From positions 12,462,001 to 12,526,000 of the forward strand of contig OZ059896.1 of the NCBI GenBank assembly GCA_964057225.1: a stretch of 64,000 bases of DNA, given 5' to 3'. The notes below the pieces were generated by a model, which saw only the letters and a list, made by a program, of their open reading frames with translations, was not told where the DNA came from and did no database searches. This document shows, one piece after another, positions 1 through 64,000 of the stretch (positions are counted from its first letter, which is position 1; each line of letters starts with the position of its first letter). This stretch comes from Auanema rhodensis (taxonomy: Eukaryota; Animalia; Nematoda). A program made the position numbers and the translations under genes.

Positions 1-1346
1 CAGGTTGACAGCTTCCAATATTCAGAAAATGAAAAGTTACCGCAAGCATACTGTGCTTGCTGTCAGCACTGTTCCAGCCATCGATTGAAACGTTGAACGA
101 TTGAACATTCTGAATAATTGATTGAATCTTCCCTCTGAACTCATTATAAAAATTTGGAATCATTGTTCTCGAGTACTATGTTCTGGATTTTAATTCAATA
201 CTATAATAAAAAGATTAAATGAAAAATAATTAACTCTCACGTAGGAGTTATAGTTTTCAACAAATTCTTAAATCCAGCATTTCTACAATAATGAAAGGTC
301 TGGCATCAATTTATCGTTACTTCTTTCACTACATTTTTTTTCTAAAACATTATATCAAATGAAAAATTATGGTGTAGTGGATAAAATTTTAAAAAATATA
401 TACAATAAGTTTTGAAAGTTTGGCTATTGTCTCTTCAAATTTGAAATCCATCAACAACACAAAAGTGTTACAATCAGAAATGGCACAAAATAAAAAAAAT
501 TCAACAATTTGATTTTGTTAAAAAAACAACCTTCAAAAAGTTGTGATAACCGAAATAGATGTTGTCCGTTGGTAAGGTTTGACAAAGTCCTTGTGTACTC
601 TTCTGCTTTTTTCTTTATATGTTTGAACCACGACGAAAGATGGTTGAACTGATGTAACTAAATAAGGCCCTTCGAAGGAAGGTGTTAGTTTGTTTCGGAT
701 TTCTGAAAGAATTCATGATTTTTTTAAAAATTAAATTTAAATTTTTTCTTCTCAAGTGTATGTGTATAATTATATTTTTAATCATTTTTAAATATATTAA
801 GTTTGAATTTAAATTTCAAATTTTCAAATTTTTTTTAAAGTTTAAATATTTAAATTATAATAAGTTGGTCGGAAAGTAATGACGTTTTTTTCGATTGTAT
901 TCGATCAAAAAAAATTATGAACACATGAATCATTATATAAAAGAAAAATTAATAATAATAAGTATTATTATATGTTATGAATTCTTATTTATATTTTTCT
1001 GAACAGTAGATTAATTCTGAGTTTTTTTATAGCTTTTTGAAATCATGCTAGAGAAGAGAAATTTAAGAGCAATTTTTTGTATGAGTTCAAAATAGGACGT
1101 AAAGCTGTTGAAGCAGCTGAAAGAATCAACGTTGCCTTTGGCGAAAGGACTTGTTCTGTACGCATGGTGCAGAGATGGTTCAAGAATTTCAAAGAGGGAA
1201 ATGAGAGCTTGGAAGATGATGATCGGTCCGGACGACCTGCTGCCGTTGATGCACAAGTTCTGAAAAACTTTGTTAAAGCAGACCCGTGCAGTTCCACCAG
1301 AAGTCTAGCAGAAGATCTAGGAATATCTCACACAACAGTGTTAGAG
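1..1346 (+). repeat. Segmental duplication, direct copy at 50949-52271
   Basis: Same mosaic of hAT fragment, integrase fragment and mariner. Confidence 0.93.
860..1346 (+). mobile_element. Truncated Hsmar1-like (cecropia-type) mariner: 5' TIR plus N-terminal transposase, frameshifted
   Basis: TA followed by the TIR ATAAGTTGGTCGGAAAGTAATGACG. The transposase reads MLEKRNLRAIF/LYEFKIGRKAVEAA...SLEDDDRSGRP, with a 1-nt loss in a T run. Confidence 0.9.
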
Positions 1347-1693
1347 TGTTATACTTTATAATTCTGTACTTTATTCTTTCTATAATTTTTATGTATTTCT
1401 TTATTCTGTGTTTTATATTTTATATTTTATAATTCTAGTTTCTTGTCTTAGTGTATTATGTTATCAGTTATATTTTGCAGCCTCAGCATTTTCCGAGATA
1501 GTTATAATTGTCATTGACAACTTATAACCTTTCGTAGAAAATGCTGATAACATTCGCTATATAAGCTTGCCATTCAACTGAATCTTCAGTTGGCGGACTT
1601 ATCTTTATCTTTATTTGTTTATTGTTTAAATGTTTTTTTTATTCATAATAAATCTTTCTCTCTTCCTCAAATCTTATTGTTTCTTTTACAACA
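1347..1693 (+). mobile_element. Probable LTR interrupting mariner copy 1
   Basis: Begins TGT exactly where homology to copy 2 stops. TATA-like CTATATAA near 1557, AATAAA near 1647, ends ...ACA. No TSD seen. Confidence 0.5.
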
Positions 1694-2810
1694 TATCTAA
1701 GGGTCAATAACATGGAACATTAATATCCAAACCAAGGATATTACATGGAGGTTCCACCTTAGAATCTTTTTACGATTTTCGAACTCGATTACATTATGAA
1801 TTATCATTCAGTTAAAGAGAATTTATTTTTTTGAGCGATTTCCCTGGGCTACCACCTCTCTTTCCAATTCAGTACGAAGGGTCTCACTCATTTTTTTAAT
1901 AAACAGGGTTGATATTTTGCGCAAGGGTGAGATACTGAATTGGCCAACTTTTCGATTTCTCTTTGTTTCTGCGCAGTTGTATTTTTGATTTTTCATTGTG
2001 GCGAAAAATATATATTTTTTGGAAATGGAAAAGCTGTTTGATATAAGCAAAATTGGATCTTAATAAAGTCAATTTGCGATATTTTTGATAAAGATTACAA
2101 GTTTGTACTAACAGAATGGCCACTGTAAGAAGATAACATCCTCTGTATCATTTGTCATATTTGAATTTAAACCTTCCTCTCATAATTTTTTGATTGTTGA
2201 TTCAAGTTGAAACAAAGACTTTGGAATTTGAAAGATGCCTTGTTTGGTAATTCATTGTTATTCAGTAACAATTGAGATTTTGATTTGTCCGCCATACTCA
2301 CTTCTCTAATTTATGAATCACATTGTCACATAATCATATCCTATTATCATCTTAACAATTAATTATATTCACACTTTTTTTTCCTCTCTATAGTTTGTTT
2401 TTCTATGAATTCATTAATTAATTAATCTTCAACCCATATTATTATATATCTTTTTTTTCTTCAATTTTTTTTTCATGTTATTCACTAGCTTATTCACTAT
2501 TAACTATTCATATTCTTATCTTGTTTACTAACTTATTCCACTATTTTACATTGTAGATTGTTCTGACTTTCCTCCTTTTCCAAAACGGCAACCTCCAAGA
2601 ATAATTATACGGATACGCCTTTCCGTACCTCTCAAAGATTAAGAGACAAGAGAAATCGTATTTCTCGATTTCCTTTTCCCGATAGTGACGACTCGTTTGA
2701 CAACGATTTAAGTCCATCGGACGACGAAAAAACGCCAACACACTTGGCTGTAACACCGAAAAAAAAAAACTCCCCAGCGCGAAAAACTACCTCTGAAGCT
2801 CCTACTCAAC

Positions 2811-5560
2811 ATGAGACCACATGAGCAATCAAACAGAGATTCAACTCTGGAAACGCCTAATTTAATGGCATCTCCAGAGTTGACCAAAAACTTAACAAAA
2901 GTTCTAGGCAGTCCACACTGCCCCAAATACGATGGTAGCCGAAGCTTTCGATCGTACATCGATATATTTAACCAATTCGCGAATGCTGCGGGACTTTCGG
3001 TAATTGAAAGAATTTTTCTTCTTCCTCTGCTGCTTCAGCAGAATGATTCTGCGATCTCTGCATATAACTCGATTCCTTCCGAAATTCGTGAACGAGGGCC
3101 TTGGAAAGACCTTGTTTCACAATTGGCAGAGTTACTTTGCCCTGCCACGGAAAGGAATTTTACAATCGCGAAGTTGCTACGCTCGACGCAAGGAGAGAAA
3201 ACTGTTACTCAGTTTGCCTCATACTTGGAAGAAATGGCTTCCAGTATTATGAGCCCAACTGATCGAGAAAGAGAGCTCATATAAAGATAAGCTTTCTTTA
3301 ATGGATTGAACGCTGATTTAGGCATAATTGTTCAAGGAAAAGATCCGAAGAATTATGAGGAAGCAAAAAGGACAGCACGTTTTGAAGAAGCAATTCGTGC
3401 TAACTATAAGAAACAGCATGAAGAAAACTCAACTATGCAAGAGTTGATTTCTGCAGTTCAGAAGATCACCATGAAGAAAAATAGGAACCAAAGGAACCAT
3501 CAGCAGCCACGATATTTCGAACGGAACAATGGCAACAATTCAAGAAACCCTTGGAAGAGTTTCAAAAATAAATTCAGCAGGAACTCTGGCCCTCGACAAA
3601 ATTATGGAAACAACTACTCAATGGAGAGTCATCATCATTTGAGAGAACCTCGCAACAATTATCAAAGAGAAAATCGAGACAACTTTTCTAGGAATAATCG
3701 CAACAACCATCCAAGAGAATCTCGAGGAGACAACTACTCAAGAGAAAATAGAGACAACTATCCAAGAGAAAATAGAGACAATTATCCAAGAGAGAATCAA
3801 GGCAATCAAAAACGATGGAAACCTCGATTCAATATAAATACTATAGCATTACCATTCCTGCTCACAACAATAATCTGCACATTTTTGCTTCCCACTGTGA
3901 ATGCTTCATATCAACTATGTTTAGCTCATAAAGGAGGAATTCTGATGACACCACCAGAGATAACAGGATGCCAACGGAAAGCAATTCAACAAAAGTTAAC
4001 GTTGAATTGTTCATTCCTAAACAAACCGTCGTAACATGGGAAGCGTGGAAATGTTATACACGCATCTATCGATTATGTGTAACGGATCAATTTTGGTTCC
4101 GAGAAAGCAATGACACCATCATTGGTAATGGATATGTATCTGTAGAAGAATGCCGTATAGCTGCTCGAGACAAGAAATGGAAAAATGAAAAACTGTTGAG
4201 CGCTAATCCACTTACATATCAAGCTCCTAAGCCAGTATATGAACCGGAACGTTTCTTCAGCTTTACTCAATGCGCCAACTTAACTCAATTTGTGATGGAG
4301 CGAGGAGTTATTACAAATTTAAAGGACAATACTATTGTATCTGACTTAATTGTCAACGCAGAAGGCTGTAAAGCTCAAATGGGAAGCTGTACATTTGGAG
4401 ATGGTTCAGTAGTTTGGAAACCACCCACACCCCGAGCACCATGCCAATACACACGTATTGGACCTCTGTATGGAATACTTGGAGATCAAACACTGCTAAT
4501 ATCAAGTCTAGAAACAGCACTTGTCTTAGCCAACACCTCAGCATCTACTACAACTCAATCTTGTTTTTCTTCACCAATTTTTGAATCCACTACTGAGACT
4601 CTTGTCTCGTTTATTGATTATCCGCATGCATATTCTCTACTGGATCTAACAAGTTATTTGGATAATCAAATGGATCCTTCACGCCAACGCTATAAACGAT
4701 CAACAAATTCATCCTTAATTGCGTCATTTCGCTCAGAAATGGAATATAAGTTAACTCCTATTCAAATATTGGATCTACCGTTTGCTAGATATACTGTCAC
4801 GTCTGGCGGAAATACCATAAGATATATTCATAACTGGTATCACTATCAATCAGTTAGCAACGAATATCAGAACCTGACTGTTATTGCTCGATATCATCAA
4901 TTTTTGCTGTCAGCTGTCCATATTTTGAACATTACTGATCATACTATAGATTACTGGGCAACTTTAAAAGACTTCCGCGATCCGAATATTCTCTTACTAC
5001 ATGCTCTAGGAGGAGAAGAAAGCAAGATGATTACAAAAATGTGGATCGAACAAATGGAGCCTAGTTTTGTCATCGGTCAACTAGCACACCGACTTCCTAT
5101 CAATTAAATAAAAAGAATAGTTAAACCAGGCAATTCTACAATTTCGGTTGCAAGAGATAAATTATGGGAAATGATACAAATACCTGCAATCTTATCCAAA
5201 ACAGAATATGTGCCACCACTCGAATTTTTGATATTCACAGTATATCAAAACCATCTCAACTTCACATTTGGAGATCCACGTTCTGTGGTATATAAAGCAA
5301 ACGAATTACTTCGTGAATTACGCTATCAGTATTTTCAACCTCAACTGTTAGAATATTATCGAATGAAACTGTTCTTTCATAGTCATTTTATGCAACGACA
5401 AGTGAAAGATCAAGTATATGAAATGAAATTAAAGCTGTTGGATAACTGGACACTCAGAAACCGAGAAACCATTTTTGGAATACCGATGCCTTCAAATAAA
5501 GAAGATCTCTACAGCCGTAACATCAATATTGACGCTAAACAATTAACTGATTTAATGTCT
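2811..5560 (+). pseudogene. LTR-retroelement gag fused to a class III-like envelope glycoprotein; degenerate and 3'-truncated
   Basis: Capsid-like PKYDGS...QGEKTVTQFA...FFNGL, then an R/N-rich tail, an internal signal peptide ALPFLLTTIICTFLLPTVNA|SYQLC, a Cys-rich ectodomain and a furin site RYKR. Two stops near 3282-3290, a frameshift near 3970 and a stop at 5105. Confidence 0.7.
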
Positions 5561-6033
5561 CATTCACTAGAAACAAAACTGAGAAGCGGTCGTTTACAAC
5601 AGTTTGTGAGTACGAATCTCATTGAATGCAGGAATGCTATTCTCAAAAATAGGATCACCTCTGAAACGTCTGCTGTTCCACTGTTATCTTTCTAAACTAA
5701 TGTTTATTTTTTTCAGTAGAATAGTAGAATAGTTCAGTATATGTTTTTCTACTTTTGTTGTTAGTTGGGCAGAACCGAATGCTTTGATCGATATTTTGAT
5801 ATAAACGTAAGCAGATAAAAGAAGTCATTATTAGATCACAAGAAATTACAGTATGAGTTATACATTAACATATACATTAAATATACCGATTGAAATTAAA
5901 TGAAATAATAATCAAATATTAGGTTTTATGCTGCTTGATAATATAGTACATGGTTATTTTCTAAGACTCAAAGTTTGGGACAAAAATCATAGTAAATCTG
6001 TGAAACATATATCAGCCGAAACAAAAAACAAAA

Positions 6034-6087
6034 TCCGGCGAGATTTGAACTCGGTTCGCAGGATTCAGAGTCCTGAGTGCTAACCAT
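6034..6087 (-). pseudogene. 5'-truncated tRNA-Gln(CUG); copies at 14323-14376 (-) and 45480-45533 (+)
   Basis: ATGGTTAGCACTCAGGACTCTGAATCCTGCGAACCGAGTTCAAATCTCG contains an anticodon arm with CTG and a T arm. The 5' acceptor strand is missing. Confidence 0.85.
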
Positions 6088-6299
6088 GAGATAAATTCAA
6101 GTTCAACAACATATCAGTCAATGTACAGTTAATTCCAATTTAGCGTACAAATGTTTCTGAAAAATGTCAAGATTGGAGAATCAAATAAGTGGAACGCACA
6201 TTCCACATCATCAAATAATTTGCACATCAGAACCAAACTACTGTTCAGAAAACTAACAAAGAAAAAGAAACATTCTTATAAAAGACTAATTATTGATTT

Positions 6300-8005
6300 T
6301 AAGTAATGGCACACTAGTTAGATGCGCAGCACACTTCACACATTTATAATATTTACATTCTTATTTTAAGTTCGATCAAGGAGGTCTTTATTTGTTACAG
6401 AACAATGATTTTTGGATGGAGTGGTTCTACAGCTTTTGCGGCATCAAAGGAAATTCTGAAAGTGTTTAAAAATGATAAGTTAGTGTATTATTTCTCTTAG
6501 TCTTTTCTATTTTTTGAGTTCATTATCATGATTTTGCTGAATATCCTATCAATGTCTTGTTAACTGTTGTAAAATTGAAAGATGATTTCAAATATCTTTA
6601 AGTTTGTACCCAAGATGTTCTTTCACCTTGGTCAGGAAACATGAATGGGTTCATATCATTTTCTTAAATTTTCTTTCTGTACCATAATGCAAATTATCTT
6701 CTGCAAAATCTACGAAAAGTAAAATTGAAAAAAATTCTATTTAATGAAATTTATCCATCTGATGAATTACTTTGTCTGAAAATTATCAGAAACTTAAACC
6801 CGAGTCAGCCAATCTGAAAGACAGGTATCTTGAGGTGATTGATTCTAGAATGTTTATAATTTAGGTGAATACATCTTTAACGAAACTGAAAAAAATGAAC
6901 TGGTTTCAAATGTATTTATTCAATACATCTCTTTCAGACCAGGCCTACTGCCATTCACGAATATGTTTTCAAGAATCAAGAACTCTTATATGTTCTTGTT
7001 GTTTAACAACAAAATTTTGAAATTGAAATGAGATAAATACTGCATATTCTTGGGAGCTGTGCCTATATTTCAAATTATTCCAGATTTGAAGATCAACTGG
7101 TTAAAATTTACTCCGTAATCCAGTGATCATTTTTATCAATTCTTGTGCTTCTACTGAAAAAATAAACATTAGTTTAGAAAGATAACAGTGAAACAGCAGA
7201 CGTTTCAGCGGTGATCCTATTTTTGAGAATAGCATTCCTGCATTCAATGAGATTCGTACTCACAAACTGTTGTAAACGACCGCTTCTCAGTTTTGTTTCT
7301 AGCGAATGATAAGAATAGAGCATTTGTCTTCAACTACTTATCTTGGAACATTTATAGTACTCATTTACTTTAATTTAGCCTTTAACATTCCGAAACTTTT
7401 TTGTTTTCTTTTTTAATAATCTTGTTCAATAGTTTATTCCAATGATCTTCACCCAGCGATTCAAGCAGACCGTTCATCGAAATATTGCCACGGGGATCCT
7501 GTAAAGAAAACTGTTTTAAATGTAGTGACACACTTTTTTAGTCTCACCAAACAAACACCTCTGTATTTTCATTTTCAGTTTTTTTTGCTTTCAATTCAAA
7601 AACTGCGTTTCCAAGAAGATGCACATCACATCTTACAACAATCATTTCAGAAAAAACATTGTTCTATAACACATCGTGAAAATTCAAAGTATGACTAACT
7701 AACGACTTTTAGAGCAAGAAGAGCTTTTTCTCCATCACAGATTAAAGCCGGAACTATTTTATTTTTAATGATCTGAAACAAAAAATTTTCTTGTTGATTG
7801 GAATCATCCTGTTTCATTACTTGAATTGTATTATATTTGCAATAAGAAGAGTGATGAGCAAATCACACAAATCAAAAGTTGTGTCATAAAAGAAAGAACA
7901 ACCTAATCCTCCTGGAAATAAGCCGTTATCATCTGTCTTTGCAAGCAAATTATCTGAAACACTTTTTTTTATGAAGCACATTACTTTCCTTTCTGTCTTC
8001 ACAGG
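6300..8005 (-). pseudogene. MULE/Mutator-like transposase remnant with introns; copies at ~14590-16313 (-), 13340-14010 (+), 43760-45250 (+), 5561-5720 (+)
   Basis: FFYDTTFDLCD (first D), IVPALICDGEKAL (second D) and STNLIECRNAILK (E). These parallel the motifs at 55029-56053. Confidence 0.7.
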
Positions 8006-8429
8006 TGAGAATAGAAGTTAATTCAACTCATTATCCTATATTCAGATTGAGTGTACTAGAAAATATGCATATAGAGCTATTTGAGAAAATAATGACAACA
8101 GCAAAAACAAAATACGATGAACTTTCTTCGAAGCAGCATTTAAGTATGGAATTCGAAGTTGGTGCTGCAACAAAAAAAATAAAATTCACCAAAATAAGTA
8201 AAAAAAATGAACACAGAGGAATTTCGCAAATTTATCAGTTAGTTAAGAACATCTTCAATTTAAAAATACTTATCTTTAAGTGAACCCTTCTACGATGAAG
8301 ATTCAAGCTCACGCTATTCTGATGTATCAAGACTATTCAAAACTATAATATCGACACAAATTTTGAGAAGTAATAACAGTTTAATTCATAATAAACAAAA
8401 AATCAGTCAATGTTCAGTTAATTCAGATT

Positions 8430-9340
8430 GTGACGTACAGATCTTTTCAGAAAATGTCAACATTGGAAAGTCAAAAATCAGGAACCACAACATCACAACA
8501 AACCGTGACAGAGCCAAAGAGCTATCGGCAGAACTCGGATCACAAGGTCGAGCTAAGACAACTGCTATGGGAAATTAAGGAATGTGCTCAAGGTACGCTC
8601 ATTGATAATTACTGGACTAGAGTGAGAATGTTACCTAGTTTTGAAAAGTTATTGGGAGAATCTAATACCTCTTTAGACGTACAGATCTTTTTAGAAAATG
8701 TCAACATTGGAAAGTCAAAAATCAGGAACCACAACATCACAACAGACCGTGACAGAGCCAAAGAGCTATCGGCAGGATTCGGATCACAAGGTCGAGCTAA
8801 GACAACTGCTATGGGAAATTAAGGAATGTGCTCAAGGTACGCTCATTGATGATTACTGGACTAGAGTGAGAATGTTACCTAGTCTTGAAAAGTTTTTTGG
8901 AGAATCTAATACCTCTTTAGATAAACACATAGATGCTTTTAATGAACAGTATCCCAAAGAAAGGTGGATTGAACAACACCGAGGGCGATTTTTAAGGGAT
9001 TCGTTGAGGGGAATAGTCCTGCAGACTTTTGATGCTGCTATAGCAGAAAGTCTGGATGCTCGCATTGCAACTTTTAAAACAGCGATGTTGGACCGAAAAA
9101 GAACAGCGAGATACAAAACCGCTAAAAACTTGGATAAGCTCACTATGTACAACTACAACGTACTAGGGTATTGCACAAGACTGGAAGAGCTTTATATGAA
9201 AGTATATCCAGAGGTAGTAGACGTCAGCTCGTCCCATGATCTAGCGATGAGGTTATTTAGGCAGATTGAAAACTGGCCACATGCTGCAGCAATCCAAAAT
9301 TGGATTGCAAGATACTGTTCGAAGGCAGAAAAAATCATAG
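8430..9340 (+). pseudogene. Ty3/Gypsy gag (capsid) fragment with an internal tandem duplication; copy at 16738-18290
   Basis: LPSLEKFFGE...FNEQYPKERW...LRG...YCTRLEELYMKVYP, a capsid-like pattern. Confidence 0.65.
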
Positions 9341-9699
9341 TGTGGTGGATAAAACTTTCGAATCATTTTCTTGAGTTGTACAGGTACGGTCTTACCCTGT
9401 GAATAGGTCGAGCCCGTTCTGTACAAAAAATGAAAACTCGTTTGACCCATATGACTAATGTCCACAAGGTGAATACAAGTAATGATTAAGCATAACAAAT
9501 AACAAAGTTTACAAGAGAATGTTGGAAAAATCTAATCAATGAATTGAAGTAATAGAACAAAACCTTGGAAAACAATAGCAGACTTCTCAGAGAAAAATCA
9601 ATCAACAACAAAAAAGTGTTACAATCAGAAATGGTACAAAATAAAAAATATTTCAACAATTTGAATTGGTCAAAAAAATCTACCTTCGAGAAATTGTGA

Positions 9700-10390
9700 T
9701 GACTAGAATGGATGTTGTACGTTAGTAAGGTTTGACAAAATCCTTGTGTACTTTCCTGTTTTTTCCTGTAATGGTTCGAACCACGACGAACGACCTTTGA
9801 ACTGCTGCAACTAAATAAGGCCTTTCGAATGAAGGTGTTAGTTTGTTTCGTGTAGATATGACTTTTATCACTTTTATCATAACTAACTCATTAACCTGAA
9901 TTTATTTATTTCTTATTTCTATTTCGTGTATTGTACCGTTGTTCATTTTTCTCTGTGCATGTTTCAATTCTATCTTTTACTATAGCAGAAGTGCTTTCCT
10001 TTTGTATTAGTGATCTATTGACAAAACCTTCTGTAGAATTGACTGGTTCTTCAGTTTGGAGATTATTTCCAGGCAAGTAGTGGTCAATAGGAAGTCTTGC
10101 ATCCCGACCAAATAATACTATGTATGGACTAATAGATGTTGATGAGTTTGGTAACGTCTTGATTGCAAACATAACTTTGGGTAGGTGTAAATCCCAGTTA
10201 GTTTGTTGTTCATTCACGAATGAAATGACAGCTTTTTCTAAAGTTTTATGAAGTCTTTCAAATTGTCCATCAGCATTTTAATAGTATGGCAGTGTAGTAG
10301 TGTATTTAATTCTAAATTGCTTACACATAGCTTGAAATTCAGAAGACTAAAAGCTACTACCATTATCGGTCACCATACTCATTGGTGGTC
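9700..10390 (-). pseudogene. Ty3/Gypsy integrase C-terminal fragment; many partial copies (10877-11220, 18650-19340, 40030-40380, 40920-41120, 47580-47990, 48840-49090, 50300-50550)
   Basis: DNGSSF...ADGQFERLHKTL...NWDLHLPKVMFA...SPYIVLFGRDARLPID and a GPY/F-like KLTPSFERP. Confidence 0.85.
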
Positions 10391-12039
10391 CATATATGAA
10401 AACAAATCTAATTACAAACCTTTTTCTTGCTACTGTCGTGTCGTGTGGATTAATTGTTTGGATAGACTATAAGCAGAAAAAAATTTCCAGGGACAATGTC
10501 AGAGCACATGGATACAGTGGAGGCTGTTCGGAATGAACAGCTACAAAATCTTTTTGCTGATTTAGTCGGTAGATGTAAGGCGCTTTGATTTTCAATAACC
10601 AAATTTGAAATCAAAACTCATTACTCAGGCTCAAATTTTAAGAAACACAAATTCGAGCAGCAAAGTAAAGTTAATGATATAACGACTTTTTCGCACTTTT
10701 TATGTTCGATATATATATATGTTCTTCTCTTTTTTTTTTTTCGGGCAAAACCGAATGCTTCGATCAATATTTTAAAAATAACGTAAAGAGATAAAAGAAT
10801 TCATTATCATAACACAAAAAAATACAGTATTAGTTATACGCTGACAAATAATACAAAAAAAAGAAAAATAATAAAAAAGACGTTACCAAACTTATCAACA
10901 TTTATTAGTCCATACATAGTATTATTTGGTCGGGATGTAAGACTTCCAATTGACCACCACTTGCCTGCAAATAATCTCCAAACTGAAGAACCAACCAATT
11001 CTACAGAAGATTGTGTTAATAGATCACTGATACAAAAGGAAAGCACTTTCGCTATAGTAAAAGATAGAATTGAAACATGCACAAAGAAAAATGAACAACG
11101 GTACAATACACGAAATAGAAATAAAAAACAAATAAATTCAGGTAATGACTTAGTTATGATAAAAATGATAAAAGTCATGTCTACACGAAACAAAGAACAT
11201 CCATTCCAGTCATTACAATTTCTTGAAGGTAGTTTTTTTAACCAATTCAAGTAGTTGAAATATTTTTTATTTTGTGCCAATTCTGATTGTAACACTTCTT
11301 TGTTGTTGATTGATTTCTCTCTGAGAAGTCTGCTATTGTTTTCCAAGGTTTTATTTTATTACTTTAATTCATTGAATAGATTTTTCCAACATTCTCTTGT
11401 AAACTTTGTTATTTTTTATGCTTAATTATTACTTCTGTTCACCGTACGGACATTAGTCATACGGGTTAAACGAGTTTTCATTTTTTTGTACAGAACGGGC
11501 TCGACCTATTAACAGGGTAACACCGTATCTGTACAACTCAAGAAAATGATCGAATATCAAAGTCAAATGGTTGAGAAGCAAAATTTCGTTTGCAAGCATT
11601 TCACTACTCAACTATTTGGAATAGAATCTACTCAATACTACTTTTCGAATTCAACAAACTTGAAGAGACAATAGCTAAACTTTCAAAACTTATTGTATAC
11701 ATTTTTTGAAATTTTTATCCACTACACCTTAATTTTTTTTTTCAACATCCAACTATCTTGAAAAGTAAACTTATTTATTTTGTTTTTGAACAACGGGATG
11801 AATAAAACGGTTGTCGATAATTAAATATCACGCCTACAACATGGGAGACACATGGCACTCTTGCTTCTGGCCTGACCCAGATAGGTGGTCTTATAGCCAT
11901 GTGAGTCTCATCTCAATAGATTCTATATTTTATTACTTTATTATATCTTTTTATCATCTTTCTTAATGTAAATCGGCTCTGCCTACCTTAGGAACGTGGT
12001 AGAAGTATATATATCTTCCGACCATGAAAAGACGGGAAA

Positions 12040-12367
12040 AATTAGTATGTAACGCAGTTATTAATGTTCATTAAATTAACCCTCGATATGTGTCGCGTTG
12101 AGGTCAGCGCAACTGTTTGTTAATCTTATGATATAAACATTCAATGTGTGCTCGATAGAGATTTTGTATTGGTTTGTATAGTAAAATAAAATGTTAAACT
12201 ATTCTAATATGTTCATCTTTTCTTTTATTTTGAGAAGTTCACTTGTTACAATAAATTTGACAGCTTATGCGCCCCCAAAAATATGTTTTTAGCAGCTGAC
12301 GCCGTCCAAAGTATACTTTTGACAGCTGTTTGGGGGCGTAGTTATTAAATTTTACACGGCTCTCTAG
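12040..12367 (-). mobile_element. Shrunken Maverick terminal remnant; second copy at ~42460-42779
   Basis: TTTTAGCAGCTGACGCC...TTTGGGGGCGTAGTTA...GGCTCTCT matches the Maverick terminus. GGTCAGCGCAACTGTTT matches the reverse complement of 21717-21733. Confidence 0.75.
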
Positions 12368-12663
12368 CTCTAAAGCAACGGACATGGATTGGAGCAAAAA
12401 TGAAACCTTGTTATATGTGTCTCATTTTATAGGCGTGGCTGTTTTAGGTTTTGATCATTTGAATAGCTCGTATATGTTTAGCATGCGCTGGCAGATTTGA
12501 CAGTGAGAAAAATCGATTGGAAATGGAAAGAAAAATAAACAAATATTAAGTTTCAAGCTGCTTGATAGTGTAGTTTAGATGTGTTTCACGACTTGATATT
12601 TCGGACATAAACCAAAGGAAATCTTTGAAACATATATCGCCCGAAACAAAAAACAAAACTAGA

Positions 12664-12734
12664 AAGTTCCGCCATGATTTAAACTGGGGTCGAGCATTCA
12701 GAGTCCTAAGTGTTGACCACTACACCACGGAACC
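12664..12734 (-). pseudogene. Degenerate near-full-length tRNA-Gln(CUG); copy at 43080-43150
   Basis: GGTTCCGTGGTGTAGTGGTCAACACTTAGGACTCTGAAT...GGAACT. The anticodon 3' stem and B-box are damaged. Confidence 0.8.
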
Positions 12735-15700
12735 ACTGTAATCTGTCACAAAAGAATTGCCATATATGAGATTTGATCTTCCTTCTTGTTTAAAACAAAA
12801 GGGAAGAATTTATGAACAATATGAGCAAGAAGAGATTTCAAAATTTTGAGTTTTTTGAAGTTGGAACTCAGGTTATTGCTGTTCTCCAAGTTTGTTACTG
12901 TTGTAGTAGTCAAATAAGAAAATCCTCTTTTTATTTTTAACAACCAAGTTCGGAATTAAAATTCATTACTCCAGCTCGAATTTTAAAAAACACAGTTTTG
13001 GGCAGTAAAACTAATATTAATGACACAACGACTCTTCCACACTTTTTATATTCGAAATATTATATATGTTTTTCTACTTTTGTTGTTAGTTGGGCAGAAC
13101 CGAATGCTTTGATCGATATTTTGATATAAACGTAAGCAGATAAAAGAAGTCATTATTAGATCACAAGAAATTACATTATGAGTTATACATTAACATATAC
13201 ATTAAATATACCGATTGAAATTGAATGAAATAATAATCAAATATTAGGTTTTATGCTGCTTGATAATGTAGTACATGGTTATTTTCTAAGACTCAAAGTT
13301 TGGGACAAAAATCATAGTAAATCTGTGAAACATTTTTGATAACTTTGTTGCTGAATAGTGAAAAAAACGAACTAAAAATAAAATAGTTCCGGCTTTAATC
13401 TGTGATGGAGAAAAAGCTCTTCTTGCTCTGAAAGTCGTTAGTTAGCCATACTTTAAATTTTCACGATGTGTTATAGAACAATGTTTTTTCTAAAATGATT
13501 GTTGTAAGATGTGATGTGCATCTTCTTGGAAACGCAGTTTTCGAATTGAAAGCAAAAAAAACTGAAAAAGAAAATACAGAGGTGTTTGTTTGGTGAGACT
13601 AAAAAAGTGTGTCACTACATTTAAAACAGTTTCATAATGACAATACACTTCTCTTTACAGGATCCCCGTGGCAATATTTCGATGAACGGTCTGCTTGAAT
13701 CGCTGGGTGAAGATCATTGGAATAAACTATTGAACAAGATTATTAAAAAAGAAAACAAAAAAGTTTCGGAATGGTAAGGCTAAATTAAAGTAAATGAGTA
13801 CTATAAATGTTCCAAGATAAGTAGTTGAAGACAAATGCTCTATTCTTATCATTCACTAGAAACAAAACTGAGAAGCGGTCGTTTACAACAGTTTGTGAGT
13901 ACGAATCTCATTGAATGCAGGAATGCTATTCTCAAAAATAGGATCACCTCTGAAACGTCTGCTGTTCCACTGTTATCTTTCTAAACTAATGTTTATTTTT
14001 TTCAGTAGAATAGTAGAATAGTTCAGTATATGTTTTTCTACTTTTGTTGTTAGTTGGGCAAAACCGAATGCTTTGATCGATATTTTGATATAAACGTAAG
14101 CAGATAAAAGAAGTCATTATTAGATCACAAGAAATTACAGTATGAGTTATACATTAACATATACATTAAATATACCGATTGAAATTAAATGAAATAATAA
14201 TCAAATATTAGGTTTTATGCTGCTTGATAATATAGTACATGGTTATTTTCTAAGACTCAAAGTTTGGGACAAAAATCATAGTAAATCTGTGAAACATATA
14301 TCAGCCGAAACAAAAAACAAAATCCGGCGAGATTTGAACTCGGTTCGCAGGATTCAGAGTCCTGAGTGCTAACCATGAGATAAATTCAAGTTCAACAACA
14401 TATCAGTCAATGTACAGTTAATTCCAATTTAGCGTACAAATGTTTCTGAAAAATGTCAAGATTGGAGAATCAAATGAGTGGAACGCACATTCCACATCAT
14501 CAAATAATTTGCACATCAGAACCAAACTACTGTTCAGAAAACTAACAAAGAAAAAGAAACATTCTTATAAAAGACTAATTATCGATTTTAAGTAATGGCA
14601 CACTAGTTAGATGCGCAGCACACTTCACACATTTATAATATTTACATTCTTATTTTAAGTTCGATCAAGGAGGTCTTTATTTGTTACAGAACAATGATTT
14701 TTGGATGGAGTGGTTCTACAGCTTTTGCGGCATCAAAGGAAATTCTGAAAGTGTTTAAAAATGATAAGTTAGTGTATTATTTCTCTTAGTCTTTTCTATT
14801 TTTTGAGTTCATTATCATGATTTTGCTGAATATCCTATCAATGTCTTGTTAACTGTTGTAAAATTGAAAGATGATTTCAAATATCTTTAAGTTTGTACCC
14901 AAGATGTTCTTTCACCTTGGTCAGGAAACATGAATGGGTTCATATCATTTTCTTAAATTTTCTTTCTGTACCATAATGCAAATTATCTTCTGCAAAATCT
15001 ACGAAAAGTAAAATTGAAAAAAATTCTATTTAATGAAATTTATCCATCTGATGAATTACTTTGTCTGAAAATTATCAGAAACTTAAACCCGAGTCAGCCA
15101 ATCTAAAAGACAGGTATCTTGAGGTGATTGATTCTAGAATGTTTATAATTTAGGTGAATACATCTTTAACGAAACTGAAAAAAATGAACTGGTTTCAAAT
15201 GTATTTATTCAATACATCTCTTTCAGACCAGGCCTACTGCCATTCACGAATATGTTTTCAAGAATCAAGAACTCTTATATGTTCTTGTTGTTTAACAACA
15301 AAATTTTGAAATTGAAATGAGATAAATACTGCATATTCTTGGGAGCTGTGCCTATATTTCAAATTATTCCAGATTTGAAGATCAACTGGTTAAAATTTAC
15401 TCCGTAATCCAGTGATCATTTTTATCAATTCTTGTGCTTCTACTGAAAAAATAAACATTAGTTTAGAAAGATAACAGTGAAACAGCAGACGTTTCAGCGG
15501 TGATCCTATTTTTGAGAATAGCATTCCTGCATTCAATGAGATTCGTACTCACAAACTGTTGTAAACGACCGCTTCTCAGTTTTGTTTCTAGCGAATGATA
15601 AGAATAGAGCATTTGTCTTCAACTACTTATCTTGGAACATTTATAGTACTCATTTACTTTAATTTAGCCTTTAACATTCCGAAACTTTTTTGTTTTCTTT

Positions 15701-18700
15701 TTTAATAATCTTGTTCAATAGTTTATTCCAATGATCTTCACCCAGCGATTCAAGCAGACCGTTCATCGAAATATTGCCATGGGGATCCTGTAAAGAGAAG
15801 TGTATTGTCATTATGAAACTGTTTTAAATGTAGTGACACACTTTTTTAGTCTCACCAAACAAACACCTCTGTATTTTCATTTTCAGTTTTTTTTGCTTTC
15901 AATTCGAAAACTGCGTTTCCAAGAAGATGCACATCACATCTTACAACAATCATTTCAGAAAAAACATTGTTCTATAACACATCGTGAAAATTCAAAGTAT
16001 GACTAACTAACGACTTTTAGAGCAAGAAGAGCTTTTTCTCCATCACAGATTAAAGCCGGAACTATTTTATTTTTAATGATCTGAAACAAAAAATTTTCTT
16101 GTTGATTGGAATCATCCTGTTTCATTACTTGAATTGTATTATATTTGCAATAAGAAGAGTGATGAGCAAATCACACAAATCAAAAGTTGTGTCATAAAAG
16201 AAAGAACAACCTAATCCTCCTGGAAATAAGCCGTTATCATCTGTCTTTGCAAGCAAATTATCTGAAACACTTTTTTTTATGAAGCACATTACTTTCCTTT
16301 CTGTCTTCACAGGTGAGAATAGAAGTTAATTCAACTCATTATCCTATATTCAGATTGAGTGTACTAGAAAATATGCATATAGAGCTATTTGAGAAAATAA
16401 TGACAACAGCAAAAACAAAATACGATGAACTTTCTTCGAAGCAGTATTTAAGTATGGAATTCGAAGTTGGTGCTGCAACAAAAAAAATAAAATTCACCAA
16501 AATAAGTAAAAAAAATGAACACAGAGGAATTTCGCAAATTTATCAGTTAGTTAAGAACATCTTCAATTTAAAAATACTTATCTTTAAGTGAACCCTTCTA
16601 CGATGAAGATTCAAGCTCACGCTATTCTGATGTATCAAGACTATTCAAAACTATAATATCGACACAAATTTTGAGAAGTAATAACAGTTTAATTCATAAT
16701 AAACAAAAAATCAGTCAATGTTCAGTTAATTCAGATTGTGACGTACAGATCTTTTCAGAAAATGTCAACATTGGAAAGTCAAAAATCAGGAACCACAACA
16801 TCACAACAAACCGTGACAGAGCCAAAGAGCTATCGGCAGAACTCGGATCACAAGGTCGAGCTAAGACAACTGCTATGGGAAATTAAGGAATGTGCTCAAG
16901 GTACGCTCATTGATAATTACTGGACTAGAGTGAGAATGTTACCTAGTTTTGAAAAGTTATTGGGAGAATCTAATACCTCTTTAGACGTACAGATCTTTTT
17001 AGAAAATGTCAACATTGGAAAGTCAAAAATCATGACAAACACCACCAGCTTGATATTTTTAAAAAAGATTTCATCAACAATGAAATCATTCAAAACTATA
17101 ATATCAACACAAATTTCGAGAAATAATAACAGTTTAATTCATGATAAGCAAAAAATCAGTCAATGTTCAATATTCAGATTGTGACGTACAGATCTTTTCA
17201 GAAAATGTCAACATTGGAAAGTCAAAAATCAGGAACCACAACATCACAACAAACCGTGACAGAGCCAAAGAGCTATCGGCAGAACTCGGATCACAAGGTC
17301 GAGCTAAGACAACTGCTATGGGAAATTAAGGAATGTGCTCAAGGTACGCTCATTGATAATTACTGGACTAGAGTGAGAATGTTACCTAGTTTTGAAAAGT
17401 TATTGGGAGAATCTAATACCTCTTTAGACGTACAGATCTTTTTAGAAAATGTCAACATTGGAAAGTCAAAAATCATGACAAACACCACCAGCTTGATATT
17501 TTTAAAAAAGATTTCATCAACAATGAAATCATTCAAAACTATAATATCAACACAAATTTCGAGAAATAATAACAGTTTAATTCATGATAAGCAAAAAATC
17601 AGTCAATGTTCAATATTCAGATTGTGACGTACAGATCTTTTCAAAAAATGTCAACATTGGAAAGTCAAAAATCAGGAACCACAACATCACAACAGACCGT
17701 GACAGAGCCAAAGAGCTATCGGCAGGATTCGGATCACAAGGTCGAGCTAAGACAACTGCTATGGGAAATTAAGGAATGTGCTCAAGGTACGCTCATTGAT
17801 GATTACTGGACTAGAGTGAGAATGTTACCTAGTCTTGAAAAGTTTTTTGGAGAATCTAATACCTCTTTAGATAAACACATAGATGCTTTTAATGAACAGT
17901 ATCCCAAAGAAAGGTGGATTGAACAACACCGAGGGCGATTTTTAAGGGATTCGTTGAGGGGAATAGTCCTGCAGACTTTTGATGCTGCTATAGCAGAAAG
18001 TCTGGATGCTCGCATTGCAACTTTTAAAACAGCGATGTTGGACCGAAAAAGAACAGCGAGATACAAAACCGCTAAAAACTTGGATAAGCTCACTATGTAC
18101 AACTACAACGTACTAGGGTATTGCACAAGACTGGAAGAGCTTTATATGAAAGTATATCCAGAGGTAGTAGACGTCAGCTCGTCCCATGATCTAGCGATGA
18201 GGTTATTTAGGCAGATTGAAAACTGGCCACATGCTGCAGCAATCCAAAATTGGATTGCAAGATACTGTTCGAAGGCAGAAAAAATCATAGTGTGGTGGAT
18301 AAAACTTTCGAATCATTTTCTTGAGTTGTACAGGTACGGTCTTACCCTGTGAATAGGTCGAGCCCGTTCTGTACAAAAAATGAAAACTCGTTTGACCCAT
18401 ATGACTAATGTCCACAAGGTGAATACAAGTAATGATTAAGCATAACAAATAACAAAGTTTACAAGAGAATGTTGGAAAAATCTAATCAATGAATTGAAGT
18501 AATAGAACAAAACCTTGGAAAACAATAGCAGACTTCTCAGAGAAAAATCAATCAACAACAAAAAAGTGTTACAATCAGAAATGGTACAAAATAAAAAATA
18601 TTTCAACAATTTGAATTGGTCAAAAAAATCTACCTTCGAGAAATTGTGATGACTAGAATGGATGTTGTACGTTAGTAAGGTTTGACAAAATCCTTGTGTA

Positions 18701-20218
18701 CTTTCCTGTTTTTTCCTGTAATGGTTCGAACCACGACGAACGACCTTTGAACTGCTGCAACTAAATAAGGCCTTTCGAATGAAGGTGTTAGTTTGTTTCG
18801 TGTAGATATGACTTTTATCACTTTTATCATAACTAACTCATTAACCTGAATTTATTTATTTCTTATTTCTATTTCGTGTATTGTACCGTTGTTCATTTTT
18901 CTCTGTGCATGTTTCAATTCTATCTTTTACTATAGCAGAAGTGCTTTCCTTTTGTATTAGTGATCTATTGACAAAACCTTCTGTAGAATTGACTGGTTCT
19001 TCAGTTTGGAGATTATTTCCAGGCAAGTAGTGGTCAATAGGAAGTCTTGCATCCCGACCAAATAATACTATGTATGGACTAATAGATGTTGATGAGTTTG
19101 GTAACGTCTTGATTGCAAACATAACTTTGGGTAGGTGTAAATCCCAGTTAGTTTGTTGTTCATTCACGAATGAAATGACAGCTTTTTCTAAAGTTTTATG
19201 AAGTCTTTCAAATTGTCCATCAGCATTTTAATAGTATGGCAGTGTAGTAGTGTATTTAATTCTAAATTGCTTACACATAGCTTGAAATTCAGAAGACTAA
19301 AAGCTACTACCATTATCGGTCACCATACTCATTGGTGGTCCATATATGAAAACAAATCTAATTACAAACCTTTTTCTTGCTACTGTCGTGTCGTGTGGAT
19401 TAATTGTTTGGATAGACTATAAGCAGAAAAAAATTTCCAGGGACAATGTCAGAGCACATGGATACAGTGGAGGCTGTTCGGAATGAACAGCTACAAAATC
19501 TTTTTGCTGATTTAGTCGGTAGATGTAAGGCGCTTTGATTTTCAATAACCAAATTTGAAATCAAAACTCATTACTCAGGCTCAAATTTTAAGAAACACAA
19601 ATTCGAGCAGTAAAGTAAAGTTAATGATATAACGACTTTTTTGCACTTTTTATGTTCGATATATATATATGTTCTTCTCTTTTTTTTTTTTTCGGGCAAA
19701 ACCGAATGCTTCGATCAATATTTTAAAAATAACGTAAAGAGATAAAAGAATTCATTATCATAACACAACAAAATACAGTATTAGTTATACGCTGACAAAT
19801 AATACAAAAAAAAGAAAAATAATAAGATAGAGATGTATTGAGTTAAGACTAACATAGTTTTAAAGCAACCGATCTGGGTTAGTGCAAAAATAAATTCAAG
19901 TTATATGTATCTCATTTCGTAGGCATGGCTGGTTTAGGCTTTAGTCATTTGAATAGCTTGCACATGTTTAGCATATGTTTGCAGATTTGACATTGAAACA
20001 ATATATATACCAATTGAAATAAATTGAAAAAAACTAAGTTCTATGCTGCTTTATAGTGTAGTATAGAATTATTTTACAGGACTTAAGTTTTGGACAAAAA
20101 CTGTAGTAAATATGTGAAACATATATCGGCCAAAGCAAAAAGCTAAACTTGAAAATTCCGCCTTAAATTAAATTCGACTCGAGGCCGCTTGGATTCATTT
20201 TAATATATTATTTACGTC

Positions 20219-20790
20219 AGTAGAGAGCCATGCCGAATTTACTAACCACGCCCCCAAACAGTTGCTAAAAACATACTTTTGAGGGCGTCAGCTGCTGAAA
20301 ACATACTTTTGGGGGCGTCAGCTGTCAAAATCATATTTTCGGCGTCAGCTGTCAAAAATATACTTTTCCTCCCGAGGCAGGCTCTCGAGCCTGCGCATGG
20401 ATCAAAATGCATGATTTTTTTTTTTAAATTATTTTTTAATGTATTATTTTAAATGATTTTTTATTATTTATATATTTGTTAATTGTATTTGTAAATATTT
20501 TTAAAATTATTTCTTTTTAAATGTATTTTTAATATTTATATATGTTTTAAATATTATTATTTAATTATTTCTTTTTAAATATATTTTATATATTTTTAAA
20601 ATATTATTAAAGTTATCTCCTTTTAAATGTATTTTTAATATTTATACATTTGAATAAACTTTTTAATATATATTGTTTTTGTTTTAATTTATAAAATTTG
20701 AATATATATATAAAAGCTAATTAATATGTTCACCGTACCTCTTATGGGTTAATCAATGGAACTCATATCGAAGGTTAATTCGATAAGATA
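20219..20790 (+). repeat. Maverick left terminal inverted repeat; imperfect homology continues to about 21460
   Basis: The first ~200 bp are near-identical to the reverse complement of ~37020-37224. An AT-rich imperfect stretch follows, then 20721-20790 matches 36590-36660, and 21270-21460 matches 36370-36560. Confidence 0.9.
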
Positions 20791-21941
20791 TATTTTATAT
20801 ATTTATTTTTTAATTTTATTTGTTTATATTGTTTATAGTTTGTGTTTATTATAGTTTATAATTATTAATTTAACTTTTAAAAAGTTTGTTGTTTATCTAG
20901 GCGAACCATTTTGTTCACCGTACCTCTTATGGGTAAATCAATGGAACACATATCGAAAGTTAATTCGATAAGAACGATATGAAATACAAAAGTTAATGGA
21001 ACACATATCGAAGGTTAATTCGATAAGATCGTTAAAACAGGTGCCCTGACCCACACAAAAACCACATGGCAAACGTTTTGTTCATTAAAATATGATAAAT
21101 AGCTGTACACCACATGTACCAAGTTGCCTAATATTTTCAAATTACATGAAAGAATAGTTTAAAGAAATTGTTTTAAATTTTATATTAGTATATTCTAATA
21201 TACTAACTCAATAAAACACATATCGAAGGTTAATTCGATAGGATTCACAAACAATTGTGTTGTTTCCAATGGAACACATATCGAAGATTAATTCGATAAG
21301 ATCGTTAAAACAGGTGCGCTGCCCCACACATGTACCACATGGCAAAAGTTTTGTTCATAAAAATATGATAAATAGCTGTACAGCACAAGTACCCATAACG
21401 CTAAAGAATACTTACTATGCCAAGGGGTCATGGGTATATAGTTTTTAGTATCAAAAATGTTAATGGAACACATATCGAATATCAATTCGATAAGATTGGT
21501 GAAACAGATACGTTGACCCACAATAAACCAAATGGCAAAGCACTTGTTCATTAAAGTATAACAAATAGCTGTATAGCATATGCATCAAGATTTCTAATAT
21601 TCTCAAATTACGTGGAAAGAAGAGTATATAGAAAAAGTTTTAGTGTGTATATTACTAATATTCTAATACCCTAACTCAAAGAACACATATCGAAGATTAA
21701 TTCGATAAGATTGTTGAAACAGTTGCGCTGACCACAACAATACATGCGTATTTATTAACAGCGGATTGGCAACTGCCACTGTTGACAGCTGTAATATGAT
21801 ACAATGTTGAGTGTTGGCAACATTGTTACGTGACAATAAAACAACTGACTGTTCTTGCAATGAAGTGTAATATAAATGTGTAAAATGAAATATGGATAGC
21901 TACCTCTCAGAGTTTGCATAATTTTATTCTGACAAGATACA

Positions 21942-24900
21942 ATGGCTGCTAACAGGTTGTGTTTTTTCCTATCTTTTTTTTTTTAATTAAAATATTTATT
22001 TTCAGTTATAAGCGTGTATGTGAAGATTTGGGGTTCGATTATGAGGAAATTTATCAACTCAGGTAATTTAACAATATTTTTAAAATATACATCTTTGTTT
22101 TTTTTTTTAGTAAGCGCATAAAACTTACCGAGAGTGGTGGTGTTGAGCTGTGTGACCCCGCAATAACCGCTTCCAATAGTGGTCCCTCGTCATCGAGGGT
22201 TATTGAAGTTATCACCTTGGATGACAGCGATAATGAGTAAGCTATCATATAATGAAAAAGCATGAAATTTTTTTTTTTCAGAGAATGGAATCCCGAGATG
22301 CCATCAACTAGTGGAGAACAATTAGGAGGCGGTTCATCCTTCAACGATGTTTGTCAAATAAAGGTACGAGCTTTTAACCTTTTTTTTTCATGTTACAATT
22401 CTTTTCACTCTATATCTTTTATTTGATTACATATCTTGAGCAATTTTGAATTCTGCCATCTATTTTTAAACAAATCATCATACATTTGGTGGCTTTTTGA
22501 AAAATAAAATAAAATCTTATCCCAAATCCATGCCATAATATCATTTATTAAATTTTTATTCATTAAAATACAATTAAATTTAAATATTTTGATGCTCAAA
22601 AACTGACACATTTAAATATTTTGTATTTTTCAAATCATTTCACTCCATCTCTTTTATTTAATTTCATATTTTAAACAATTTTAAATTTTTACCACTACTT
22701 CATAATTTTTATTTATTAAACTTTTTAATCATTAAATTAGACTTAAATTTAAATATTTTGATGCGCAAAAACAGAAACATTTAAATATTTTGTTTTTTCT
22801 AAACCATTTCACTCCATTTATTTTAAACAATTTTATATTTCTACCACTATTTCATAATTTCATTTTTTGAATTTTTGATCATTAAAAAAAAAAACATTTA
22901 AATTTCAATATTGTGATGCTCAAAAACTGAAACATGTAATTGATTTATATTTTCTAAGCCATTTCACTTCATCTCTTTTATTTAATCACATATCTTGAAC
23001 AAATTTAAATTTCTATCACTTTTTCATAATTTCGTTTATTAAATTTTTAATCACTAAAAAACATTTAAATTTCAATATTGTGATGCTCAAAAACTGAAAC
23101 ATTTTAATATTTTGTAATTTTTAAACCATTTCACTTCATCTCTTTTATTTATATATATTTTAAACAATTTTATAATTCTACTATTATTTAATTTTTATTT
23201 ATTAAATTTTTAAACATTAAAAAAAAATTGATGCTCAAAAACTGAAACATTTAAATATTTTGTATTTTTCTAATCGTTTTGAAACAAACTAAACATATAT
23301 TTGAAAACATTTCAATTAAATAAAAAATAACGACTATAACAAACAAAGAGACATAATAATTTTAAGCAAAAGATGAAACAATTCATATATATTCTTAAAA
23401 CTATATTTTTTTAAACTTTTAAAAATAAAAATTAAAAAAAAGCATGTAAACTGTTATAAATGTTGTTTATTATAGTGGTCACACCGGCGCATAAAACGCA
23501 CCGGTCGTTTTACCAACGTGGTCGTTCGATCGCTCACGTTCCCACACTTGGAAAATGTTGATGAACCAATGCATGTTATCATGCCGCGGTTATTCAACGA
23601 ATTCCTTGATCGTTGTCTTGCTGAAAGCGGTGTGCCTGATAAGCAAAAAGCCTTATTTTGTTTATCAATTGAGCACCCTTCCTTTGAAAAGGGCTCCATA
23701 TTTATGGACTTTCGTAGAAGGGAGCATCTGGATGGCGTAGTAATTATGAATGCCATCAGCAAGGTGCAGCAATCAAAACGAGAGGCTGTGATCAGCCAGG
23801 CAATGAATATTGAAATGTATGTGTTTGATGAAAGGCCAGCGCAGCCAAGCCTGATGCCGGGTGAAGGTAGAGTCGGGTATTATTTTGACCCCGAACTCAA
23901 AATACCTGGAACCATTGCCAACACTGACTCACATTGTCTGGCTAGATCAGCAGTTGTGGGAATGTGAAAAGCTGACGAGCTGGCCACTGAAGATGGCGAT
24001 GAGAAGCGAAGGCTGCAAAACCTTCGTCGCAATTACATCTTATTGCCAAATCAGCCACACCATATCAATTTATTAAATAGGTGTGGTATTTCTGTAGATT
24101 TACCAAATTATTATTTAATTCATTTAAACATTATTGCCAGCTGTAATACAAACTATAAGTTTGTAGTATATGCTAGACCGCCTGGACAGCGTATGTACAC
24201 TATCCAGAAAATGTTTAATGAAGCGGCTAGCAAATTGGTAACACTAGGTTACCGAAATAATCACTATGATTGTATTACAGCTGGTAGTCGTTCGAAAATT
24301 TTTGATGGTATTATATGTCAACACTGTAAGTTATCTTACAATACAGTGTTGCACAGATGTAAAGCCAAATGTAAAAAATGCCACACCTATAATTGTAATG
24401 CGATGGGGAATGTGGTTGAGAGTAGCGTGAGGTGTGATAGTTGTAGAGTTTTGTTTAAAACTCAACAATGCTTCGATAGGCATTTGCGAAAAGCCTGCCG
24501 AAAATTCAAGGTATTTTGTGAAAATTTAAAGTTGTACATAACAAGCTTAAATTCAGACATGTGTGGCGTGTGATCACTATCACATGGTCCGTGCTGATAG
24601 ACCGCACAATTGCAATGAAAAATTCTGCAAAAAGTGCGGTCAGACAAAGCCTGAAGAGCACTCTTGTTGTTGGGTTCCACCTAACGACAAGAAGAAGGCT
24701 CAACTAAAAAAGAAGCAAGAAAAGTTCAAGGTTTGTTTTTAACATCTTTACAAGTGTAATGCTTACTTGTTTAAGATTATATTTTATGACTTTGAAACAG
24801 TTGTGTTAAAAAACGGCACAAATGTTCATGAATATGCAGATGAACAATGGCCCAATATGGTTGTGTATAACAAATTTCGTGAAAGTTGTATAGATGCCAA

Positions 24901-27705
24901 TTCCTGTGAAAAATGCACAACCAAGGAGGGCCATTTTGGGTACCAACAAGGTGATAGTGAATGGTCTGTAACAGATCGTTTCCTTGATTGGTTACTCAAC
25001 TTTTCTGAGAATGATAATGCAATTGTGATTGCGCATAACGGATCGCGCTTTGACATACATTTCTTGGTGTCTAGGCTGATAAATCGTGGAATATATCCTG
25101 ACCCCATTTTAAATGGGACCAAGATTATTAGCATGGTTGTCAAGCCTTTAAGAGGTCAAAACTTTAACCATTTATGTTTTAAAGATAGTTATTTACTAGT
25201 GCCTTTACCCTTATCAGCGTTACCCAAGACATTTGGTGTACCTGATATGAGTAAAAGACAATTCCCATACCTCTTTAACCACCCAATAAATTATGGCAAA
25301 GTGCTACCATCCTTGCCACCAAAGCATTACTATTGTACTGCTAGAATGAAAGCAGAAGACCTTGCTTCATTCAATATTTGGTATGAGGAGCGTAATCAAA
25401 GTGTGTTTGATTTTGATGAGGAGCTTCTGGAATATTGTAGGACAGATGTCCGTATTTTAACCAACTGTATGAAAGTGTACATGAAGTTGGCCACCGCCAC
25501 CACTGGCTGGAATCCTGTCATACAATGTATGACATTCGCCAGTTTCTCTTTATTCCAGGCAAGTTTTTTAAAATACAAGCATTTTCAAAACTAGTATATT
25601 ACAGTTGAAAATGAACCACATTAAAGAGAACCAAGTGGGTATTCTGCCTGAGACTGGTTATTATGCCGGCCAGAAGCAGAGTATAATTGCCATAAAATAC
25701 ATAAAATGGTTAGAACACGGATTAGGCCGCCCATTAATGCATAAGCTTAATGGTGGTGAATTTGTTGTGCGAGTAGATGGCCAACGCTATCTACTTGATG
25801 CTTATGACAGTGTGGCTAATCACGGCTATGAGGTGAGTAATTTGTAATAAATGTAAAAAATGAAAAATTTTGTAGTTTAATGGCTGTATTTATCATGGTT
25901 GCCCCCAGTGCACCAACAAGACTGCTATTGCACCAGGCAGAAATGGTGAAACAATGGAAGAGGTAAGCAATACTTTTTTTAATCATTTTAAGCTGAAACA
26001 TTTAGGTTTATGAAAAAACCATGAAAAGGCTGGAGGCTATTCAAAGCCAGGGCATTAGTGTAACCACTGTGTGGGAACACGAAATTACTGCTCAAATGTC
26101 ATCAAATGATCAAATGGCAAATTTTATGAAGAACAATGAGGTTGTAATTCGATTGGCACTTCGAGATGCCTTCACCGGCGGCCGAACTCAAACATATAAG
26201 CTTCTGGCCCAAGCTTCGGATAGATACTCACTAGAGTATGTGGACTTTTGTTCACTTTATCCATATGTAACGGCATTTGATGCCTATTACCCTGTGGGTA
26301 ATCCTAAAGTGATTACTGAGGGCTTTGAGAGTTTTGAGGCATGCTGCCCATACAAGGGCCTTATGAAATGTGACGTGCTTGCACCCACAAATTTGTTGTA
26401 TCCTGTATTAGGAACACGCATAGGCGGTAAATTAATTTTTACAAACTGCCGCACATGTGCAAACAGTGGCAAAAATGTAACATGCCCGCACCAAGATGAT
26501 GAAGACGCTCGAAAGCTGCATCTGACTGTAACGCATGTAGAGCTCGAATGTGTCATACAGCGTGGCTACAAAGTGCTTCATGTTTATGAGGTTTGGCACT
26601 GGGATGAATGGCAGAAAGGAGGCCTATTCAAGGATTTTGTACAAAAGTACATAAAAATTAAGCAAGAGGCATCGGGCTGGCCTAAGCCAAATATGACAGA
26701 GGCTGAAAAGGTATGTGTCATGAAAAGTATGGCATTAAATAACATTTTACAGCTAAAATATCTCCAAGAGCACGAGGAGAACACTGGTGTTGCTCTGGAG
26801 AGCAGCAAAATTGAAAAGAATGCGGCCATGCGTAGCATTGCCAAACTACAGCTGAATAGGTATGTAAACTTTTAAAAATAAAAATTTACAAATTTGCTTA
26901 TAGTGTATGGGGTAAAATGGGTCAAAGACCGGATAAAGCCCAAACCAAGATTATTGGTGTTGAGGATCCTGAAATTGGTAGGATCATAACTGATCCTGCA
27001 AGGGAACTCACGGGCTTCAAAATTGTGGACGATGTGGCGTACTGTACAACAGTGCCAGAAGACTCACACTTGGCACCAGCGCCGTTTACAAATGTAGCCA
27101 TAGCGGCTTATACAACCGCTCATGCAAGGCTACTATTGTATAAGGCAATGGAAAAAATTGGAAAGAACTTGGTGTATACAGGTAATTTTATACTTTGTAT
27201 ACAATTTAAACGTACATCATTTAGACACCGATTCTCTAATTTATTTAAAATGCCTCGATCAGCCTGATCCAATTGAGGATATGAAGGGTGAATGGTTAGG
27301 TAAACTAACCTCAGAAATACCCGATGGATGGTCAATGACCAAATTTGTTTCACCAGCTGCAAAAGTTTATAGTTATGAGCTAGTAAATGCAGCTGGCCAG
27401 GTCAAGTATATCACCAAGGCAAAGGGAGTGGTAAGTATAAAAATATATTATTGAGAAACTTTTTAAAATTACAGACGCTGGACCACACGGCAGCCACCGT
27501 GGTAAACTATCAAAGTATGGAACGATTGGTTCGAGGACTCGTGATGGATGGAGAAAAATTGGTTTTAAAAACCAAAACAACGTTATTAAAGAGGCAGCTT
27601 GGTGCCATATCCACGATGGACATGACAAAGAGTACCAAGGTCGTAATGGATAAACTTTGTTATCTAGACGATTTTAGTACTTTACCCTATGGTTATTGTG
27701 AATAA
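21942..27705 (+). CDS. pPolB: Protein-primed family B DNA polymerase (pPolB), 14 exons, ~1370 codons, one in-frame TGA at 23965-23967
   Basis: Exons: 21942-21955, 22006-22062, 22111-22236, 22282-22363, 23476-24510, 24557-24730, 24776-25558, 25605-25832, 25876-25962, 26006-26710, 26753-26859, 26904-27181, 27225-27430, 27475-27705. They sum to 4113 nt in one frame. Splicing rebuilds the motifs K|IIFYDFET, YE|FNGCIYHGCPQC, KLQLNS|VWGK and YTD|TDS. Also present: HNGSRFD, YCRTDV, DFCSLYP and an OTU-like DSHC...HYD. The 5' four exons are less certain than the rest. Confidence 0.92.
22560..23280 (+). repeat. AT-rich degenerate tandem repeats (~150-170 bp units) inside pPolB intron 4 (22364-23475)
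   Basis: The core GATGCTCAAAAACTGAAACATTTAAATATTTTGT recurs near 22590, 22760, 22915, 23082 and 23230. Confidence 0.8.
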
Positions 27706-27843
27706 TTTTCAATATATTTGAATTTATAAATTTTATTATTGCGTGTATATTTGTATATGGTTGTATTTATAGATTTTTATGTATAGTTGTATTAATAAAT
27801 TTTATTCTTCTCATCAAATGTTTTAAAGAGTTTATTACATACA

Positions 27844-29178
27844 TTACAAACTGGTATCAATATATGGAGCACGATTGTTGTCAATTGAAAGAATAGAGTC
27901 ATATTCTGCATAAACAATAGCATATAAACCCTCTTGCGGCGTTTGTTGACCAAATTCCAATTTCAGGGCCACATTACCTTGTCGTATAACATCAAATAAC
28001 TCGGACGAGTGTACAGTCGGTGAAATATCAAATACAAAAAATGTGAACCCAGCTTTATACATTGCTGGTGTAATACCATTGGATGAATCTGTACGACCAA
28101 GGCCCAAACCTTCCAACATGTCAATATATGCTGTGGCATAGGAAGAACGCCATTCTAAATTATAAGGGCGGGTAGGTATTACCCGATTGTTGAGCGTCAA
28201 GTATATATTTTTCAATTCAAACGGTTTAAAGTTGAATGGCGAATGTTTAAAAGTACCATTATAAGCGTGTGCGCCGACAAGACCTACTACAACACGTTTC
28301 GGTGTATGCGACGTGAATAATATGTTATTGGGTGAATCCAAACGACCTCCTTCTATGAAATAAGATCGCATTTTCACTGACGTCATGGGGTAGTGTATTC
28401 GTTCCTTTACAAGTTTATCTTCTATAGCCATAGCTAATCCAGCGTTTAGATCAAACTCTTGAATAAGCAAGTGCACATCGTTGATATCTATTTTCAGGTT
28501 TGGAAACTCCTCCATCATTGCAGCATCCTTGCTTTCATTATTCCATCCAAGTGTGTCAATTAAGAAATTATCACGGTTTGGATATGCAGTTAGCTCCATT
28601 TTTGAATAGTTTACAAACAGTCGTTCCTGATTGAATAAGTCGATACTGATGGGAGCAGCCATCTCACACAATATGCCATTTTTAACAAGCCCTTGTCGCG
28701 CTCTAAATCCAGGACTGGCTGCATTATCTATATATCTATCCGCATAATACCCTGATATGGCAAGTTTGCTCTCTTTAACATCGTTGCTATACATTAGAAT
28801 ATTCTCAATATATGTTTTGTAGGCATGATTTACGGTAGAGTCATACACGCTAACATCACCAATTTTTAAATGATACGAGTGTATCAAACTGGCTGCAAAT
28901 TGTTGGCATGGTGCAAAAACAAGGTTGTCTAGTACTGGATCACCGTTTGTGGTTACAATTTTGAATTTTACATTCAACCAACACCTTCTCAGATTAAGAA
29001 ATGATTTGGAATTTTGGGCTATAACAAATTACCATGGTCCTTGAGGAAGAAAAGTATTTTTTAAAGGAACTTGTACAGTACGAGTGGATTCAACACCTAA
29101 TGCCGACGCCGGTATGTCACTATAATTAATATTAGGTAAAAGGGCTTGTGCTGATTTTGAATCTATCAATTTAGCCAT
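27844..29178 (-). CDS. MCP: Major capsid protein (double jelly-roll); premature TAA at 29029-29031
   Basis: ATG at 29178 gives MAKLIDSKS...QGPW*FVIA, in frame with the 377-aa ORF. Polinton MCP-like motifs: DLFNQERL, PKRVVVGLV, PFNFKPF, FFVFDISP, IVYAEYD. Confidence 0.9.
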
Positions 29179-29631
29179 TTAAATACGATACGACCGCTCA
29201 CGAGTTATGCACAGACGCTTATGAGGTTTTGTGGTTTTGCGTCGTCGCCGCTTGCCCAAGCCGGTAAGATCTCGTATAGCCTGCCGGCCGGCTGTTTTAA
29301 GAGTTTGCTTGATATTATCGCCCTTGAGCACCCCATCAACAATTTCATTGCTAGTTTTTAGCAACTGGCCGCCAAGAGGTGAATTTACAACTGGACTATT
29401 GCTTACAGCACTGGATAATGCATTCCTTCCAGCATTGATGAGATTTTGGGCTATAGGTGATTGAATAATGCGAGGTAAAAACGATGCCAAAGTTGCCAGT
29501 ATACCACCCAGGCCATGACCTCTCTGCATACCACGTTTAAACATCATTCCACTAAATGGCGCCCCACCCATTTGTTGATTCAAAAGTGTTGTCCATTGAA
29601 TTGAGTTCAAGTCTAGAAGGAGGTGTGGCAT
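29179..29631 (-). CDS. Putative virion core or membrane-lytic precursor protein (adenovirus core/protein VI-like)
   Basis: QMGG|A, QRGH|G and LTGL|G resemble adenain cleavage sites. It has an amphipathic GLGGILATLASFLPRII segment and a basic KRRRRK tail. Its stop directly abuts the MCP ATG. Confidence 0.65.
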   Translation of the reverse strand: MPHLLLDLNSIQWTTLLNQQMGGAPFSGMMFKRGMQRGHGLGGILATLASFLPRIIQSPIAQNLINAGRNALSSAVSNSPVVNSPLGGQLLKTSNEIVDGVLKGDNIKQTLKTAGRQAIRDLTGLGKRRRRKTTKPHKRLCITRERSYRI

Positions 29632-29681
29632 ATTGAACCGCACGTGCGCAATACAAAAGTTACACTAGATCATTTTACTAA

Positions 29682-30137
29682 ATGTATTCGTCTGAAATAG
29701 CGTCACTATTGCGATCTGTCCGCATCACTCGAAAACTATTCCTCGGTGTATTTAGCGCCGATACTCTACCCAAAACACGTCGAAAGAACTTTGCACTTGT
29801 TGTAAATACTGACACACACGATAAACCGGGCACACATTGGCAAGTCATCTTTGTACGTAATGATCAAGCCTACTTTTTCTGTAGCTTGGGTTATAAAATG
29901 AACAAGTACATTCGTCATTATCTGGCGAAATATAAAAATATAAAAGTTAATACTTGCAAACCACAACGCATAATTGAATACACTTGTGGTGGTTATGCAA
30001 TATTTGTAATACTAATGTTGTCAGCTGGTAATACATTTGAAAGCATTTGTTCATTTTTTAAACTATTACAAAACGATGATGTCTTTATTAAAGCTTTTAT
30101 GCATAAAGTATTCGACTATAAATTATCTAGCATATGA
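29682..30137 (+). CDS. PRO: Adenain-like cysteine maturation protease
   Basis: VNTDTHDKPGTHW (His) and PQRIIEYTCGGY (Gln/Cys) motifs typical of Polinton proteases. Confidence 0.92.
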   Translation: MYSSEIASLLRSVRITRKLFLGVFSADTLPKTRRKNFALVVNTDTHDKPGTHWQVIFVRNDQAYFFCSLGYKMNKYIRHYLAKYKNIKVNTCKPQRIIEYTCGGYAIFVILMLSAGNTFESICSFFKLLQNDDVFIKAFMHKVFDYKLSSI

Positions 30138-30395
30138 TCAACTTTGCCATTAAAACGTCACCTGCTACATTAGGTGGTCAGTTATGAATATTCCCTGTCA
30201 CTGTGAATTATGTATAAGATACACGTTGGAACAATCTGTGCCAACACCCCTGTACAAAAAGATTTTGAAACGTATTTCAGTGCCATTCATTAAAGGAATA
30301 TCTCTGGGACTACGCTTTTGTACTACACTAGTCATTATTCCACTCATTATATAAAAGTGAGTTGACTGTGTGTGGTTGTTTTTTATTTTCCTCTA

Positions 30396-30860
30396 ATGGA
30401 ACTTTTATGTAACAAGTATTGTGTTACGTGCAAGGAAATATTTTCATCAGTCAAGCATTTTAGTGATCACATATTGAAAAGACATGACGGGATTCAACCC
30501 GTATGTAACAGTTATATCAGCAATGCTGACTTTATTCAAAAATATGGACATTTGGATGGTGTTCGTAGACGTTTGTGCCCTTATTGTAGTGAAACTTTTG
30601 GAACAAGATTCATTTGTCAGCGTCATATTCGGCGTCTTCATAATAGTAATGGAACGAATGGTAAAGATGGTGATGGAAATGATACCAGCGAACCCTCTGA
30701 AAAAACTGAGGAGTTTGTACAGTCAACCGAACCAAAACGATGCCGCTGCAATAGTAACCGAGAATATTCACAACACGAGCCGCGCATCGAACAAAACGGC
30801 GCTGAACTACCTTTTAAACCTTCGAAAATCGTAATGTGGTCTTGTATAACTGTTGAATAA
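30396..30860 (+). CDS. C2H2 zinc-finger protein with two fingers (accessory gene)
   Basis: CVTCKEIFSSVKHFSDHILKRH and CPYCSETFGTRFICQRHIRRLH. ATG at 30396, TATA-like TATATAAAA near 30348, AATAAA at the stop. Confidence 0.75.
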   Translation: MELLCNKYCVTCKEIFSSVKHFSDHILKRHDGIQPVCNSYISNADFIQKYGHLDGVRRRLCPYCSETFGTRFICQRHIRRLHNSNGTNGKDGDGNDTSEPSEKTEEFVQSTEPKRCRCNSNREYSQHEPRIEQNGAELPFKPSKIVMWSCITVE

Positions 30861-30865
30861 AACAT

Positions 30866-31723
30866 TTATTTCACATTTTTAACATGTAATGTAACAACTG
30901 TAGAACCATAATTAAATTGCATAGGGCGACCAAATTCATCTAAAATTTCAATACGTATAGTATCGAGTGTTTGCTTAGTGATTGGTACATAACGAATAGG
31001 ATTAAATGTTTTGACAATCATTTTACCAAATTCAGTGGGAGGTGGTACAGGTAAACATGCAAGTAAATTAGCTTTCACATTACCGAGAATGGAATATTCT
31101 ACAATATCACAATAGATATACATTGTATTAATGTTATTTGAAAAATCAATGGGGCGCCTGGCTATTAACGTGTCGTTGATAATTTTATTCTCAAAGCCAA
31201 GAAAATATGCGAGAGCATCACCGAGTGTTGCATTCAATAATAGCCGCTTACTTGTTACAAACTCTATGCGTTGTAGTGTTTTGTTAAACCGAAACGTGGC
31301 GTCTGCCAGCATTTCCTTGACAAGTTTAGCCTCAGCTTGTCGATTATTATACCACTTTTTCACATCTTCATCTTTATCTATCAAACCCTTTATACGTGCT
31401 TCTTCCTCAGCTCCAAGAGGTTTAGTGCTGCTAGCAATAAATTGTTCTTTTCCAGCATTGATTCCGCGTATTATTTCATCACCATTTGCATAGTTACCTT
31501 TGGGCAAGTGCAGAATAAACTTTCTGTTGGAAAAACGTAGTGTATAAGAAAGATTTTCTTGTACATTTAATATCGAACACGGAAAAATTATGTCTGTCAG
31601 CCCGATGCAATATCTGTTATTGCATAGCCTTAATGTTTCAGGTAACCTGGTAAGAAACACTGATGAGGTATTACTTTTTTCAGAGTCAACTGATGACGGC
31701 AAAGTAATGTAAAAATCATCCAT
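30866..31723 (-). CDS. mCP: Minor capsid (penton) protein
   Basis: N-terminal MDDFYITLPS, then YIYCDIVE...LL and C-terminal IRIEILDEFGRPMQFNYGSTVVTLH, the Polinton mCP pattern. Confidence 0.85.
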   Translation of the reverse strand: MDDFYITLPSSVDSEKSNTSSVFLTRLPETLRLCNNRYCIGLTDIIFPCSILNVQENLSYTLRFSNRKFILHLPKGNYANGDEIIRGINAGKEQFIASSTKPLGAEEEARIKGLIDKDEDVKKWYNNRQAEAKLVKEMLADATFRFNKTLQRIEFVTSKRLLLNATLGDALAYFLGFENKIINDTLIARRPIDFSNNINTMYIYCDIVEYSILGNVKANLLACLPVPPPTEFGKMIVKTFNPIRYVPITKQTLDTIRIEILDEFGRPMQFNYGSTVVTLHVKNVK

Positions 31724-31802
31724 CACAGACCACCACCTGATGCGTGCACACTAGTATAAATGAAATCATTTGCATTATAGGTACATTTACGAGTGGTTGA
31801 TT

Positions 31803-32450
31803 ATGGTTTTCAGCTTCAAACTACCCAGTCAGACAACTGTAATAGGGGCAACGCAATGTGGTAAAACTACCCTTATAAAACGTATATGTGAAAATACTGA
31901 AAAGTTTTTCAACGTCCCCATTGATAGAATATTCTGGTTCAGTCAATGTGGAGCATCGTCAGGTGTTCCATTAAATGATGAGCGTTTAATAGTTATTCAA
32001 GGACCACCTGATCCGGATATAATAAAAGAACAAAAGGGAATGAACACCATACTAGTGCTGGATGATTTGATGAATTTTTTCTCATCGAATAAAGCGGCTA
32101 AAGAATTATTCAACAACCTTTTTACAGTGTGGGCACATCACTGGAATTTGGCAGTGTTTAATCTTGTGCAAGCTGCATTTCAGCTAGACAGGACCAGTCG
32201 AATTAATAGTACATATATAATACTGATGAAAAGTCATTCGGATATATTACAAATACGTAATTGTCTGCAACAATTATTTGGCCCCCGCTTTAAAAATGCT
32301 CTAGAAGCATATGATGATGCAATGTCTACACCCTATAGTCATTTACTGATTGACAACCATCCTTTAACAAATGAGAAACAGCGTATACTATCAGATATAA
32401 CAGCGGAGCACCCTATTGTTTATGTAGCCAGAAATATATTCAGTGTTTAA
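31803..32450 (+). CDS. A32/FtsK-like DNA packaging ATPase
   Basis: Walker A GATQCGKT, Walker B ILVLDDL, plus HHWN, RINSTYI and YSHLLID. Confidence 0.92.
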   Translation: MVFSFKLPSQTTVIGATQCGKTTLIKRICENTEKFFNVPIDRIFWFSQCGASSGVPLNDERLIVIQGPPDPDIIKEQKGMNTILVLDDLMNFFSSNKAAKELFNNLFTVWAHHWNLAVFNLVQAAFQLDRTSRINSTYIILMKSHSDILQIRNCLQQLFGPRFKNALEAYDDAMSTPYSHLLIDNHPLTNEKQRILSDITAEHPIVYVARNIFSV

Positions 32451-32462
32451 TGTGCATGTTCA

Positions 32463-32771
32463 ATGAGTGGTCGTGTTTTGTCAAATTACAACTTTTTATC
32501 TTCTTGTGCCAAAACCCCTTGTTCTGTTTCCTCATTTTCTTTTTCACAAATTGAAATTATTGTTGAAATTGTATTTAATATTGTGAAAAAAAATAATTTT
32601 CTCTTAACTAACAAGGAATATAAAACCCTTTTGCCCATATCCTCATTATTACGTCAAATAGCTTTGATACGCACACCCGAAAAGGCTAAAACTTTATTGG
32701 CAACGATTTCACACAAACCATTGAAAACAATAGTTTCATGTGGAATTGCTTATTTTGGTTTTAAAAGATGA
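32463..32771 (+). CDS. Small conserved Polinton protein of unknown function
   Basis: 102-aa intact ORF tightly packed downstream of the ATPase. IVEIVFNIVK resembles the small conserved ORF of Polintons. Confidence 0.7.
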   Translation: MSGRVLSNYNFLSSCAKTPCSVSSFSFSQIEIIVEIVFNIVKKNNFLLTNKEYKTLLPISSLLRQIALIRTPEKAKTLLATISHKPLKTIVSCGIAYFGFKR

Positions 32772-33505
32772 AACTCAATCATAAATATCGTCTAATCCCT
32801 GTGGATGATGAAACGCTGAATATAGACAAGTTTGATGCTGAATTGAAGCTCTTACGAGAGAATAAATCTATACCCAATTATAAAAAGGCTGAACTATACG
32901 AAGACTTGATTACCCGTCTCAAAAACTATAGAGAAAGCATAGATGCTCCTATATCAGTACAAGTGGAAAATGCTGATCCACCATTATTGCCAGAATACAA
33001 GCTGCCACGAAAGTATAACGATCTGTGGGAAAGATTTCCAGAGGTGCGTACAAACAAAAATAACCAACTTGTGATTAATAATAAGCCCGTACCAAACACA
33101 AATATTACAAAAATTTTGGATTTTGTACTGGATAAAACAAAAACGGAACCCAATGGATTCTCAGTATTAGCCAAATTCTTAGCCAGTAATGGGGTCTCTA
33201 GCCCTAACAAGAAGGCAAAAAATGTAGAGCCTGCCGTCAGTAACAAGGATTCAGTTGATCCCGTGCCTACATCCACATCGGCTGTCACAGACTTGGATGC
33301 TACTATTAATATATTACCTAGAACACCACGTCATCGTAAGGCTGTTATTCGATATTCACCCTCTCCGCGTCGTACATTCAAATCCAAAGCTATACATAAA
33401 AAGGCAAAACCCGCTGACACTGGTGAATCATATTACACACCTCAGGCGGGAGAAACACAGAATGGCAAAGGCCGTAAACGATTCTACATTAGATTATGGA
33501 AGTAA
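32768..33505 (+). CDS. Conserved Polinton protein of unknown function upstream of the integrase
   Basis: 245-aa ORF overlapping both neighbours (ATGA overlap at the 5' end). Basic low-complexity tail ending QNGK|GRKRFYIRLWK. Confidence 0.75.
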   Translation: MKLNHKYRLIPVDDETLNIDKFDAELKLLRENKSIPNYKKAELYEDLITRLKNYRESIDAPISVQVENADPPLLPEYKLPRKYNDLWERFPEVRTNKNNQLVINNKPVPNTNITKILDFVLDKTKTEPNGFSVLAKFLASNGVSSPNKKAKNVEPAVSNKDSVDPVPTSTSAVTDLDATINILPRTPRHRKAVIRYSPSPRRTFKSKAIHKKAKPADTGESYYTPQAGETQNGKGRKRFYIRLWK

Positions 33506-34529
33506 TGTTTTGGAGAACATTTATTATAATATTAAGCATCCAGCTTCTTATACGTCTGCCAAAAATCTATTATTGGAAGCGCGAAAGCATGGCATCGCAA
33601 AAGCACAAGTTGAAAGTTTTTTGCAAGACTCTGAAACTTTTACACGTCATAAACCAACCAGACTGCATATGCAGACTAAAAAGACTAGAGGCTGTGGTCG
33701 ATTCCTAACAATGCAAGCAGATTTGGTTGATATGCAAAAATATAAAAAATCAAATGACGGCTATGCTTACATGTTGACCATGATTGATGTTTATACACGC
33801 ATGTTATATGTTAGGCCTTTGAAAACTAAAGGTGGTTTAGAGGTTGCTACTGCATTTGAAAATGTATTCAAGGATTTTATACCAATCCAACTAATAACGG
33901 ATAACGGTGCAGAGTTTTATAATAGTCATTGTGAAAAACTATTCAAAAAATTTGCCATACTGCATGGATCAACAAGTTCACCACAAAAAGCGGCAATGGT
34001 GGAGCGAGCAAATAGAACTTTAAAAACGCGCATGATGAAATATCTCTATTACAAGAATAATCATCGATGGATTGATATACTAGATGACTTGGTCGAAGGA
34101 ATAAACAAATCTTATAATCGGTCGATTAAAATGCGCCCCGTAGATGTTACAGCAAATATATTCGTTGAAGAATATGCACCAGCTGTTCGCAACCGATTCA
34201 AAATTGGTGATAATGTTCGCATAAGCAAGAACAGGCGTACTTTTGAAAAAAGTTACAAGTCTGGATATACAATGGAACTATTCACAATTGATGAGATTGT
34301 AGCCGGGAACCCAACCGTGTATAAACTTGTAGATTATAATGGTGAACGTATAAAGGGTATATTCTATGAGCCTGAACTTGTGTTGGCTACTAATAAAAGC
34401 AACCAGTACTATATTGAGAAAGTTTTGAAAGAGCGTACACGAAATGGTAAACGCCAAGTATTTGTAAAATGGAGTGGCTATCCCGACAACTTTAATGAAT
34501 GGATAAATGCAGAAAATTTAAATGTATAA
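33462..34529 (+). CDS. INT: Maverick c-integrase (DDE) with C-terminal chromodomain
   Basis: IYYNIKHPASY, QADLVD, TDNGAEF, VERANRTLK. Chromodomain YYIEKVLK...VKWSGYPDNFNEWI. First in-frame ATG at 33462. Confidence 0.93.
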   Translation: MAKAVNDSTLDYGSNVLENIYYNIKHPASYTSAKNLLLEARKHGIAKAQVESFLQDSETFTRHKPTRLHMQTKKTRGCGRFLTMQADLVDMQKYKKSNDGYAYMLTMIDVYTRMLYVRPLKTKGGLEVATAFENVFKDFIPIQLITDNGAEFYNSHCEKLFKKFAILHGSTSSPQKAAMVERANRTLKTRMMKYLYYKNNHRWIDILDDLVEGINKSYNRSIKMRPVDVTANIFVEEYAPAVRNRFKIGDNVRISKNRRTFEKSYKSGYTMELFTIDEIVAGNPTVYKLVDYNGERIKGIFYEPELVLATNKSNQYYIEKVLKERTRNGKRQVFVKWSGYPDNFNEWINAENLNV

Positions 34530-34575
34530 TTTTTCACTGTTGTTGTAAACAATTGTATTAATAATAATAAATGAT

Positions 34576-35423
34576 TTATTTGATCAATCGTTCATATTGT
34601 AACAATAAAAAACCAGCAAAACATAAAAGCCAAGACAATGATATAACCTATAATTATAAACTGATTAATATTTAAATTTTCAATGCTTACCAGTTGGTTT
34701 GAGAGTCGGCTGTTGATGGATAATTTCAAACTTCAAGAGCTGGAAAAAAAAATGTTACGGCTAAGAAAATTTAAATATAACATAACAAAATCAACCAACT
34801 GTCCATTAAACAGTTTGTGCTTGTTGTAGTCAAAACGATGGATCAAAACGGATAAGCATATTCAAGTTGAGCGCCTGTTGACTTAATTTAAAGTAGAACA
34901 CATTCTGCTTATAACCAAAAGACTTGACAGTTGACTCATCAGTATAAATGGCAATGTAACCCATATTATTCAACAATTGTTTTGATGACATGCTAGAATA
35001 AGAACGCATCTGTAAAAGAAAAAATAATAATTAGAATTAATAATTTTATAATCTTACATTGATTGTTGAATTTTCAGGTTTATAATGACGGAAAACTTTT
35101 AAAAGCCCTAAGGCATCATTCCTCGCTCTACACTTGACACAGAGGCTGAAACAGTGGTACTCGTCTACGACTTGCAATGTATCTCTACAAGTTTTGCAGA
35201 GACATATTGGTCTCATAACTACAGGCTGTTGTGGAGAGCTATCCTTTGAGATTTGTACCTGCTTTTTTGGTGTGTCTAAACAAAAAATAATTGATAACAA
35301 AAATAAAACCTTACCAAAGAATGTGGCAGCAAAGTTGGGTCCTGGTGTGGGTGGTCGTGGAACATCCGGTTCCGGTGTCGAAGGTACAATATTCTCTACA
35401 TCAACAAGAGCGGAACGCTTCAT
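34576..35423 (-). CDS. Spliced accessory gene of unknown function: Pro-rich, Cys-rich, with a hydrophobic C-terminal exon; 5' end and exon chain uncertain
   Basis: Canonical introns on the minus strand at 35314-35276 (GTAAGG..TTTAG) and 35057-35010 (GTAAGA..TTTTACAG), plus a GTAAGC..TATAG intron near 34690-34649. CLCKTC...CFSLCVKC. The last exon reads GYIIVLAFMFCWFLLLQYERLIK*. A TGA near 34830 interrupts the chain. Confidence 0.5.
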
Positions 35424-35519
35424 GTTTGTAGCCCAATTGGAGGCTTTTCCTAAACAACAACGAACTTTTACGTCTAGGGTCCAAGTAGAGTAGAGGAAAG
35501 TCCTAGCAGCAGTCTGTTG

Positions 35520-35645
35520 ACGTTGGATCAGATCGTCGACTTGTTGGCAGAGGTGGATCGGCGAGAAGATTTGGTGGCGGAGCTGGATCGGAGAGTAGAC
35601 TTGTTGACAGAGCTGGATCGTAGAGTCGACTTGTTGGCGGAGCTG
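35520..35645. repeat. 30-bp tandem repeat, about 4 copies
   Basis: Units like GAGCTGGATCGGAGAGTAGACTTGTTGACA repeat with a 30-nt period. Confidence 0.85.
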
Positions 35646-36369
35646 AAATGCAAATTTCGGTCTAAAAAATTTTGCCACCTTTTATACAAACTTCGTTGTA
35701 AAGCTATACCCACTCCGCCTCTTTCACAAAACAGTTGACTGCTGTATGCGGCTTTTCTATTTGTTATATATTACAACAAATGTATGCATTTATACATTAA
35801 TTAGCAGTTTGTTGCGCAAACAGCTGCCAAATGCGCTAAAATACACCGATTGCGCCAACAGTTGCCGGATTAACAACCTGTAAACTATCCGCTTATTAAT
35901 TACTTGTTACATCATTCGATTTCGTAAATACAAATATTTAACAATAATTCAACTCATTTGTGACAAGTCCCTATACAATAACAACTGTCATCCAAAATTG
36001 TGGAAGATTACAATAGGATCGTTTAATATTGTATTCATATTCTTATTATAACAGCTGTGGTACACTCTTACTTTTATAGTTTAGGAAACACTAATTCAAA
36101 ATGTTGGATCCTACTGAGGAAACGCAGGATTGTTGCGAAAAACAGACTTGTACACATCCGATTACAAGTACAACATTTCCAGACACTTTGTAAAAAAAGA
36201 AACTCTTACAAAATGTTAACACATGTTCTAATTTTAAATGAAAATTTATTGTTCAATAAATATATTACGAAACATTTATTCTATTCTTGAACATAGTTAT
36301 GAAATACATTAGCTATCAGAACATTTATAAACTATTAGGGCTACAACAACAATTACTTTAAAGTAACAT

Positions 36370-37224
36370 TTTTGATGTTAAAAAGTTTGAAAATATTCGT
36401 ATATACTCATGACCCCTTGGCATAGTAAGTATTCTTTAGCGTTTTGGGTACATGTGGTGTACAGCTATTTATCATATTTTTATGAACACAACTTTTGCCA
36501 TGTGGTACATGTGTAGTGCACCTGTTTTAACGATCTTATCGAATTAACCTTCGATATGTGTTTCATTAAATTTAGTTTAAATATTTATTACTTCTTATCG
36601 AATTAACCTTCGATATGAGTTCCATTGATTAACCCATAAGAGGTACGGTGAACATATTGATTACCTTTTAAAAATATTTAAATAAATAAAAAACAATATA
36701 TATGAGAAATAATTTATTCAGTTTTAAAGATACAATTAAAAAATATATAAATATTTTATTCTTATTCAGTTTTAAAGATACAATAAAAAAATATATAAAT
36801 ATTAAAATACATTCAAAAAGAAATATTATTAAAAATATATTTAAAAAAAAACAATTAAATAATAATATTTACAAATACAATTTAAAATATATATAAATAT
36901 TAAAAATACATTTAAAAAGAAATAAGTTTAAAAATATTTACAAATACAATTAACAAATATATAAATAATAAAAGTTCATTTAAAATAATACATTAAAAAA
37001 TAATTTTAAAAATGATTTTAAAAAAAAATCATGCATTTTGATCCATGCGCAGGCTCGAGAGCCTGCCTCGGGAGGAAAAGTATATTTTTGACAGCTGACG
37101 CCGAAAATATGATTTTGACAGCTGACGCCCCCAAAAGTATGTTTTTAGCAGCTGACGCCCTCAAAAGTATGTTTTTAGCAACTGTTTGGGGGCGTGGTTA
37201 GTAAATTCGACATGGCTCTCTACT
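36370..37224 (-). repeat. Maverick right terminal inverted repeat
   Basis: Reverse complement of the left end, including the GGCGTCAGCTG repeats and the GCAGGCTC-NN-GAGCCTGC hairpin. Confidence 0.9.
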
Positions 37225-37693
37225 TACGTCGCACACACCAAAACGTGTTGTAGTAGGTGTTGTCGGCGCACACGCTTATAATGGTACTTTCAAGCATTCG
37301 CCATTCAACTTAAAACCGTTTGATTTCAAAAATATATGAATACTTGACACTCAACAATAGAGGAATACCTACCCAACTTTATAAATCAGAATGGCGATCT
37401 TCCTATACCACAGCATATATTGACATGTTGGAAGGTTTGGTTGTACAGAGTCATTCAATGGTATTACACCAGTAATGTATAAAGCTGGTTTCACATTTTT
37501 TGTATTTGATATTTCTCCTACTGTGCATTCGTCGAAGTTATTTGATGTTATACGACAAGGTAATGTAGCCTTTAAATTGGAATTTGGTCAACAAACGCCG
37601 CAACAGGGCTTATAGGCTATTGTTTATGCAGAGTATGACTCTATTCTTTCCATTGACAACAATCGTGCTCCTTATATTGATACCAGTTTGTAA
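37225..37693 (+). pseudogene. 3' part of the MCP gene of an older Maverick; its 5' continuation is at 20181-20218
   Basis: Homologous to the reverse complement of 27844-28315 (TSHTPKRVVVG...IDTSL*), with frameshifts. Confidence 0.9.
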
Positions 37694-37744
37694 TGTATAT
37701 AATAATTTCTTTTTTTTAATTTCATACTTTCAAAGTTCACCACT

Positions 37745-38400
37745 GACGCAGCCGTGTGGTCCAACGTCTGACAACTATAGAATTATTTAACAAGTCAAAA
37801 CTCGTACTTACCACTCCCTTTGCCTTTGTTACATATTTTACATCACCAGCTGCATTTACTAGTTCATAGCTATAAACGTTGGCCGCTGGTGATGGTTTTT
37901 TCATAAACCTAAATTTTTCAAATTAAAATATTCATAAAAATCATAATTATTTCTTCCATTGTTTCACCATTTCTGCGTGCTATAGCAGTCTTGTTGGTGC
38001 CCCGGGGAGAACCATGGTGAATACAGCCATTAATCTACAAAATTTTGCATTTTTTACAGTTATTACAAATTACTCACCTCATAGCCATGATTGGCAACGC
38101 TGTCATAATCATCAAGTAGATAGTGTTGGCCATCTACTCTCACTGCAAATTCGCCACCATTCAGCTTATGCATCAATGAGCGGCCCAACCCTTGTTCTAG
38201 CCATATTATATACTTTAAGGCTTATATACTCTGCTTTGTGATAATGATCACAATTTTCAAATGTCTGAATTTAATCTTATAAAATTTTATATATTTTTTT
38301 CTAAATTACATTCAACATTCCACATGTTTTTTTAATATGCCTGTCAAAGCATTGACGAGTTTGAAACAAAGCTCTTCAATTATCACATCTTATGCTACTT
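37745..38400 (-). pseudogene. Deleted pPolB remnants of the older Maverick
   Basis: Colinear pieces of exons 14/13, 10/9/8 and 6/5, joined by large deletions, with intron boundaries retained. Confidence 0.8.
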
Positions 38401-38415
38401 TCAACCTTTCAACCA

Positions 38416-39717
38416 CTACCTCTCAGAGTTTGCATAATTTTATTCTAACAGGATGCAATGGCTGCTAACAGGTTGTGTTTTTTTCTCTCTTTTTTTTATT
38501 AAAATATTTATTTTCAGCTATAAGCGTGTATGTGAAGAGTTGGGTTTCGATTATGAAAAAATTCATCAGCTCAGGTAATTTAACAATATTTTTAAAATAT
38601 ACATCTTTTTTTTTGGTAAGTGCATGAAACTTACCGAGAGTGGTGGATTTGAGCTCTGCGACTTCGCAACAACCACTTCCAATAGTGGTCCCTCGTCATC
38701 AAGTGTTATTGAAGTTATCACCTTGGATGACAGCGATAATGAGTGAGCTATCGTATAATGAAAAAGCATGAAATTTTTTTTCCAGGACATGGAATCCCGA
38801 GATACCATCAACTAGTGGAGAACAATTAGGAAGCCGTTCATCCTCCAACAATATTTGTCTATTAAAGGTACGAGCTTTTCCTTTTTTTCATGTTACAATT
38901 CTTTTCACTCTATATCTCTTATTTGATTACTTAACTTAAAAAATTTTAAATTTTGCCAGTTATTTTTGAACAAATCATCATACATTTGGAGGCTTTTAGA
39001 AAAATAAATTGTTAAAGTAATGAATACAATTGAATCTTATTCCAAATCCATGCCATAATATTATTTATTAAAATTTTAATCATTAAAATACATTCAAATT
39101 TGAATATTTTGATATACAAAAATTGAAACATTTAAATGTTTTATATTTTTTAAACCATTTCACTCCATCCCTTTTATTTAATTCCATATTTCAAACAATT
39201 TTAAATTTCTACCACTATTTAATTTTTATTTATTAAATTTCTAAACATTAAAAAAAAATTTTGATGCTTAAAAACTGAAACATTTAATTATTTCGTATTT
39301 TTCTAATCGTTTTGAAACAAACTAAACATATTTTTGAAACCATTTCAATTAATAAAAAAAAATGACTATAACAAACAAAAACACATAAAAATTATAAGCA
39401 AAAGTTGGAACAATTCATATATATTCTTAAAACTATTTTTATTTAAACTTTCAAAAAAAATAAAAAAGCATGTAAACTGCTATAAATGTTGTATACTATA
39501 GTGGCCACACTGGCGCATAAAACGCACCGGTTGTTTTACCAACATGGTTGTTTGATCGCTCACGTTCCCACACTTAGAATCTTTTGATGAGCCAATGCAT
39601 GTTATCATGCCGAGGTTATTCAACGAATTCCATGATCGTTCTCTTGCTGAAAGCGGTGTGCCTGAAGCAAAAAGCCTTTTTTTGTTTATCTATTGAGCAC
39701 CCTTCCTTTGAAAAGGG
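38416..39717 (+). pseudogene. 5' part of pPolB (exons 1-5) from a related Maverick copy, inverted relative to the preceding remnant
   Basis: High similarity to 21900-23697, including ATGGCTGCTAACAG. Intron 4 is shorter, with fewer repeat units. Confidence 0.88.
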
Positions 39718-41465
39718 ATCACTACGAGATCAGTTAGACGAACATCGAGTGATGCTTGAGGAACGTACCCATGTGGACTACCCAGCAACTTGGTTGTAAT
39801 TATACCAAGATAGCTATAAAAGGATGTTGGCCAAACACCTTCAAGCCCATAAGACCATGAAAGCTCATGAAATCGACCAAGTTTTCACTAAAGACATTGG
39901 CGAAGAACATCCGACTATTGCGATGAGAGATCTCATGGTGAACACAGGCGAAGTTGAGGAATATACTCAATTTATCCAACTTCGCCGAGATAAATTCGAT
40001 GACTATCAGAGTTCATTTGACTCTACGGTACATACAGAAGATTGTGTTAAAAGATCACTAATACAAAAGAAAAGAACATCTGCTATAGTAAAAAATAGAA
40101 TTGAAACATGCACAAAGAAAAATGAACAACGGTACAATACACGAAATAGAATAAAAAATAAATAAATTCAGGTTAATGACTTAGTTATGATAAAAATGAT
40201 AAAAGTCATGTCTACACGAAACAAACTAACACCTTCATTCGAAAGGCCTCACTCGGTTACAGCAGTTCAAAGGTCGTTCCTCGTGGTTCAAACCATTACA
40301 GGGAAAAGCAGGAAAGTACACAAGGATTTTGTCATACCTTACCAACGTACAATATCCATTCTAGTCATCACAATTTCTTGAAGGTATTTTTTTTCAACCA
40401 ATTCAAGTTGTTGAAATATTTTTTATTTTGTGCCATTTCTGATTGCAACACTTCTTTATTGTTGATTGATTTTTCTCTGAGAAGGCTGCTATTGTTTTCC
40501 AAGGTTTTGTTTTATTACTTCAATTCATTGAATAGATTTTTCCAACATTCTCTTGTATTTGTTATGCAAAATCATTACTTGTATTAACCTTAAATACATT
40601 AGTCATACGGGTTGAACAAGTTTTCATTTTTTTGAACAGAACGGGCTCGACCTATTCTTAGGGTAACACCTTCTTCACTGCTGCTTGAAAAATACTTTGA
40701 CTTCTTTCAATATTGATAGCAGAAAAATACACTCTTTTATTGAAGATGGAGCAGATGGTAAATATTGTTAAACAGATACGATAATACGTATTTATCAGAA
40801 TGTTTTGCGCACTTGGTTCAGTTGGTTGTTATTGGTTTTGATTTAATTGTAAATAATGTAATAATTGAGATGCTTAAATATGATATTAAAGATCCCGTTT
40901 TGATTGAATTAAAAAAAATGAACAACGGTACAATACACGAAATAGAAATAAGAAATAAATAAATTCAGGTTAATGACTTAGTTATGATAAAAATGATAAA
41001 AGTCATGTCCACACGAAACAAACTAACACTTTCATTCGAAAGGCCTTATTTAGTTACAGCAGTTCAAAGGTCGTTCCTCGTGGTTCGAACCATTACAGGA
41101 AAAAGCAGGAAAGTACACAAGTTCATTTTTTTGTACAGAACGGGCTCAACCTATTCATAGGGTAACACCGTATCTGTACAACTCAAGAAAATGATCGAAT
41201 ATCAAAGTCAAATGGTTGAGAAGCAAATTCTCGTTTGCAAGCATTTCACTACTCAACGATTTGGAATAGAATCTACTCAATACTACATTTCAAATTCAAC
41301 AAACTTAAAGAGACAATAGCTAAACTTTCAAAACTTATTGTATACATTTTTTAAAATTTTTATCCACTACATCATAATTTTTTTTTCAACATCCAACTAT
41401 CTTGAAAAGTAAATTTATTTATTTTGTTTTTGAACAGGGACGTTTAACGTTTTAAGGTGGGAGGA

Positions 41466-41770
41466 TGTCACATCTGCAAGCACATGGTAAACATGTGCGC
41501 GCTATTCAGATAGCGGGAGCCTGAACAAGTCTCGCCTACAACATGGGAGACACATGGCACTCTTGCTTCTGGCCTGACCCAGATAGGTTGTCTTATAGCC
41601 ACGTGAGTCTCATCTCAATAGATTCTCTATTTTCATACTTCGTTTTATCTTTTCATCATCTTTTTTATGGTAATTCTCATATTGTATTTTATTGTAATTT
41701 GATCATGAATCCTTTCTTTTTTAACATTTGTCTTGATAAGAAAATCGGAGCGTTCGGCTCTCTACTAACA
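41466..41770 (+). mobile_element. Probable 3' LTR preceded by a polypurine tract; inverted copy at ~46710-47012
   Basis: AAGGTGGGAGGA immediately followed by TGTCACA. Partial copies at ~11830-11965 and ~42240-42380. Confidence 0.5.
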
Positions 41771-41789
41771 TACCATAAGATATTTTGGT

Positions 41790-42146
41790 GACAATATCCA
41801 AAACAGTTTTCCTCGAAGGAACTTTGCATGAAGGGTTCAAATTGTTTACAATCTCATGAAGAAACCTGTTTTCTAGTGAGTAAGCTGGAGCATATGATGT
41901 TGCTATGTACAAAGCAAAAAACAATTCAGTTCAGCCTGGTTACACTCCTTCTTAGTAGGAAAGAAATTGGTTAGTTTTCCAGCAGAAGACGTTTTCATTG
42001 GGTGGCACTGGTTCATATGTCTGTTCAACATAGTAGTAGATCCACACTTAGTGTATGCAACATCACATTTCTTACATTTTTAATAAGGTTTTTTAACACC
42101 AACACCAGAGAAATGATCATAAAACGTAGTGTACTTGCGAGTCATG
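41790..42146 (-). pseudogene. hAT-type transposase N-terminus with BED zinc finger; copy at 46332-46690 (+)
   Basis: YDHF...KCKKC...GSTTMLNRHMNQCHP, followed by PAYSLEN.FL...LNPSCKVPSRKTV. Confidence 0.75.
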
Positions 42147-45100
42147 TTTAGAAATTATTAAAGTTTAGGGATACTTAAATCTCTTTTCAGTCTAACTTAC
42201 CTTACGGGATGAATAAAACGGTTGTCGATAATTAAATATCATGCCTACAACATGGGACACACATGGCACTCTTGCTTCTGGCCTGACCAAGACGGGTTGT
42301 CTTATAGCCATGTGAGTCTCATCTCAATAGATTCTCTATTTTATTACTTTATTTTATCTTTTTATCATCTTTCTTAATGTAATTCGGGTCTGCCTACCTT
42401 AGGAACGTGGTAGAAGTACATATATCTTCCGACCATGAAAAGACGGGGAAAATTAGTATGTAACGCAGTTATTAATGTTTATTAAATTAACCCTCGATAT
42501 GCGTCGCGTTGAGGTCAGCGCAACTGTTTGTTAATCTTATGATATAAACATTCAATGTGTGCTCTATAGAAATTTTGTATTGGTTTCTATAGTAAAATAA
42601 AATGTTAAACTATTCTAATATGTTCATATTTTCTTGTATTTTGAGAATTTCACTTGTTACAATAAATTTGACAGCTTATGCGCCCCCAAAAATATGTTTT
42701 TAGCAGCTGACGCCGTCCAAAGTATACTTTTGACAGCTGTTTGGGAGCGTAGTTATTAAATTTTACACGGCTCTCTGCTCACATAGCTCTAAAGCAACGG
42801 ATATAAATTGGAGCAAAAATGAAACCTTGTTATACGTGTCTCATTTTATAGGCGTGGCTGTAGGCTTTGATCATTTGAATAGCTCGCATATGTTTAGCAT
42901 GTGCTTGCAGATTTGACAGTGAGAAAAATCGATTGGAAATAGAAAGAAAAAAAAATATTAAGTTTCAAGCTGCTTGATAGTGTAGTTTAGATGTGTATAT
43001 TTCACGACTTGTTATTTCGGACATAAACTAAAGTGAATCTGTGAAACATATATCGCCCAAAACAAAAAACAAAATTTGAAAGTTCCGCCATGATTTAAAC
43101 TGGGGTCGAGCATTCAGAGTCCTAAGTGTTGACCACTACACCACGGACCCACTGTAATCTGTCACAAAAGAATTGCCATATATAAGATTTGATCTTCCTT
43201 CTTGTTTAAAACAAAAGGGAAGAATTCATGAACAATATGAGCAAGAGGAGATTTCAAAATTTTGAGTTTTTTGAAGTTGGAACTCAGGTTATTGCTGTTT
43301 TCCAAGTTTGTTACTGTTGTAGTAGTCAAATAAGAAAATCCTCTTTTTATTTTCAACAACCAAGTTCGGAATTAAAATTTATTACTCCAGCTCGAATTTT
43401 AAAAAACACAGTTTTGGGCAGTAAAACTAATATTAATGACACAACGACTCTTCCACACTTTTTATATTCGAAATATTATATATGTTTTTCTACTTTTGTT
43501 GTTAGTTGGGCAGAACCGAATGCTTTGATCGATATTTTGATATAAACGTAAGCAGATAAAAGAAGTCATTATTAGATCACAAGAAATTACAGTATGAGTT
43601 ATACATTAGGTATACCGATTGAAATTGAATGAAATAATAATCAAATATTAGGTTTTATGCTGCTTGATAATGTAGTACATGGTTATTTTCTAAGACTCAA
43701 AGTTTGGGACAAAAATCATAGTAAATCTGTAAAACATTTTTGGTAACTTTGTTGCTGAATAGTGGAAAAAACGAACTGAAAATAAAATAGTTCCGGCTTT
43801 AATCTGTGATGGAGAAAAAGCTCTTCTTGCTCTAAAAGTCGTTAGTTAGTCATACTTTAAATTTTCACGATGTGTTATAGAACAATGTTTTTTCTGAAAT
43901 GATTGTTGTAAGATGTGATGTGCATCTTCTTGGAAACGCAGTTTTCGAATTGAAAGCAAAAAAAACTGAAAAAGAAAATACAGAGGTGTTTGTTTGGTGA
44001 GACTAAAAAAGTGTGTCACTACATTTAAAACAGTTTCATAATGACAATACACTTCTCTTTACAGGATCCCCGTGGCAATATTTCGATGAACTGTCTGCTT
44101 GAATCGCTGGGTGAAGATCATTGGAATAAACTATTGAACAAGATTATTAAAAAAGAAAACAAAAAAGTTTCGGAATGGTAAGGCTAAATTAAAGTAAATG
44201 AGTACTATAAATGTTCCAAGATAAGTAGTTGAAGACAAATGCTCTATTCTTATCATTCACTAGAAACAAAACTGAGAAGCGGTCGTTTACAACAGTTTGT
44301 GAGTACGAATCTCATTGAATGCAGGAATGCTATTCTCAAAAATAGGATCACCGCTGAAACGTCTGCTGTTCCACTGTTATCTTTCTAAACTAATGTTTAT
44401 TTTTTCAGTAGAAGCACAAGAATTGATAAAAATGATCACTGGATTACGGAGTAAATTTTAACCAGTTGATCTTCAAATCTGGAATAATTTGAAATATAGG
44501 CACAGCTCGCAAAGCGAAAATATGCAGTATTTATCTCATTTCAATTTCAAAATTTTGTTGTTAAACAACAAGAACATATAAGAGTTCTTGATTCTTGAAA
44601 ACATATTCGTGAATGGCAGTAGGCCTGGTCTGAAAGAGATGTATTGAATAAATACATTTGAAACCAGTTCATTTTTTTCAGTTTCGTTAAAGATGTATTC
44701 ACCTAAATTATAAACATTCTAGAATCAATCACCTCAAGATACCTGTCTTTTAGATTGGCTGACTCGGGTTTAAGTTTCTGATAATTTTCAGACAAAGTAA
44801 TTCATCAGATGGATAAATTTCATTAAATAGAATTTTTTTCAATTTTACTTTTCGTAGATTTTGCAGAAGATAATTTGCATTATGGTACAGAAAGAAAATT
44901 TAAGAAAATGATATGAACCCATTCATGTTTCCTGACCAAGGTGAAAGAACATCTTGGGTACAAACTTAAAGATATTTGAAATCATCTTTCAATTTTACAA
45001 CAGTTAACAAGACATTGATAGGATATTCAGCAAAATCATGATAATGAACTCAAAAAATAGAAAAGACTAAGAGAAATAATACACTAACTTATCATTTTTA

Positions 45101-47474
45101 AACACTTTCAGAATTTCCTTTGATGCCGCAAAAGCTGTAGAACCACTCCATCCAAAAATCATTGTTCTGTAACAAATAAAGACCTCCTTGATCGAACTTA
45201 AAATAAGAATGTAAATATTATAAATGTGTGAAGTGTGCTGCGCATCTAACTAGTGTGCCATTACTTAAAATCGATAATTAGTCTTTTATAAGAATGTTTC
45301 TTTTTCTTTGTTAGTTTTCTGAACAGTAGTTTGGTTCTGATGTGCAAATTATTTGATGATGTGGAATGTGCGTTCCACTCATTTGATTCTCCAATCTTGA
45401 CATTTTTCAGAAACATTTGTACGCTAAATTGGAATTAACTGTACATTGACTGATATGTTGTTGAACTTGAATTTATCTCATGGTTAGCACTCAGGACTCT
45501 GAATCCTGCGAACCGAGTTCAAATCTCGCCGGATTTTGTTTTTTGTTTCGGCTGATATATGTTTCACAGATTTACTATGATTTTTGTCCCAAACTTTGAG
45601 TCTTAGAAAATAACCATGTACTACATTATCAAGCAGCATAAAACCTAATATTTGATTATTATTTCATTTAATTTCAATCGGTATATTTGATGTATATGTT
45701 AATGTATAACTCATACTGTAATTTCTTGTGATCTAATAATGACTTCTTTAATCTGCTTACGTTTATATCAAAATATCGATCAAAGCATTCGGTTCAGCCC
45801 AACTAACAACAAAAGTAGAAAAACATATATAATATTTCGAATATAAAAAGTGTGGAAGAGTCGTTGTGTCATTAATATTAGTTTTACTGCCCAAAACTGT
45901 GTTTTTTAAAATTCGAGCTGGAGTAATAAATTTTAATTCCGAACTTGGTTGTTGAAAATAAAAAGAGGATTTTCTTATTTGACTACTACAACAGTAACAA
46001 ACTTGGAGAACAGCAATAACCTGAGTTCCAACTTACAAGAAGGAAGATCAAATCTCATATATGGCAATTCTTTTGTGACAGATTACAGTGGTTCCGTGTT
46101 GTATAATATAATAAAGTATTATATAATAAAGTATTAAAATATAGAATCTATTGAGATGAGACTCACATGGATATAAGACAACCCGTCTTGGTCAGGCCAG
46201 AAGCAAGAGTGCCATGTGTGTCCCATGCTGTAGGCATGATATTTAATTATCGACAACCGTTTTATTCATCCCGTAAGGTAAGTTAGACTGAAAAGAGATT
46301 TAAGTATCCCTAAACTTTAATAATTTCTAAACATGACTCGCAAGTACACTACGTTTTATGATCATTTCTCTGGTGTTGGTGTTAAAAAACCTTATTAAAA
46401 ATGTAAGAAATGTGATGTTGCATACACTAAGTGTGGATCTACTACTATGTTGAACAGACGTATGAACCAGTGCCACCCAATGAAGACGTCTTCTGCTGGA
46501 AAACTAACCAATTTCTTTCCTACTAAGAAGGAGTGTAACCAGGCTGAACTGAATTGTTTTTTGCTTTGTACATAGCAACATCATATGCTCCAGCTTACTC
46601 ACTAGAAAACAAGTTTCTTCATGAGATTGTAAACAATTTGAACCCTTCATGCAAAGTTCCTTCGAGGAAAACTGTTTTGGATATTGTCACCAAAATATCT
46701 TATGGTATGTTAGTAGAGAGCCGAACGCTCCGATTTTCTTATCAAGACAAATGTTAAAAAAGAAAGGATTCATGATCAAATTACAATAAAATACAATATG
46801 AGAATTACCATAAAAAAGATGATGAAAAGATAAAACGAAGTATGAAAATAGAGAATCTATTGAGATGAGACTCACGTGGCTATAAGACAACCTATCTGGG
46901 TCAGGCCAGAAGCAAGAGTGCCATGTGTCTCCCATGTTGTAGGCGAGACTTGTTCAGGCTCCCGCTATCTGAATAGCGCGCACATGTTTACCATGTGCTT
47001 GCAGATGTGACATCCTCCCACCTTAAAACGTTAAACGTCCCTGTTCAAAAACAAAATAAATAAATTTACTTTTTAAGATAGTTGGATGTTGAAAAAAATT
47101 AAGGTGTAGTGGATAAAAATTTCAAAAAATGTATACAATAAGTTTTGAAAGTTTAGCTATTGTCTCTTCAAGTTTGTTAAATTCGAAAAGTAGTATTGAG
47201 TAGATTCTATTCCAAATAGTTGAGTAGTGAAATGCTTGCAAACGAGGTTTTGCTTCTTAACCATTTGACTTTGATATTCGATCATTTTCTTGAGTTGTAC
47301 AGATACGGTGTTACCCTGTTAATAGGTCGAGCCCGTTCTGTACAAAAAAATGAAAACTCGTTTAACCCGTATGACTAATGTCCGTACGGTGAATAGAAGT
47401 AATGATTAAGCATAAAGAATAACAAAGTTTACAAGAGAATGTTGGAAAAATCTATTCAATGTTTTTCTAGACTT

Positions 47475-50400
47475 TTCAGAGAAAAATCAATCAACAAAAA
47501 AGAAGTGTTACAATCAGAAATGGCACAAAATAAAAAATATTTCAACTACTTGAATTGGTTAAAAAAACTACCTTCAAGAAATTGTAATGACTGGAATGGA
47601 TGTTCTTTGTTTCGTGTAGACATGACTTTTATCATCTTTATCATAACTAAGTCATTAACCTGAATTTATTTGTTTTTTATTTCTATTTCGTGTATTGTAC
47701 CGTTGTTCATTTTTCTTTGTGCATGTTTCAATTCTATCTTTTACTATAGCAAAAGTGCTTTCCTTTTGTATTAGTGATCTATTAACACAATCTTCTGTAG
47801 AATTGGTTGGTTCTTCAGTTTGGAGATTATTTGCAGGCAAGTGGTGGTCAATAGGAAGTCTTGCATCCCGACCAAATAATACTATGTATGGACTAATAAA
47901 TGTTGATAAGTTTGGTAACGTCTTGATTGCAAACATAATTTTGGGTAGGTGTAAATCCCAGTTAGTTTGTTGTTCATTCACGAATGAAGAGTTCATTTTT
48001 CTTTGTGCATGCGAGATTGTAACTTAGTTGTAATTTCAGATATTGGTTCAAGAAGAGTTTTCAAATCGAAAATAATATCCCATTCTTTCTTGGTAATCGA
48101 TGGGTGACTACTGCACAAATTTTTTTTAAAAATAAAAAAAAAACAGCTAACTTTTCATTTCTTTCTGAAAATACTCTCAATTTCTTCTCGAAAATTTTTT
48201 TGAAAACCTTTGAGAGAATTTTTGCAGGAATGTCTTGTAAAACTTTCTTTAATGTTGAAACGGTCAGTACTACTACGACGTAGTTTTTTAATAATTTTCC
48301 TTATTCTTTTAATTCAATCAAAACTGGATCTTTTATAAGATATTTAAGCATCGCAATTATTACATTATTTACAATTAAATCAAAACCAATAACAACCAAC
48401 TGAACCAAGTGCGCAAAACATTGTGATGATTACGTATTATCATATCTGTTTAATAATGTTTACCATCTGCTCCAGCTCTAATGTAAGAGTGTATTTTTCT
48501 GCTATTAATATTGAAAGAAGTCAAAGTATTTTTCAAGCAGCAGTGAACACGGTGTTACTCTGAGAATAGGTCCCGTTCTGTTCAAAAAAATGAAAACTCG
48601 TTTAACCCGTATGACTAATGTCCTTAAGGTGAATACAAGTAATGATTCTGCATAACAAATACAAGAGAATGTTGGAAAAATCTATTCAATGAATTGTAGT
48701 AATAAAACAAAATCTTGGAAAACAATAGCAAACATCTCAGAGAGAAATCAATCAACAACAAAGAAGTGTTACAATCAGAAATGGCACAAAATCACAAAAT
48801 AAAAAATATTTCAACAACTTGAATTGGTTAAAAAAAACTACCTTCAAGAAATTGTAATGACTGGAATGGATGTTCTTTGTTTCGTGTAGACATGACTTTT
48901 ATCATCTTTATCATAACTAAGTCATTAACCTGAATTTATTTGTTTTTTATTTCTATTTCGTGTATTGTACCGTTGTTCATTTTTCTTTGTGCATGTTTCA
49001 ATTCTATCTTTTACTATAGCAAAAGTGCTTTCCTTTTGTATTAGTGATCTGTTAACACAATCTTCTGTAGAATTGGTTGGTTCTTCAGTATGAAAATTGT
49101 TCATTTTTCTTTGTGCATGCGAGATTGTAACTTAGTTGTAATTTCAGTTATTGGTTCAAGAAGAGTTTTCAAATCGAAAATAATATCCCATTCTTTCTTG
49201 GTAATCGATGGGTGACTACTGCACAAATTGTTTTAAAAATAAAAAAAAACAGCTCACTTTTCATTTCTTTCTGAAAAAACTCTCAATTTCTTCTCGAAAA
49301 TTTTTTTGAAAACATTTGAGAGAATTTTTGCAGGAATGTCTTAAAATTTTTCTTTAATGTTGAAACGGTCAGTACTACTACGACGTAGTTTTTTAATAAT
49401 TTTCCTTATTTTTTTAATCCAATCAAAACTGGATCTTTTATAAGATATTTAAGCATTGCAATTATTACATTATTTACAATTAAATCAAAACAAATTACAA
49501 CCAACTGAACCAAGTGCGCAAAACATTGTGATGATTACGTATTATCATATCTGTTTAATAATGTTTACCATCTGCTCCAGCTCTAATGCAAGAGTGTATT
49601 TTTCTGCTATTAATATTGAAAGAAGTCAAAGTATTTTTCAAGCAGCAGTGAAGAATATTAGCATTATGACCACTTTTTAACGGGCTCAGCTCGCAATAGG
49701 AAATACTCAGGTTGAGAGCTTCCAATATTCAGAAAATGAAAAGTTACCGCAAACATACTGTGCTTGCTGTTAGCACTGTTCCAGCCATCGATTGAAATGT
49801 GAAACGATTGAACATTCTGAACTATTGATTGAATCTTCCCTCTGAACTCATCATATAATTTTGGAATCATTGTTCTCGAGTACTATGTTCTAGATTTGAA
49901 TTCAATACTATAATAAAAAGATCAAATGAAAAATAATCAACTCTCACCTAGGAGCTATAGTTTTCAACGAATTCTTAAAGCCAGCATTTTCTATAATAAT
50001 GAACAGTGTTACCCTGTTAATAGGTCGAGCCCGTTCTGTACAAAAAAATGAAAACTCGTTTAACCCGTATGACTAATGTTCGTACGGTGAATAGAAGTAA
50101 TGATTAAGCATAAAGAATAACAAAGTTTACAAGAGAATGTTGGAAAAATCTATTCAATGAATTGAAGTAATAAAATAAAACCTTGGAAAACAATAGCAGA
50201 CTTCTCAGAGAAAAATCAATCAACAAAAAAGAAGTGTTACAATCAGAAATGGCACAAAATAAAAAATATTTCAACAACTTGAATTGGTTAAAAAAAACTA
50301 CCTTCAAGAAATTGTGATGACTGGAATGGATGTTCTTTGTTTCGTGTAGACATGACTTTTATCATTTTTATCATAACTAAGTCATTAACCTGAATTTATT

Positions 50401-50890
50401 TATTATTTATTTCTATTTCGTGTATTGTACCGTTGTTCATTTTTCTTTGTGAATGTTTCAATCCTATCTTTTACTATAGCAGATGTTCTTTCCTTTTGTA
50501 TTAGTGATCTATTAACACAATCTTCTGTAGAATTGGTTGGTTCTTCAATATGAAGATTGTTCATTTTTCTTTGTGCATGCGAGATTGTAACTTAGTTGTA
50601 ATTTTAGATATTGGTTCAAGAAGAGTTTTCAAATCAAAAATAATATCCCATTCTTTCTTGGTAATCGATGAGTGACTGCACAAAATTTTTTAAAAATCAA
50701 AAAAAAACAGCTTATTTAAAATTAAATCAAAACCAATAACAACCAACTGAACCAAGTGTGCAAAACATTGCGATGGATACGTATTATCGTATCTGTTTAG
50801 TAATGTTTACCATCTGCTCCATCTCTAATGAAAGAGTGTATTTCTCTGCTATCAATATTGAAAGAAGTCAAAGTATTTTTCAAGCAGCAG
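47475..50890 (+). repeat. Three imperfect tandem mosaic units (~47475-48545, 48735-49650, 50205-50890)
   Basis: The same blocks recur in the same order: integrase tail, GCGAGATTGTAACTTAG, CAACTGAACCAAGTG. Confidence 0.8.
49664..50003 (-). pseudogene. hAT transposase fragment around the first catalytic Asp; related pieces at 1-300 and 50900-51230
   Basis: IPKLYDEFRGKI...FHISIDGWNSANSKHSMFAVTFHF. Confidence 0.8.
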
Positions 50891-51784
50891 TAGAGATTAT
50901 TAGCATTATGGCCACCTTTACCGGGCTCAGCTTGCAATAGCAGATTCTCAGGTTGACAGCTTTCAATATTCAGAAAATGTGCTTGCTGTCAGCACTGTTC
51001 TAGCCATCGATTGAAACGTTGAACGTTTGAACATTCTGAACAATTGATTGAATCTTCCCTATGAAATCATTATAAAAATTTGGAATTATTGTTCTCGAGT
51101 ACTATGTTCTGGATTTTAATTCAATACTATAATGAAAAGATCAAATGAAAAATAATTAACTCTCACGTAAGAGCTATAGTTTTCAACAAATTCTTAAATC
51201 CAGCATTTCTACAATAATGAAAGGTCTGGCATCATTTATCGTTACTTCTTTTACTACATTTTTTTTCTAAAACATTATATCAAATGAAAAATTATGGTGT
51301 AGTGGATAAAATTTTAAAAAATGTATACAATAAGTTTTGAAAGTTTGGCTATTGTCTCTTCAAATTTGAAATCCATCAACAACACAAAAGTGTTACAATC
51401 AGAAATGGCACAAAATAAAAAAAATTCAACAATTTGATTTTGTTAAAAAAACAACCTTCAAAAAGTTGTGATAACCGAAATAGATGTTGTCCGTTGGTAA
51501 GGTTTGACAAAGTCCTTGTGTACTCTTCTGCTTTTTCCTTTATATGTTTGAACCACGACGAAAGATGGTTGAACTGATGTAACTAAATAAGGCCCTTCGA
51601 AGGAAGGTGTTAGTTTGTTTCGGATTTCTGAAAGAATTCATGATTTTTTCTAAAAATTAAATTAAAATTTTTTCTTCTCAAGTGTATGTGTATAATTATA
51701 TTTTTAATCATTTTTAAATATATTAAGTTTGAATTTAAATTTAAAATTTTCAAATTTTTTTTAAGTTTAAATATTTAAATTATA

Positions 51785-52365
51785 ATAAGTTGGTCGGAAA
51801 GTAATGACGTTTTTTTCGATTGTATTCGATCAAAAAAAATTATGAACACATGAATCATTATATAAAGGAAAAATTAATAATAATAAGTATTATTATATGT
51901 TATGAATTCTTATTTATATTTTTCTGAACAGTAGATTAATTCTGAGTTTTTTTATAGCTTTTTGAAATCATGCTAGAGAAGAGAAATTTAAGAGCAATTT
52001 TTTGTATGAGTTCAAAATAGGACGTAAAGCTGTTGAAGCAGCTGAAAGAATCAACGTTGCATTCGGCGAAAGGACTTGTTCTGTACGCATGGTGCAGAGA
52101 TGGTTCAAGAATTTCAAAGAGGGAAATGAGAGCTTGGAAGATGATGATCGATCCGGACGACCTGCTGCCGTTGATGCACAAGTTCTGAAAAACTTGGTTA
52201 AAGCAGACCCGTGCAGTTCCACCAGAAGTCTAGCAGAAGATCTAGGAATATCTCACACAACAGTGTTAGAGCATATAAGAAACATTGGAAAAGTGAAAAA
52301 GCTTGACAAGTGGGTTCCACATGAATTAAACGATGCTCAGAAAAATTGAAGATTGGAAGTGCATT
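51785..52365 (+). mobile_element. Second copy of the truncated mariner, extending to the WVPHEL motif
   Basis: Near-identical to 860-1346 and continues GKVKKLDKWVPHEL. Confidence 0.92.
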
Positions 52366-53599
52366 TGAAGGATGCATTTTATTTTGGTCAACTTATCAAC
52401 CAAAGAACAAAGAAGTATACGAGGAGATATAATGCATACAATGGAAGCAAGAAGTGCAAGCAAAATCAACGATCATATACCTCAACAACACTCAAAAATA
52501 CGACATTTTGCTACAGCCCTACCGAAAATACGAGTTTCACGGAAAATCATTACAGATTTCGCCAGTCACAGCGAAAGATATAATTCGATGCTCCGACAAA
52601 AATCCTGCTACAACGATAAAGTTATACTTCAATGAATCCAGAGTACAAGAAAATTGTACTCTAACATGCGGAAGAGCAACAAAGCAATTTATCAAACTAA
52701 GTACCATTTTACACTACATATGTGACACTTCAAATTCAGAGGAACTGATCAAACTACATAATGGAACATCTGGAATTTCTTGGAATCTCCCCAACTTGGA
52801 ACCTCTAATAGAAGTGATCCAGAATAATTGGAAATGGATTGGACCCGCCGTAGCTGCAGTCACAGAAAAACTATATACTACACTAGCAAGCAGAAGAAAA
52901 CCTTATATTTGTTCATTATCTCTTTTTATTTCTTAATTCATTTTTTCACGGTCAAATCGGCGAGCACATGCTGCACATGTGCGAGCTATTCAAGTGACCG
53001 ATGCCCAAACAAGCCACGCTTAGAAAATGAGACTGATATAACCCATTTTATTGCTCAAACCCAGATCGATTGCTTTAAAGACATTAGTGTCTTATCTCAT
53101 TATATTCTCTATTTTGGTTTTTCTTACTTTTTCTTACTTTTTTGTTAATGTATAATTCATACTGTAACTTCTTGTGATCTGATGATTAATTTTTTTGTCT
53201 GTTAACGTTTCTTGCAAAATAGCAAATAAAGTGTTTAGTTCTACGCACCATACAAAGAAAGTAGAAGAACATATATATTTTGAGCATAATGAATGCGGAA
53301 ATGTCCTTTCTTTCGTTAACATCAGTTTCACTGCTCAAAACTCTGTTTCTTGATATCCTAGGTCATGTGATGAATTTTAATTTTGCACTTGGCCGATGAA
53401 AATCGAACAAGATTCTTCTCAATTGACCACAACTACAGCATCAAACTTGGATAACTGCAATCAGCTGAGTTCAAACTTCGAGAAAAATTAAATTTTAAAT
53501 CTCCTCTCAATCATATTGGTCCTATTTTTTTCCTGTTATTTCAAACACGAGGGAAGATTGAATCTCATATATGACAATTCTCTTGTGACAGATTACAGT

Positions 53600-53638
53600 G
53601 GTTCCGTGGTGTTGTGGTCAGCACTCAGGACTCTGAAT
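53600..53638 (+). pseudogene. 5' half of tRNA-Gln(CUG), interrupted by a MULE-like element
   Basis: GGTTCCGTGGTGTTGTGGTCAGCACTCAGGACTCTGAAT, then unrelated sequence. Confidence 0.8.
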
Positions 53639-56500
53639 GGGCGGGTGTTCATACTTGTACACCAAATACATGTACACAAATCGTATATTTTGACATATAC
53701 ATTATGCTTTTACATATACGTTTCTCACATGTACGCAATTTGTACGCCGTACACCGAATACAATAGTTTATGATAATTAGATAAATCCTGAAATTCCTAA
53801 AAATTACACCCTAAAATTCAAATTTATACTTCCAATACTTCTTTTCTTGGGTTCTACATATCACAGTTTGTTTCTTTACTATGTGCAAACCTTTGAACTT
53901 GTGTTTGTAATAGAACATGTTGTTTTTGTTTAAGTTCTGTTCATGAATTAAGATTGAAGGTGACGAAGCTTCATGTCTTTCAAAAACTACCTTTTCTAAA
54001 TCAATAATGCTAGGTATGATGTTCTAATTTTGGTTTTTTGGTACTGACTCGTGTGATGTGCTAAAAAAACTTCCTCTGTTATCTCAGTTCAATAAGGGGC
54101 TCATCTATTTCATCTTACACCGGAACAGTGTCAAACCCATAAAAGTCATAACGTATGATCATTATTCTCCTTCGTCAGTGGAGTGTGCGTTTTTTTAATC
54201 AGTAGCTTTTTAATCTTCGTTTAGGTTCGTTTTCTTCCAAAAGAGAAACTTCAAAATGTACGCAGATTAATATAAGTTTCTCTGGAAGTTTTTTTGAAAT
54301 TAATGAAGATGGTATTTTCACATTAAAATTAATAAAAAATTCAAATCCTAAATATAAAGGGTTTAAAAGAGAGGTTAACAGATTTTTTAACCCTTTTAGT
54401 TAACCAGGATGTGTTCTTCAGATTTTTTTTGTGATAGATCAAAATAAGAATTTGATTTCGGATGTTTTTTACTTCTACATGACAGATGTATTTTTAAAAC
54501 AATTGTTCGTACCAGGTATAATTACCAACTATTTTAGGTGGATATGAACATTGACTGTTTCCAAAAAAAGAAAATACTGCCATTGCATGCTCATGATATT
54601 CAGGAAGCTATGAAAAATAGAACAACCCTTGAAACTAAAAAGTTTTTGAAAGCTACTGGCATTGATGTTTCTTCGGCCCAGGTTGCGAACCGTTTTCTTC
54701 TTATATTATTTTTGTGATTTTCAGATACATAGTCTTTCTTGTACTGTTCCAGATCATGTTAAATTGAAGATGGGGAAAAAAGTTCCAACTGATGTTCATA
54801 AGCTGTTAGACAGTTTTTTACTGAAGCAAAATCGTTTTCAAGATATTCAAAGACCATTTATCCAAAATGGTAATATTTTTTTTATTTTTTCCTAACTATT
54901 TCTACTATAGTGACTTTCAACGGTGTATCACAATTGTCTTACGATATATCGTTGGTTTCCCAATTGCTATGAAATGTTTTATTACTTTATTACCACTTGA
55001 AAAAGATGTCATTGATCATAGATAGAATTTGAGAGTTTTTGACAATCTTACTACAAGTCAAACTTCTGGAGAATTCAGTGAAACGTTTCATTTTTTTATT
55101 GTTAACAGTACCAACTATTCAGACAAATATCTACGTACTGCTAATACTTCAGGTTCAATATCTTCTCTTAATACTTTGATTGTTCTGGATACTACGTTCT
55201 CAATATACTCAGGAGAGTATCTTACTTTGGCTTTTGGATATTCAGAGCAATTTCGGTAAAAATAACAATCATTCAAAATTTATCTAATTTAGCTGCACTT
55301 TATCTGATAAGAATGATTCAATTATTCTTGGATACATGATTCATTTCACTAAAATCGCAGACCATCACAACGAATTTTCAAAGTTAGTGAAATTGTTAAA
55401 ATGCACTATAGTTTTCATTAACAGATATCTAAATGAAAAAATGTTTTCAATGAACAAAGAAAAAATAGTTCCTTGTATAATCACCGATGGTGAAGACAGT
55501 TTTTCTGTCTATTCGAGAGATTGTTTTTTTCGAAACACTTTGCATCTACGGTGCGCTGTTCATGTGATTAATAACATAAAAAGTGTTACAAATTGTCCTC
55601 AAACTACTGAAAGGGTGAAAAAAGAACTTTTCGGTTATAAGCTAAATGTGAAATTCTACCATTTTCAAAATTACGGTTTCTCTGATTGCAGACTCCAAGA
55701 AATTATTTTAAAAGATGGAGTACTAAATGCTCTATCACTAACCATATATGATAAAAAGTTTTCAAATATGATAGAAACTCTTGATTTTTAAAACGACCGA
55801 AAAATTGAAAATTGGTAAGTTTTAATTTTTAATAAAGTTCTGTGTATTCTCTAGGTTGTTCACTAACAAACAAATGCTATACAATACTTATTCTATGCAA
55901 AGAAAACTGGAAGCTTGTTGGTGTTTACAATTTCTAACTTCTAATATAAATGAGAGCCGGAACTCGGCTTTAAAAAAAATGATTCCTACTGCTATTCCAG
56001 CAGAGAATGTTGTTAAAGCTATGTTATCAATTCACGAAGGTTTTTATTATTAACAACTTATGAACTACAAATGAAAATTTCAGACGAGTTGAAAAACAGA
56101 GTCAACGCAGCCTGCGGAACAGGCTCATCCAATTTAACAACTTCGTTTTCAAATTAATAAGGAAAGTTACAAGAAATTAACACGTGCTCAGAAAATCAAC
56201 CATTTGACTGGATTTGGTTTCGAAGAATATATGATAGAATCAAAATTTGCTCAGTTTCCGTATTGGTTTGAAGGGTAAAAAAAAGAGAAGTAAAGTGTAC
56301 TATAAACGTTCAGGAAATGGTTTTGTTGATACGGAAATATTTATGAGAGAGGTTGAAAGTGTCCAAGCGCATTCCCCCAAAAAGCGATAATTCTGTATTT
56401 TTCACCTACAAAACTTTGACAATAGAGTAAGTTTTATACAGTATATATTGAAAAACCTTTTTATAAAATATGCAGATCTACTAGGCTGATTTTCATGGAA
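53639..56500 (+). mobile_element. MULE/Mutator-like DNA transposon with a spliced, degenerate transposase
   Basis: LIVLDTTFS, CIITDGED, HLRCAVHV (CxxH) and TSNINESRNSALKK. Short GT-AG introns. The left end begins with a G-rich GGGTGTTCATAC. No right TIR found. Confidence 0.8.
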
Positions 56501-56564
56501 AATAATTTGAAATGTTCAAGCAGTTTATGCAGAAAAGACTTTAATAACAACACGAAATTCGGAT

Positions 56565-58050
56565 AACATATTCAGAATTAAATTAGGAAACGGCAAGGAA
56601 CTCACGAAACCAGTTGAAAAACTCTACCAACTCGAGCTCAAGGATAATTTCGAAGGAAGAGAATTACAGGAAATAACTGTCAATCATCTTTCACACACAC
56701 CAACCAATCCGAACCGGCTAAGGAACATTTTTCGTTTTCTGATGATAATACAAATATTTTCAGTAGCTATCACCCAACCGATAATCAGGTGTTTAACATC
56801 ACAAGTTGTATTTCCAGCACAACCGAACCACTCAACAATATGCATCGACTCTAGCTGCCATAATCTCTCTGCACACCAATCCGAAATAATCCCACTACCT
56901 ATTTCAGTTTTACCAAAAACAGTATCCGTTTCACGCTTCAACTTGGAGTCAACTCAGAATCAAACATGCAAACTTCCTCACCCATGTGACTTTCTACCAC
57001 CCTTCATCCTACATATCATAGGCAATCCTCACTGTAATCCAATCTTAGCTGTTCTTATAGTACTTACGCCATTAATTGGCTGCGTTCTTTTGTTCATTAG
57101 CTGTGGTCTAATCTACAAAAAATTAAGAATATACTGCTGACAGCACGAGCCCACTATTTCGTACATCCCTTCCCTCTTATTCACACTCTTTTTTCTCATA
57201 TGCCAGGCGCAAGCTTGTGAATCCTCCAACGCTCATTAAAAGATAGAAATTTTTTGCGACGATATACAAAACTGCACCAAAATAACCAACGAAGAAATTT
57301 CATTTAATCCCTTACAAAACTCTCTTTGCTCCTACATCAAATATCAAAACTCCACTATAGGCAAACTAGAAATTCAATTAATTCAGCATAAATTTTATGC
57401 CAGAAAGTTTCGCAAGGATTTACTAGAATCACTAATCTAACCATTCACTCCTCTCATAGATGCGCCGGTACAACCCATTGCCCCTGGGGCACCGGATACA
57501 ATGATATTCGACAGGATACATTTGTATCCGAACTGTATTCTGCTTACGAAAATCCTGGAAGAACTTACTGCACCAGAGCCGGAGGAGGACTATTCAACAG
57601 CTGTGAACTTCCTATAGAAGGATGCATTTCATTTAGGCCAACTTATCAACCAGTGAACAAAGAAGTATACGAGGAGATCAAATGCATACAATGAAAGCAA
57701 GAAGTGCAAGCAGAATCAACGATCATATACCTCAACAACACTCAAAAATACGACATTTTGCTACAGCCCTACCGAAAATACGAGTTTAACGGAAAATCAT
57801 TACAGATTTCGTCAGTCACAGCGAAAGATATATTTCGATGCTCCGACAAAAATCCTGCCACAACGATAAAGTTATACTTCAATGAATCCAAAGTACAAGA
57901 AAATTGTACTCTAACATGCGGAAGAGCAACAAAGCAATTTATCCAACTAAGTACCAGATTACACTACATAAGTGACACTGCAAATTCAGAGGAACTGATC
58001 AAACTACATAATGGAACATCTGGAATTTCTGGGAATCTCCCCAACTTGGC
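56565..58050 (+). pseudogene. BEL/Pao 3' region: integrase tail plus phlebovirus Gn/Gc-like class II envelope; partial duplicate at ~52366-52900
   Basis: KPVEKLYQLEL, GNPHCNP followed by a TM segment, HRCAGTTHC, and NPGRTYCTRAGGGLFNSCELPIEGCISFRPTYQP, which has Gc fusion-loop-like Cys spacing. Confidence 0.8.
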
Positions 58051-58313
58051 GAGCACATGCTGCACATGTGCGAGCATTCAATTCAAGTGACCAATGCCCA
58101 AACAAGCCACGCCTAGAAAATGAGACTGATATAACCCATTTTTCTGCTCAAACTCAGATCGATTGCTTTAAAGACATTAGTGTCTTATCTCATTATATTC
58201 TCTATTCTGGTTTTTCTTAATTTTTCTTACTTTTTTGTTAATGTATAATTCATATTGTAACTTCTTGTGATCTGATGATTAATTTTTTTGTCTGTTAACG
58301 TATCTTGCATGTA

Positions 58314-59160
58314 CAGTCATGTGTAAAAGAAAAAGGGCAAAACTTTCGAATGGTCTCCTGAAGTAGTGAGACTACAAAAAATTAAAAACTATGAAAAATA
58401 GAAATGGTGAGCAGACCACAAATCGAAAAATGCAAAAAAAACCAAAAAATTAAGACTTTATTAATATTTTGTCGGATACCCGAAATTATCAATCACAGCT
58501 TTGAGCCTTCTATTCATCGAATTGACGAGCTTCTTCAAAATACCCGGAGAAGTTTCTCGCCAGAGGATTCTTAGGCATCTGAACTTCTCGTCCTTGTTCG
58601 ATGACGGAAATTGAGCCGTCCTTCTTCCCAAATCTCTCCATAGATGTTCGATCGGATTCAGATCGGTTCTTCAATTCTGGATGACGTCTTCAATTCTGGA
58701 TGACGTCAATTCTGGATGACGTTGAGCCAAGCGGACGATGGTGTTTTCCTGTGATGGTGTGGTCTTCGGTGGGCGCCCTGGTTTTGTCTTCTTTATCATT
58801 GCTACTCCTTGGCTGTGATCCTTGATGATGGCTTGAACGCAGCTCTTCGAGATAGCCGTAAAAGCAGCAATTTTTCGGGTTGCAAACCCTTCGTCTTTGA
58901 GCCTGAGGACTGTCTCCCTCATCTCGTTGCTGTATCTTCTGCCTTGAACCATCTAAATTTGCATATTAAAAATGAAGCTGAATCATTTTAATTTCCAAAA
59001 TAATACATTTCAAAGTTAGTTTTAAAAAATGAATTCAGCTTCATTTTTTAGCAACATAATTCCTAGCCATTATCGATTTTTTTCAGATTCCTAAATTGTA
59101 GTCTGAGCTCCAGATTCTAATATTTTCTAAATCTTGCCCTTTTTCTTTTACACATGACTG
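58314..59160 (-). mobile_element. Internally deleted Tc1-family transposon (847 bp)
   Basis: 27-bp perfect TIRs CAGTCATGTGTAAAAGAAAAAGGGCAA with TA on both sides. The HTH/GRPPKTT N-terminus is joined to the DLNPIEHLW C-terminus. Confidence 0.93.
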
Positions 59161-62100
59161 TATGTATTGTTATGTTCAGAGTTATCCGATTCATATTCAA
59201 TGTATTGATTGGGTTCGGTATTATTTATATTATTATCCTCATGTCTTTCATGTTCTATCGGTTCATGAGGATTCTGTTTGGGTATACTTTCTATTGGAGT
59301 ACTGTTGTTCTGTATGTTGCATCTTATCTCCAATGGATAGAGCTGATTGATTGATCTGCTAATTATGTTTCCATTACTAGTTACTACTTTTGCGGAACGT
59401 ATGTTGCAGTCTGAACTAGTGATTGTTTCTATGATGCGCCCAAGCTTCCATTTTCCTTGGGGCAACATGTCATTTTGTATCAATACTATTTCATCCGGTT
59501 GGGGGAAGATGTTTGTGTGATTTTTTCTATGGTTTTTATGCTTAAATATATCTTTTAAGCTTGTTAGATATTCCTCTTGAAATCGTTTCCAAAATTTAGA
59601 TGCTGAGTCTTCTGATAATAGAAGCGCTTCTAGTGCTTGCTCTGTTGATTGAATCGTTTGAATATCGCTATGGATATCAAATATATGAGTATCCGCGTTG
59701 TTTTCAGGTAATGAAAACTTTATGGCTGATGTTAAAAAGTCAAATGGCCTTATGGGTAGAGATTCTAAATTATTTGGGTGTGAATGGGTGAGTTGGCGTG
59801 TATTAATTATAGCTTCTATTTTTACAATAGCTGTGTGTAAATTGTCAATGGACATTCGATTAGAAACAAAGCATTTTTTGAGGGATGATTTGGTGACACC
59901 TACTAAGCGTTCCCAACATCTACCTTTCCAGGGTGATAATGGAGTGTTGTATATCCATTTAATTTTTTGTTGTGCTAGTGTATTTAGTAAGCTTCTTCCG
60001 TTGTAATCCGATGTTTTTTCAAGGGTTTCTAATATTTTTGAGCTCAATATAAAGTTTCCTGCGCAGTCACTACGCATAATTTCAGGAGTAACTCTGCGTG
60101 ATATAAATCTAGTGAATGCATTCATAAAAGCAATTGTAGATTGATTGGTGACTACCTCTAGGTGGACCGCTCGAGTTGTCATGCAAGTAAATAGACAAAT
60201 GTGGACCTTAGACACATTTCGAAAGGTGAAAGGGCCCATTACATCACACCCTGTTGAAAAGAATGCTCTTGTAAGAATCGCGCTATCTTTTGGTGGCGAT
60301 GGCATATCTGGTAATTCATAAGGGTGTGATTGAAATCTTTTACATGTCACACAGTTTTTCAATGTTTGTCTGATGACTCCGGTTATTTTTGGTATGTAGA
60401 ATTTTTGTCTCAATTGAATAAGCGTGAAATGTTTGCCTTGATGATTATTGTGTTTGTGTATTTTGTTGATCAGTTTGTTAACTATGAGGTTTGTTTTAAA
60501 AAGGAATATAGGGTTTTTCGTCTCTTCGGGAAGAAGAGTATTTCGTAAACGGCTTCTTTAGCGATAAATATCCCATGTATCTTTGAAGAATTTTAGATTT
60601 GTATGTCTTTGCTGTAGCTCATCAAAGCTCATATTAGATTGACTGTTACTGATCAAAATTTTTTCCAATATGTTGATGTCTTCAACAGTGTGCGTGTCTG
60701 TTGATGTGAGATGTTTTACTTTTTGCAACTTGTTGGCGCTGTTAGAATGGACTGTATGGAACCATTTTTTGAACAATTTCCCTACGGTTGTCATTGTTTT
60801 GATCACATCATTGTAGTTTTCACGAATGTTCCAAATATCATTGGTTGGAAGATTGTCTATGATTATGTGGACCACATCATAATGCTTAGATTCTGTTTCT
60901 TTGGTGTTCGTACCTAGTTTCTTCGGTGGCCCGAATGTTGTCAGAGGGTTATTCTCGTGAAGTTTGGCTAACCATTGTGGGCCTTGAATCTAATCGGAGG
61001 CTAATAATTTCTCTATGTCTGCCCCTCGGGATCCAATATCCGCAGTGTTATACGTGGTTTGCACATGATATAGTTCGATATCATAACATATTTCTTTAAT
61101 TTCATGTAACTGTTTGTTTATAATGGTTGTCTGATTTTTATGAACAATTTAAGAGACTTTTGTGAGACAATCCAAGATAGCGCTATGTTGCTGTCGCTTA
61201 CGATGTTGACTTTGGCCACATTCGGGCATACTGTAACTATTGAGAATGCCATTCGTACTGCTAAGCGAATGTCTAATAGTCCTAATCGTGGAATCGTGGT
61301 TTCATTTTTGGGTGCAATGCGAGATTTTCCGTTGAGAAGGAAGCTAACCTTCTGTTTTGTTTAAAAGTAAGAACAAGCGGCCATGGCTTAATTGCTTGCG
61401 TCAGCGAAAACCCATAATTGTGTTTCATTGTCTATGAATGGAAAATATCTGTTCATGGTCAACTGATTGTGGTTCATTTGAGTTATGTGTTGTTCCCATT
61501 GTTTAATACTGTTTGACTCAATGGGTTGGCCCCATGAGTTTAGTATTCGTAATTTCTAAAAATTAATTTATTATAAGTTTGAGTGGTAAAAGTAGTGGGG
61601 CCGACAACCCAATAGGGTCGAATATTGAATGCAGTAGACTGAGTAAAATTCTTTTTGTATATTTCGTTTGATTGTTTGTTATGTTTATGAGAATCATGAA
61701 CGTGTCAATTTCTTTATTAAAGGATATGCCGAGTATTTTAGTGATCGAGCTGGGATATCTGTCTTCTTCCGGAAGACTTTGTACCACAAGTTCATTGTTT
61801 GATAGGTATTCGTGAACGTGCATATTTCTGCAACAATGTTTGGGTGTCCTTACATTTCTTTTTAGCATCTGCTGTTGTATCTGCTGTGAGTATGATGTTG
61901 TCGATATACAAGTTGTTAAGAATTTCCGGGAGATGCAGTAATACCAAAAGATAGTCTGTTGAATCGGAGGGTTATGATGTTGTTGTGTGATACCGGGTAA
62001 TTTTGGTTTCTTATCCAGTAAAATTTGCATAAATTTTTGTGTTTTTCTGACAACTGTATTTGTTAGAATGCTGCCTTAATATCACATGTTATTATGATAG

Positions 62101-64000
62101 GTTTCGTTCTGCAAGCTATCATTATATCGTGTATATATGTGATGAATGATCGTTCGGTGTGTATTTATTATCTCATTTAATGAATGGCTATCCTTCTGTT
62201 TAGCTGATGCATCGAATACGATTCAAAGCGGGTTAGGTTTGCTGGGTTTCCAAACCCCATGATGAGGCATATAGAATTCAAGAGATTCCTGTTGGTTGCT
62301 GTTAATCTCTCCAACAACATTGTCTGTGATGTAGTTTTTAATTGTTTTGGTAAAGTGTGAGAGCATTTCTGGATTGGTAATTAGTTTTCGCCGTAGGGAT
62401 ACAAATCTATGTTACGCGGGCATTTTGTTGTTTTTTAGACTTTTGAAGTTATTTTGTAACGGGATCGGTGCAATGATACGGTTGTTATCAATTTTTATAT
62501 CTTTTGAGTACATGCATTTTCTGTATTGACGCCGATAGAATCCAGTTCAAATAGGTTCATAAGGTGTTCTTTATGAGAAGTTTCTTTTGTTATCTCTTCT
62601 ACTGTAGAGCATAATATTACTTCTCGTTGTGTGTTATCATCGGGAAGAGGAGCTTCCCCATGTATCATGTGGCCCAATATCGAATTTTTCAATCTCATAC
62701 GTGAGGGGAGTTCGGTTTCTTCGTTTAAGTGCATGAATAGTTTGTATCTATCCGTACCTATCAGTATATCCGGAGTAAATGATTCTCCGTTTGTTTTTGG
62801 ATTGGCTAATTTTACGTTTTTGTTTTGTATGAATTTTATGTCTTCTTTGGATAGTTTTGGACAGCGTATGGGTGTGGTTAACATGGGTTTGGTAAATAGT
62901 TTTGTTACGATAATGGATCCACTGGAGGTTCCAAGGATTACTTTCACGTCTTGAACTTCGTGCGTTTCGGACAATGCTCCAATACCGTAAAAGATTTTCT
63001 TTTGAGAACCAAGAATGGGCAATCCTAACTTAGTGGATAAGTCCTTAGATATAAACGATCTTATAGATCTTTTGTCTATGAGCATGCGTACTTGCTCATA
63101 TTTTTTACTATTGTGATTGTATATGTTTGCCATTGCTGTGCGAAATATTACTTGACTTTCTTCAATATTATGGGTGTCGGCAATGTGATTAAGTGATACT
63201 GGTGCATTAAGTGCCTCAGTAGGGATTCGATTAGTGTCTGATTGCTTGTTTATATTCTGTTGTTTTTTCAATCAATGACTCTTCTGTGGTGATCAGTAAA
63301 GCTTGATCTTTGTTAATTAAGGAAGTTTCTTTATCTTTTTGGATACTTTGTACGTTTTTTCGTCCTTGTGAGCACAAGACGGAGTTATGGTCTCCATGGC
63401 AATTCCGACATTGTTGTTTTCTGCATTCGGAACTTTTGTGTTTTTCGGAAAAACAAATCCAGCAGATGGCCTTTCCGCGGATGCGGTGTTTTCTTTCTTC
63501 TGGTGTTTCAAATGGGGTGCAATGATAAAAGCAATGTTTGGATAAGTTGCAAAAGACACATGGCCAAGTTTGGGTTTGGATGAATGAAAACATCTTCAAC
63601 GATGTGGTAAGGGAATTTGTTAAGAATCATAGTGGTACACATTTCGCGGGATACCGTAGCTCCGGCTGCTTGAATTTGCCTGATGAGTGCCTTGGTTTCC
63701 CTGAAGGTTTCCTCACATGATTTGCATCATTGCTTGCAATTCTTAAACTGCGTAGTTGTGCTAAGAAAAAGTTTATATCGAAGAAATAATCTCCAAATTC
63801 ACAAACTAATGCTTCTCGCATGAGCTCATAATTTTGAGCAGAGGGTTCTATTCCTCTGATTGCTATTTGTGAATCGCCTTTGAGGCTTTCACAGAGTAGG
63901 TTTACCTTTTCTAAGGTTGTAAACTGTTCATTATCATGAACAAGTCTATCAAAACTGCCCCAGAATGATTTGAAGTTCTCTGGTTTGCCATCAAATGTAG
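59161..64000 (-). mobile_element. Degenerate BEL/Pao LTR retrotransposon gag-pol, continuing beyond the window
   Basis: Gag TFDGKPENFKSFW and three Cys/His knuckles. Protease region with PDILIGTD. RT remnants YMPHHGV and FDASAK, plus TKRILLSLLHSIFDPIG. RNase H FADAS. Integrase CDVMGPF/SDCAGNF/WERLV and RSINQLYPLE. Confidence 0.93.

What the first reader, a model, noticed from the sequence alone, without database searches (positions are those of the whole stretch)
20181..37693. Maverick inserted into the capsid gene of an older Maverick of its own family
Seen: joining the left flank (GAGGCCGCTTGGATTCA...TATTATTTACGTC) to the right flank (GCACACACCAAAACGTGTTGTAGTAGG...) with one TSD copy removed gives a continuous homologue of the element's own MCP (GRLDS...ILFTSHTPKRVVVG). 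This confirms the boundaries independently and shows at least two waves of activity. Inference: the chromodomain integrase may favour heterochromatin already marked by relatives, or this is a trap or safe-harbour locus.
Basis: partly seen in the sequence, partly recalled or inferred. Interest (0 to 1): 0.7.

Follow-up and report, generated by a model that had tools for sequence, protein, structure and literature searches.

The report
Maverick nested in shattered older relative
A 17-kb virus-like transposon (a Maverick) sits inside a scrap of the coat-protein gene of a related, heavily broken copy, in a stretch of likely nematode DNA packed with transposon debris; the nesting is real but likely ordinary pile-up, and nothing here shows that these elements seek out their relatives.

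Summary
The nesting is confirmed. A Maverick at 20219-37224 (17,006 bp, 6-bp target duplication TACGTC, terminal repeats 198/200 identical) interrupts a capsid-gene piece of a relative. Aligned separately to the element's own capsid gene, the left flank ends and the right flank begins on the same 6 bases. The host is not a whole Maverick. Only about 35 bp of capsid gene lie to the left. The right side (37225-39720) is a 2.5-kb patchwork of six blocks at 77-91% identity, with deletions and an inversion. Capsid dN/dS of 0.24 shows a sister subfamily, later decayed. The window outside the element is transposon debris, 6.6% of it Maverick-derived, including a further, duplicated terminal fragment. 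The integrase chromodomain keeps its aromatic cage, but so do 119 of 120 homologues, so it explains nothing special here. Targeting and trap hypotheses are untested: no assembly was held, and none of 4 laid runs shows this locus. Same-family nests and repeated Polinton insertions at one nematode locus are published. A side finding: the polymerase gene has nine candidate 42-46-nt introns.

The parts
19534..20183 (.). Unrelated dispersed repeat (SINE-like; tRNA-like head judged by eye) that abuts the capsid scrap through a 3-bp overlap; context only
   Evidence: 70-80% to copies at 12365-13199, 42778-43604, 52866-53407; ARAGORN finds no tRNA gene
20181..20212 (+). Left scrap of the older copy's capsid gene (first 3 bases shared with the repeat upstream)
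   Evidence: aligns to own capsid 28349-28316
20213..20218 (+). Left target-site duplication, TACGTC
20219..20805 (+). Left terminal inverted repeat; outer 200 nt near-perfect, inner part AT-rich with indels
   Evidence: 198 of 200 identical to the right repeat
23476..27705 (+). Protein-primed DNA polymerase B region, split by nine candidate 42-46-nt introns; an in-frame stop at 23965-23967 in the 5' part
   Evidence: Pfam DNA_pol_B_2 E 8e-21 and 7e-16; homologue blocks; intron table
27844..29178 (-). Major capsid gene of the inserted copy, 444 codons, in-frame stop at codon 50
   Evidence: fold
29179..29631 (-). 150-aa ORF with a basic C-terminus, unassigned
   Evidence: no Pfam family
29682..30137 (+). 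Adenain-like maturation protease
   Evidence: Pfam Peptidase_C5 E 8.7e-4, below the curated cut-off; beside the capsid gene in L001, L009, L010
30396..30860 (+). C2H2 zinc-finger ORF
   Evidence: weak Pfam hits below cut-off
30866..31723 (-). 285-aa ORF, probable minor capsid protein (inferred from position only)
   Evidence: homologue upstream of the capsid gene in 7 of the 10 related loci longer than 3 kb; fold not tested
31803..32450 (+). Packaging-type ATPase (P-loop)
   Evidence: weak Pfam ATPase hits below cut-off; Walker A seen in the translation
33297..34529 (+). Retroviral-type integrase with C-terminal chromodomain, open frame
   Evidence: Pfam rve E 4e-9, Chromo E 5e-8; cage Y371/W392/Y395
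36578..37224 (-). Right terminal inverted repeat
37225..37230 (+). Right target-site duplication, TACGTC
37231..37712 (+). 3' third of the older copy's capsid gene, with two indels and a stop
   Evidence: 91% to 28309-27825
37720..38406 (-). Three polymerase fragments of the older copy, in order, separated by deletions of about 0.3, 1.3 and 1.1 kb
   Evidence: match 27522-27350, 26022-25674, 24584-24414
38416..39720 (+). Inverted block of the older copy (left-arm sequence and 5' polymerase region), with one internal deletion between tandem repeat units
   Evidence: matches 21900-22560 and 23025-23696 at 90-91%
12074..12366 (-). Terminal fragment of a third, more distant Maverick
   Evidence: 86% to the outer 110 nt of the terminal repeat, 70% to subterminal repeats
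42479..42779 (-). Duplicate of that terminal fragment, inside a 96%-identical segmental copy (11793-14010 / 42204-44413)

Best explanation
A Maverick integrated, with a 6-bp target duplication, into a capsid-gene scrap of a sister-subfamily copy, likely by ordinary untargeted or weakly biased integration into a gene-poor, repeat-packed region where insertions are likely tolerated. Steps. (1) An earlier sister-subfamily Maverick was present at the site (shown by the nesting order). (2) It was cut down to 2.5 kb by deletions and an inversion (shown). The junctions carry 1-3-bp overlaps or short filler or duplicated bases, which suggests polymerase-theta end-joining (inferred). (3) The younger copy inserted through its integrase (duplication shown; enzyme inferred) and has since picked up about 1% terminal-repeat divergence and two in-frame stops. 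(4) The region also holds a third Maverick end and recent segmental duplications, so a same-family target was at hand by chance. Whether the host was shattered before or after the second insertion cannot be told.
For: Collinear flanks that overlap on exactly the duplicated 6 bp. Outside the element, 30,093 of 46,994 bp are repeated within the window. The ORFs scanned outside gave mariner/Tc1, gypsy-like and BEL/Pao families and no recognisable cellular gene. Maverick-derived DNA is 3,119 of 46,988 bp outside, 6.6%, so one hit is not rare after the fact. Capsid differences sit mostly at third codon positions (26 of 39); 18 amino-acid changes against 27.3 +/- 2.6 under neutrality, 5 of 5,000 simulations. 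Contigs in related runs lie closer to the relic than the inserted copy does (3 vs 8 differences over 37456-37564; 7 vs 10 over 37536-37705). Precedent: 15 Drosophila families form self-nests, and duplications shape dense regions (PMC1794594, passages). Several Polinton insertions, remnants and inversions occur at C. elegans eri-6/7 (PMC11414722, passages). No sequence-specific integration was found for the related EMALEs (PMC8547959, passages).
Against: Three separate Maverick arrivals in 64 kb is dense. The integrase chromodomain keeps all three cage aromatics and is closest to Rhino/HP1 chromodomains among solved structures (E 2.5e-8 to 5e-7). In 2 of 4 laid runs a contig joins a Maverick terminus to a point about 70 nt inside another terminal repeat, a possible second self-insertion. 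PMC1794594 also reports an excess of same-class nesting. Selective retention and targeting cannot be told apart from one locus.
Confidence: 0.62

Rival explanations
1. Chromatin-guided targeting: the integrase chromodomain binds methylated H3K9 or H3K27 and steers Mavericks into silenced repeat domains, so nesting in relatives is frequent.
For: Cage residues Y371/W392/Y395 align with those of HP1 and Rhino. They are aromatic in 119 of 120 listed homologues at each of the three sites. Chromodomain retrotransposons favour heterochromatin (Gao et al. 2008, not read; seen as cited in PMC6839031 and PMC8547959 passages). Three Maverick arrivals in the window; a possible second self-insertion in runs X3 and X6.
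Against: No binding or insertion-map data. The domain is family-wide, so it does not single out this event. EMALEs, whose integrase also has a chromodomain, had 15 sites in predicted genes, of 29 sites in all. Retention alone gives the same pattern.
Confidence: 0.25
2. Trap locus: the region is a small-RNA source kept by the host, in which scrambled pieces of many transposons provide silencing templates.
For: Short pieces of many families lie in both orientations, and duplicates at 96-99.6% identity show recent turnover.
Against: No RNA data were examined. No strand bias was tested. None of 4 laid runs from related organisms shows the relic's junctions, so conservation of the locus is not shown. 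Fragmented nests also arise without function.
Confidence: 0.07
3. The flanks were copied from the inserted element itself (local inverted duplication, gap repair) or were joined by mis-assembly.
For: The flanks match the element in inverted orientation. The region is repetitive, and no read support for the junctions was obtained.
Against: Distance of 9-23% with dN/dS 0.09-0.24 in three of four coding blocks (0.61 in the fourth) cannot arise from a copy of this element. A perfect 6-bp duplication at the collinear point is not an assembler product.
Confidence: 0.03

Closest known systems
Nematode Mavericks/Polintons (Widen et al., bioRxiv 10.1101/2022.07.12.499685; Jeong et al., 10.1101/2023.08.22.554363; passages read)
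   Same: Terminal inverted repeats, polymerase B, retroviral-type integrase, ATPase, adenoviral-type protease and capsid genes. Best named homologues are from Auanema, Caenorhabditis and Aphelenchus.
   Different: The C. plicata core genes are described as intronless; here the polymerase has nine candidate introns. No ORF near the 866-aa length of the MFUS-1 fusogen is in the ORF list (an intron-split version was not excluded). The passages returned held no mention of nesting.
Polinton cluster at C. elegans eri-6/7 (PMC11414722, passages)
   Same: Several Polinton insertions at one locus, largely deleted remnants, inversions.
   Different: There a host gene is rearranged, with a phenotype. Here no host gene is seen, and one insertion is strictly nested with an intact target duplication.
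Same-family self-nests in Drosophila beta-heterochromatin (PMC1794594, passages)
   Same: An element inserted in a member of its own family, in a dense region shaped by insertion plus duplication.
   Different: Those are mostly retrotransposons; this is a Maverick, and the outer copy is a shattered sister subfamily.
Chromodomain-bearing Ty3/gypsy retrotransposons (chromoviruses; Gao et al. 2008, seen only as cited)
   Same: Integrase with a C-terminal chromodomain; location in a repeat-dense region.
   Different: Targeting is reported for them. For Mavericks it is only suggested in the passages seen, and it was not testable here.

Membership tests
Maverick/Polinton (inserted copy) | Terminal inverted repeats of several hundred bp with AG...CT ends | tested here: met
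   about 590-650 bp; outer 200 nt 198/200 identical
Maverick/Polinton (inserted copy) | 6-bp target-site duplication | tested here: met
   TACGTC on both sides
Maverick/Polinton (inserted copy) | Protein-primed DNA polymerase B | tested here: met
   PF03175 above cut-off in two pieces
Maverick/Polinton (inserted copy) | Retroviral-type integrase | tested here: met
   rve and Chromo above cut-off
Maverick/Polinton (inserted copy) | Double-jelly-roll major capsid protein | tested here: met
   mavirus, PBCV-1, iridovirus, Sputnik capsids, probability 1.0; this copy has an in-frame stop
Maverick/Polinton (inserted copy) | Packaging ATPase and adenain-like protease | tested here: inconclusive
   right families but below curated cut-offs; linkage to the capsid gene in related loci fits
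Maverick/Polinton (inserted copy) | Minor capsid protein (single jelly roll) | not tested
   285-aa ORF is a positional candidate only
Nested insertion | Flanks collinear across the insertion, overlapping only on the duplicated target | tested here: met
Nested insertion | Empty allele exists or existed | tested here: inconclusive
   none of 4 runs shows this locus; their capsid contigs continue past 37226 as ordinary uninterrupted family copies
Complete older Maverick as host | Own terminal repeats, target duplication and gene set around the insert | tested here: not met
   about 35 bp on the left, 2.5 kb of fragments on the right, no terminus of its own
Chromodomain-targeted integration (chromovirus-like) | Intact aromatic cage | tested here: met
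Chromodomain-targeted integration (chromovirus-like) | Methyl-histone binding and enrichment of new insertions in marked chromatin | not testable with these tools
   no assembly, chromatin map or binding assay
Small-RNA trap locus | Source of uniquely mapping small RNAs; conserved position | not tested
   no RNA run examined

The most novel reading that the evidence does not exclude
Maverick integrases read the H3K9-methyl mark on silenced Maverick relics through an HP1/Rhino-like chromodomain and so home onto their own dead relatives, building Maverick graveyards that spare host genes. This window (three arrivals in 64 kb, one strictly nested) and the terminus-inside-terminal-repeat contig in two related runs would be its footprint.
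Probability: 0.12. Interest if true: 0.7.

Novelty: new member of a known kind. Interest (0 to 1): 0.27.

Why it matters
As it stands it is a clean boundary check and a dated layer cake. It fixes the ends of a nematode-type Maverick to the base, shows two sister subfamilies arriving at different times at one site, and shows how an old copy is ground down. If targeting were shown, it would give the first integration-site rule for Mavericks and a role for their conserved chromodomain, which the papers seen only suggest. The intron-rich polymerase matters for annotation, because intron-blind searches would call such copies broken.

Tried and rejected
Genome-wide count of insertions in relics: not possible, no assembly of this genome was held. 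Empty allele: 4 of the 11 runs found (none holds half of the words) were laid on 37036-38260. No listed contig bridges the relic's junctions. This shows neither presence nor absence of the locus (24 of 57 loose-end rows and 32 of 448 pieces were shown), and the left junction was not examined in reads. Terminal-repeat pattern scans found 0 matches in viral contigs and 0 in metagenome contigs. The capsid protein found 0 relatives among 29 candidate stretches in viral contigs. The alignment found 25 distant loci of 139 candidates in metagenomes (21-37% identity; 4 longer than 6 kb), too short to count target sites. A terminus-like 11-mer at 41756-41766 and its inverted duplicate were rejected as Maverick ends: score 24 against a shuffle maximum of 26-30; the place is part of the SINE-like repeat. 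No telomere arrays were found. A VSR or HNH insert in the polymerase: Pfam gave nothing for 3 homologues and 2 exons, so the polymerase class is open. Faster divergence inside introns held in 2 of 3 blocks only, and one intron's coordinates were a few bases off (corrected). Literature searches for Maverick-in-Maverick nesting and for targeting listed no paper whose title or abstract opening describes it. Subscription papers, including the original 2006-2007 descriptions and Gao 2008, were not seen, and bioRxiv supplements may hold such cases.
Full report
Boundaries. The element runs from 20219 to 37224 (17,006 bp). It begins AGTAG, ends CTACT, and is flanked by TACGTC at 20213-20218 and 37225-37230. 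The outer 200 nt of the terminal inverted repeats are 198/200 identical; further in, they are AT-rich and differ by indels.

Identity. Pfam finds rve and Chromo on 33228-34526 and DNA_pol_B_2 on two polymerase pieces above cut-off, and weak ATPase and Peptidase_C5 hits below cut-off. The capsid ORF has no Pfam family. Its model from an 11-sequence alignment (pLDDT 75) matches double-jelly-roll capsids of iridovirus, mavirus, PBCV-1 and Sputnik. The best named homologues are from nematodes (Auanema 65% for the capsid, Caenorhabditis for integrase and polymerase). With the 42-46-nt introns and a BEL element carrying a phlebovirus-G2-like envelope, the host is inferred to be a nematode. The inserted copy is itself damaged: an in-frame stop at codon 50 of 444 in the capsid frame and one at 23965-23967 in the 5' polymerase region. 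Integrase, ATPase, protease and the 285-aa ORF are open.

Nesting test. Each flank was aligned by itself to the element's own capsid gene. Right: 37225-37712 matches 28315-27825 at 441 of 484 bases. Left: 20181-20218 matches 28349-28310 at 31 of 38 bases with a 2-nt gap. No shuffle of 20,000 and no window 60-mer of 4,415 reaches that score at the predicted site; 1 of 300 shuffles does against the whole element. The two matches overlap on the 6 duplicated bases and nowhere else.

What the host is. It is not a whole Maverick. Left of the duplication only about 30 bases are capsid-derived; at 20183 a different dispersed repeat takes over through a 3-bp overlap. To the right, 37225-39720 is made of six blocks. 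They are the capsid 3' end, three polymerase pieces in the expected order with about 0.3, 1.3 and 1.1 kb missing between them, and then an inverted block of left-arm and 5' polymerase sequence with one internal deletion between tandem units. No terminus of the host copy is found. The junctions show 1-3-bp overlaps, a short filler and a short tandem duplication (by eye). This resembles the single-nucleotide homology and templated inserts of polymerase-theta end-joining in C. elegans (PMC4490562, passages). That paper reports mostly small deletions, so the link is an inference.

Older, or different? Both. In the capsid block 26 of 39 substitutions are at third positions; dS 0.23, dN 0.055. It has 18 amino-acid changes against 27.3 +/- 2.6 in a neutral simulation (5 of 5,000). 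Two short polymerase blocks give dN/dS 0.13 and 0.09 (52 and 26 codons); the 5' block gives 0.61 (71 codons). So much of the distance arose between two working lineages. Decay is also plain: stops in 3 of 4 blocks, and frameshifts. dN of 0.055-0.083 caps it at about 5-8%, against about 0.5% per end for the inserted copy (rough; it assumes identical repeats at insertion). In related runs some contigs lie nearer to the relic than the inserted copy does: 3 (and 10) versus 8 differences over 37456-37564, 7 versus 10 over 37536-37705, and 10-12 versus 14 over 38060-38187.

Neighbourhood. Outside the element 30,093 of 46,994 bp are repeated within the window. There are 5-6-kb near-identical duplicates (99.2-99.6%) and many short pieces in both orientations. 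The ORFs scanned give mariner, Tc1, gypsy-like, MULE-like (weak) and BEL/Pao hits; several have no family, and none is a recognisable cellular gene. Two further Maverick terminal fragments, at 12074-12366 and 42479-42779, are 84-86% like the terminal repeat. They lie in a 96% duplicate pair, so they count as one more arrival. Maverick-derived DNA is 3,119 of 46,988 bp outside, 6.6%. One insertion into such a share, noticed after the fact, needs no targeting.

The chromodomain. Its closest solved relatives are Rhino and HP1-family chromodomains (42 sequences at E <= 0.01). The three cage positions are Y371, W392 and Y395. Among the best 120 of 400 integrase homologues, each position is aromatic in 119. 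Binding to methyl-lysine is therefore plausible, but the trait is family-wide. Chromodomain targeting is reported for retrotransposons (Gao 2008, seen only as cited). For the related EMALEs no sequence-specific integration was found, 18 of 29 sites were near repeats and 15 were in predicted genes.

Other genomes. Eleven runs of three coded organisms in three studies hold 0.20-0.48 of the words. In the four laid on 37036-38260, the family is present at high summed depth with shared variant sites. Listed contigs stop matching at the relic's block ends and go on in other sequence, and none bridges a relic junction. The locus and an empty allele therefore stay untested. In X3 and X6 one contig joins letters that read like the element's last 11 bases to a point about 70 nt inside another terminal repeat. 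This is either a second self-insertion or a terminal tandem duplication, in a region that holds a 30-bp tandem repeat. It is a weak hint, probably one inherited event.

Comparison. Same-family nests are known in Drosophila: 15 families, read as repeated bursts, with duplication shaping dense regions (PMC1794594, passages). Repeated Polinton insertion, remnants and inversions at one locus are known in C. elegans (PMC11414722, passages). My searches listed no paper devoted to Maverick-in-Maverick nesting, but they cover open papers only. Earlier unchecked notes of this scan describe Polinton derivatives inside Polintons in other genomes; these are leads, not support.

Side finding. The polymerase has nine candidate introns of 42-46 nt (eight GT-AG, one GC-AG; GC 16-29%). 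Homologue numbering runs on across several of them, for example residues 520 to 521 of P0136 across 25833-25875. Two fall in the catalytic motifs B and C (motifs recalled). Four lie in relic blocks: three keep both splice ends and one has lost its donor (by eye). Core genes of the C. plicata Maverick are described as intronless. Earlier notes of this scan report the same trait in other genomes. No RNA was examined.

Verdict. A real, well-bounded nesting; a new member of a known kind. Ordinary accumulation 0.62, chromatin-guided targeting 0.25, trap 0.07, artefact 0.03. Interest 0.27.

Noticed in passing
window 24511-27474: Nine candidate spliceosomal introns of 42-46 nt in the Maverick polymerase (one GC-AG; two inside catalytic motifs), while capsid, integrase, ATPase and protease frames are unsplit. 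Three of four introns in the relic keep both splice ends.
   Followed up: partly
window 12074-12366 and 42479-42779: A terminal fragment of a third Maverick lineage, duplicated within a 96% segmental copy and abutting the same SINE-like repeat family that flanks the nest on the left.
   Followed up: partly
runs X3 and X6, laid at window 37156: A contig joins a Maverick terminus to a point about 70 nt inside another terminal repeat: a possible second self-insertion or a terminal tandem duplication.
   Followed up: no
runs X1, X3, X6, X9 (organisms A, B, C): The same Maverick variants and the same loose ends occur in runs labelled as three organisms in three studies: close relatives, co-sequenced material or horizontal spread.
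   Followed up: no
window 5560-10880 and 13849-19831: A 99.2-99.6% identical duplicate of 5-6 kb holding an unassigned 234-248-aa ORF whose 5' part is tandemly repeated (periods 244 and 443 bp).
   Followed up: no
window 9357-11792, 40033-41436, 47042-51622: One repeat family (partly gypsy-integrase-like by eye) cut into 100-900-bp pieces and re-joined in both orientations many times; the whole region looks shattered and re-ligated.
   Followed up: no
window 56511-58309 and 52367-52936: BEL/Pao envelope gene with a phlebovirus G2 fusion domain (Pfam E 2e-18), and a 95% partial copy that interrupts or truncates a mariner.
   Followed up: no
window 3932-5695: A cysteine-rich, envelope-like ORF pair without Pfam family, behind a weak gag hit.
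   Followed up: no
window 20904-21750 and 22543-23224: Subterminal repeats of the Maverick: six spaced copies of a 73-nt unit, and a 167-169-bp tandem array whose unit number differs in the relic.
   Followed up: no
L022:6117-7526: A distant Maverick capsid gene in a metagenome contig appears in three pieces, and its ATPase in two, perhaps intron-split too.
   Followed up: no

Follow-up and report, generated by a model that had tools for sequence, protein, structure and literature searches.

Introns in the two outermost genes, and none found in the nine central genes, of a full-length nematode Polinton/Maverick

The window, a stretch of 64,000 nucleotides, contains a complete Polinton/Maverick of about 17 kb (20219-37224) that is full-length but inactivated. 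Introns are found only in its two outermost genes, which point inward from the ends: 13 are predicted in the gene of the protein-primed DNA polymerase B (pPolB) and three are spliced in a small right-hand gene. The nine central genes are tightly packed and show no intron. Our analysis confirms this division, which a preliminary description had noted. Its term “virion module” for the centre is overstated, as the centre also has the integrase, a C2H2 zinc-finger gene and a 102-aa protein. The probability of such a split by chance is about 1e-6 if introns are treated as independent per base, and 1 in 55 at the gene level, which is the fairer measure. Two-stage expression, an early/late reading that the same description had proposed and that is partly supported here, is the likely basis of the split.

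The element and its ends

The boundaries are set by terminal inverted repeats (TIRs) and a 6-bp target duplication.

20213..20218, left target-site duplication TACGTC
20219..21172, plus strand, left TIR, near-perfect over about 200 nt and degenerate to about 950 nt; begins AGTAGAGAG
36348..37224, minus strand, right TIR
37225..37230, right target-site duplication TACGTC
37226..39720, remnant of a sister Polinton, rearranged, 73-89% identity

Short AG-type repeats mark the tips: the left one reads 5'-AGTAGAGAG from 20219, and the right one, ending at 37224, is its inverse. In the outermost 202 nt of the TIRs, 200 positions are identical, and TACGTC stands on either side of the element. The insertion lies within the major capsid protein (MCP) gene of the sister remnant. 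The Polinton/Maverick hallmark genes (retroviral-type integrase, pPolB, double-jelly-roll MCP) were all found. The size, AG-type TIR ends and 6-bp duplication are those described for Polintons/Mavericks, including eupolintoviruses and animal adintoviruses (PMC8097293, PMC8502044), as are the genes for pPolB, rve integrase and double-jelly-roll capsid, together with the putative ATPase and protease genes, in inward-pointing blocks. The gene order differs from the two-module plan described for vertebrate Polintons.

Two genes carry in-frame stops, pPolB at codon 257 (23965-23967, the sole internal stop of the spliced frame) and MCP at codon 50 (29029-29031), so that the element would be unable to run an expression programme alone. 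The pPolB stop is private to this copy, since every contig in 3 of 3 DNA runs differs from it there. The family is high-copy: among the 14 runs listed, 10 contain at least half of the sampled words (three organism labels). A related-locus search gave no match in viral contigs, and none in metagenomes with the MCP profile. The integrase-based search yielded a sole Polinton contig, L001. We rejected it as a sister copy: it is a distant Polinton (integrase 36%) with another gene order, on a contig without pPolB.

Introns of the two outer genes

21942..27705, plus strand, pPolB gene, 14 predicted exons, 1,370 codons
22364..23475, plus strand, pPolB intron 4, 1,112 nt, AT-rich, with repeats of about 160 nt
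25559..25604, plus strand, pPolB intron 7, GC-AG type
26860..26903, plus strand, pPolB intron 11, within polymerase motif B (LN|SVWGK)
27182..27224, plus strand, pPolB intron 12, within polymerase motif C (YT|DTDS)
34580..35642, minus strand, small right-hand gene, no family found; first ATG at 35423, uncertain 3' end, placed at 34576 in the preliminary description

Two pPolB exons match Pfam DNA_pol_B_2 (PF03175; E 5.5e-21 and 6.8e-16). Twelve of the 13 predicted introns measure 42-50 nt and one 1,112 nt; 12 have GT-AG ends and one GC-AG. Their GC content is 12-29% versus 35-50% for exons, and they total 1,651 nt next to about 4.1 kb of coding sequence. Taking them out yields a single 1,370-codon frame in which motifs B and C are rejoined, and the spliced motifs align without gaps with 5 of 5 long homologues. 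The Auanema protein P0016 is collinear with pPolB over junctions 8-11, and the homology of P0017, a 55%-identical relative, stops at junction 10. For junctions 1-4 the basis is confined to splice signals and the sister copy. Intron 4 lacks a PATC-like 10-bp A/T periodicity (ratio 1.06).

The sister copy has introns at the same places in 8/8 covered cases, with 7/8 donors and 7/8 acceptors intact. Gap columns number 48 in introns versus 5 in exons, and exon mismatches at codon positions 1/2/3 are 29/19/55. These alignments indicate that the predicted pPolB introns are old, shared across the family and not the product of damage. Of the 9 joint rows from the DNA runs, none excises a modelled intron. 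In RNA run X13, among the contigs listed, one crosses a pPolB intron (25877-26030, from a diverged copy) and is unspliced.

For the right-hand gene, one 800-nt RNA contig of run X13 skips introns 35276-35314, 35146-35188 and 35010-35057. All three are GT-AG, and their splice joints are absent from the 3 DNA runs compared. The product has 77 aa with the three introns out and 168 aa if the middle one is retained. Two further candidate introns lie at 34740-34795 and 34648-34690; the former is present unspliced in the RNA contig. Deletions and loose ends occur within the gene in DNA contigs. A match to a bacterial Ig-repeat protein was rejected as spurious; a search of 1.84 billion representatives gave no true homologue, and no Pfam family was found. 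As a small, terminal accessory gene with CxxC cysteine pairs, it resembles the adintovirus “Oncoid” genes as described in PMC8502044; it differs from them in having no LxCxE motif in the frames read, in lying at the integrase end and in being spliced.

The right-hand gene stands between the integrase and the TIR. In the account of rhabditid nematode Mavericks (bioRxiv 10.1101/2022.07.12.499685), this slot holds an intron-bearing accessory gene, so that only pPolB needs a new explanation. It is possible that the right-hand gene arrived as cargo and has since come under the regime of the outer genes. Its slot of about 1.1 kb is not GC-rich (GC 0.36 versus 0.37 for the centre), unlike the published nematode cargo, which is described as high in GC and with host homologues.

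In the papers cited here, the core genes of Polintons are described as intronless. Intact vertebrate Polintons are reported without introns (PMC8097293, PMC8502044), and in Caenorhabditis-type and rhabditid Polintons pPolB is described as intronless and a fusogen as encoded; the present element differs from both in its 13 predicted pPolB introns, and from the latter also in that no fusogen was recognised. It agrees with the rhabditid Mavericks (bioRxiv 10.1101/2022.07.12.499685; 10.1101/2023.08.22.554363) in having intronless genes for capsid and integrase and for the putative protease and ATPase.

The nine central genes

27844..29178, minus strand, MCP, double jelly roll, no intron found
29179..29631, minus strand, 150-aa basic protein with three protease-site-like GxG/GG motifs
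29682..30137, plus strand, putative adenovirus-type maturation protease, 151 aa (Pfam Peptidase_C5 and L001 match)
30396..30860, plus strand, C2H2 zinc-finger gene, 154 aa, TATA-like box upstream, own poly(A) signal
30866..31723, minus strand, minor capsid protein candidate, 285 aa, from size and context; no Pfam match
31803..32450, plus strand, putative P-loop ATPase, 215 aa, Walker A GATQCGKT; weak Pfam ATPase matches under cut-off
32463..32771, plus strand, 102-aa basic protein, no known family
32768..33505, plus strand, 245-aa basic protein, C-terminal QNGKG motif
33462..34529, plus strand, retroviral-type integrase with chromodomain, 355 aa, no intron found

The integrase matches Pfam rve (PF00665, E 3.1e-9) and Chromo (PF00385, E 3.3e-8), both above cut-off. 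As the MCP profile gave 0 matches among PDB sequences, a fold search was needed; the predicted MCP model (pLDDT 67) resembles the capsids of PBCV-1, mavirus and iridovirus at E ~1e-12. The putative protease matches Peptidase_C5 under the cut-off (E 8.7e-4, 19.5 bits versus 21.3) and is 39% identical to the protease ORF of L001. The 285-aa protein, probably a minor capsid protein, resembles a 240-aa ORF of the L001 capsid block (28% identity, E 5e-8). A packaging role is likely for the putative ATPase. The 245-aa protein is likely a core protein and the 150-aa protein likely a virion core or membrane-lytic protein; the latter matches Pfam Pardaxin under the cut-off (E 0.009). Among the ORFs of the element, Pfam recognised no ICP27-like export factor. 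No fusogen (PC1) was recognised either: inside the TIRs, no unassigned ORF exceeds 285 aa, and no Pfam match was found.

The nine ORFs are spaced by -44 to 258 nt (in order 0, 50, 258, 5, 79, 12, -4 and -44 nt). In a splice-site scan, nothing in them scored above 10.1 bits, the best false candidate in pPolB exons reaching 11.2. Of the 16 real introns used for calibration, 11 scored at least 12.5 bits and five at most 10.3, so that a weak intron in the central ORFs is still possible. No intron was seen in the central genes of sister copies, within the sequence that could be seen, and 6/6 full-length capsid relatives are apparently single ORFs. An intronless ORF is not equivalent to an unspliced mRNA; the late mRNAs of adenovirus undergo splicing within their leaders. 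Acceptor-like sites near the central ATGs reach the top tenth of background in just 2/9 cases (7.6 and 6.3 bits), which argues against a general spliced-leader signal within 60 nt upstream of these ATGs. AATAAA is absent directly after the ATPase and 102-aa ORFs, so that the genes from ATPase to integrase likely share their 3' end.

Two-stage expression and alternative readings

We favour, tentatively and at slightly less than even confidence, a reading in which the integrated copy is the first template, yielding spliced, host-like mRNAs of the outer genes, and the central genes are expressed later from DNA that has replicated. Host RNA polymerase II would read pPolB and the right-hand gene from promoters just inside the TIRs, with the element in chromatin. 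Splicing would shield these mRNAs from the silencing of intronless transcripts in the nematode germline; ERI-6/7 siRNAs are described as acting on intron-poor, virus-like genes (PMC11414722). pPolB would then amplify linear copies, starting at the AG-repeat ends, and the capsid, protease, ATPase, core and integrase genes would be read from the amplified DNA, where introns would bring no benefit. Abutting genes and common poly(A) sites would limit intron gain in the centre. The integrase would be carried in the particle, to serve in the following round of integration.

An intronless integrase argues against this two-stage proposal if the enzyme is needed for excision, for it should then be early; it fits a late, virion-borne role, as mavirus virions are reported to contain their integrase (PMC6048507). 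The unspliced X13 contig over a pPolB intron, RNA contigs of both gene classes in that run, the lack of PATC-like periodicity in intron 4 and the failure to recognise an ICP27-like export factor also speak against the proposal. The pPolB introns are not required as such, since other Polintons are described as functioning with an intronless pPolB (PMC8097293; bioRxiv 10.1101/2022.07.12.499685). The nearest parallel is HSV-1, in which 3/5 immediate-early genes are spliced, whereas among all its genes, at least 84, only 6 are (PMC6597130). In HSV-1, and putatively in our element, splicing is concentrated in a few first-acting genes, with an intronless structural bulk. The spliced HSV-1 genes named in that source are regulators, LAT and two late genes, unlike a polymerase, and the likeness is an analogy only, with no claim of common ancestry and no ICP27-like factor found here.

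Upstream motifs, chosen after the fact, fit the two-stage proposal weakly. The 64-kb window contains just two copies each of AGCGGAT and GGCAACTG, one lying upstream of either outer gene in sense orientation, a terminal motif count reached by 91/1,000 shuffles. ACACTAG is present in 3/3 central intergenic regions; a shared central 7-mer also occurs in 105/2,000 shuffles and 180/2,000 real segments. Overall, the promoter-class motifs are not significant (p ~0.05-0.3).

A close rival is that packing constrains introns with no role for timing: introns would be purged from the abutting centre and tolerated in the free-standing outer genes, all genes being expressed together. We consider it possible but less likely than two-stage expression. 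Neighbouring central genes abut or overlap, and on this view they would use common poly(A) sites and likely contain promoters for one another. ORF gaps of 0, 5, 12, -4 and -44 nt, and the likely common end from ATPase to integrase, agree with such a constraint, and among 12 of the 43 small indels, those listed, 11 lie outside coding sequence. Run X13, a single RNA run, has contigs over both gene classes: the right-hand gene and, centrally, MCP, the gene for the 150-aa protein and the zinc-finger region. No RNA run was among those listed for 24500-34450, which carries no information on expression. However, packing acts between genes and not inside them: the 1.3-kb MCP and 1.07-kb integrase genes have room, pPolB has 13 predicted introns in 4.1 kb, and the element tolerates the 1,651 nt that these occupy. 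The zinc-finger gene, with a 258-nt upstream gap, a TATA-like box and its own poly(A) signal, also has no intron.

Two separate histories are doubtful as the origin of the split, though compatible with two-stage expression once the genes are in place. The right-hand gene would be host cargo that arrived with its introns, and pPolB would have been swapped in, next to an intronless virion block, from an intron-rich lineage long resident in hosts. The cargo slot, the failure to find a true homologue and the deletions and loose ends in DNA contigs are consistent with this, and pPolB is reported to be swapped among nematode Polintons (bioRxiv 10.1101/2023.08.22.554363). Set against it are the slot's GC content, close to that of the centre and unlike published cargo, and the two rare motifs common to both outer upstream regions. 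Auanema also has close relatives of MCP (65%) and pPolB (62-64%), which fits joint travel; their linkage was not seen.

It is improbable that the pPolB “introns” reflect insertion into, or decay of, a dead copy, or that they are introner-type mobile introns acquired once the element had integrated: the stops in pPolB and MCP, the introners that are described as invading dinoflagellate polinton-like elements (PMC12166617) and the pPolB splicing not seen in one RNA run would allow it, but 13/13 have spliceosomal ends, 12 fall in one narrow length range, removal restores one frame, the sister copy shares them and the pPolB stop is private. The dinoflagellate elements resemble ours in having spliceosomal introns inside a polinton-type element; theirs are copies of mobile introners, unlike the dissimilar introns confined to two genes here. 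An introner origin is rejected, as the best pair score was reached by 178/200 shuffles.

Splicing could also act as a latency switch, an idea we regard as speculative and rather unlikely. The provirus would keep two spliced genes readable in the germline, those of pPolB and of an alternatively spliced 77-/168-aa cysteine-rich regulator, and the intronless virion block would be silenced by the host until replication frees it from chromatin.

We found no report of an animal Polinton in which the polymerase alone carries spliceosomal introns; annotations of this kind may exist in subscription papers, Repbase entries or supplements. A gene like the 14-exon pPolB would be lost under ORF-length filters such as the 900-aa cut-off of one survey; in that work hits were validated by ORF prediction, and pPolB ORFs of at least 900 aa were required outside nematodes (bioRxiv 10.1101/2023.08.22.554363). 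Being high-copy, with a gene that is transcribed and spliced, the family makes early/late expression accessible to RNA sequencing alone, on natural copies. The split bears on how animal Polintons, whose core genes have been treated as intronless, wake from the integrated state. A predicted 14-exon polymerase in a complete element would imply dependence on the host spliceosome.

Identity and boundaries of the element

The features discussed below are as follows.
20219-37224, complete element, 17,006 bp
21942-27705, forward strand, pPolB gene
25605-26100, forward strand, insertion within pPolB
27844-34529, central block of nine ORFs: capsid protein (MCP), 150-aa protein, protease, zinc-finger protein, 285-aa protein, ATPase, 102-aa protein, 245-aa protein and integrase
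35276-35314, 35146-35188 and 35010-35057, minus strand, introns of the right-hand gene
20150-20218 and 37225-39720, remnant of an older sister element
2754-5695, 51966-52349 and 59148-63626, presumably other mobile elements, labelled from ORF reading as a retroelement whose frames resemble gag and envelope, a mariner-like fragment and a BEL/Pao-like element

The element is a Polinton/Maverick. It starts with AGTAGAGAG, ends with the inverse of AGTAGAGAG and is flanked on both sides by TACGTC. In the first 202 nt of the terminal inverted repeat (TIR), 200 positions are identical. The element encodes pPolB and an rve integrase with a chromodomain. The predicted model of the capsid candidate (pLDDT 67) resembles capsids with a double jelly roll from PBCV-1, mavirus and an iridovirus (E about 1e-12), and the protease and ATPase have Pfam matches below threshold only. 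The closest named relatives are from Auanema, which together with introns of 39-50 nt would point to a nematode as the likely host.

As judged from its surroundings, the element interrupts the MCP gene of a sister Polinton that is older and rearranged. Sister MCP sequence resumes to the right from position 37226, and about 70 nt of it lie on the left. The remnant itself is a rearranged mosaic with 73-89% identity. Isolated short matches to the TIR tip, 82-86% identical, lie at 12074-12366 and 42667-42779 and may be remnants or non-autonomous derivatives. An imperfect palindrome, ATATCGAA..TTAATTCGATAAG, is found in 5-7 copies inside the left end (20765-21710) and in two inside the right end (36535-36610); it is a candidate protein-binding site.

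This copy carries in-frame stops at codon 50 of MCP and codon 257 of pPolB. At the pPolB stop codon, all contigs of the three DNA runs differ from the element copy; the MCP stop codon is not among the 40 variants listed for these runs, beyond which lie 1,058 others.

Introns in the two outer genes

The pPolB gene is predicted to comprise 14 exons and 13 introns (12 GT-AG and one GC-AG), 12 of which measure 42-50 nt and one 1,112 nt. Their removal leaves 1,370 codons with a single internal stop. Compared with five long homologues (1,398-1,434 aa), junctions 11 and 12 restore motifs B and C without gaps in all five cases, and the alignment is plausible at junctions 5-7, 10 and 13; junctions 1-4, 8 and 9 lie outside the coverage of this set. 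The Auanema relative P0016 (55-62% identity) is collinear with pPolB over junctions 8-11. Homology with two other relatives stops at junction 10 (P0017, 55%) or three codons past junction 11 (P0018), which hints at introns in these relatives, though contig or gene-calling effects could look alike.

The sister remnant spans eight of the 13 introns. All eight are in place, with seven donors and seven acceptors kept. Gap columns number 48 in introns versus 5 in exons, and 55 of 103 exon mismatches, over four aligned segments, fall at third codon positions. Because most intron bodies diverge little more than their flanking exons, intron-versus-exon divergence adds little. No mutual resemblance was seen among the pPolB introns. 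Splicing of pPolB was not seen in the RNA run X13, where the only listed intron-crossing contig is unspliced and derives from a diverged copy. The insertion at 25605-26100 separates the exonuclease and polymerase parts; it is present in the Auanema protein and absent from the five long homologues. We take it to resemble a VSR-type endonuclease motif; a Pfam search gave no VSR-type match.

The right-hand gene is transcribed and spliced. An 800-nt X13 contig, near-identical to the element copy, skips the three stretches, all GT-AG on the minus strand, and no such joint was found in the three DNA runs. With all three introns removed the product has 77 aa; if the middle intron (43 nt) is retained, a cysteine-rich frame of 168 aa results; alternative splicing acting as an on/off choice is therefore possible. 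Removal of this intron (35146-35188) shifts the frame and deletes part of the cysteine-rich stretch. The 3' coding end is uncertain, since the contig stops at 34705 and its last exon is one letter longer than that of the element copy. Database searches yielded no family and no true homologue. Upstream of the first ATG, a repeat of about 30 nt (35460-35642) leaves a 73-codon open stretch in the gene frame and, on the opposite strand, would read as a leucine-rich repeat.

The central block

The nine central ORFs total 6,330 coding nt, with spacings of 0, 50, 258, 5, 79, 12, -4 and -44 nt. Two real introns of the element keep the frame and lack stops, so that an open frame alone does not prove intronlessness. 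A splice-site matrix was therefore run over the ORFs. Their top candidate reached 10.1 bits, whereas the highest-scoring false candidate in pPolB exons had 11.2; of the 16 real introns, 11 exceed the central value and five score as low. Six full-length MCP relatives, out of ten matches, are collinear (438-463 aa, largest insertion 28 aa) and, given their contig origin, are probably unspliced ORFs. Among 12 listed of 43 indels in DNA contigs of the three runs, all span 1-6 nt and only one falls in coding sequence. An insertion could be hidden at two central joints, whose sides are separated by unknown letters.

MCP (29176-29181) and the protease (29679-29684) both start in TAAATG, an arrangement suggestive of translational coupling or a common start signal; at MCP, the TAA is the stop codon of the 150-aa gene. 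On contig L001 (1-7430), the capsid/integrase block of a distant Polinton has open, apparently intron-free ORFs in a different gene order.

These data bear out the preliminary description, in which introns were confined to the two outermost genes and the nine central genes were tightly packed and intron-free. Its term "virion module" claims too much: the centre also contains the integrase, the zinc-finger gene and the 102-aa protein without known family. The split is present in the sequence and exceeds chance (about 1e-6 with bases as the unit, 1 in 55 with genes), and a putative early/late programme behind it is a fair inference.

Proposed expression regimes and known systems

We tentatively favour two expression regimes, one for outer genes read from the integrated copy and one for central genes read from amplified DNA. 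Outer genes would gain by resembling host genes, since in the C. elegans germline intron removal can trigger Argonaute silencing (PMC12055998, citing Makeyeva 2021), and central genes would have no need for host-like introns. An intronless integrase would fit if packaged as described for mavirus (PMC6048507), and would misfit if first needed in excision. AGCGGAT and GGCAACTG are confined to the regions upstream of the two outer genes, and ACACTAG is present in all three central intergenic regions; as promoter evidence these motifs are weak, since shuffles reach such sharing in 5-27%. X13 contigs cover both gene classes, in one run that gives no order in time. Somewhat less probable than two regimes is a constraint on packing without any timing, and separate histories of cargo and polymerase seem unlikely. 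Decay is very improbable.

Adenovirus, whose late mRNAs are spliced, is a poor analogy for the element. HSV-1 (PMC6597130) offers the closest analogy in function. Among related elements, the cited passages report no introns in intact vertebrate Mavericks (PMC8097293), term the core genes of one Caenorhabditis Maverick intronless and describe intron-bearing, high-GC cargo between integrase and TIR in nematodes (bioRxiv 10.1101/2022.07.12.499685). The right-hand gene shares this slot and the introns but lacks the high GC. A nematode survey, as cited, validated elements by ORF prediction, with a 900-aa pPolB ORF filter outside nematodes (bioRxiv 10.1101/2023.08.22.554363). Dinoflagellate elements are described with introner-derived introns (PMC12166617), and cryptophyte PLVs with introns of group I (PMC12220804). 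Among the papers listed by our literature search, none describes an intron partition limited to outer genes. What the element contributes is a complete example that displays the whole intron split, one of its outer genes being backed by RNA.

What the first reader, a model, noticed from the sequence alone, without database searches (positions are those of the whole stretch)
20766..21707. Array of palindromic TATCGAA-N6-TTCGATA boxes at both Maverick ends
Seen: seven copies at the left end (starts 20766, 20951, 21006, 21221, 21279, 21473, 21688) and two inverted copies at the right end (36537, 36596). The 7-bp arms and 6-bp spacer length are invariant, while the spacer bases vary (GGTTAA, AGTTAA, GATTAA, TATCAA). 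That pattern fits a dimeric protein binding site under selection. The 7:2 asymmetry lies upstream of pPolB. Inference: enhancer, origin iterons or a packaging signal, analogous to adenovirus left-end packaging repeats.
Basis: partly seen in the sequence, partly recalled or inferred. Interest (0 to 1): 0.7.

Follow-up and report, generated by a model that had tools for sequence, protein, structure and literature searches.

The report
Palindromic switch boxes at Maverick ends
A virus-like Maverick transposon in a probable nematode genome carries nine copies of a mirror-symmetric 20-base DNA box near its two ends, unchanged while the repeats around them drifted, so they are likely protein-binding switches for its first genes rather than a packaging or replication signal.

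Summary
Confirmed: nine exact TATCGAA-N6-TTCGATA boxes (7 left, 2 right) lie 547-1488 bp inside the ends of a 17,006-bp Maverick (20219-37224, 6-bp target duplication) from a nematode-like host. Corrections: the box is the core of an asymmetric ~34-bp unit; the spacer is not free (3 of 6 columns invariant, GGTTAA in 5 of 9); only one box per end is in the terminal inverted repeat, and 7:2 comes from tandem duplication of larger multi-motif units. The arms are more conserved than their surroundings (0 of 14 variable columns vs 45 of 118 in units 65-96% identical, p=0.002), with no compensated change, which favours protein recognition over a hairpin. But a sibling-family end in the window has the same doublet with broken arms (9-11 of 14), contig variants were uninformative, and no array was found elsewhere, so the site looks family-specific. 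The adenovirus packaging analogy fails on sequence and position; terminal 30-bp repeats are better origin or packaging candidates. Best reading: a tandemly amplified enhancer bound by a two-fold symmetric factor, upstream of both inward-facing genes; the binder (host CUT-like factor or the element's two-finger protein) is unknown.

The parts
20219..37224 (+). Maverick/Polinton element, 17,006 bp, AG..CT ends
20213..20218 (+). left target-site duplication TACGTC
37225..37230 (+). right target-site duplication TACGTC
20219..20410 (+). left terminal GC-richer block (190 of 192 identical to the right end) with 3.8 copies of a 30-bp repeat (20259-20367); positional candidate for origin or packaging signals
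37033..37224 (-). right terminal block with 30-bp repeats (37076-37184)
20411..20720 (.). 93% A+T linker between terminal repeats and first box
36666..37030 (.). 92% A+T linker at the right end
20755..20788 (+). 34-bp unit with box 1 (20766-20785); inside the terminal inverted repeat
20940..20973 (+). unit with box 2 (20951-20970); doublet with box 3, 55 bp apart
20995..21028 (+). unit with box 3 (21006-21025), head of a long repeat unit
21210..21243 (+). unit with box 4 (21221-21240); doublet with box 5, 58 bp apart
21268..21301 (+). unit with box 5 (21279-21298); contigs leave the window sequence at both edges of this unit
21462..21495 (+). unit with box 6 (21473-21492), most diverged spacer
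21677..21710 (+). unit with box 7 (21688-21707), last before the inward gene
36593..36626 (-). unit with right outer box (36596-36615); inside the terminal inverted repeat
36534..36567 (-). unit with right inner box (36537-36556), 59 bp from the outer box; its body is 96% identical to the unit of box 5
21066..21085 (+). second conserved 7+6+7 motif ATGGCAA-N6-TGTTCAT, not a clean dyad; also at 21339, 21532 and 36482-36501 (minus)
21715..21735 (+). downstream module (AAACAG core) that follows most boxes; 17 bp of it are identical in the sibling end
21942..22363 (+). first exons of the left inward gene (ATG 21942; GT..AG segments of 45-50 nt; TATA-like 21871); likely the 5' part of the pPolB gene (inferred)
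35046..35423 (-). right inward ORF (Cys-rich, no homologue found); acceptor-like TTTCAG at 35643
30396..30860 (+). 154-aa two-C2H2-finger protein of the element; candidate binder
12069..12146 (-). sibling-family end relic: homologous doublet of degenerate boxes, 58 bp apart
42480..42557 (-). duplicate of the sibling doublet (same 2.2-kb duplication, 96%)

Best explanation
The boxes are the invariant mirror-symmetric core of a 34-bp unit repeated inside both ends of a Maverick, and they likely act as enhancer sites bound by a two-fold symmetric DNA-binding protein that would drive the two inward-facing genes. Shown: sequence, position, unit structure, excess conservation of the arms within this element, and loss of the dyad in a sibling family. 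Inferred: purifying selection acted on double-stranded sequence; an ancestral doublet (two boxes 55-59 bp apart, still present at the right end and in the sibling) was multiplied at the left end by tandem duplication of multi-motif units of about 200-270 bp, giving 7:2; more sites would mean stronger activation of the polymerase-side gene. Untested: binding, transcription and the binder. A host factor (CUT-like core ATCGA in all 18 arms) is slightly more likely than the element's own two-finger protein.
For: Arms 0 of 14 variable vs 45 of 118 body columns in four units 65-96% identical, Fisher p=0.0024. Dyad columns 0 of 16 vs 9 of 18 other columns of the unit, p=0.0011. P=0.0013 for 14 random body columns. 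No compensated change where about 3-4 would be expected under hairpin repair (P=0.05 and 0.02); weak hairpin, -3.8 to -6.1 kcal/mol in 5 of 9 boxes folded. Units point inward at both ends; the last left box is 235 bp from the ATG of a spliced gene, with a TATA-like site at 21871. The long units carry further conserved motifs, as composite enhancers do. Doublet spacing is 55, 58, 59 and 58 bp with three dissimilar linkers. Contigs of all 4 runs laid leave the window sequence at the edges of the 34-bp unit with the same foreign flanks, so the unit persists in other contexts. Boxes are too far inside for origin or packaging roles.
Against: No binding or expression data. The arms were first picked by eye, so the p-values are somewhat optimistic, and 1 of 99 other 7+6+7 windows in the body is also invariant. 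The nine copies share ancestry. In the sibling end the arms match only 9 of 14 and 10-11 of 14, with 3-4 of 7 pairs complementary, against 31 of 37 in the flanks (Fisher p=0.15): no excess conservation, from one independent lineage. Among contigs, 1 of 17 listed substitutions falls in an arm against 1.35 expected. No named factor matches exactly: DRE 0, CEH-48 ChIP consensus 0 exact. The right boxes are about 900 bp from the first acceptor-like site. No box array in 98 distant Maverick-like loci.
Confidence: 0.5

Rival explanations
1. No function of the dyad: a short unit kept identical by gene conversion and template switching, with hairpin-templated repair perfecting the arms; the box is simply the crossover point where sub-terminal blocks are reshuffled.
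For: Upstream and downstream flanks change partners at the boxes. The right inner unit is 96% identical to left unit 5, showing recent exchange. Arms are not conserved in the sibling. Contig variants show no arm depletion.
Against: Within the same 34 bp, non-dyad columns vary (9 of 18) and dyad columns do not (0 of 16), which uniform conversion does not predict. No compensated change (P=0.05-0.02).
Confidence: 0.18
2. Packaging signal bound by the element's ATPase and a partner, like the adenovirus A repeats.
For: Seven copies at the left end, as in adenovirus (PMC4189039 passage). CG in each arm. An ATPase is encoded. Family specificity would fit selective packaging.
Against: TTTG-N8-CG is absent from all 9 units. 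Boxes are dyads, lie at both ends, and are 547-1488 bp inside, against about 300 bp tolerated in adenovirus. The A-repeat consensus occurs instead twice in the terminal 30-bp repeats of each end, although the whole-window count is 37 vs 28 +/- 5 by chance.
Confidence: 0.1
3. Replication-enhancing iterons, or a dual origin and enhancer like baculovirus homologous regions, bound by an element protein or by the zinc-rich N-terminus of pPolB.
For: Same form as hrs: repeated units each holding a palindrome, with activity rising with copy number (PMC4535591 abstract). A 92-93% A+T tract lies between the boxes and each end.
Against: Protein-primed replication starts at the termini (PMC8097293 passage). 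The terminal 192 bp are 190 of 192 identical between ends and 82-84% conserved in the sibling, against 68% for the box region. A need shared by both ends would predict symmetric numbers.
Confidence: 0.12
4. Sub-terminal binding repeats for end synapsis and integration, as in hAT transposons whose BED fingers read asymmetric sub-terminal repeats.
For: Asymmetric left and right arrays and cooperative binding to a quasi-palindrome are known for Hermes (PMC10368747 passages). The BED-protein-type core CGATA is in all 18 arms. A BED/hAT-like remnant lies about 330 bp inward of the sibling doublet (Pfam zf-BED E=0.015, below cut-off).
Against: No BED-like sequence in the intact element: tblastn finds it only at 41780-42149 and 46329-46698. 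The integrase is rve plus chromodomain. The boxes are more than 540 bp from the tips.
Confidence: 0.07

Closest known systems
Baculovirus homologous regions (hrs), enhancer/origin arrays (PMC4535591, abstract and opening read; IE1 as binder from search listing)
   Same: Clusters of repeated units, each with a 20-30 bp palindrome, in A+T-rich non-coding DNA of an invertebrate dsDNA virus; variable copy number per cluster.
   Different: hrs are dispersed round a circular genome; here there are two inward-pointing arrays in a linear, protein-primed, integrated element. No IE1 homologue was noted. Function untested here.
Adenovirus packaging domain, seven A repeats TTTG-N8-CG bound by IVa2 and L4-22K (PMC4189039, passages)
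   Same: Related virus lineage, seven copies near the left inverted terminal repeat, CG core.
   Different: Consensus absent from the units, dyad instead of bipartite asymmetric, both ends, more than 540 bp inside.
Polinton_CE_TIR of C. elegans (PMC11414722 and 10.1101/2024.01.15.575659, passages)
   Same: Species-specific nematode Polinton terminal repeats of about 0.7 kb, with predicted transcription-factor sites noted nearby.
   Different: No palindromic array described in the passages read; the TIR alignment (Table S7) was cut from the stored supplement and could not be compared.
DRE/BEAF-32 CGATA elements (PMC2605929, passages) and the C. elegans CUT site ATCGA / AATCGATA (10.1101/2021.12.10.472091, passages)
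   Same: Each arm holds CGATA on one strand and ATCGA on the other.
   Different: No exact TATCGATA or AATCGATA; the half-sites diverge with a fixed 6-bp spacer. DREF and BEAF are described from flies (that nematodes lack them is recalled, not tested).

Membership tests
Maverick/Polinton (host element) | protein-primed PolB plus retroviral-like integrase | tested here: met
   DNA_pol_B_2 E=5.5e-21 and 6.8e-16; rve E=3.9e-9 with chromodomain
Maverick/Polinton (host element) | packaging ATPase, protease, major and minor capsid genes | tested here: met
   Peptidase_C5 and ATPase matches are weak, below cut-off; four regions are conserved in 24-54 of 80 integrase-bearing loci; capsid names inferred from size and position
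Maverick/Polinton (host element) | terminal inverted repeats, AG..CT ends, 6-bp target duplication, about 17 kb | tested here: met
   criteria from PMC8097293 passages
Adenovirus-type packaging A repeats | TTTG-N8-CG consensus | tested here: not met
   0 in 9 units
Adenovirus-type packaging A repeats | within about 300 bp of one genome end | tested here: not met
   547 and 609 bp from the ends at the nearest, both ends; criterion
Adenovirus-type packaging A repeats | bound by the packaging ATPase | not testable with these tools
   needs a binding assay
Baculovirus hr enhancer/origin | tandem units each with a palindrome | tested here: met
Baculovirus hr enhancer/origin | several clusters dispersed round a baculovirus genome | tested here: not met
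   two terminal clusters in a Maverick; no box elsewhere in the window
Baculovirus hr enhancer/origin | enhancer and origin activity | not testable with these tools
   needs reporter assays
DRE (DREF site) | TATCGATA | tested here: not met
   0 exact, 2 within one mismatch in 9 units; 0 in the window
CUT/ONECUT site (CEH-48) | core ATCGA | tested here: met
   18 of 18 arms; only five bases
CUT/ONECUT site (CEH-48) | ChIP consensus AATCGATA | tested here: not met
   0 exact, 11 within one mismatch
Nematode Sequence For Elimination (Oscheius type) | GGC-N3-GCC core | tested here: not met
   0 in both end regions; criterion
Heat-shock element | GAA/TTC inverted pentamers (consensus recalled) | tested here: not met
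   0 in the units and end regions
hAT sub-terminal BED-binding repeats | element encodes a BED-finger transposase | tested here: not met
   no BED-like sequence inside 20219-37224

The most novel reading that the evidence does not exclude
The boxes are a family-specific operator read by the element's own two-finger protein, whose DNA-contacting residues differ in nearly every relative: a lock-and-key pair that evolves per Maverick family, lets each family switch on or mark only its own genome, and would be the first cis-element and trans-factor pair known for Mavericks.
Probability: 0.2. Interest if true: 0.75.

Novelty: new variant of a known kind. Interest (0 to 1): 0.42.

Why it matters
How endogenous Mavericks switch on their genes is open: the Maverick papers read describe only terminal 6-bp end motifs and terminal-repeat lengths, and one names an unknown trigger for particle formation. 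A discrete, copy-number-variable, family-specific dyad upstream of the polymerase-side gene is a precise bait for finding that regulator by pull-down or reporter. If the binder is the element's own protein, it would explain how Maverick families sharing a genome keep their regulation apart. If neutral, it is only a well-defined recombination point in sub-terminal DNA.

Tried and rejected
No whole genome is held, so the host-wide motif scan could not be run. Motif search in IMG/VR: 73 loci, 1 of 73 with a second box within one mismatch, 0 of 73 with the asymmetric unit; treated as chance. Longer unit pattern in metagenome contigs: 0. Terminal 30-bp repeat pattern in IMG/VR: 0. Single-integrase search in IMG/VR: no relative. 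80 metagenome and 18 viral loci with distant integrases (35-42% and 24-41%): no box array; five single sites within two mismatches among the 80, one within one mismatch among the 18; only 27 of the 80 hold a non-coding run of 300 nt or more, so this is a weak negative. Summed contig depth over boxes 2-3 is tens of times that of neighbouring DNA; rejected as copy-number evidence, since short overlapping contigs and shared units pile up there. No RNA holder listed. Reads were laid on 20900-21960 only, so box 1 and the right end have no variant data. CpG decay as the cause of the sibling's arm changes: transition rates at CpG 0.13 vs GpC 0.08 and other 0.11 (103 alignments), and 0.21 vs 0.17 and 0.18 (6 alignments); too weak. 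SFE, HSE and DRE not matched. The piRNA Ruby core CTGTTTCA (recalled) occurs twice next to boxes 6 and 7 but is not kept in other units or the sibling: rejected. The sigma-70 scan is irrelevant to this host. Right-end ORF: no homologue. Earlier findings: nothing bearing. The original Polinton paper could not be read.

Full report
OBSERVATION. A search for TATCGAA-N6-TTCGATA with up to two mismatches gives nine matches in the 64-kb window, all exact, at the stated starts; 100 shuffles give 0.46 +/- 0.61, at most 2. They lie in a Maverick spanning 20219-37224 (17,006 bp) with AG..CT ends and a 6-bp TACGTC duplication. The terminal 192 bp are 190 of 192 identical between ends. Pfam finds pPolB and rve plus chromodomain above cut-off, and protease and ATPase below it. 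Four further regions are shared with 24-54 of 80 integrase-bearing contigs; calling two of them capsids is inferred from size and position. The best named integrase relatives are Caenorhabditis proteins at 42-47%, and the introns look nematode-like, so the host is probably a nematode. No genome is held.

ANATOMY. From each tip inward: a GC-richer block with 3.7-3.8 copies of a 30-bp repeat, a 92-93% A+T tract of 310-365 bp, then the boxes, the first 547 bp (left) and 609 bp (right) from the end. The box is the core of an asymmetric unit of about 34 bp whose column counts out of nine are 8987799979999999997698999999999899, so all units have a direction and point inward. Spacers are GGTTAA 5, GATTAA 2, AGTTAA 1, TATCAA 1; 3 of 6 spacer columns are invariant. 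The terminal inverted repeat (20219-20805 vs 37224-36578, 82%) holds one box per end; the right doublet also maps onto the left doublet 21221/21279 (36628-36400 to 21208-21440, 86%). Four boxes head long homologous units that carry further conserved motifs, among them ATGGCAA-N6-TGTTCAT 55-60 bp downstream. Boxes occur as doublets 55, 58 and 59 bp apart with dissimilar linkers (9 of 29, 13 of 26 and 12 of 27 matches). The 7:2 ratio is therefore the product of tandem duplication at the left (inferred). The last left box ends 235 bp before an ATG at 21942, followed by GT..AG segments of 45-50 nt, with a TATA-like site at 21871; that these exons belong to the pPolB gene is inferred, as homology to relatives starts at 24316. 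The right boxes lie about 900 bp before an acceptor-like site at 35643 and an inward ORF without homologues.

IS THE DYAD UNDER SELECTION? For. In the four long units (pairwise 65-96% identical), 0 of 14 arm columns vary against 45 of 118 body columns (Fisher p=0.0024); 14 random body columns are all invariant with P=0.0013. Within the 34-bp unit, across all nine, 0 of 16 dyad-symmetric columns vary against 9 of 18 others (p=0.0011). Hairpin-templated repair would leave compensated changes; none is seen (P=0.05 and 0.02 under a simple model), and the hairpin is weak (-3.8 to -6.1 kcal/mol, five boxes folded). Contigs from four runs (three studies) leave the window sequence at the edges of the unit (21268 and 21301; 21680 and 21710) with the same foreign flanks in each run, and run X5 shows a further context; 48 loose-end rows were not shown. 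The unit thus persists in other settings, probably related elements.

Against. The arms were first chosen by eye, the copies share ancestry, and 1 of 99 comparable windows in the body is also invariant. Of 17 substitutions listed in the contigs, 1 lies in an arm against 1.35 expected: uninformative. Most important, a weight matrix of the unit finds a homologous doublet, 58 bp apart, in a sibling-family end at 12366, duplicated at 42779 within one 96% duplication (scores 14-18 vs background 7.9 or less). Its arms match 9 of 14 and 10-11 of 14, with 3-4 of 7 pairs complementary, against 31 of 37 in the flanks of the first box, including an identical 17-bp module (p=0.15). The box region is 68% identical and the tips 82-84%. 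Nine changes in 28 arm positions exceed decay at the tip's rate (P=0.04), and CpG hypermutability is slight, so the arms probably differed between the active families. The perfect dyad is family-specific, on the evidence of one lineage.

ELSEWHERE. IMG/VR gave 73 loci, 1 with a second box within one mismatch, 0 with the full unit; metagenome contigs gave 0. Among 80 plus 18 loci with distant integrases there is no box array, but only 27 of the 80 contain 300 nt of non-coding DNA. Two of them carry repeated dyads of other sequence at non-coding ends (L105, L104).

MECHANISM. Packaging: adenovirus has seven A repeats, TTTG-N8-CG, bound by IVa2 and 22K, which fail beyond about 300 bp from the end (PMC4189039, passages). 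The units contain 0 such repeats, lie at both ends and too far in; the consensus appears instead twice in the terminal 30-bp repeats of each end, though the window total (37 vs 28 +/- 5) is near chance. Origin: Maverick end motifs are expected to serve protein priming at the tips (PMC8097293, passages), and the tips are the part conserved across ends and families. What remains is a homotypic cluster in tandem multi-motif units upstream of inward genes, the layout of a duplicated viral enhancer; baculovirus hrs are the closest in form (PMC4535591, abstract and opening). I put this at 0.5. Binder: each arm holds ATCGA, the catalogued CEH-48 core, and 11 sites are within one mismatch of its ChIP consensus AATCGATA, none exact (10.1101/2021.12.10.472091, passages). 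CGATA (BEAF) is in all 18 arms; DRE, HSE and the Oscheius SFE core are absent. The element also encodes a 154-aa two-finger protein (pLDDT 71-93 in blocks over residues 1-80) with seven unnamed relatives of similar size. Their helix positions -1, 2, 3 and 6 give 7 different patterns among 8 sequences in finger 1 and 8 in finger 2. That fits a family-specific reader, but nothing ties it to the box, its relatives were not found in 98 distant Maverick-like loci, and whether it dimerises is open.

LITERATURE. Ten searches. In the listings, and in passages of Jeong et al. (10.1101/2023.08.22.554363; supplement list and part 1 of PMC10748475), Widen et al. (10.1101/2022.07.12.499685), the eri-6/7 paper and Barreat and Katzourakis, I found no description of sub-terminal palindrome arrays in Mavericks. 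The C. elegans TIR alignment (Table S7) was cut from the stored file, and the original Polinton paper was not held, so a prior mention cannot be excluded. Hermes (PMC10368747), PDE (PMC13060919, PMC13370393) and BEAF (PMC2605929) papers were read as passages only.

VERDICT. A real, conserved, family-specific dyad element in Maverick sub-terminal DNA, most likely regulatory. It is a new variant of a known kind (repeated palindromic viral cis-elements), not a member of the adenovirus packaging or baculovirus hr families.

Noticed in passing
window 20180-20218 and 37225-37712: The element inserted into the capsid gene of an older copy of its own family: both flanks match the capsid coding sequence across the TACGTC duplication. 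A rearranged fragment continues to about 39720.
   Followed up: yes
window 21942-24780 (+) and 35423-34740 (-): Both inward genes and the polymerase region appear to carry short GT..AG introns with TTTCAG-type acceptors, whereas the core genes of the C. plicata Maverick were described as intronless. One apparent intron holds a 169-bp tandem repeat (22543-23224).
   Followed up: partly
window 27844-29181 (-): The capsid reading frame has one in-frame stop about 50 codons after its start, so this copy is probably defective.
   Followed up: partly
window 20259-20367 and 37076-37184: Terminal 30-bp repeats with a CAGCTG core; two per end match the adenovirus A-repeat consensus TTTG-N8-CG within 140 bp of the tips. 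Six specified bases only; window count not clearly above chance.
   Followed up: partly
window 30396-30860: Two C2H2 fingers joined by a conserved helical linker, confidently folded over residues 1-80, with a conserved C-terminal aromatic strand; seven unnamed relatives of 112-162 aa. Looks like an undescribed small family.
   Followed up: partly
window 41780-42149 (-) and 46329-46698 (+): Decayed BED-finger/hAT-like coding remnant, one copy just inward of the sibling Maverick end; cargo or separate insertion not resolved.
   Followed up: partly
L105 1-110 and L104 270-365: Two distant Maverick-like contigs have other repeated dyads in non-coding ends: CCTAAG-N6-CTTAGG three times in a 25-bp tandem repeat, and a longer GC-rich palindrome twice. 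A hint that sub-terminal dyads recur with different sequences.
   Followed up: partly
window 35524-35645: 30-bp tandem repeat (4.1 copies) just inside the acceptor-like site of the right inward gene; reads as Ser/Arg-rich in one minus frame.
   Followed up: no
window 1-19900 and 39700-64000: Dense nested repeats and segmental duplications, including BEL/Pao retrotransposon remnants at about 59100-63600 and a gag-like ORF at 2811.
   Followed up: no

Follow-up and report, generated by a model that had tools for sequence, protein, structure and literature searches.

A full-length Polinton in Auanema rhodensis with a polymerase gene divided by 13 predicted spliceosomal introns

The DNA polymerase gene (pPolB) of a Polinton in the nematode Auanema rhodensis is divided into 14 exons by 13 inserts that carry spliceosomal signals. 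The element lies in a 64,000-nucleotide stretch of contig OZ059896.1 (positions 12,462,001 to 12,526,000), which is termed the window here and whose numbering is used throughout. It is likely that the 13 inserts are an inherited feature of this Polinton family, that they were gained singly at sites ending in AG, and that they have been kept as cheap and probably expression-aiding additions to the gene.

The window holds a complete Polinton of about 17 kb, with terminal inverted repeats (TIRs), a 6-bp target duplication, a jelly-roll capsid gene and an integrase gene. The same 6-mer is found at both flanks (20213..20218 and 37225..37230). The left TIR (20219..20805, plus strand; repeat family D20) begins with AGTAG and its inner repeats run on to about position 21740, while the matching right TIR (36578..37224, minus strand) ends with CTACT. 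The outer bases of the two ends are identical at 200 of 202 positions, and a longer alignment of the pair gives 82% over 658 columns.

Between the repeats, pPolB (21942..27705, plus strand) comprises 4,113 coding nucleotides, or 1,370 codons and a stop, and matches Pfam family PF03175. It is followed by an intronless gene for a major capsid protein of the double jelly-roll type (27844..29178, minus strand), whose predicted model (pLDDT 75) matched the capsids of iridovirus, mavirus, PBCV-1 and Sputnik in Foldseek (E ~1e-13 to 1e-11). A small basic ORF (29179..29637, minus strand) contains glycine-rich motifs that we take to resemble protease sites. Next come an adenovirus-type maturation protease with His and Cys motifs (29682..30137, plus strand; PF00770, E 9e-4, under the cut-off), a C2H2 zinc-finger ORF with weak Pfam matches (30366..30860, plus strand), a likely minor capsid protein ORF, so called from size and position alone (30866..31750, minus strand), and a packaging-type ATPase with Walker A and B motifs and weak ATPase matches under the cut-off (31764..32450, plus strand). 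Two uncharacterised ORFs of 106 and 246 aa (32451..33505, plus strand) had zero family matches in the search. An intronless 355-aa rve integrase with a chromodomain (33462..34529, plus strand; PF00665, E 4e-9; PF00385, E 5e-8) has the D, D, E motifs, and a cargo-like gene (34600..35700, minus strand) adjoins the right repeat and contains short intron-like segments at 35057-35010, at 34690-34648 and near 35315.

Of the features by which a Polinton or Maverick is recognised, TIRs, 6-bp target duplication, pPolB, integrase, jelly-roll capsid, and packaging ATPase and protease are present, the last two from motifs and weak Pfam matches. The region expected to form a further such feature, a PRD1-like terminal protein domain at the N-terminus, aligns with relatives from about residue 100. 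A further trait, intronless core ORFs, is absent from pPolB and present in the other core genes, and all nine internal genes lack introns. An intronless core is a trait in descriptions of the Polinton family and not a defining criterion of it.

Removal of the 13 inserts gives one frame from an ATG at 21942 to a terminal stop at 27703-27705. The sequence-only reading had proposed the same set, twelve introns of 42-50 nt and one of 1.1 kb, and all 13 were located with their splice ends, 12 being GT-AG and one GC-AG. Its claim that removal restores one frame holds for the 14 exons, but it overlooked an in-frame stop in exon 5 (23965..23967, plus strand), in the vOTU region, which disrupts this copy.

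All 13 introns are on the plus strand. Introns 1 (21956..22005, 50 nt), 2 (22063..22110, 48 nt) and 3 (22237..22281, 45 nt) are all in phase 2 and have weaker support; they are common to a relic copy of the family. Intron 4 (22364..23475, 1,112 nt, GC 0.18) consists mostly of tandem repeats of about 165 nt, and its counterpart in the relic is about 630 nt long with both splice sites intact. Introns 5 (24511..24556, 46 nt), 6 (24731..24775, 45 nt, directly 5′ of exonuclease motif I), 7 (25559..25604, 46 nt), 8 (25833..25875, 43 nt), 9 (25963..26005, 43 nt) and 13 (27431..27474, 44 nt) are in phase 0. Homology supports all six, together with the relic for introns 5, 8, 9 and 13 and with DNA contigs for introns 6, 7 and 13; intron 9 varies in length from copy to copy. 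Intron 7 is the GC-AG intron; if it is drawn instead as a 42-nt GT-AG intron (25563-25604), the frames fail to join. Introns 11 (26860..26903, 44 nt, phase 2) and 12 (27182..27224, 43 nt, phase 1) lie within polymerase motifs B and C, respectively, and are also supported by homology. Twelve of the 13 introns break the frame or contain a stop. The exception, intron 10 (26711..26752, 42 nt), is in frame and stop-free, so its call rests on homology: relatives lack it, and two relatives at 53-55% identity end here. The catalytic motifs reported to be cut (LNS/VWGK, YTD/TDS and YE/FNGC) are indeed cut, the first two within the codons for Ser (phase 2) and Asp (phase 1) and the third between codons by intron 8.

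The inserts appear, from their letters, to be U2-type spliceosomal introns in both ends and consensus. Their GC content is 0.12-0.29 compared to 0.35-0.50 for the exons, G is found at donor position +5 in 9 of 13, and T is found at acceptor position -5 in all 13. A strict intron pattern gave 7 candidates on the plus strand of the 4,230-nt core compared to none on its minus strand, and none in the other core genes of the Polinton. Eleven of the 13 exons upstream of an intron end in AG, against a background of 6% (p 3e-12). Two other AT-rich stretches, 24081-24140 and 25681-25725, are not taken to be constitutive introns, as they correspond to coding sequence in relatives.

Comparison with other Polintons bears out the proposal that the gene is a Polinton pPolB. 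The spliced protein, with X placed at the junctions, was aligned to five long relatives, four of which gave 30-32% identity over 1,280-1,338 columns (E <=1e-157) and the fifth 24%; overall, identity is about 31% over some 1,300 columns, end to end. PF03175 is matched twice (E 8e-21 and 7e-16), and the vOTU Cys and His residues (a domain name taken from PMC11161782 for the region 5′ of the exonuclease), Exo I-III and Pol A-C all align with those of relatives. At junctions 5-13 the alignments to long relatives contain 0-1 gap columns. Comparison with 19 long relatives revealed no run of 5 or more residues in the conserved part that is peculiar to the window protein, and no block at any junction that is peculiar to the relatives. 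In an Auanema gene model at 61-64% identity, the sequence continues unbroken where introns 8, 9, 10 and 11 would lie. Coding sequence in homologues at the sites of the inserts would speak against their being introns, and relatives have none at introns 5-13. These nine are non-coding in orthologues, with introns 1-4 upstream of alignable sequence; support is weaker for introns 1-3 and for the start codon, as relatives align only from about residue 100.

All four polymerase relatives with an identity of about 49% or more are fragments, and capsid relatives at 49-71% identity are whole single ORFs. In a quick tree (62 rows, 240 columns, including 34 of 41 long relatives), exon 10 falls beside an Auanema protein (SH-aLRT 92), and its grouping with pPolBs of Caenorhabditis and Steinernema is loose (93, drawn open). 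The pPolB2 type has been distinguished by an HNH insertion and a clade of its own (Jeong et al.); the window protein has no insertion of its own relative to the 19 relatives, and the tree was drawn without a labelled pPolB2 reference. Scans of viral contigs for relatives found none.

The intron-dense structure was also proposed to characterize a lineage, and comparison between copies agrees. Next to the element lies an older relic of the same family (37231..39724), deleted and rearranged, with a capsid end and pPolB pieces on both strands. It has introns 1-5, 8, 9 and 13 in common with the window gene, and the gap columns between the two amount to 46 of 335 in introns and 7 of 1,018 in exons. 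The ratio dN/dS between them is 0.18 for core pieces and 0.28 overall; exons 1-4, which have few sites and no homology support, give 0.70. The relic itself is decayed, with damage to the splice sites of introns 2 (the acceptor) and 9. In three DNA sequencing runs, no contig joint leaves out a predicted intron, and contigs diverged by up to about 15% are gapless across introns 6, 7, 10, 11 and 13. Among 40 of the 466 variant rows that were listed, 24 of 38 exon variants fall at third codon places. Introns make up 9% of the stretch and hold 8 of the 12 indel rows listed (of 13), while exon indels keep the net frame; where several indel rows stem from a single contig, they depend on each other. 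These patterns support the view that the intron structure is shared by a multi-copy family whose exons are under purifying selection.

Expression evidence comes from X14, one of three runs guessed to be RNA, in which uncovered parts of the gene are uninformative. Its contigs derive from copies diverged by 8-12% and leave 12 of the 13 junctions without RNA support. One contig seems to run from exon 8 straight into exon 9, with a short side of 17 letters (the tool asks for 31) at depth 4, and retains intron 9. By eye, another candidate splice, a cryptic 45-nt GT..AG segment within conserved coding sequence of exon 8 (25681..25725, plus strand), is seemingly skipped in one RNA-like contig. Actual splicing of the pPolB introns, and with it the suggested dependence on host splicing, is weakly supported by these two splice-like joins, each in a single low-depth contig.

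Introns in Polinton polymerases extend beyond this lineage, as sequences from distant relatives indicate, a point that the sequence-only reading overlooked. An AT-rich, GT-started insert in the LNSxWGK motif is found in 7 of 16 metagenome loci (L003-L007, L010, L011), 5 nt from the site of intron 11. These pPolBs differ from the window gene in having one intron of 85-90 nt and about 30% protein identity, so that theirs is likely a separate gain; in L006 the other genes are single ORFs. Motif B inserts occupy at least three different positions, their labels are scattered on the quick tree, and L008, a close sister of intron-bearing loci, is intron-free. Of 47 truncated library matches, 17 end within 8 residues of the motif B intron site, and 6 of 150 library matches end in the same LN-R read-through as that of the window gene. 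Breaks near the intron 7 site in L007 and L010, and those in L002, L003 and L013, proved to be frameshifts or deletions. Searches with a motif-plus-donor pattern gave 4 matches, none of them in a pPolB, and another pattern gave none.

Under the preferred explanation, transcription of pPolB by RNA polymerase II would start in the region of the left terminal repeat and proceed inward, and the major spliceosome of the host would excise the introns to give a product of 1,370 residues with the probable layout terminal protein, vOTU, exonuclease and polymerase. The introns were likely gained one by one at AG-ending sites and would be kept because they cost little and probably help ordinary expression. 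Lying near the repeats, pPolB and the cargo gene may be expressed like host genes, which would explain why these two gather introns.

Broader and more speculative is the idea of a hidden class of animal Polintons in which the replicase alone is placed under the host spliceosome. The motif B intron would act as a switch whose retention yields only the primer protein, replication would be tied to splicing state, and the gene would be hidden from both small-RNA surveillance and ORF surveys. We think this unlikely. A narrower version, in which regulated retention, chiefly of the motif B intron, yields a short TP-vOTU-exonuclease product without the palm and so gates replication or the ratio of primer to polymerase, also seems rather improbable. 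It draws on the restriction of introns among core genes to pPolB (at an equal density, the other genes, about 6.3 kb, would lack introns with a probability of 6e-6), on the repeated occurrence of breaks at motif B, and on the contig spliced at intron 8 with intron 9 retained. However, that contig may be incomplete pre-mRNA, and the codons for Ser, Trp, Gly and Lys that are conserved in motif B are natural proto-splice sites, so that a hot spot needs no function. The scattered motif B positions and the intron-free sister locus also count against a conserved device, and 13 introns exceed what a switch requires. No special switch is necessary to account for the data.

It is more doubtful still that the introns were selected to protect the polymerase transcript from the small-RNA silencing that acts in the germline on foreign genes with few introns. 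In Caenorhabditis elegans, introns are described as a barrier to HRDE-1 nuclear silencing, with more 22G-RNAs on a one-intron than on a three-intron sensor (PMC5554785), and few-intron genes are reported as targets of ERI-6/7 siRNAs (10.1101/2024.01.15.575659); the four introns within the first 94 codons of pPolB would suit such a role. Yet the integrase, ATPase and capsid genes also need expression and are intronless, and Mavericks of Caenorhabditis spread with intronless core genes. Moreover, a simple autocorrelation, which is not the published PATC algorithm, gave intron 4 no PATC-like An/Tn periodicity of 10 bp (z 0.44, with 1.17 for the relic).

The window copy itself yields no whole polymerase, since a stop in exon 5 disrupts pPolB; another, at codon 50, disrupts the capsid gene. 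All 13 contigs (3, 2 and 8 from the three DNA runs) that cover the pPolB stop read otherwise. These stops, the thin RNA support and the occurrence of introners in integrated Polinton-like elements of dinoflagellates (PMC12166617) could suggest decay products or introner insertions that were never in a working gene, but this reading is largely refuted and very improbable, since the positions are common to diverged copies whose exons, read in the spliced frame, are under purifying selection, the near-identical outer repeats and perfect target duplication indicate that the introns travelled with the element when it moved, relatives with an identity of about 54% stop at the site of intron 10, and the 12 short introns resemble one another no more than shuffled ones do (mean pairwise score 14.0 compared to 13.4; 9.5% of 200 shuffles as high).

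Those dinoflagellate eupolintoviral elements share with the window element spliceosomal introns within integrated Polinton-like DNA, and their introners are described as copies of mobile families, mostly post-integration and mostly in non-coding locations (PMC12166617). The window introns are instead mutually unlike, inherited across copies and confined to one core gene, in an animal host. Nematode pPolB1-type Polintons are closer, with about 17 kb, TIRs, a 6-bp duplication, pPolB and an intron-bearing cargo gene at opposite ends, and integrase, ATPase, protease and jelly-roll capsid genes (PMC10748475; 10.1101/2022.07.12.499685); vertebrate Mavericks share the core gene set, inverted repeats and 6-bp duplication (PMC8097293). 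Nematode Maverick core genes are called intronless in published accounts (PMC10748475; 10.1101/2023.08.22.554363; 10.1101/2022.07.12.499685), in contrast to the 13 introns of the window pPolB, although Repbase entries and supplements could mention intron-bearing Polintons. The general annotation of the window element recognised no fusogen among its genes. In adenovirus, a Polinton-derived protein-primed polymerase is likewise made from E2 mRNA that needs host splicing (PMC7851563).

A Polinton family with an intron-split pPolB would need the splicing machinery of its host to copy itself. Because surveys take Polintons to be intronless and use long ORFs to count intact copies, a 14-exon polymerase family is scored as a pseudogene. 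As described by Jeong et al. (PMC10748475), a pPolB ORF has to reach 900 aa and a tBLASTn match 650 aa, and fragmented ORFs are classed as pseudogenes; with a longest stop-free stretch of 289 aa, the window pPolB fails the 900-aa cut-off, as had been anticipated for ORF-based surveys. Whole lineages may therefore be missing when working Polintons are counted, when their host range is described and when their trees are drawn, and the accumulation of database ORFs that break off in motif B suggests that intron-split pPolB is common. Introns of 42-50 nt may fail to splice in other animals, which would restrict horizontal transfer. With one gene rich in introns and nine that have none in the same element, the family offers an internal control for whether introns protect against germline silencing, and it makes intron gain datable in a mobile, virus-like genome.

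The element is a member of the Polintons, set apart by an intron-dense polymerase gene. It spans 17,006 bp (20219–37224); its outer repeats agree in 200 of 202 positions, and an exact 6-bp duplication flanks the element. Its protein-primed DNA polymerase gene (pPolB; 21942–27705, forward strand) comprises 14 exons, which total 4,113 nt in a single frame, and 13 introns, one of 1,112 nt and the other 12 of 42–50 nt, a size in keeping with nematodes. GC content is 0.12–0.29 in the introns compared to 0.35–0.50 in the exons. Intron ends are GT-AG in 12 cases and GC-AG in intron 7, and 11 of the 13 exon 3′ ends carry AG (background 6%). Nine introns are not a multiple of three in length, and three of the other four contain a stop; intron 10 (26711–26752) is the only one in frame and stop-free. 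A strict intron pattern run over the pPolB core returned seven candidates on its coding strand, none on the opposite strand and none in other core genes. The sequence-only reading had described 13 introns whose removal restores one frame; the 13 segments exist, but it overlooked that exon 5 contains an in-frame stop (23965). The window copy is thus broken. Because all contigs over this site in three DNA sequencing runs (3+2+8) read otherwise, the stop is either private to the window copy or an assembly error.

The intron positions recur in other copies. The full-length element lies against the rearranged relic of an older family member (37231–39724), into which it seems to have been inserted. 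The relic is 72–89% identical to the element and keeps introns 1–5, 8, 9 and 13, with damage to two splice sites. Gaps between the two occupy 46 of 335 intron columns versus 7 of 1,018 exon columns, and dN/dS rises from 0.18 in core pieces to 0.42 where exon 5 begins and 0.70 across exons 1–4. The stretch was also found in 11 of 24 listed sequencing runs, from three studies and under three organism labels, none recorded as RNA. In three DNA runs compared over 23480–27700, no joint skips a predicted intron, and contigs run ungapped through introns 6, 7, 10, 11 and 13, from near-identical copies as well as from copies ~15% diverged. Among 40 of 466 variants listed, in rows that are non-independent, third codon places hold 24 of 38 exonic variants (p = 1.6e-4), and introns hold 8 of 12 indels, the exonic ones being net frame-preserving.

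Alignment to homologues, with X placed at every junction and at the exon 5 stop, bears out, for introns 5–13, the prediction that the inserts are absent from relatives. The conceptually spliced protein matches four long single-chain relatives at 30–32% identity over 1,280–1,338 columns (E 1e-157 or better) and a fifth at 24%, with 0–1 gap columns at junctions 5–13. Against 19 long relatives, the conserved region has no run of five or more residues found only in the window protein, and no junction coincides with a block confined to the relatives. The same alignment locates the vOTU Cys/His, Exo I–III and Pol A–C motifs, following the domain layout in the accessible text of PMC11161782. A gene model from Auanema sp. 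JU1783 (61–64% identity) is unbroken across the sites of introns 8–11, and its continuity over intron 10 settles that segment as an intron. No relative aligns over residues 1–94 (exons 1–4), which leaves splice signals and the relic copy as the sole basis for introns 1–3 and the start codon. The four polymerase relatives at ~49% identity or more are all fragments, while capsid relatives at 49–71% identity are intact single ORFs. Two of these polymerase fragments, P0007 and P0055, end a few residues past K-V at the intron 10 site, which we infer would reflect read-through into its GT donor. The close relatives P0049 and P0036 start or end abruptly elsewhere within the exon 10 region, a hint of possible intron positions absent from the window copy.

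RNA-like data come from X14, a run only guessed to be RNA, with five contigs (depth 2.4–4.2) from copies 8–12% diverged. In record 4, 17 loose letters before 25877 match the end of exon 8 at 14 of 16 positions and are, by eye, unlike intron 8. This resembles a join at the predicted intron 8 junction, with a short side of 17 letters against the 31 required. The same contig retains intron 9. Within exon 8, a GT..AG 45-mer (25681–25725), AT-rich and conserved as coding sequence among relatives, is apparently skipped in frame in record 1 and kept in record 2; this is likely cryptic splicing. At most, the joins show that family transcripts meet the spliceosome. Splicing at the 13 junctions, as first proposed, is thus echoed at one; the other 12 are without RNA-like support.

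The introns are concentrated in the replicase. Nine internal genes, including the capsid, protease, ATPase, rve-chromodomain integrase and small ORFs, are each a single intron-free frame; at pPolB density, zero introns in their ~6.3 kb has a probability of 6e-6. The capsid gene (27844–29178, reverse strand) has one internal stop in the window copy, at codon 50, and its modelled product resembles double jelly-roll capsids. For pPolB and the capsid alike, the closest relatives with a name come from Auanema, so the host is likely a nematode. A cargo-like gene adjoining the right repeat (34600–35700, reverse strand) contains three or more short intron-like segments; the genes with introns are thus the pair that read inward from opposite ends of the element. 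It encodes Ser/Arg-rich 20-residue repeats and a Cys-rich stretch, with no Pfam match. Inside both element ends (20933–21742 and 36400–36660), upstream of pPolB and the cargo-like gene, lie repeated units of ~30–70 nt built around a short palindrome, possibly promoter or origin elements. Two sequences 81–86% like the terminal 110 nt (12256–12366 and 42667–42785) lie within another repeat and may mark where a related or non-autonomous element ends. Bel/Pao-type and gag-bearing retrotransposon pieces occur at 59148–63271 (reverse) and 2754–5695 (forward), and the remainder of the window is repeat-dense.

Intron 11 interrupts polymerase motif B (LNSxWGK), and this site is also interrupted elsewhere. 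In six of 16 metagenome loci, members of a distant Polinton family, motif B is split by a single GT-AG intron of 85–90 nt that lies 5 nt away from the intron 11 site: L003 (3551–3640), L004 (3615–3703), L005 (2728–2816), L006 (7582–7671), L007 (3451–3537) and L010 (2089–2173). L011 has the same insert, near 3366, with a damaged acceptor; it is missing from L008, which the tree places as sister to these loci. The remaining L006 genes are each a single ORF. Among 150 library matches, six end LN-R like the window gene's own read-through, six end LNSxW-like and one ends LNSFCK; against a crude uniform null, 17 of the 47 proteins that are truncated stop no more than 8 residues from motif B. ORF calls ending inside the motif (P0023, P0032, P0064, P0086, P0113, P0127, P0021, P0022, P0078, P0130, P0132 and P0083) come from many unrelated proteins, 36–65% identical to one another. 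Such ends are what read-through into a splice donor would give, making the motif a likely intron hot spot. On a quick tree the labels are scattered (five changes for LN-R, a count no higher in 304 of 500 shuffles), a pattern consistent with introns gained repeatedly at proto-splice sites; a single old motif B intron may also be compatible with that tree.

Most likely, pPolB would be transcribed inward from the left end, its introns removed by the host major spliceosome and the product translated as a terminal protein–vOTU–exonuclease–polymerase chain. The introns would most likely have been acquired one by one at AG-ending sites and then retained. That splicing controls replication is an unproven proposal, to which the motif B hot spot would lend some weight. 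Equally unproven is that introns shield pPolB from germline silencing; it has a basis in C. elegans (accessible text of PMC5554785), but intron 4 lacks 10-bp periodicity and the remaining core genes are intron-free. Introners are described for dinoflagellate Polinton-like elements (PMC12166617, in part); the pPolB introns are not copies of an introner.

In the accessible text of the sources, core genes are intronless in a C. plicata Maverick and in intact vertebrate Mavericks (PMC8097293), and the portions available of PMC12220804, PMC11662393 and PMC8502044 mention no spliceosomal introns in pPolB. Among openly accessible papers, searches found none on intron-rich animal Polinton polymerases. 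The suspicion that ORF surveys would miscall this gene as decayed is well founded: its longest stop-free stretch is 289 aa, and Jeong et al. (PMC10748475), as far as its accessible text goes, required at least 900 aa for pPolB and took fragmented ORFs as pseudogenes. The intron-dense pPolB is real, and what is unexpected is its gene structure, the restriction of introns to the replicase and the survey blind spot that these imply.
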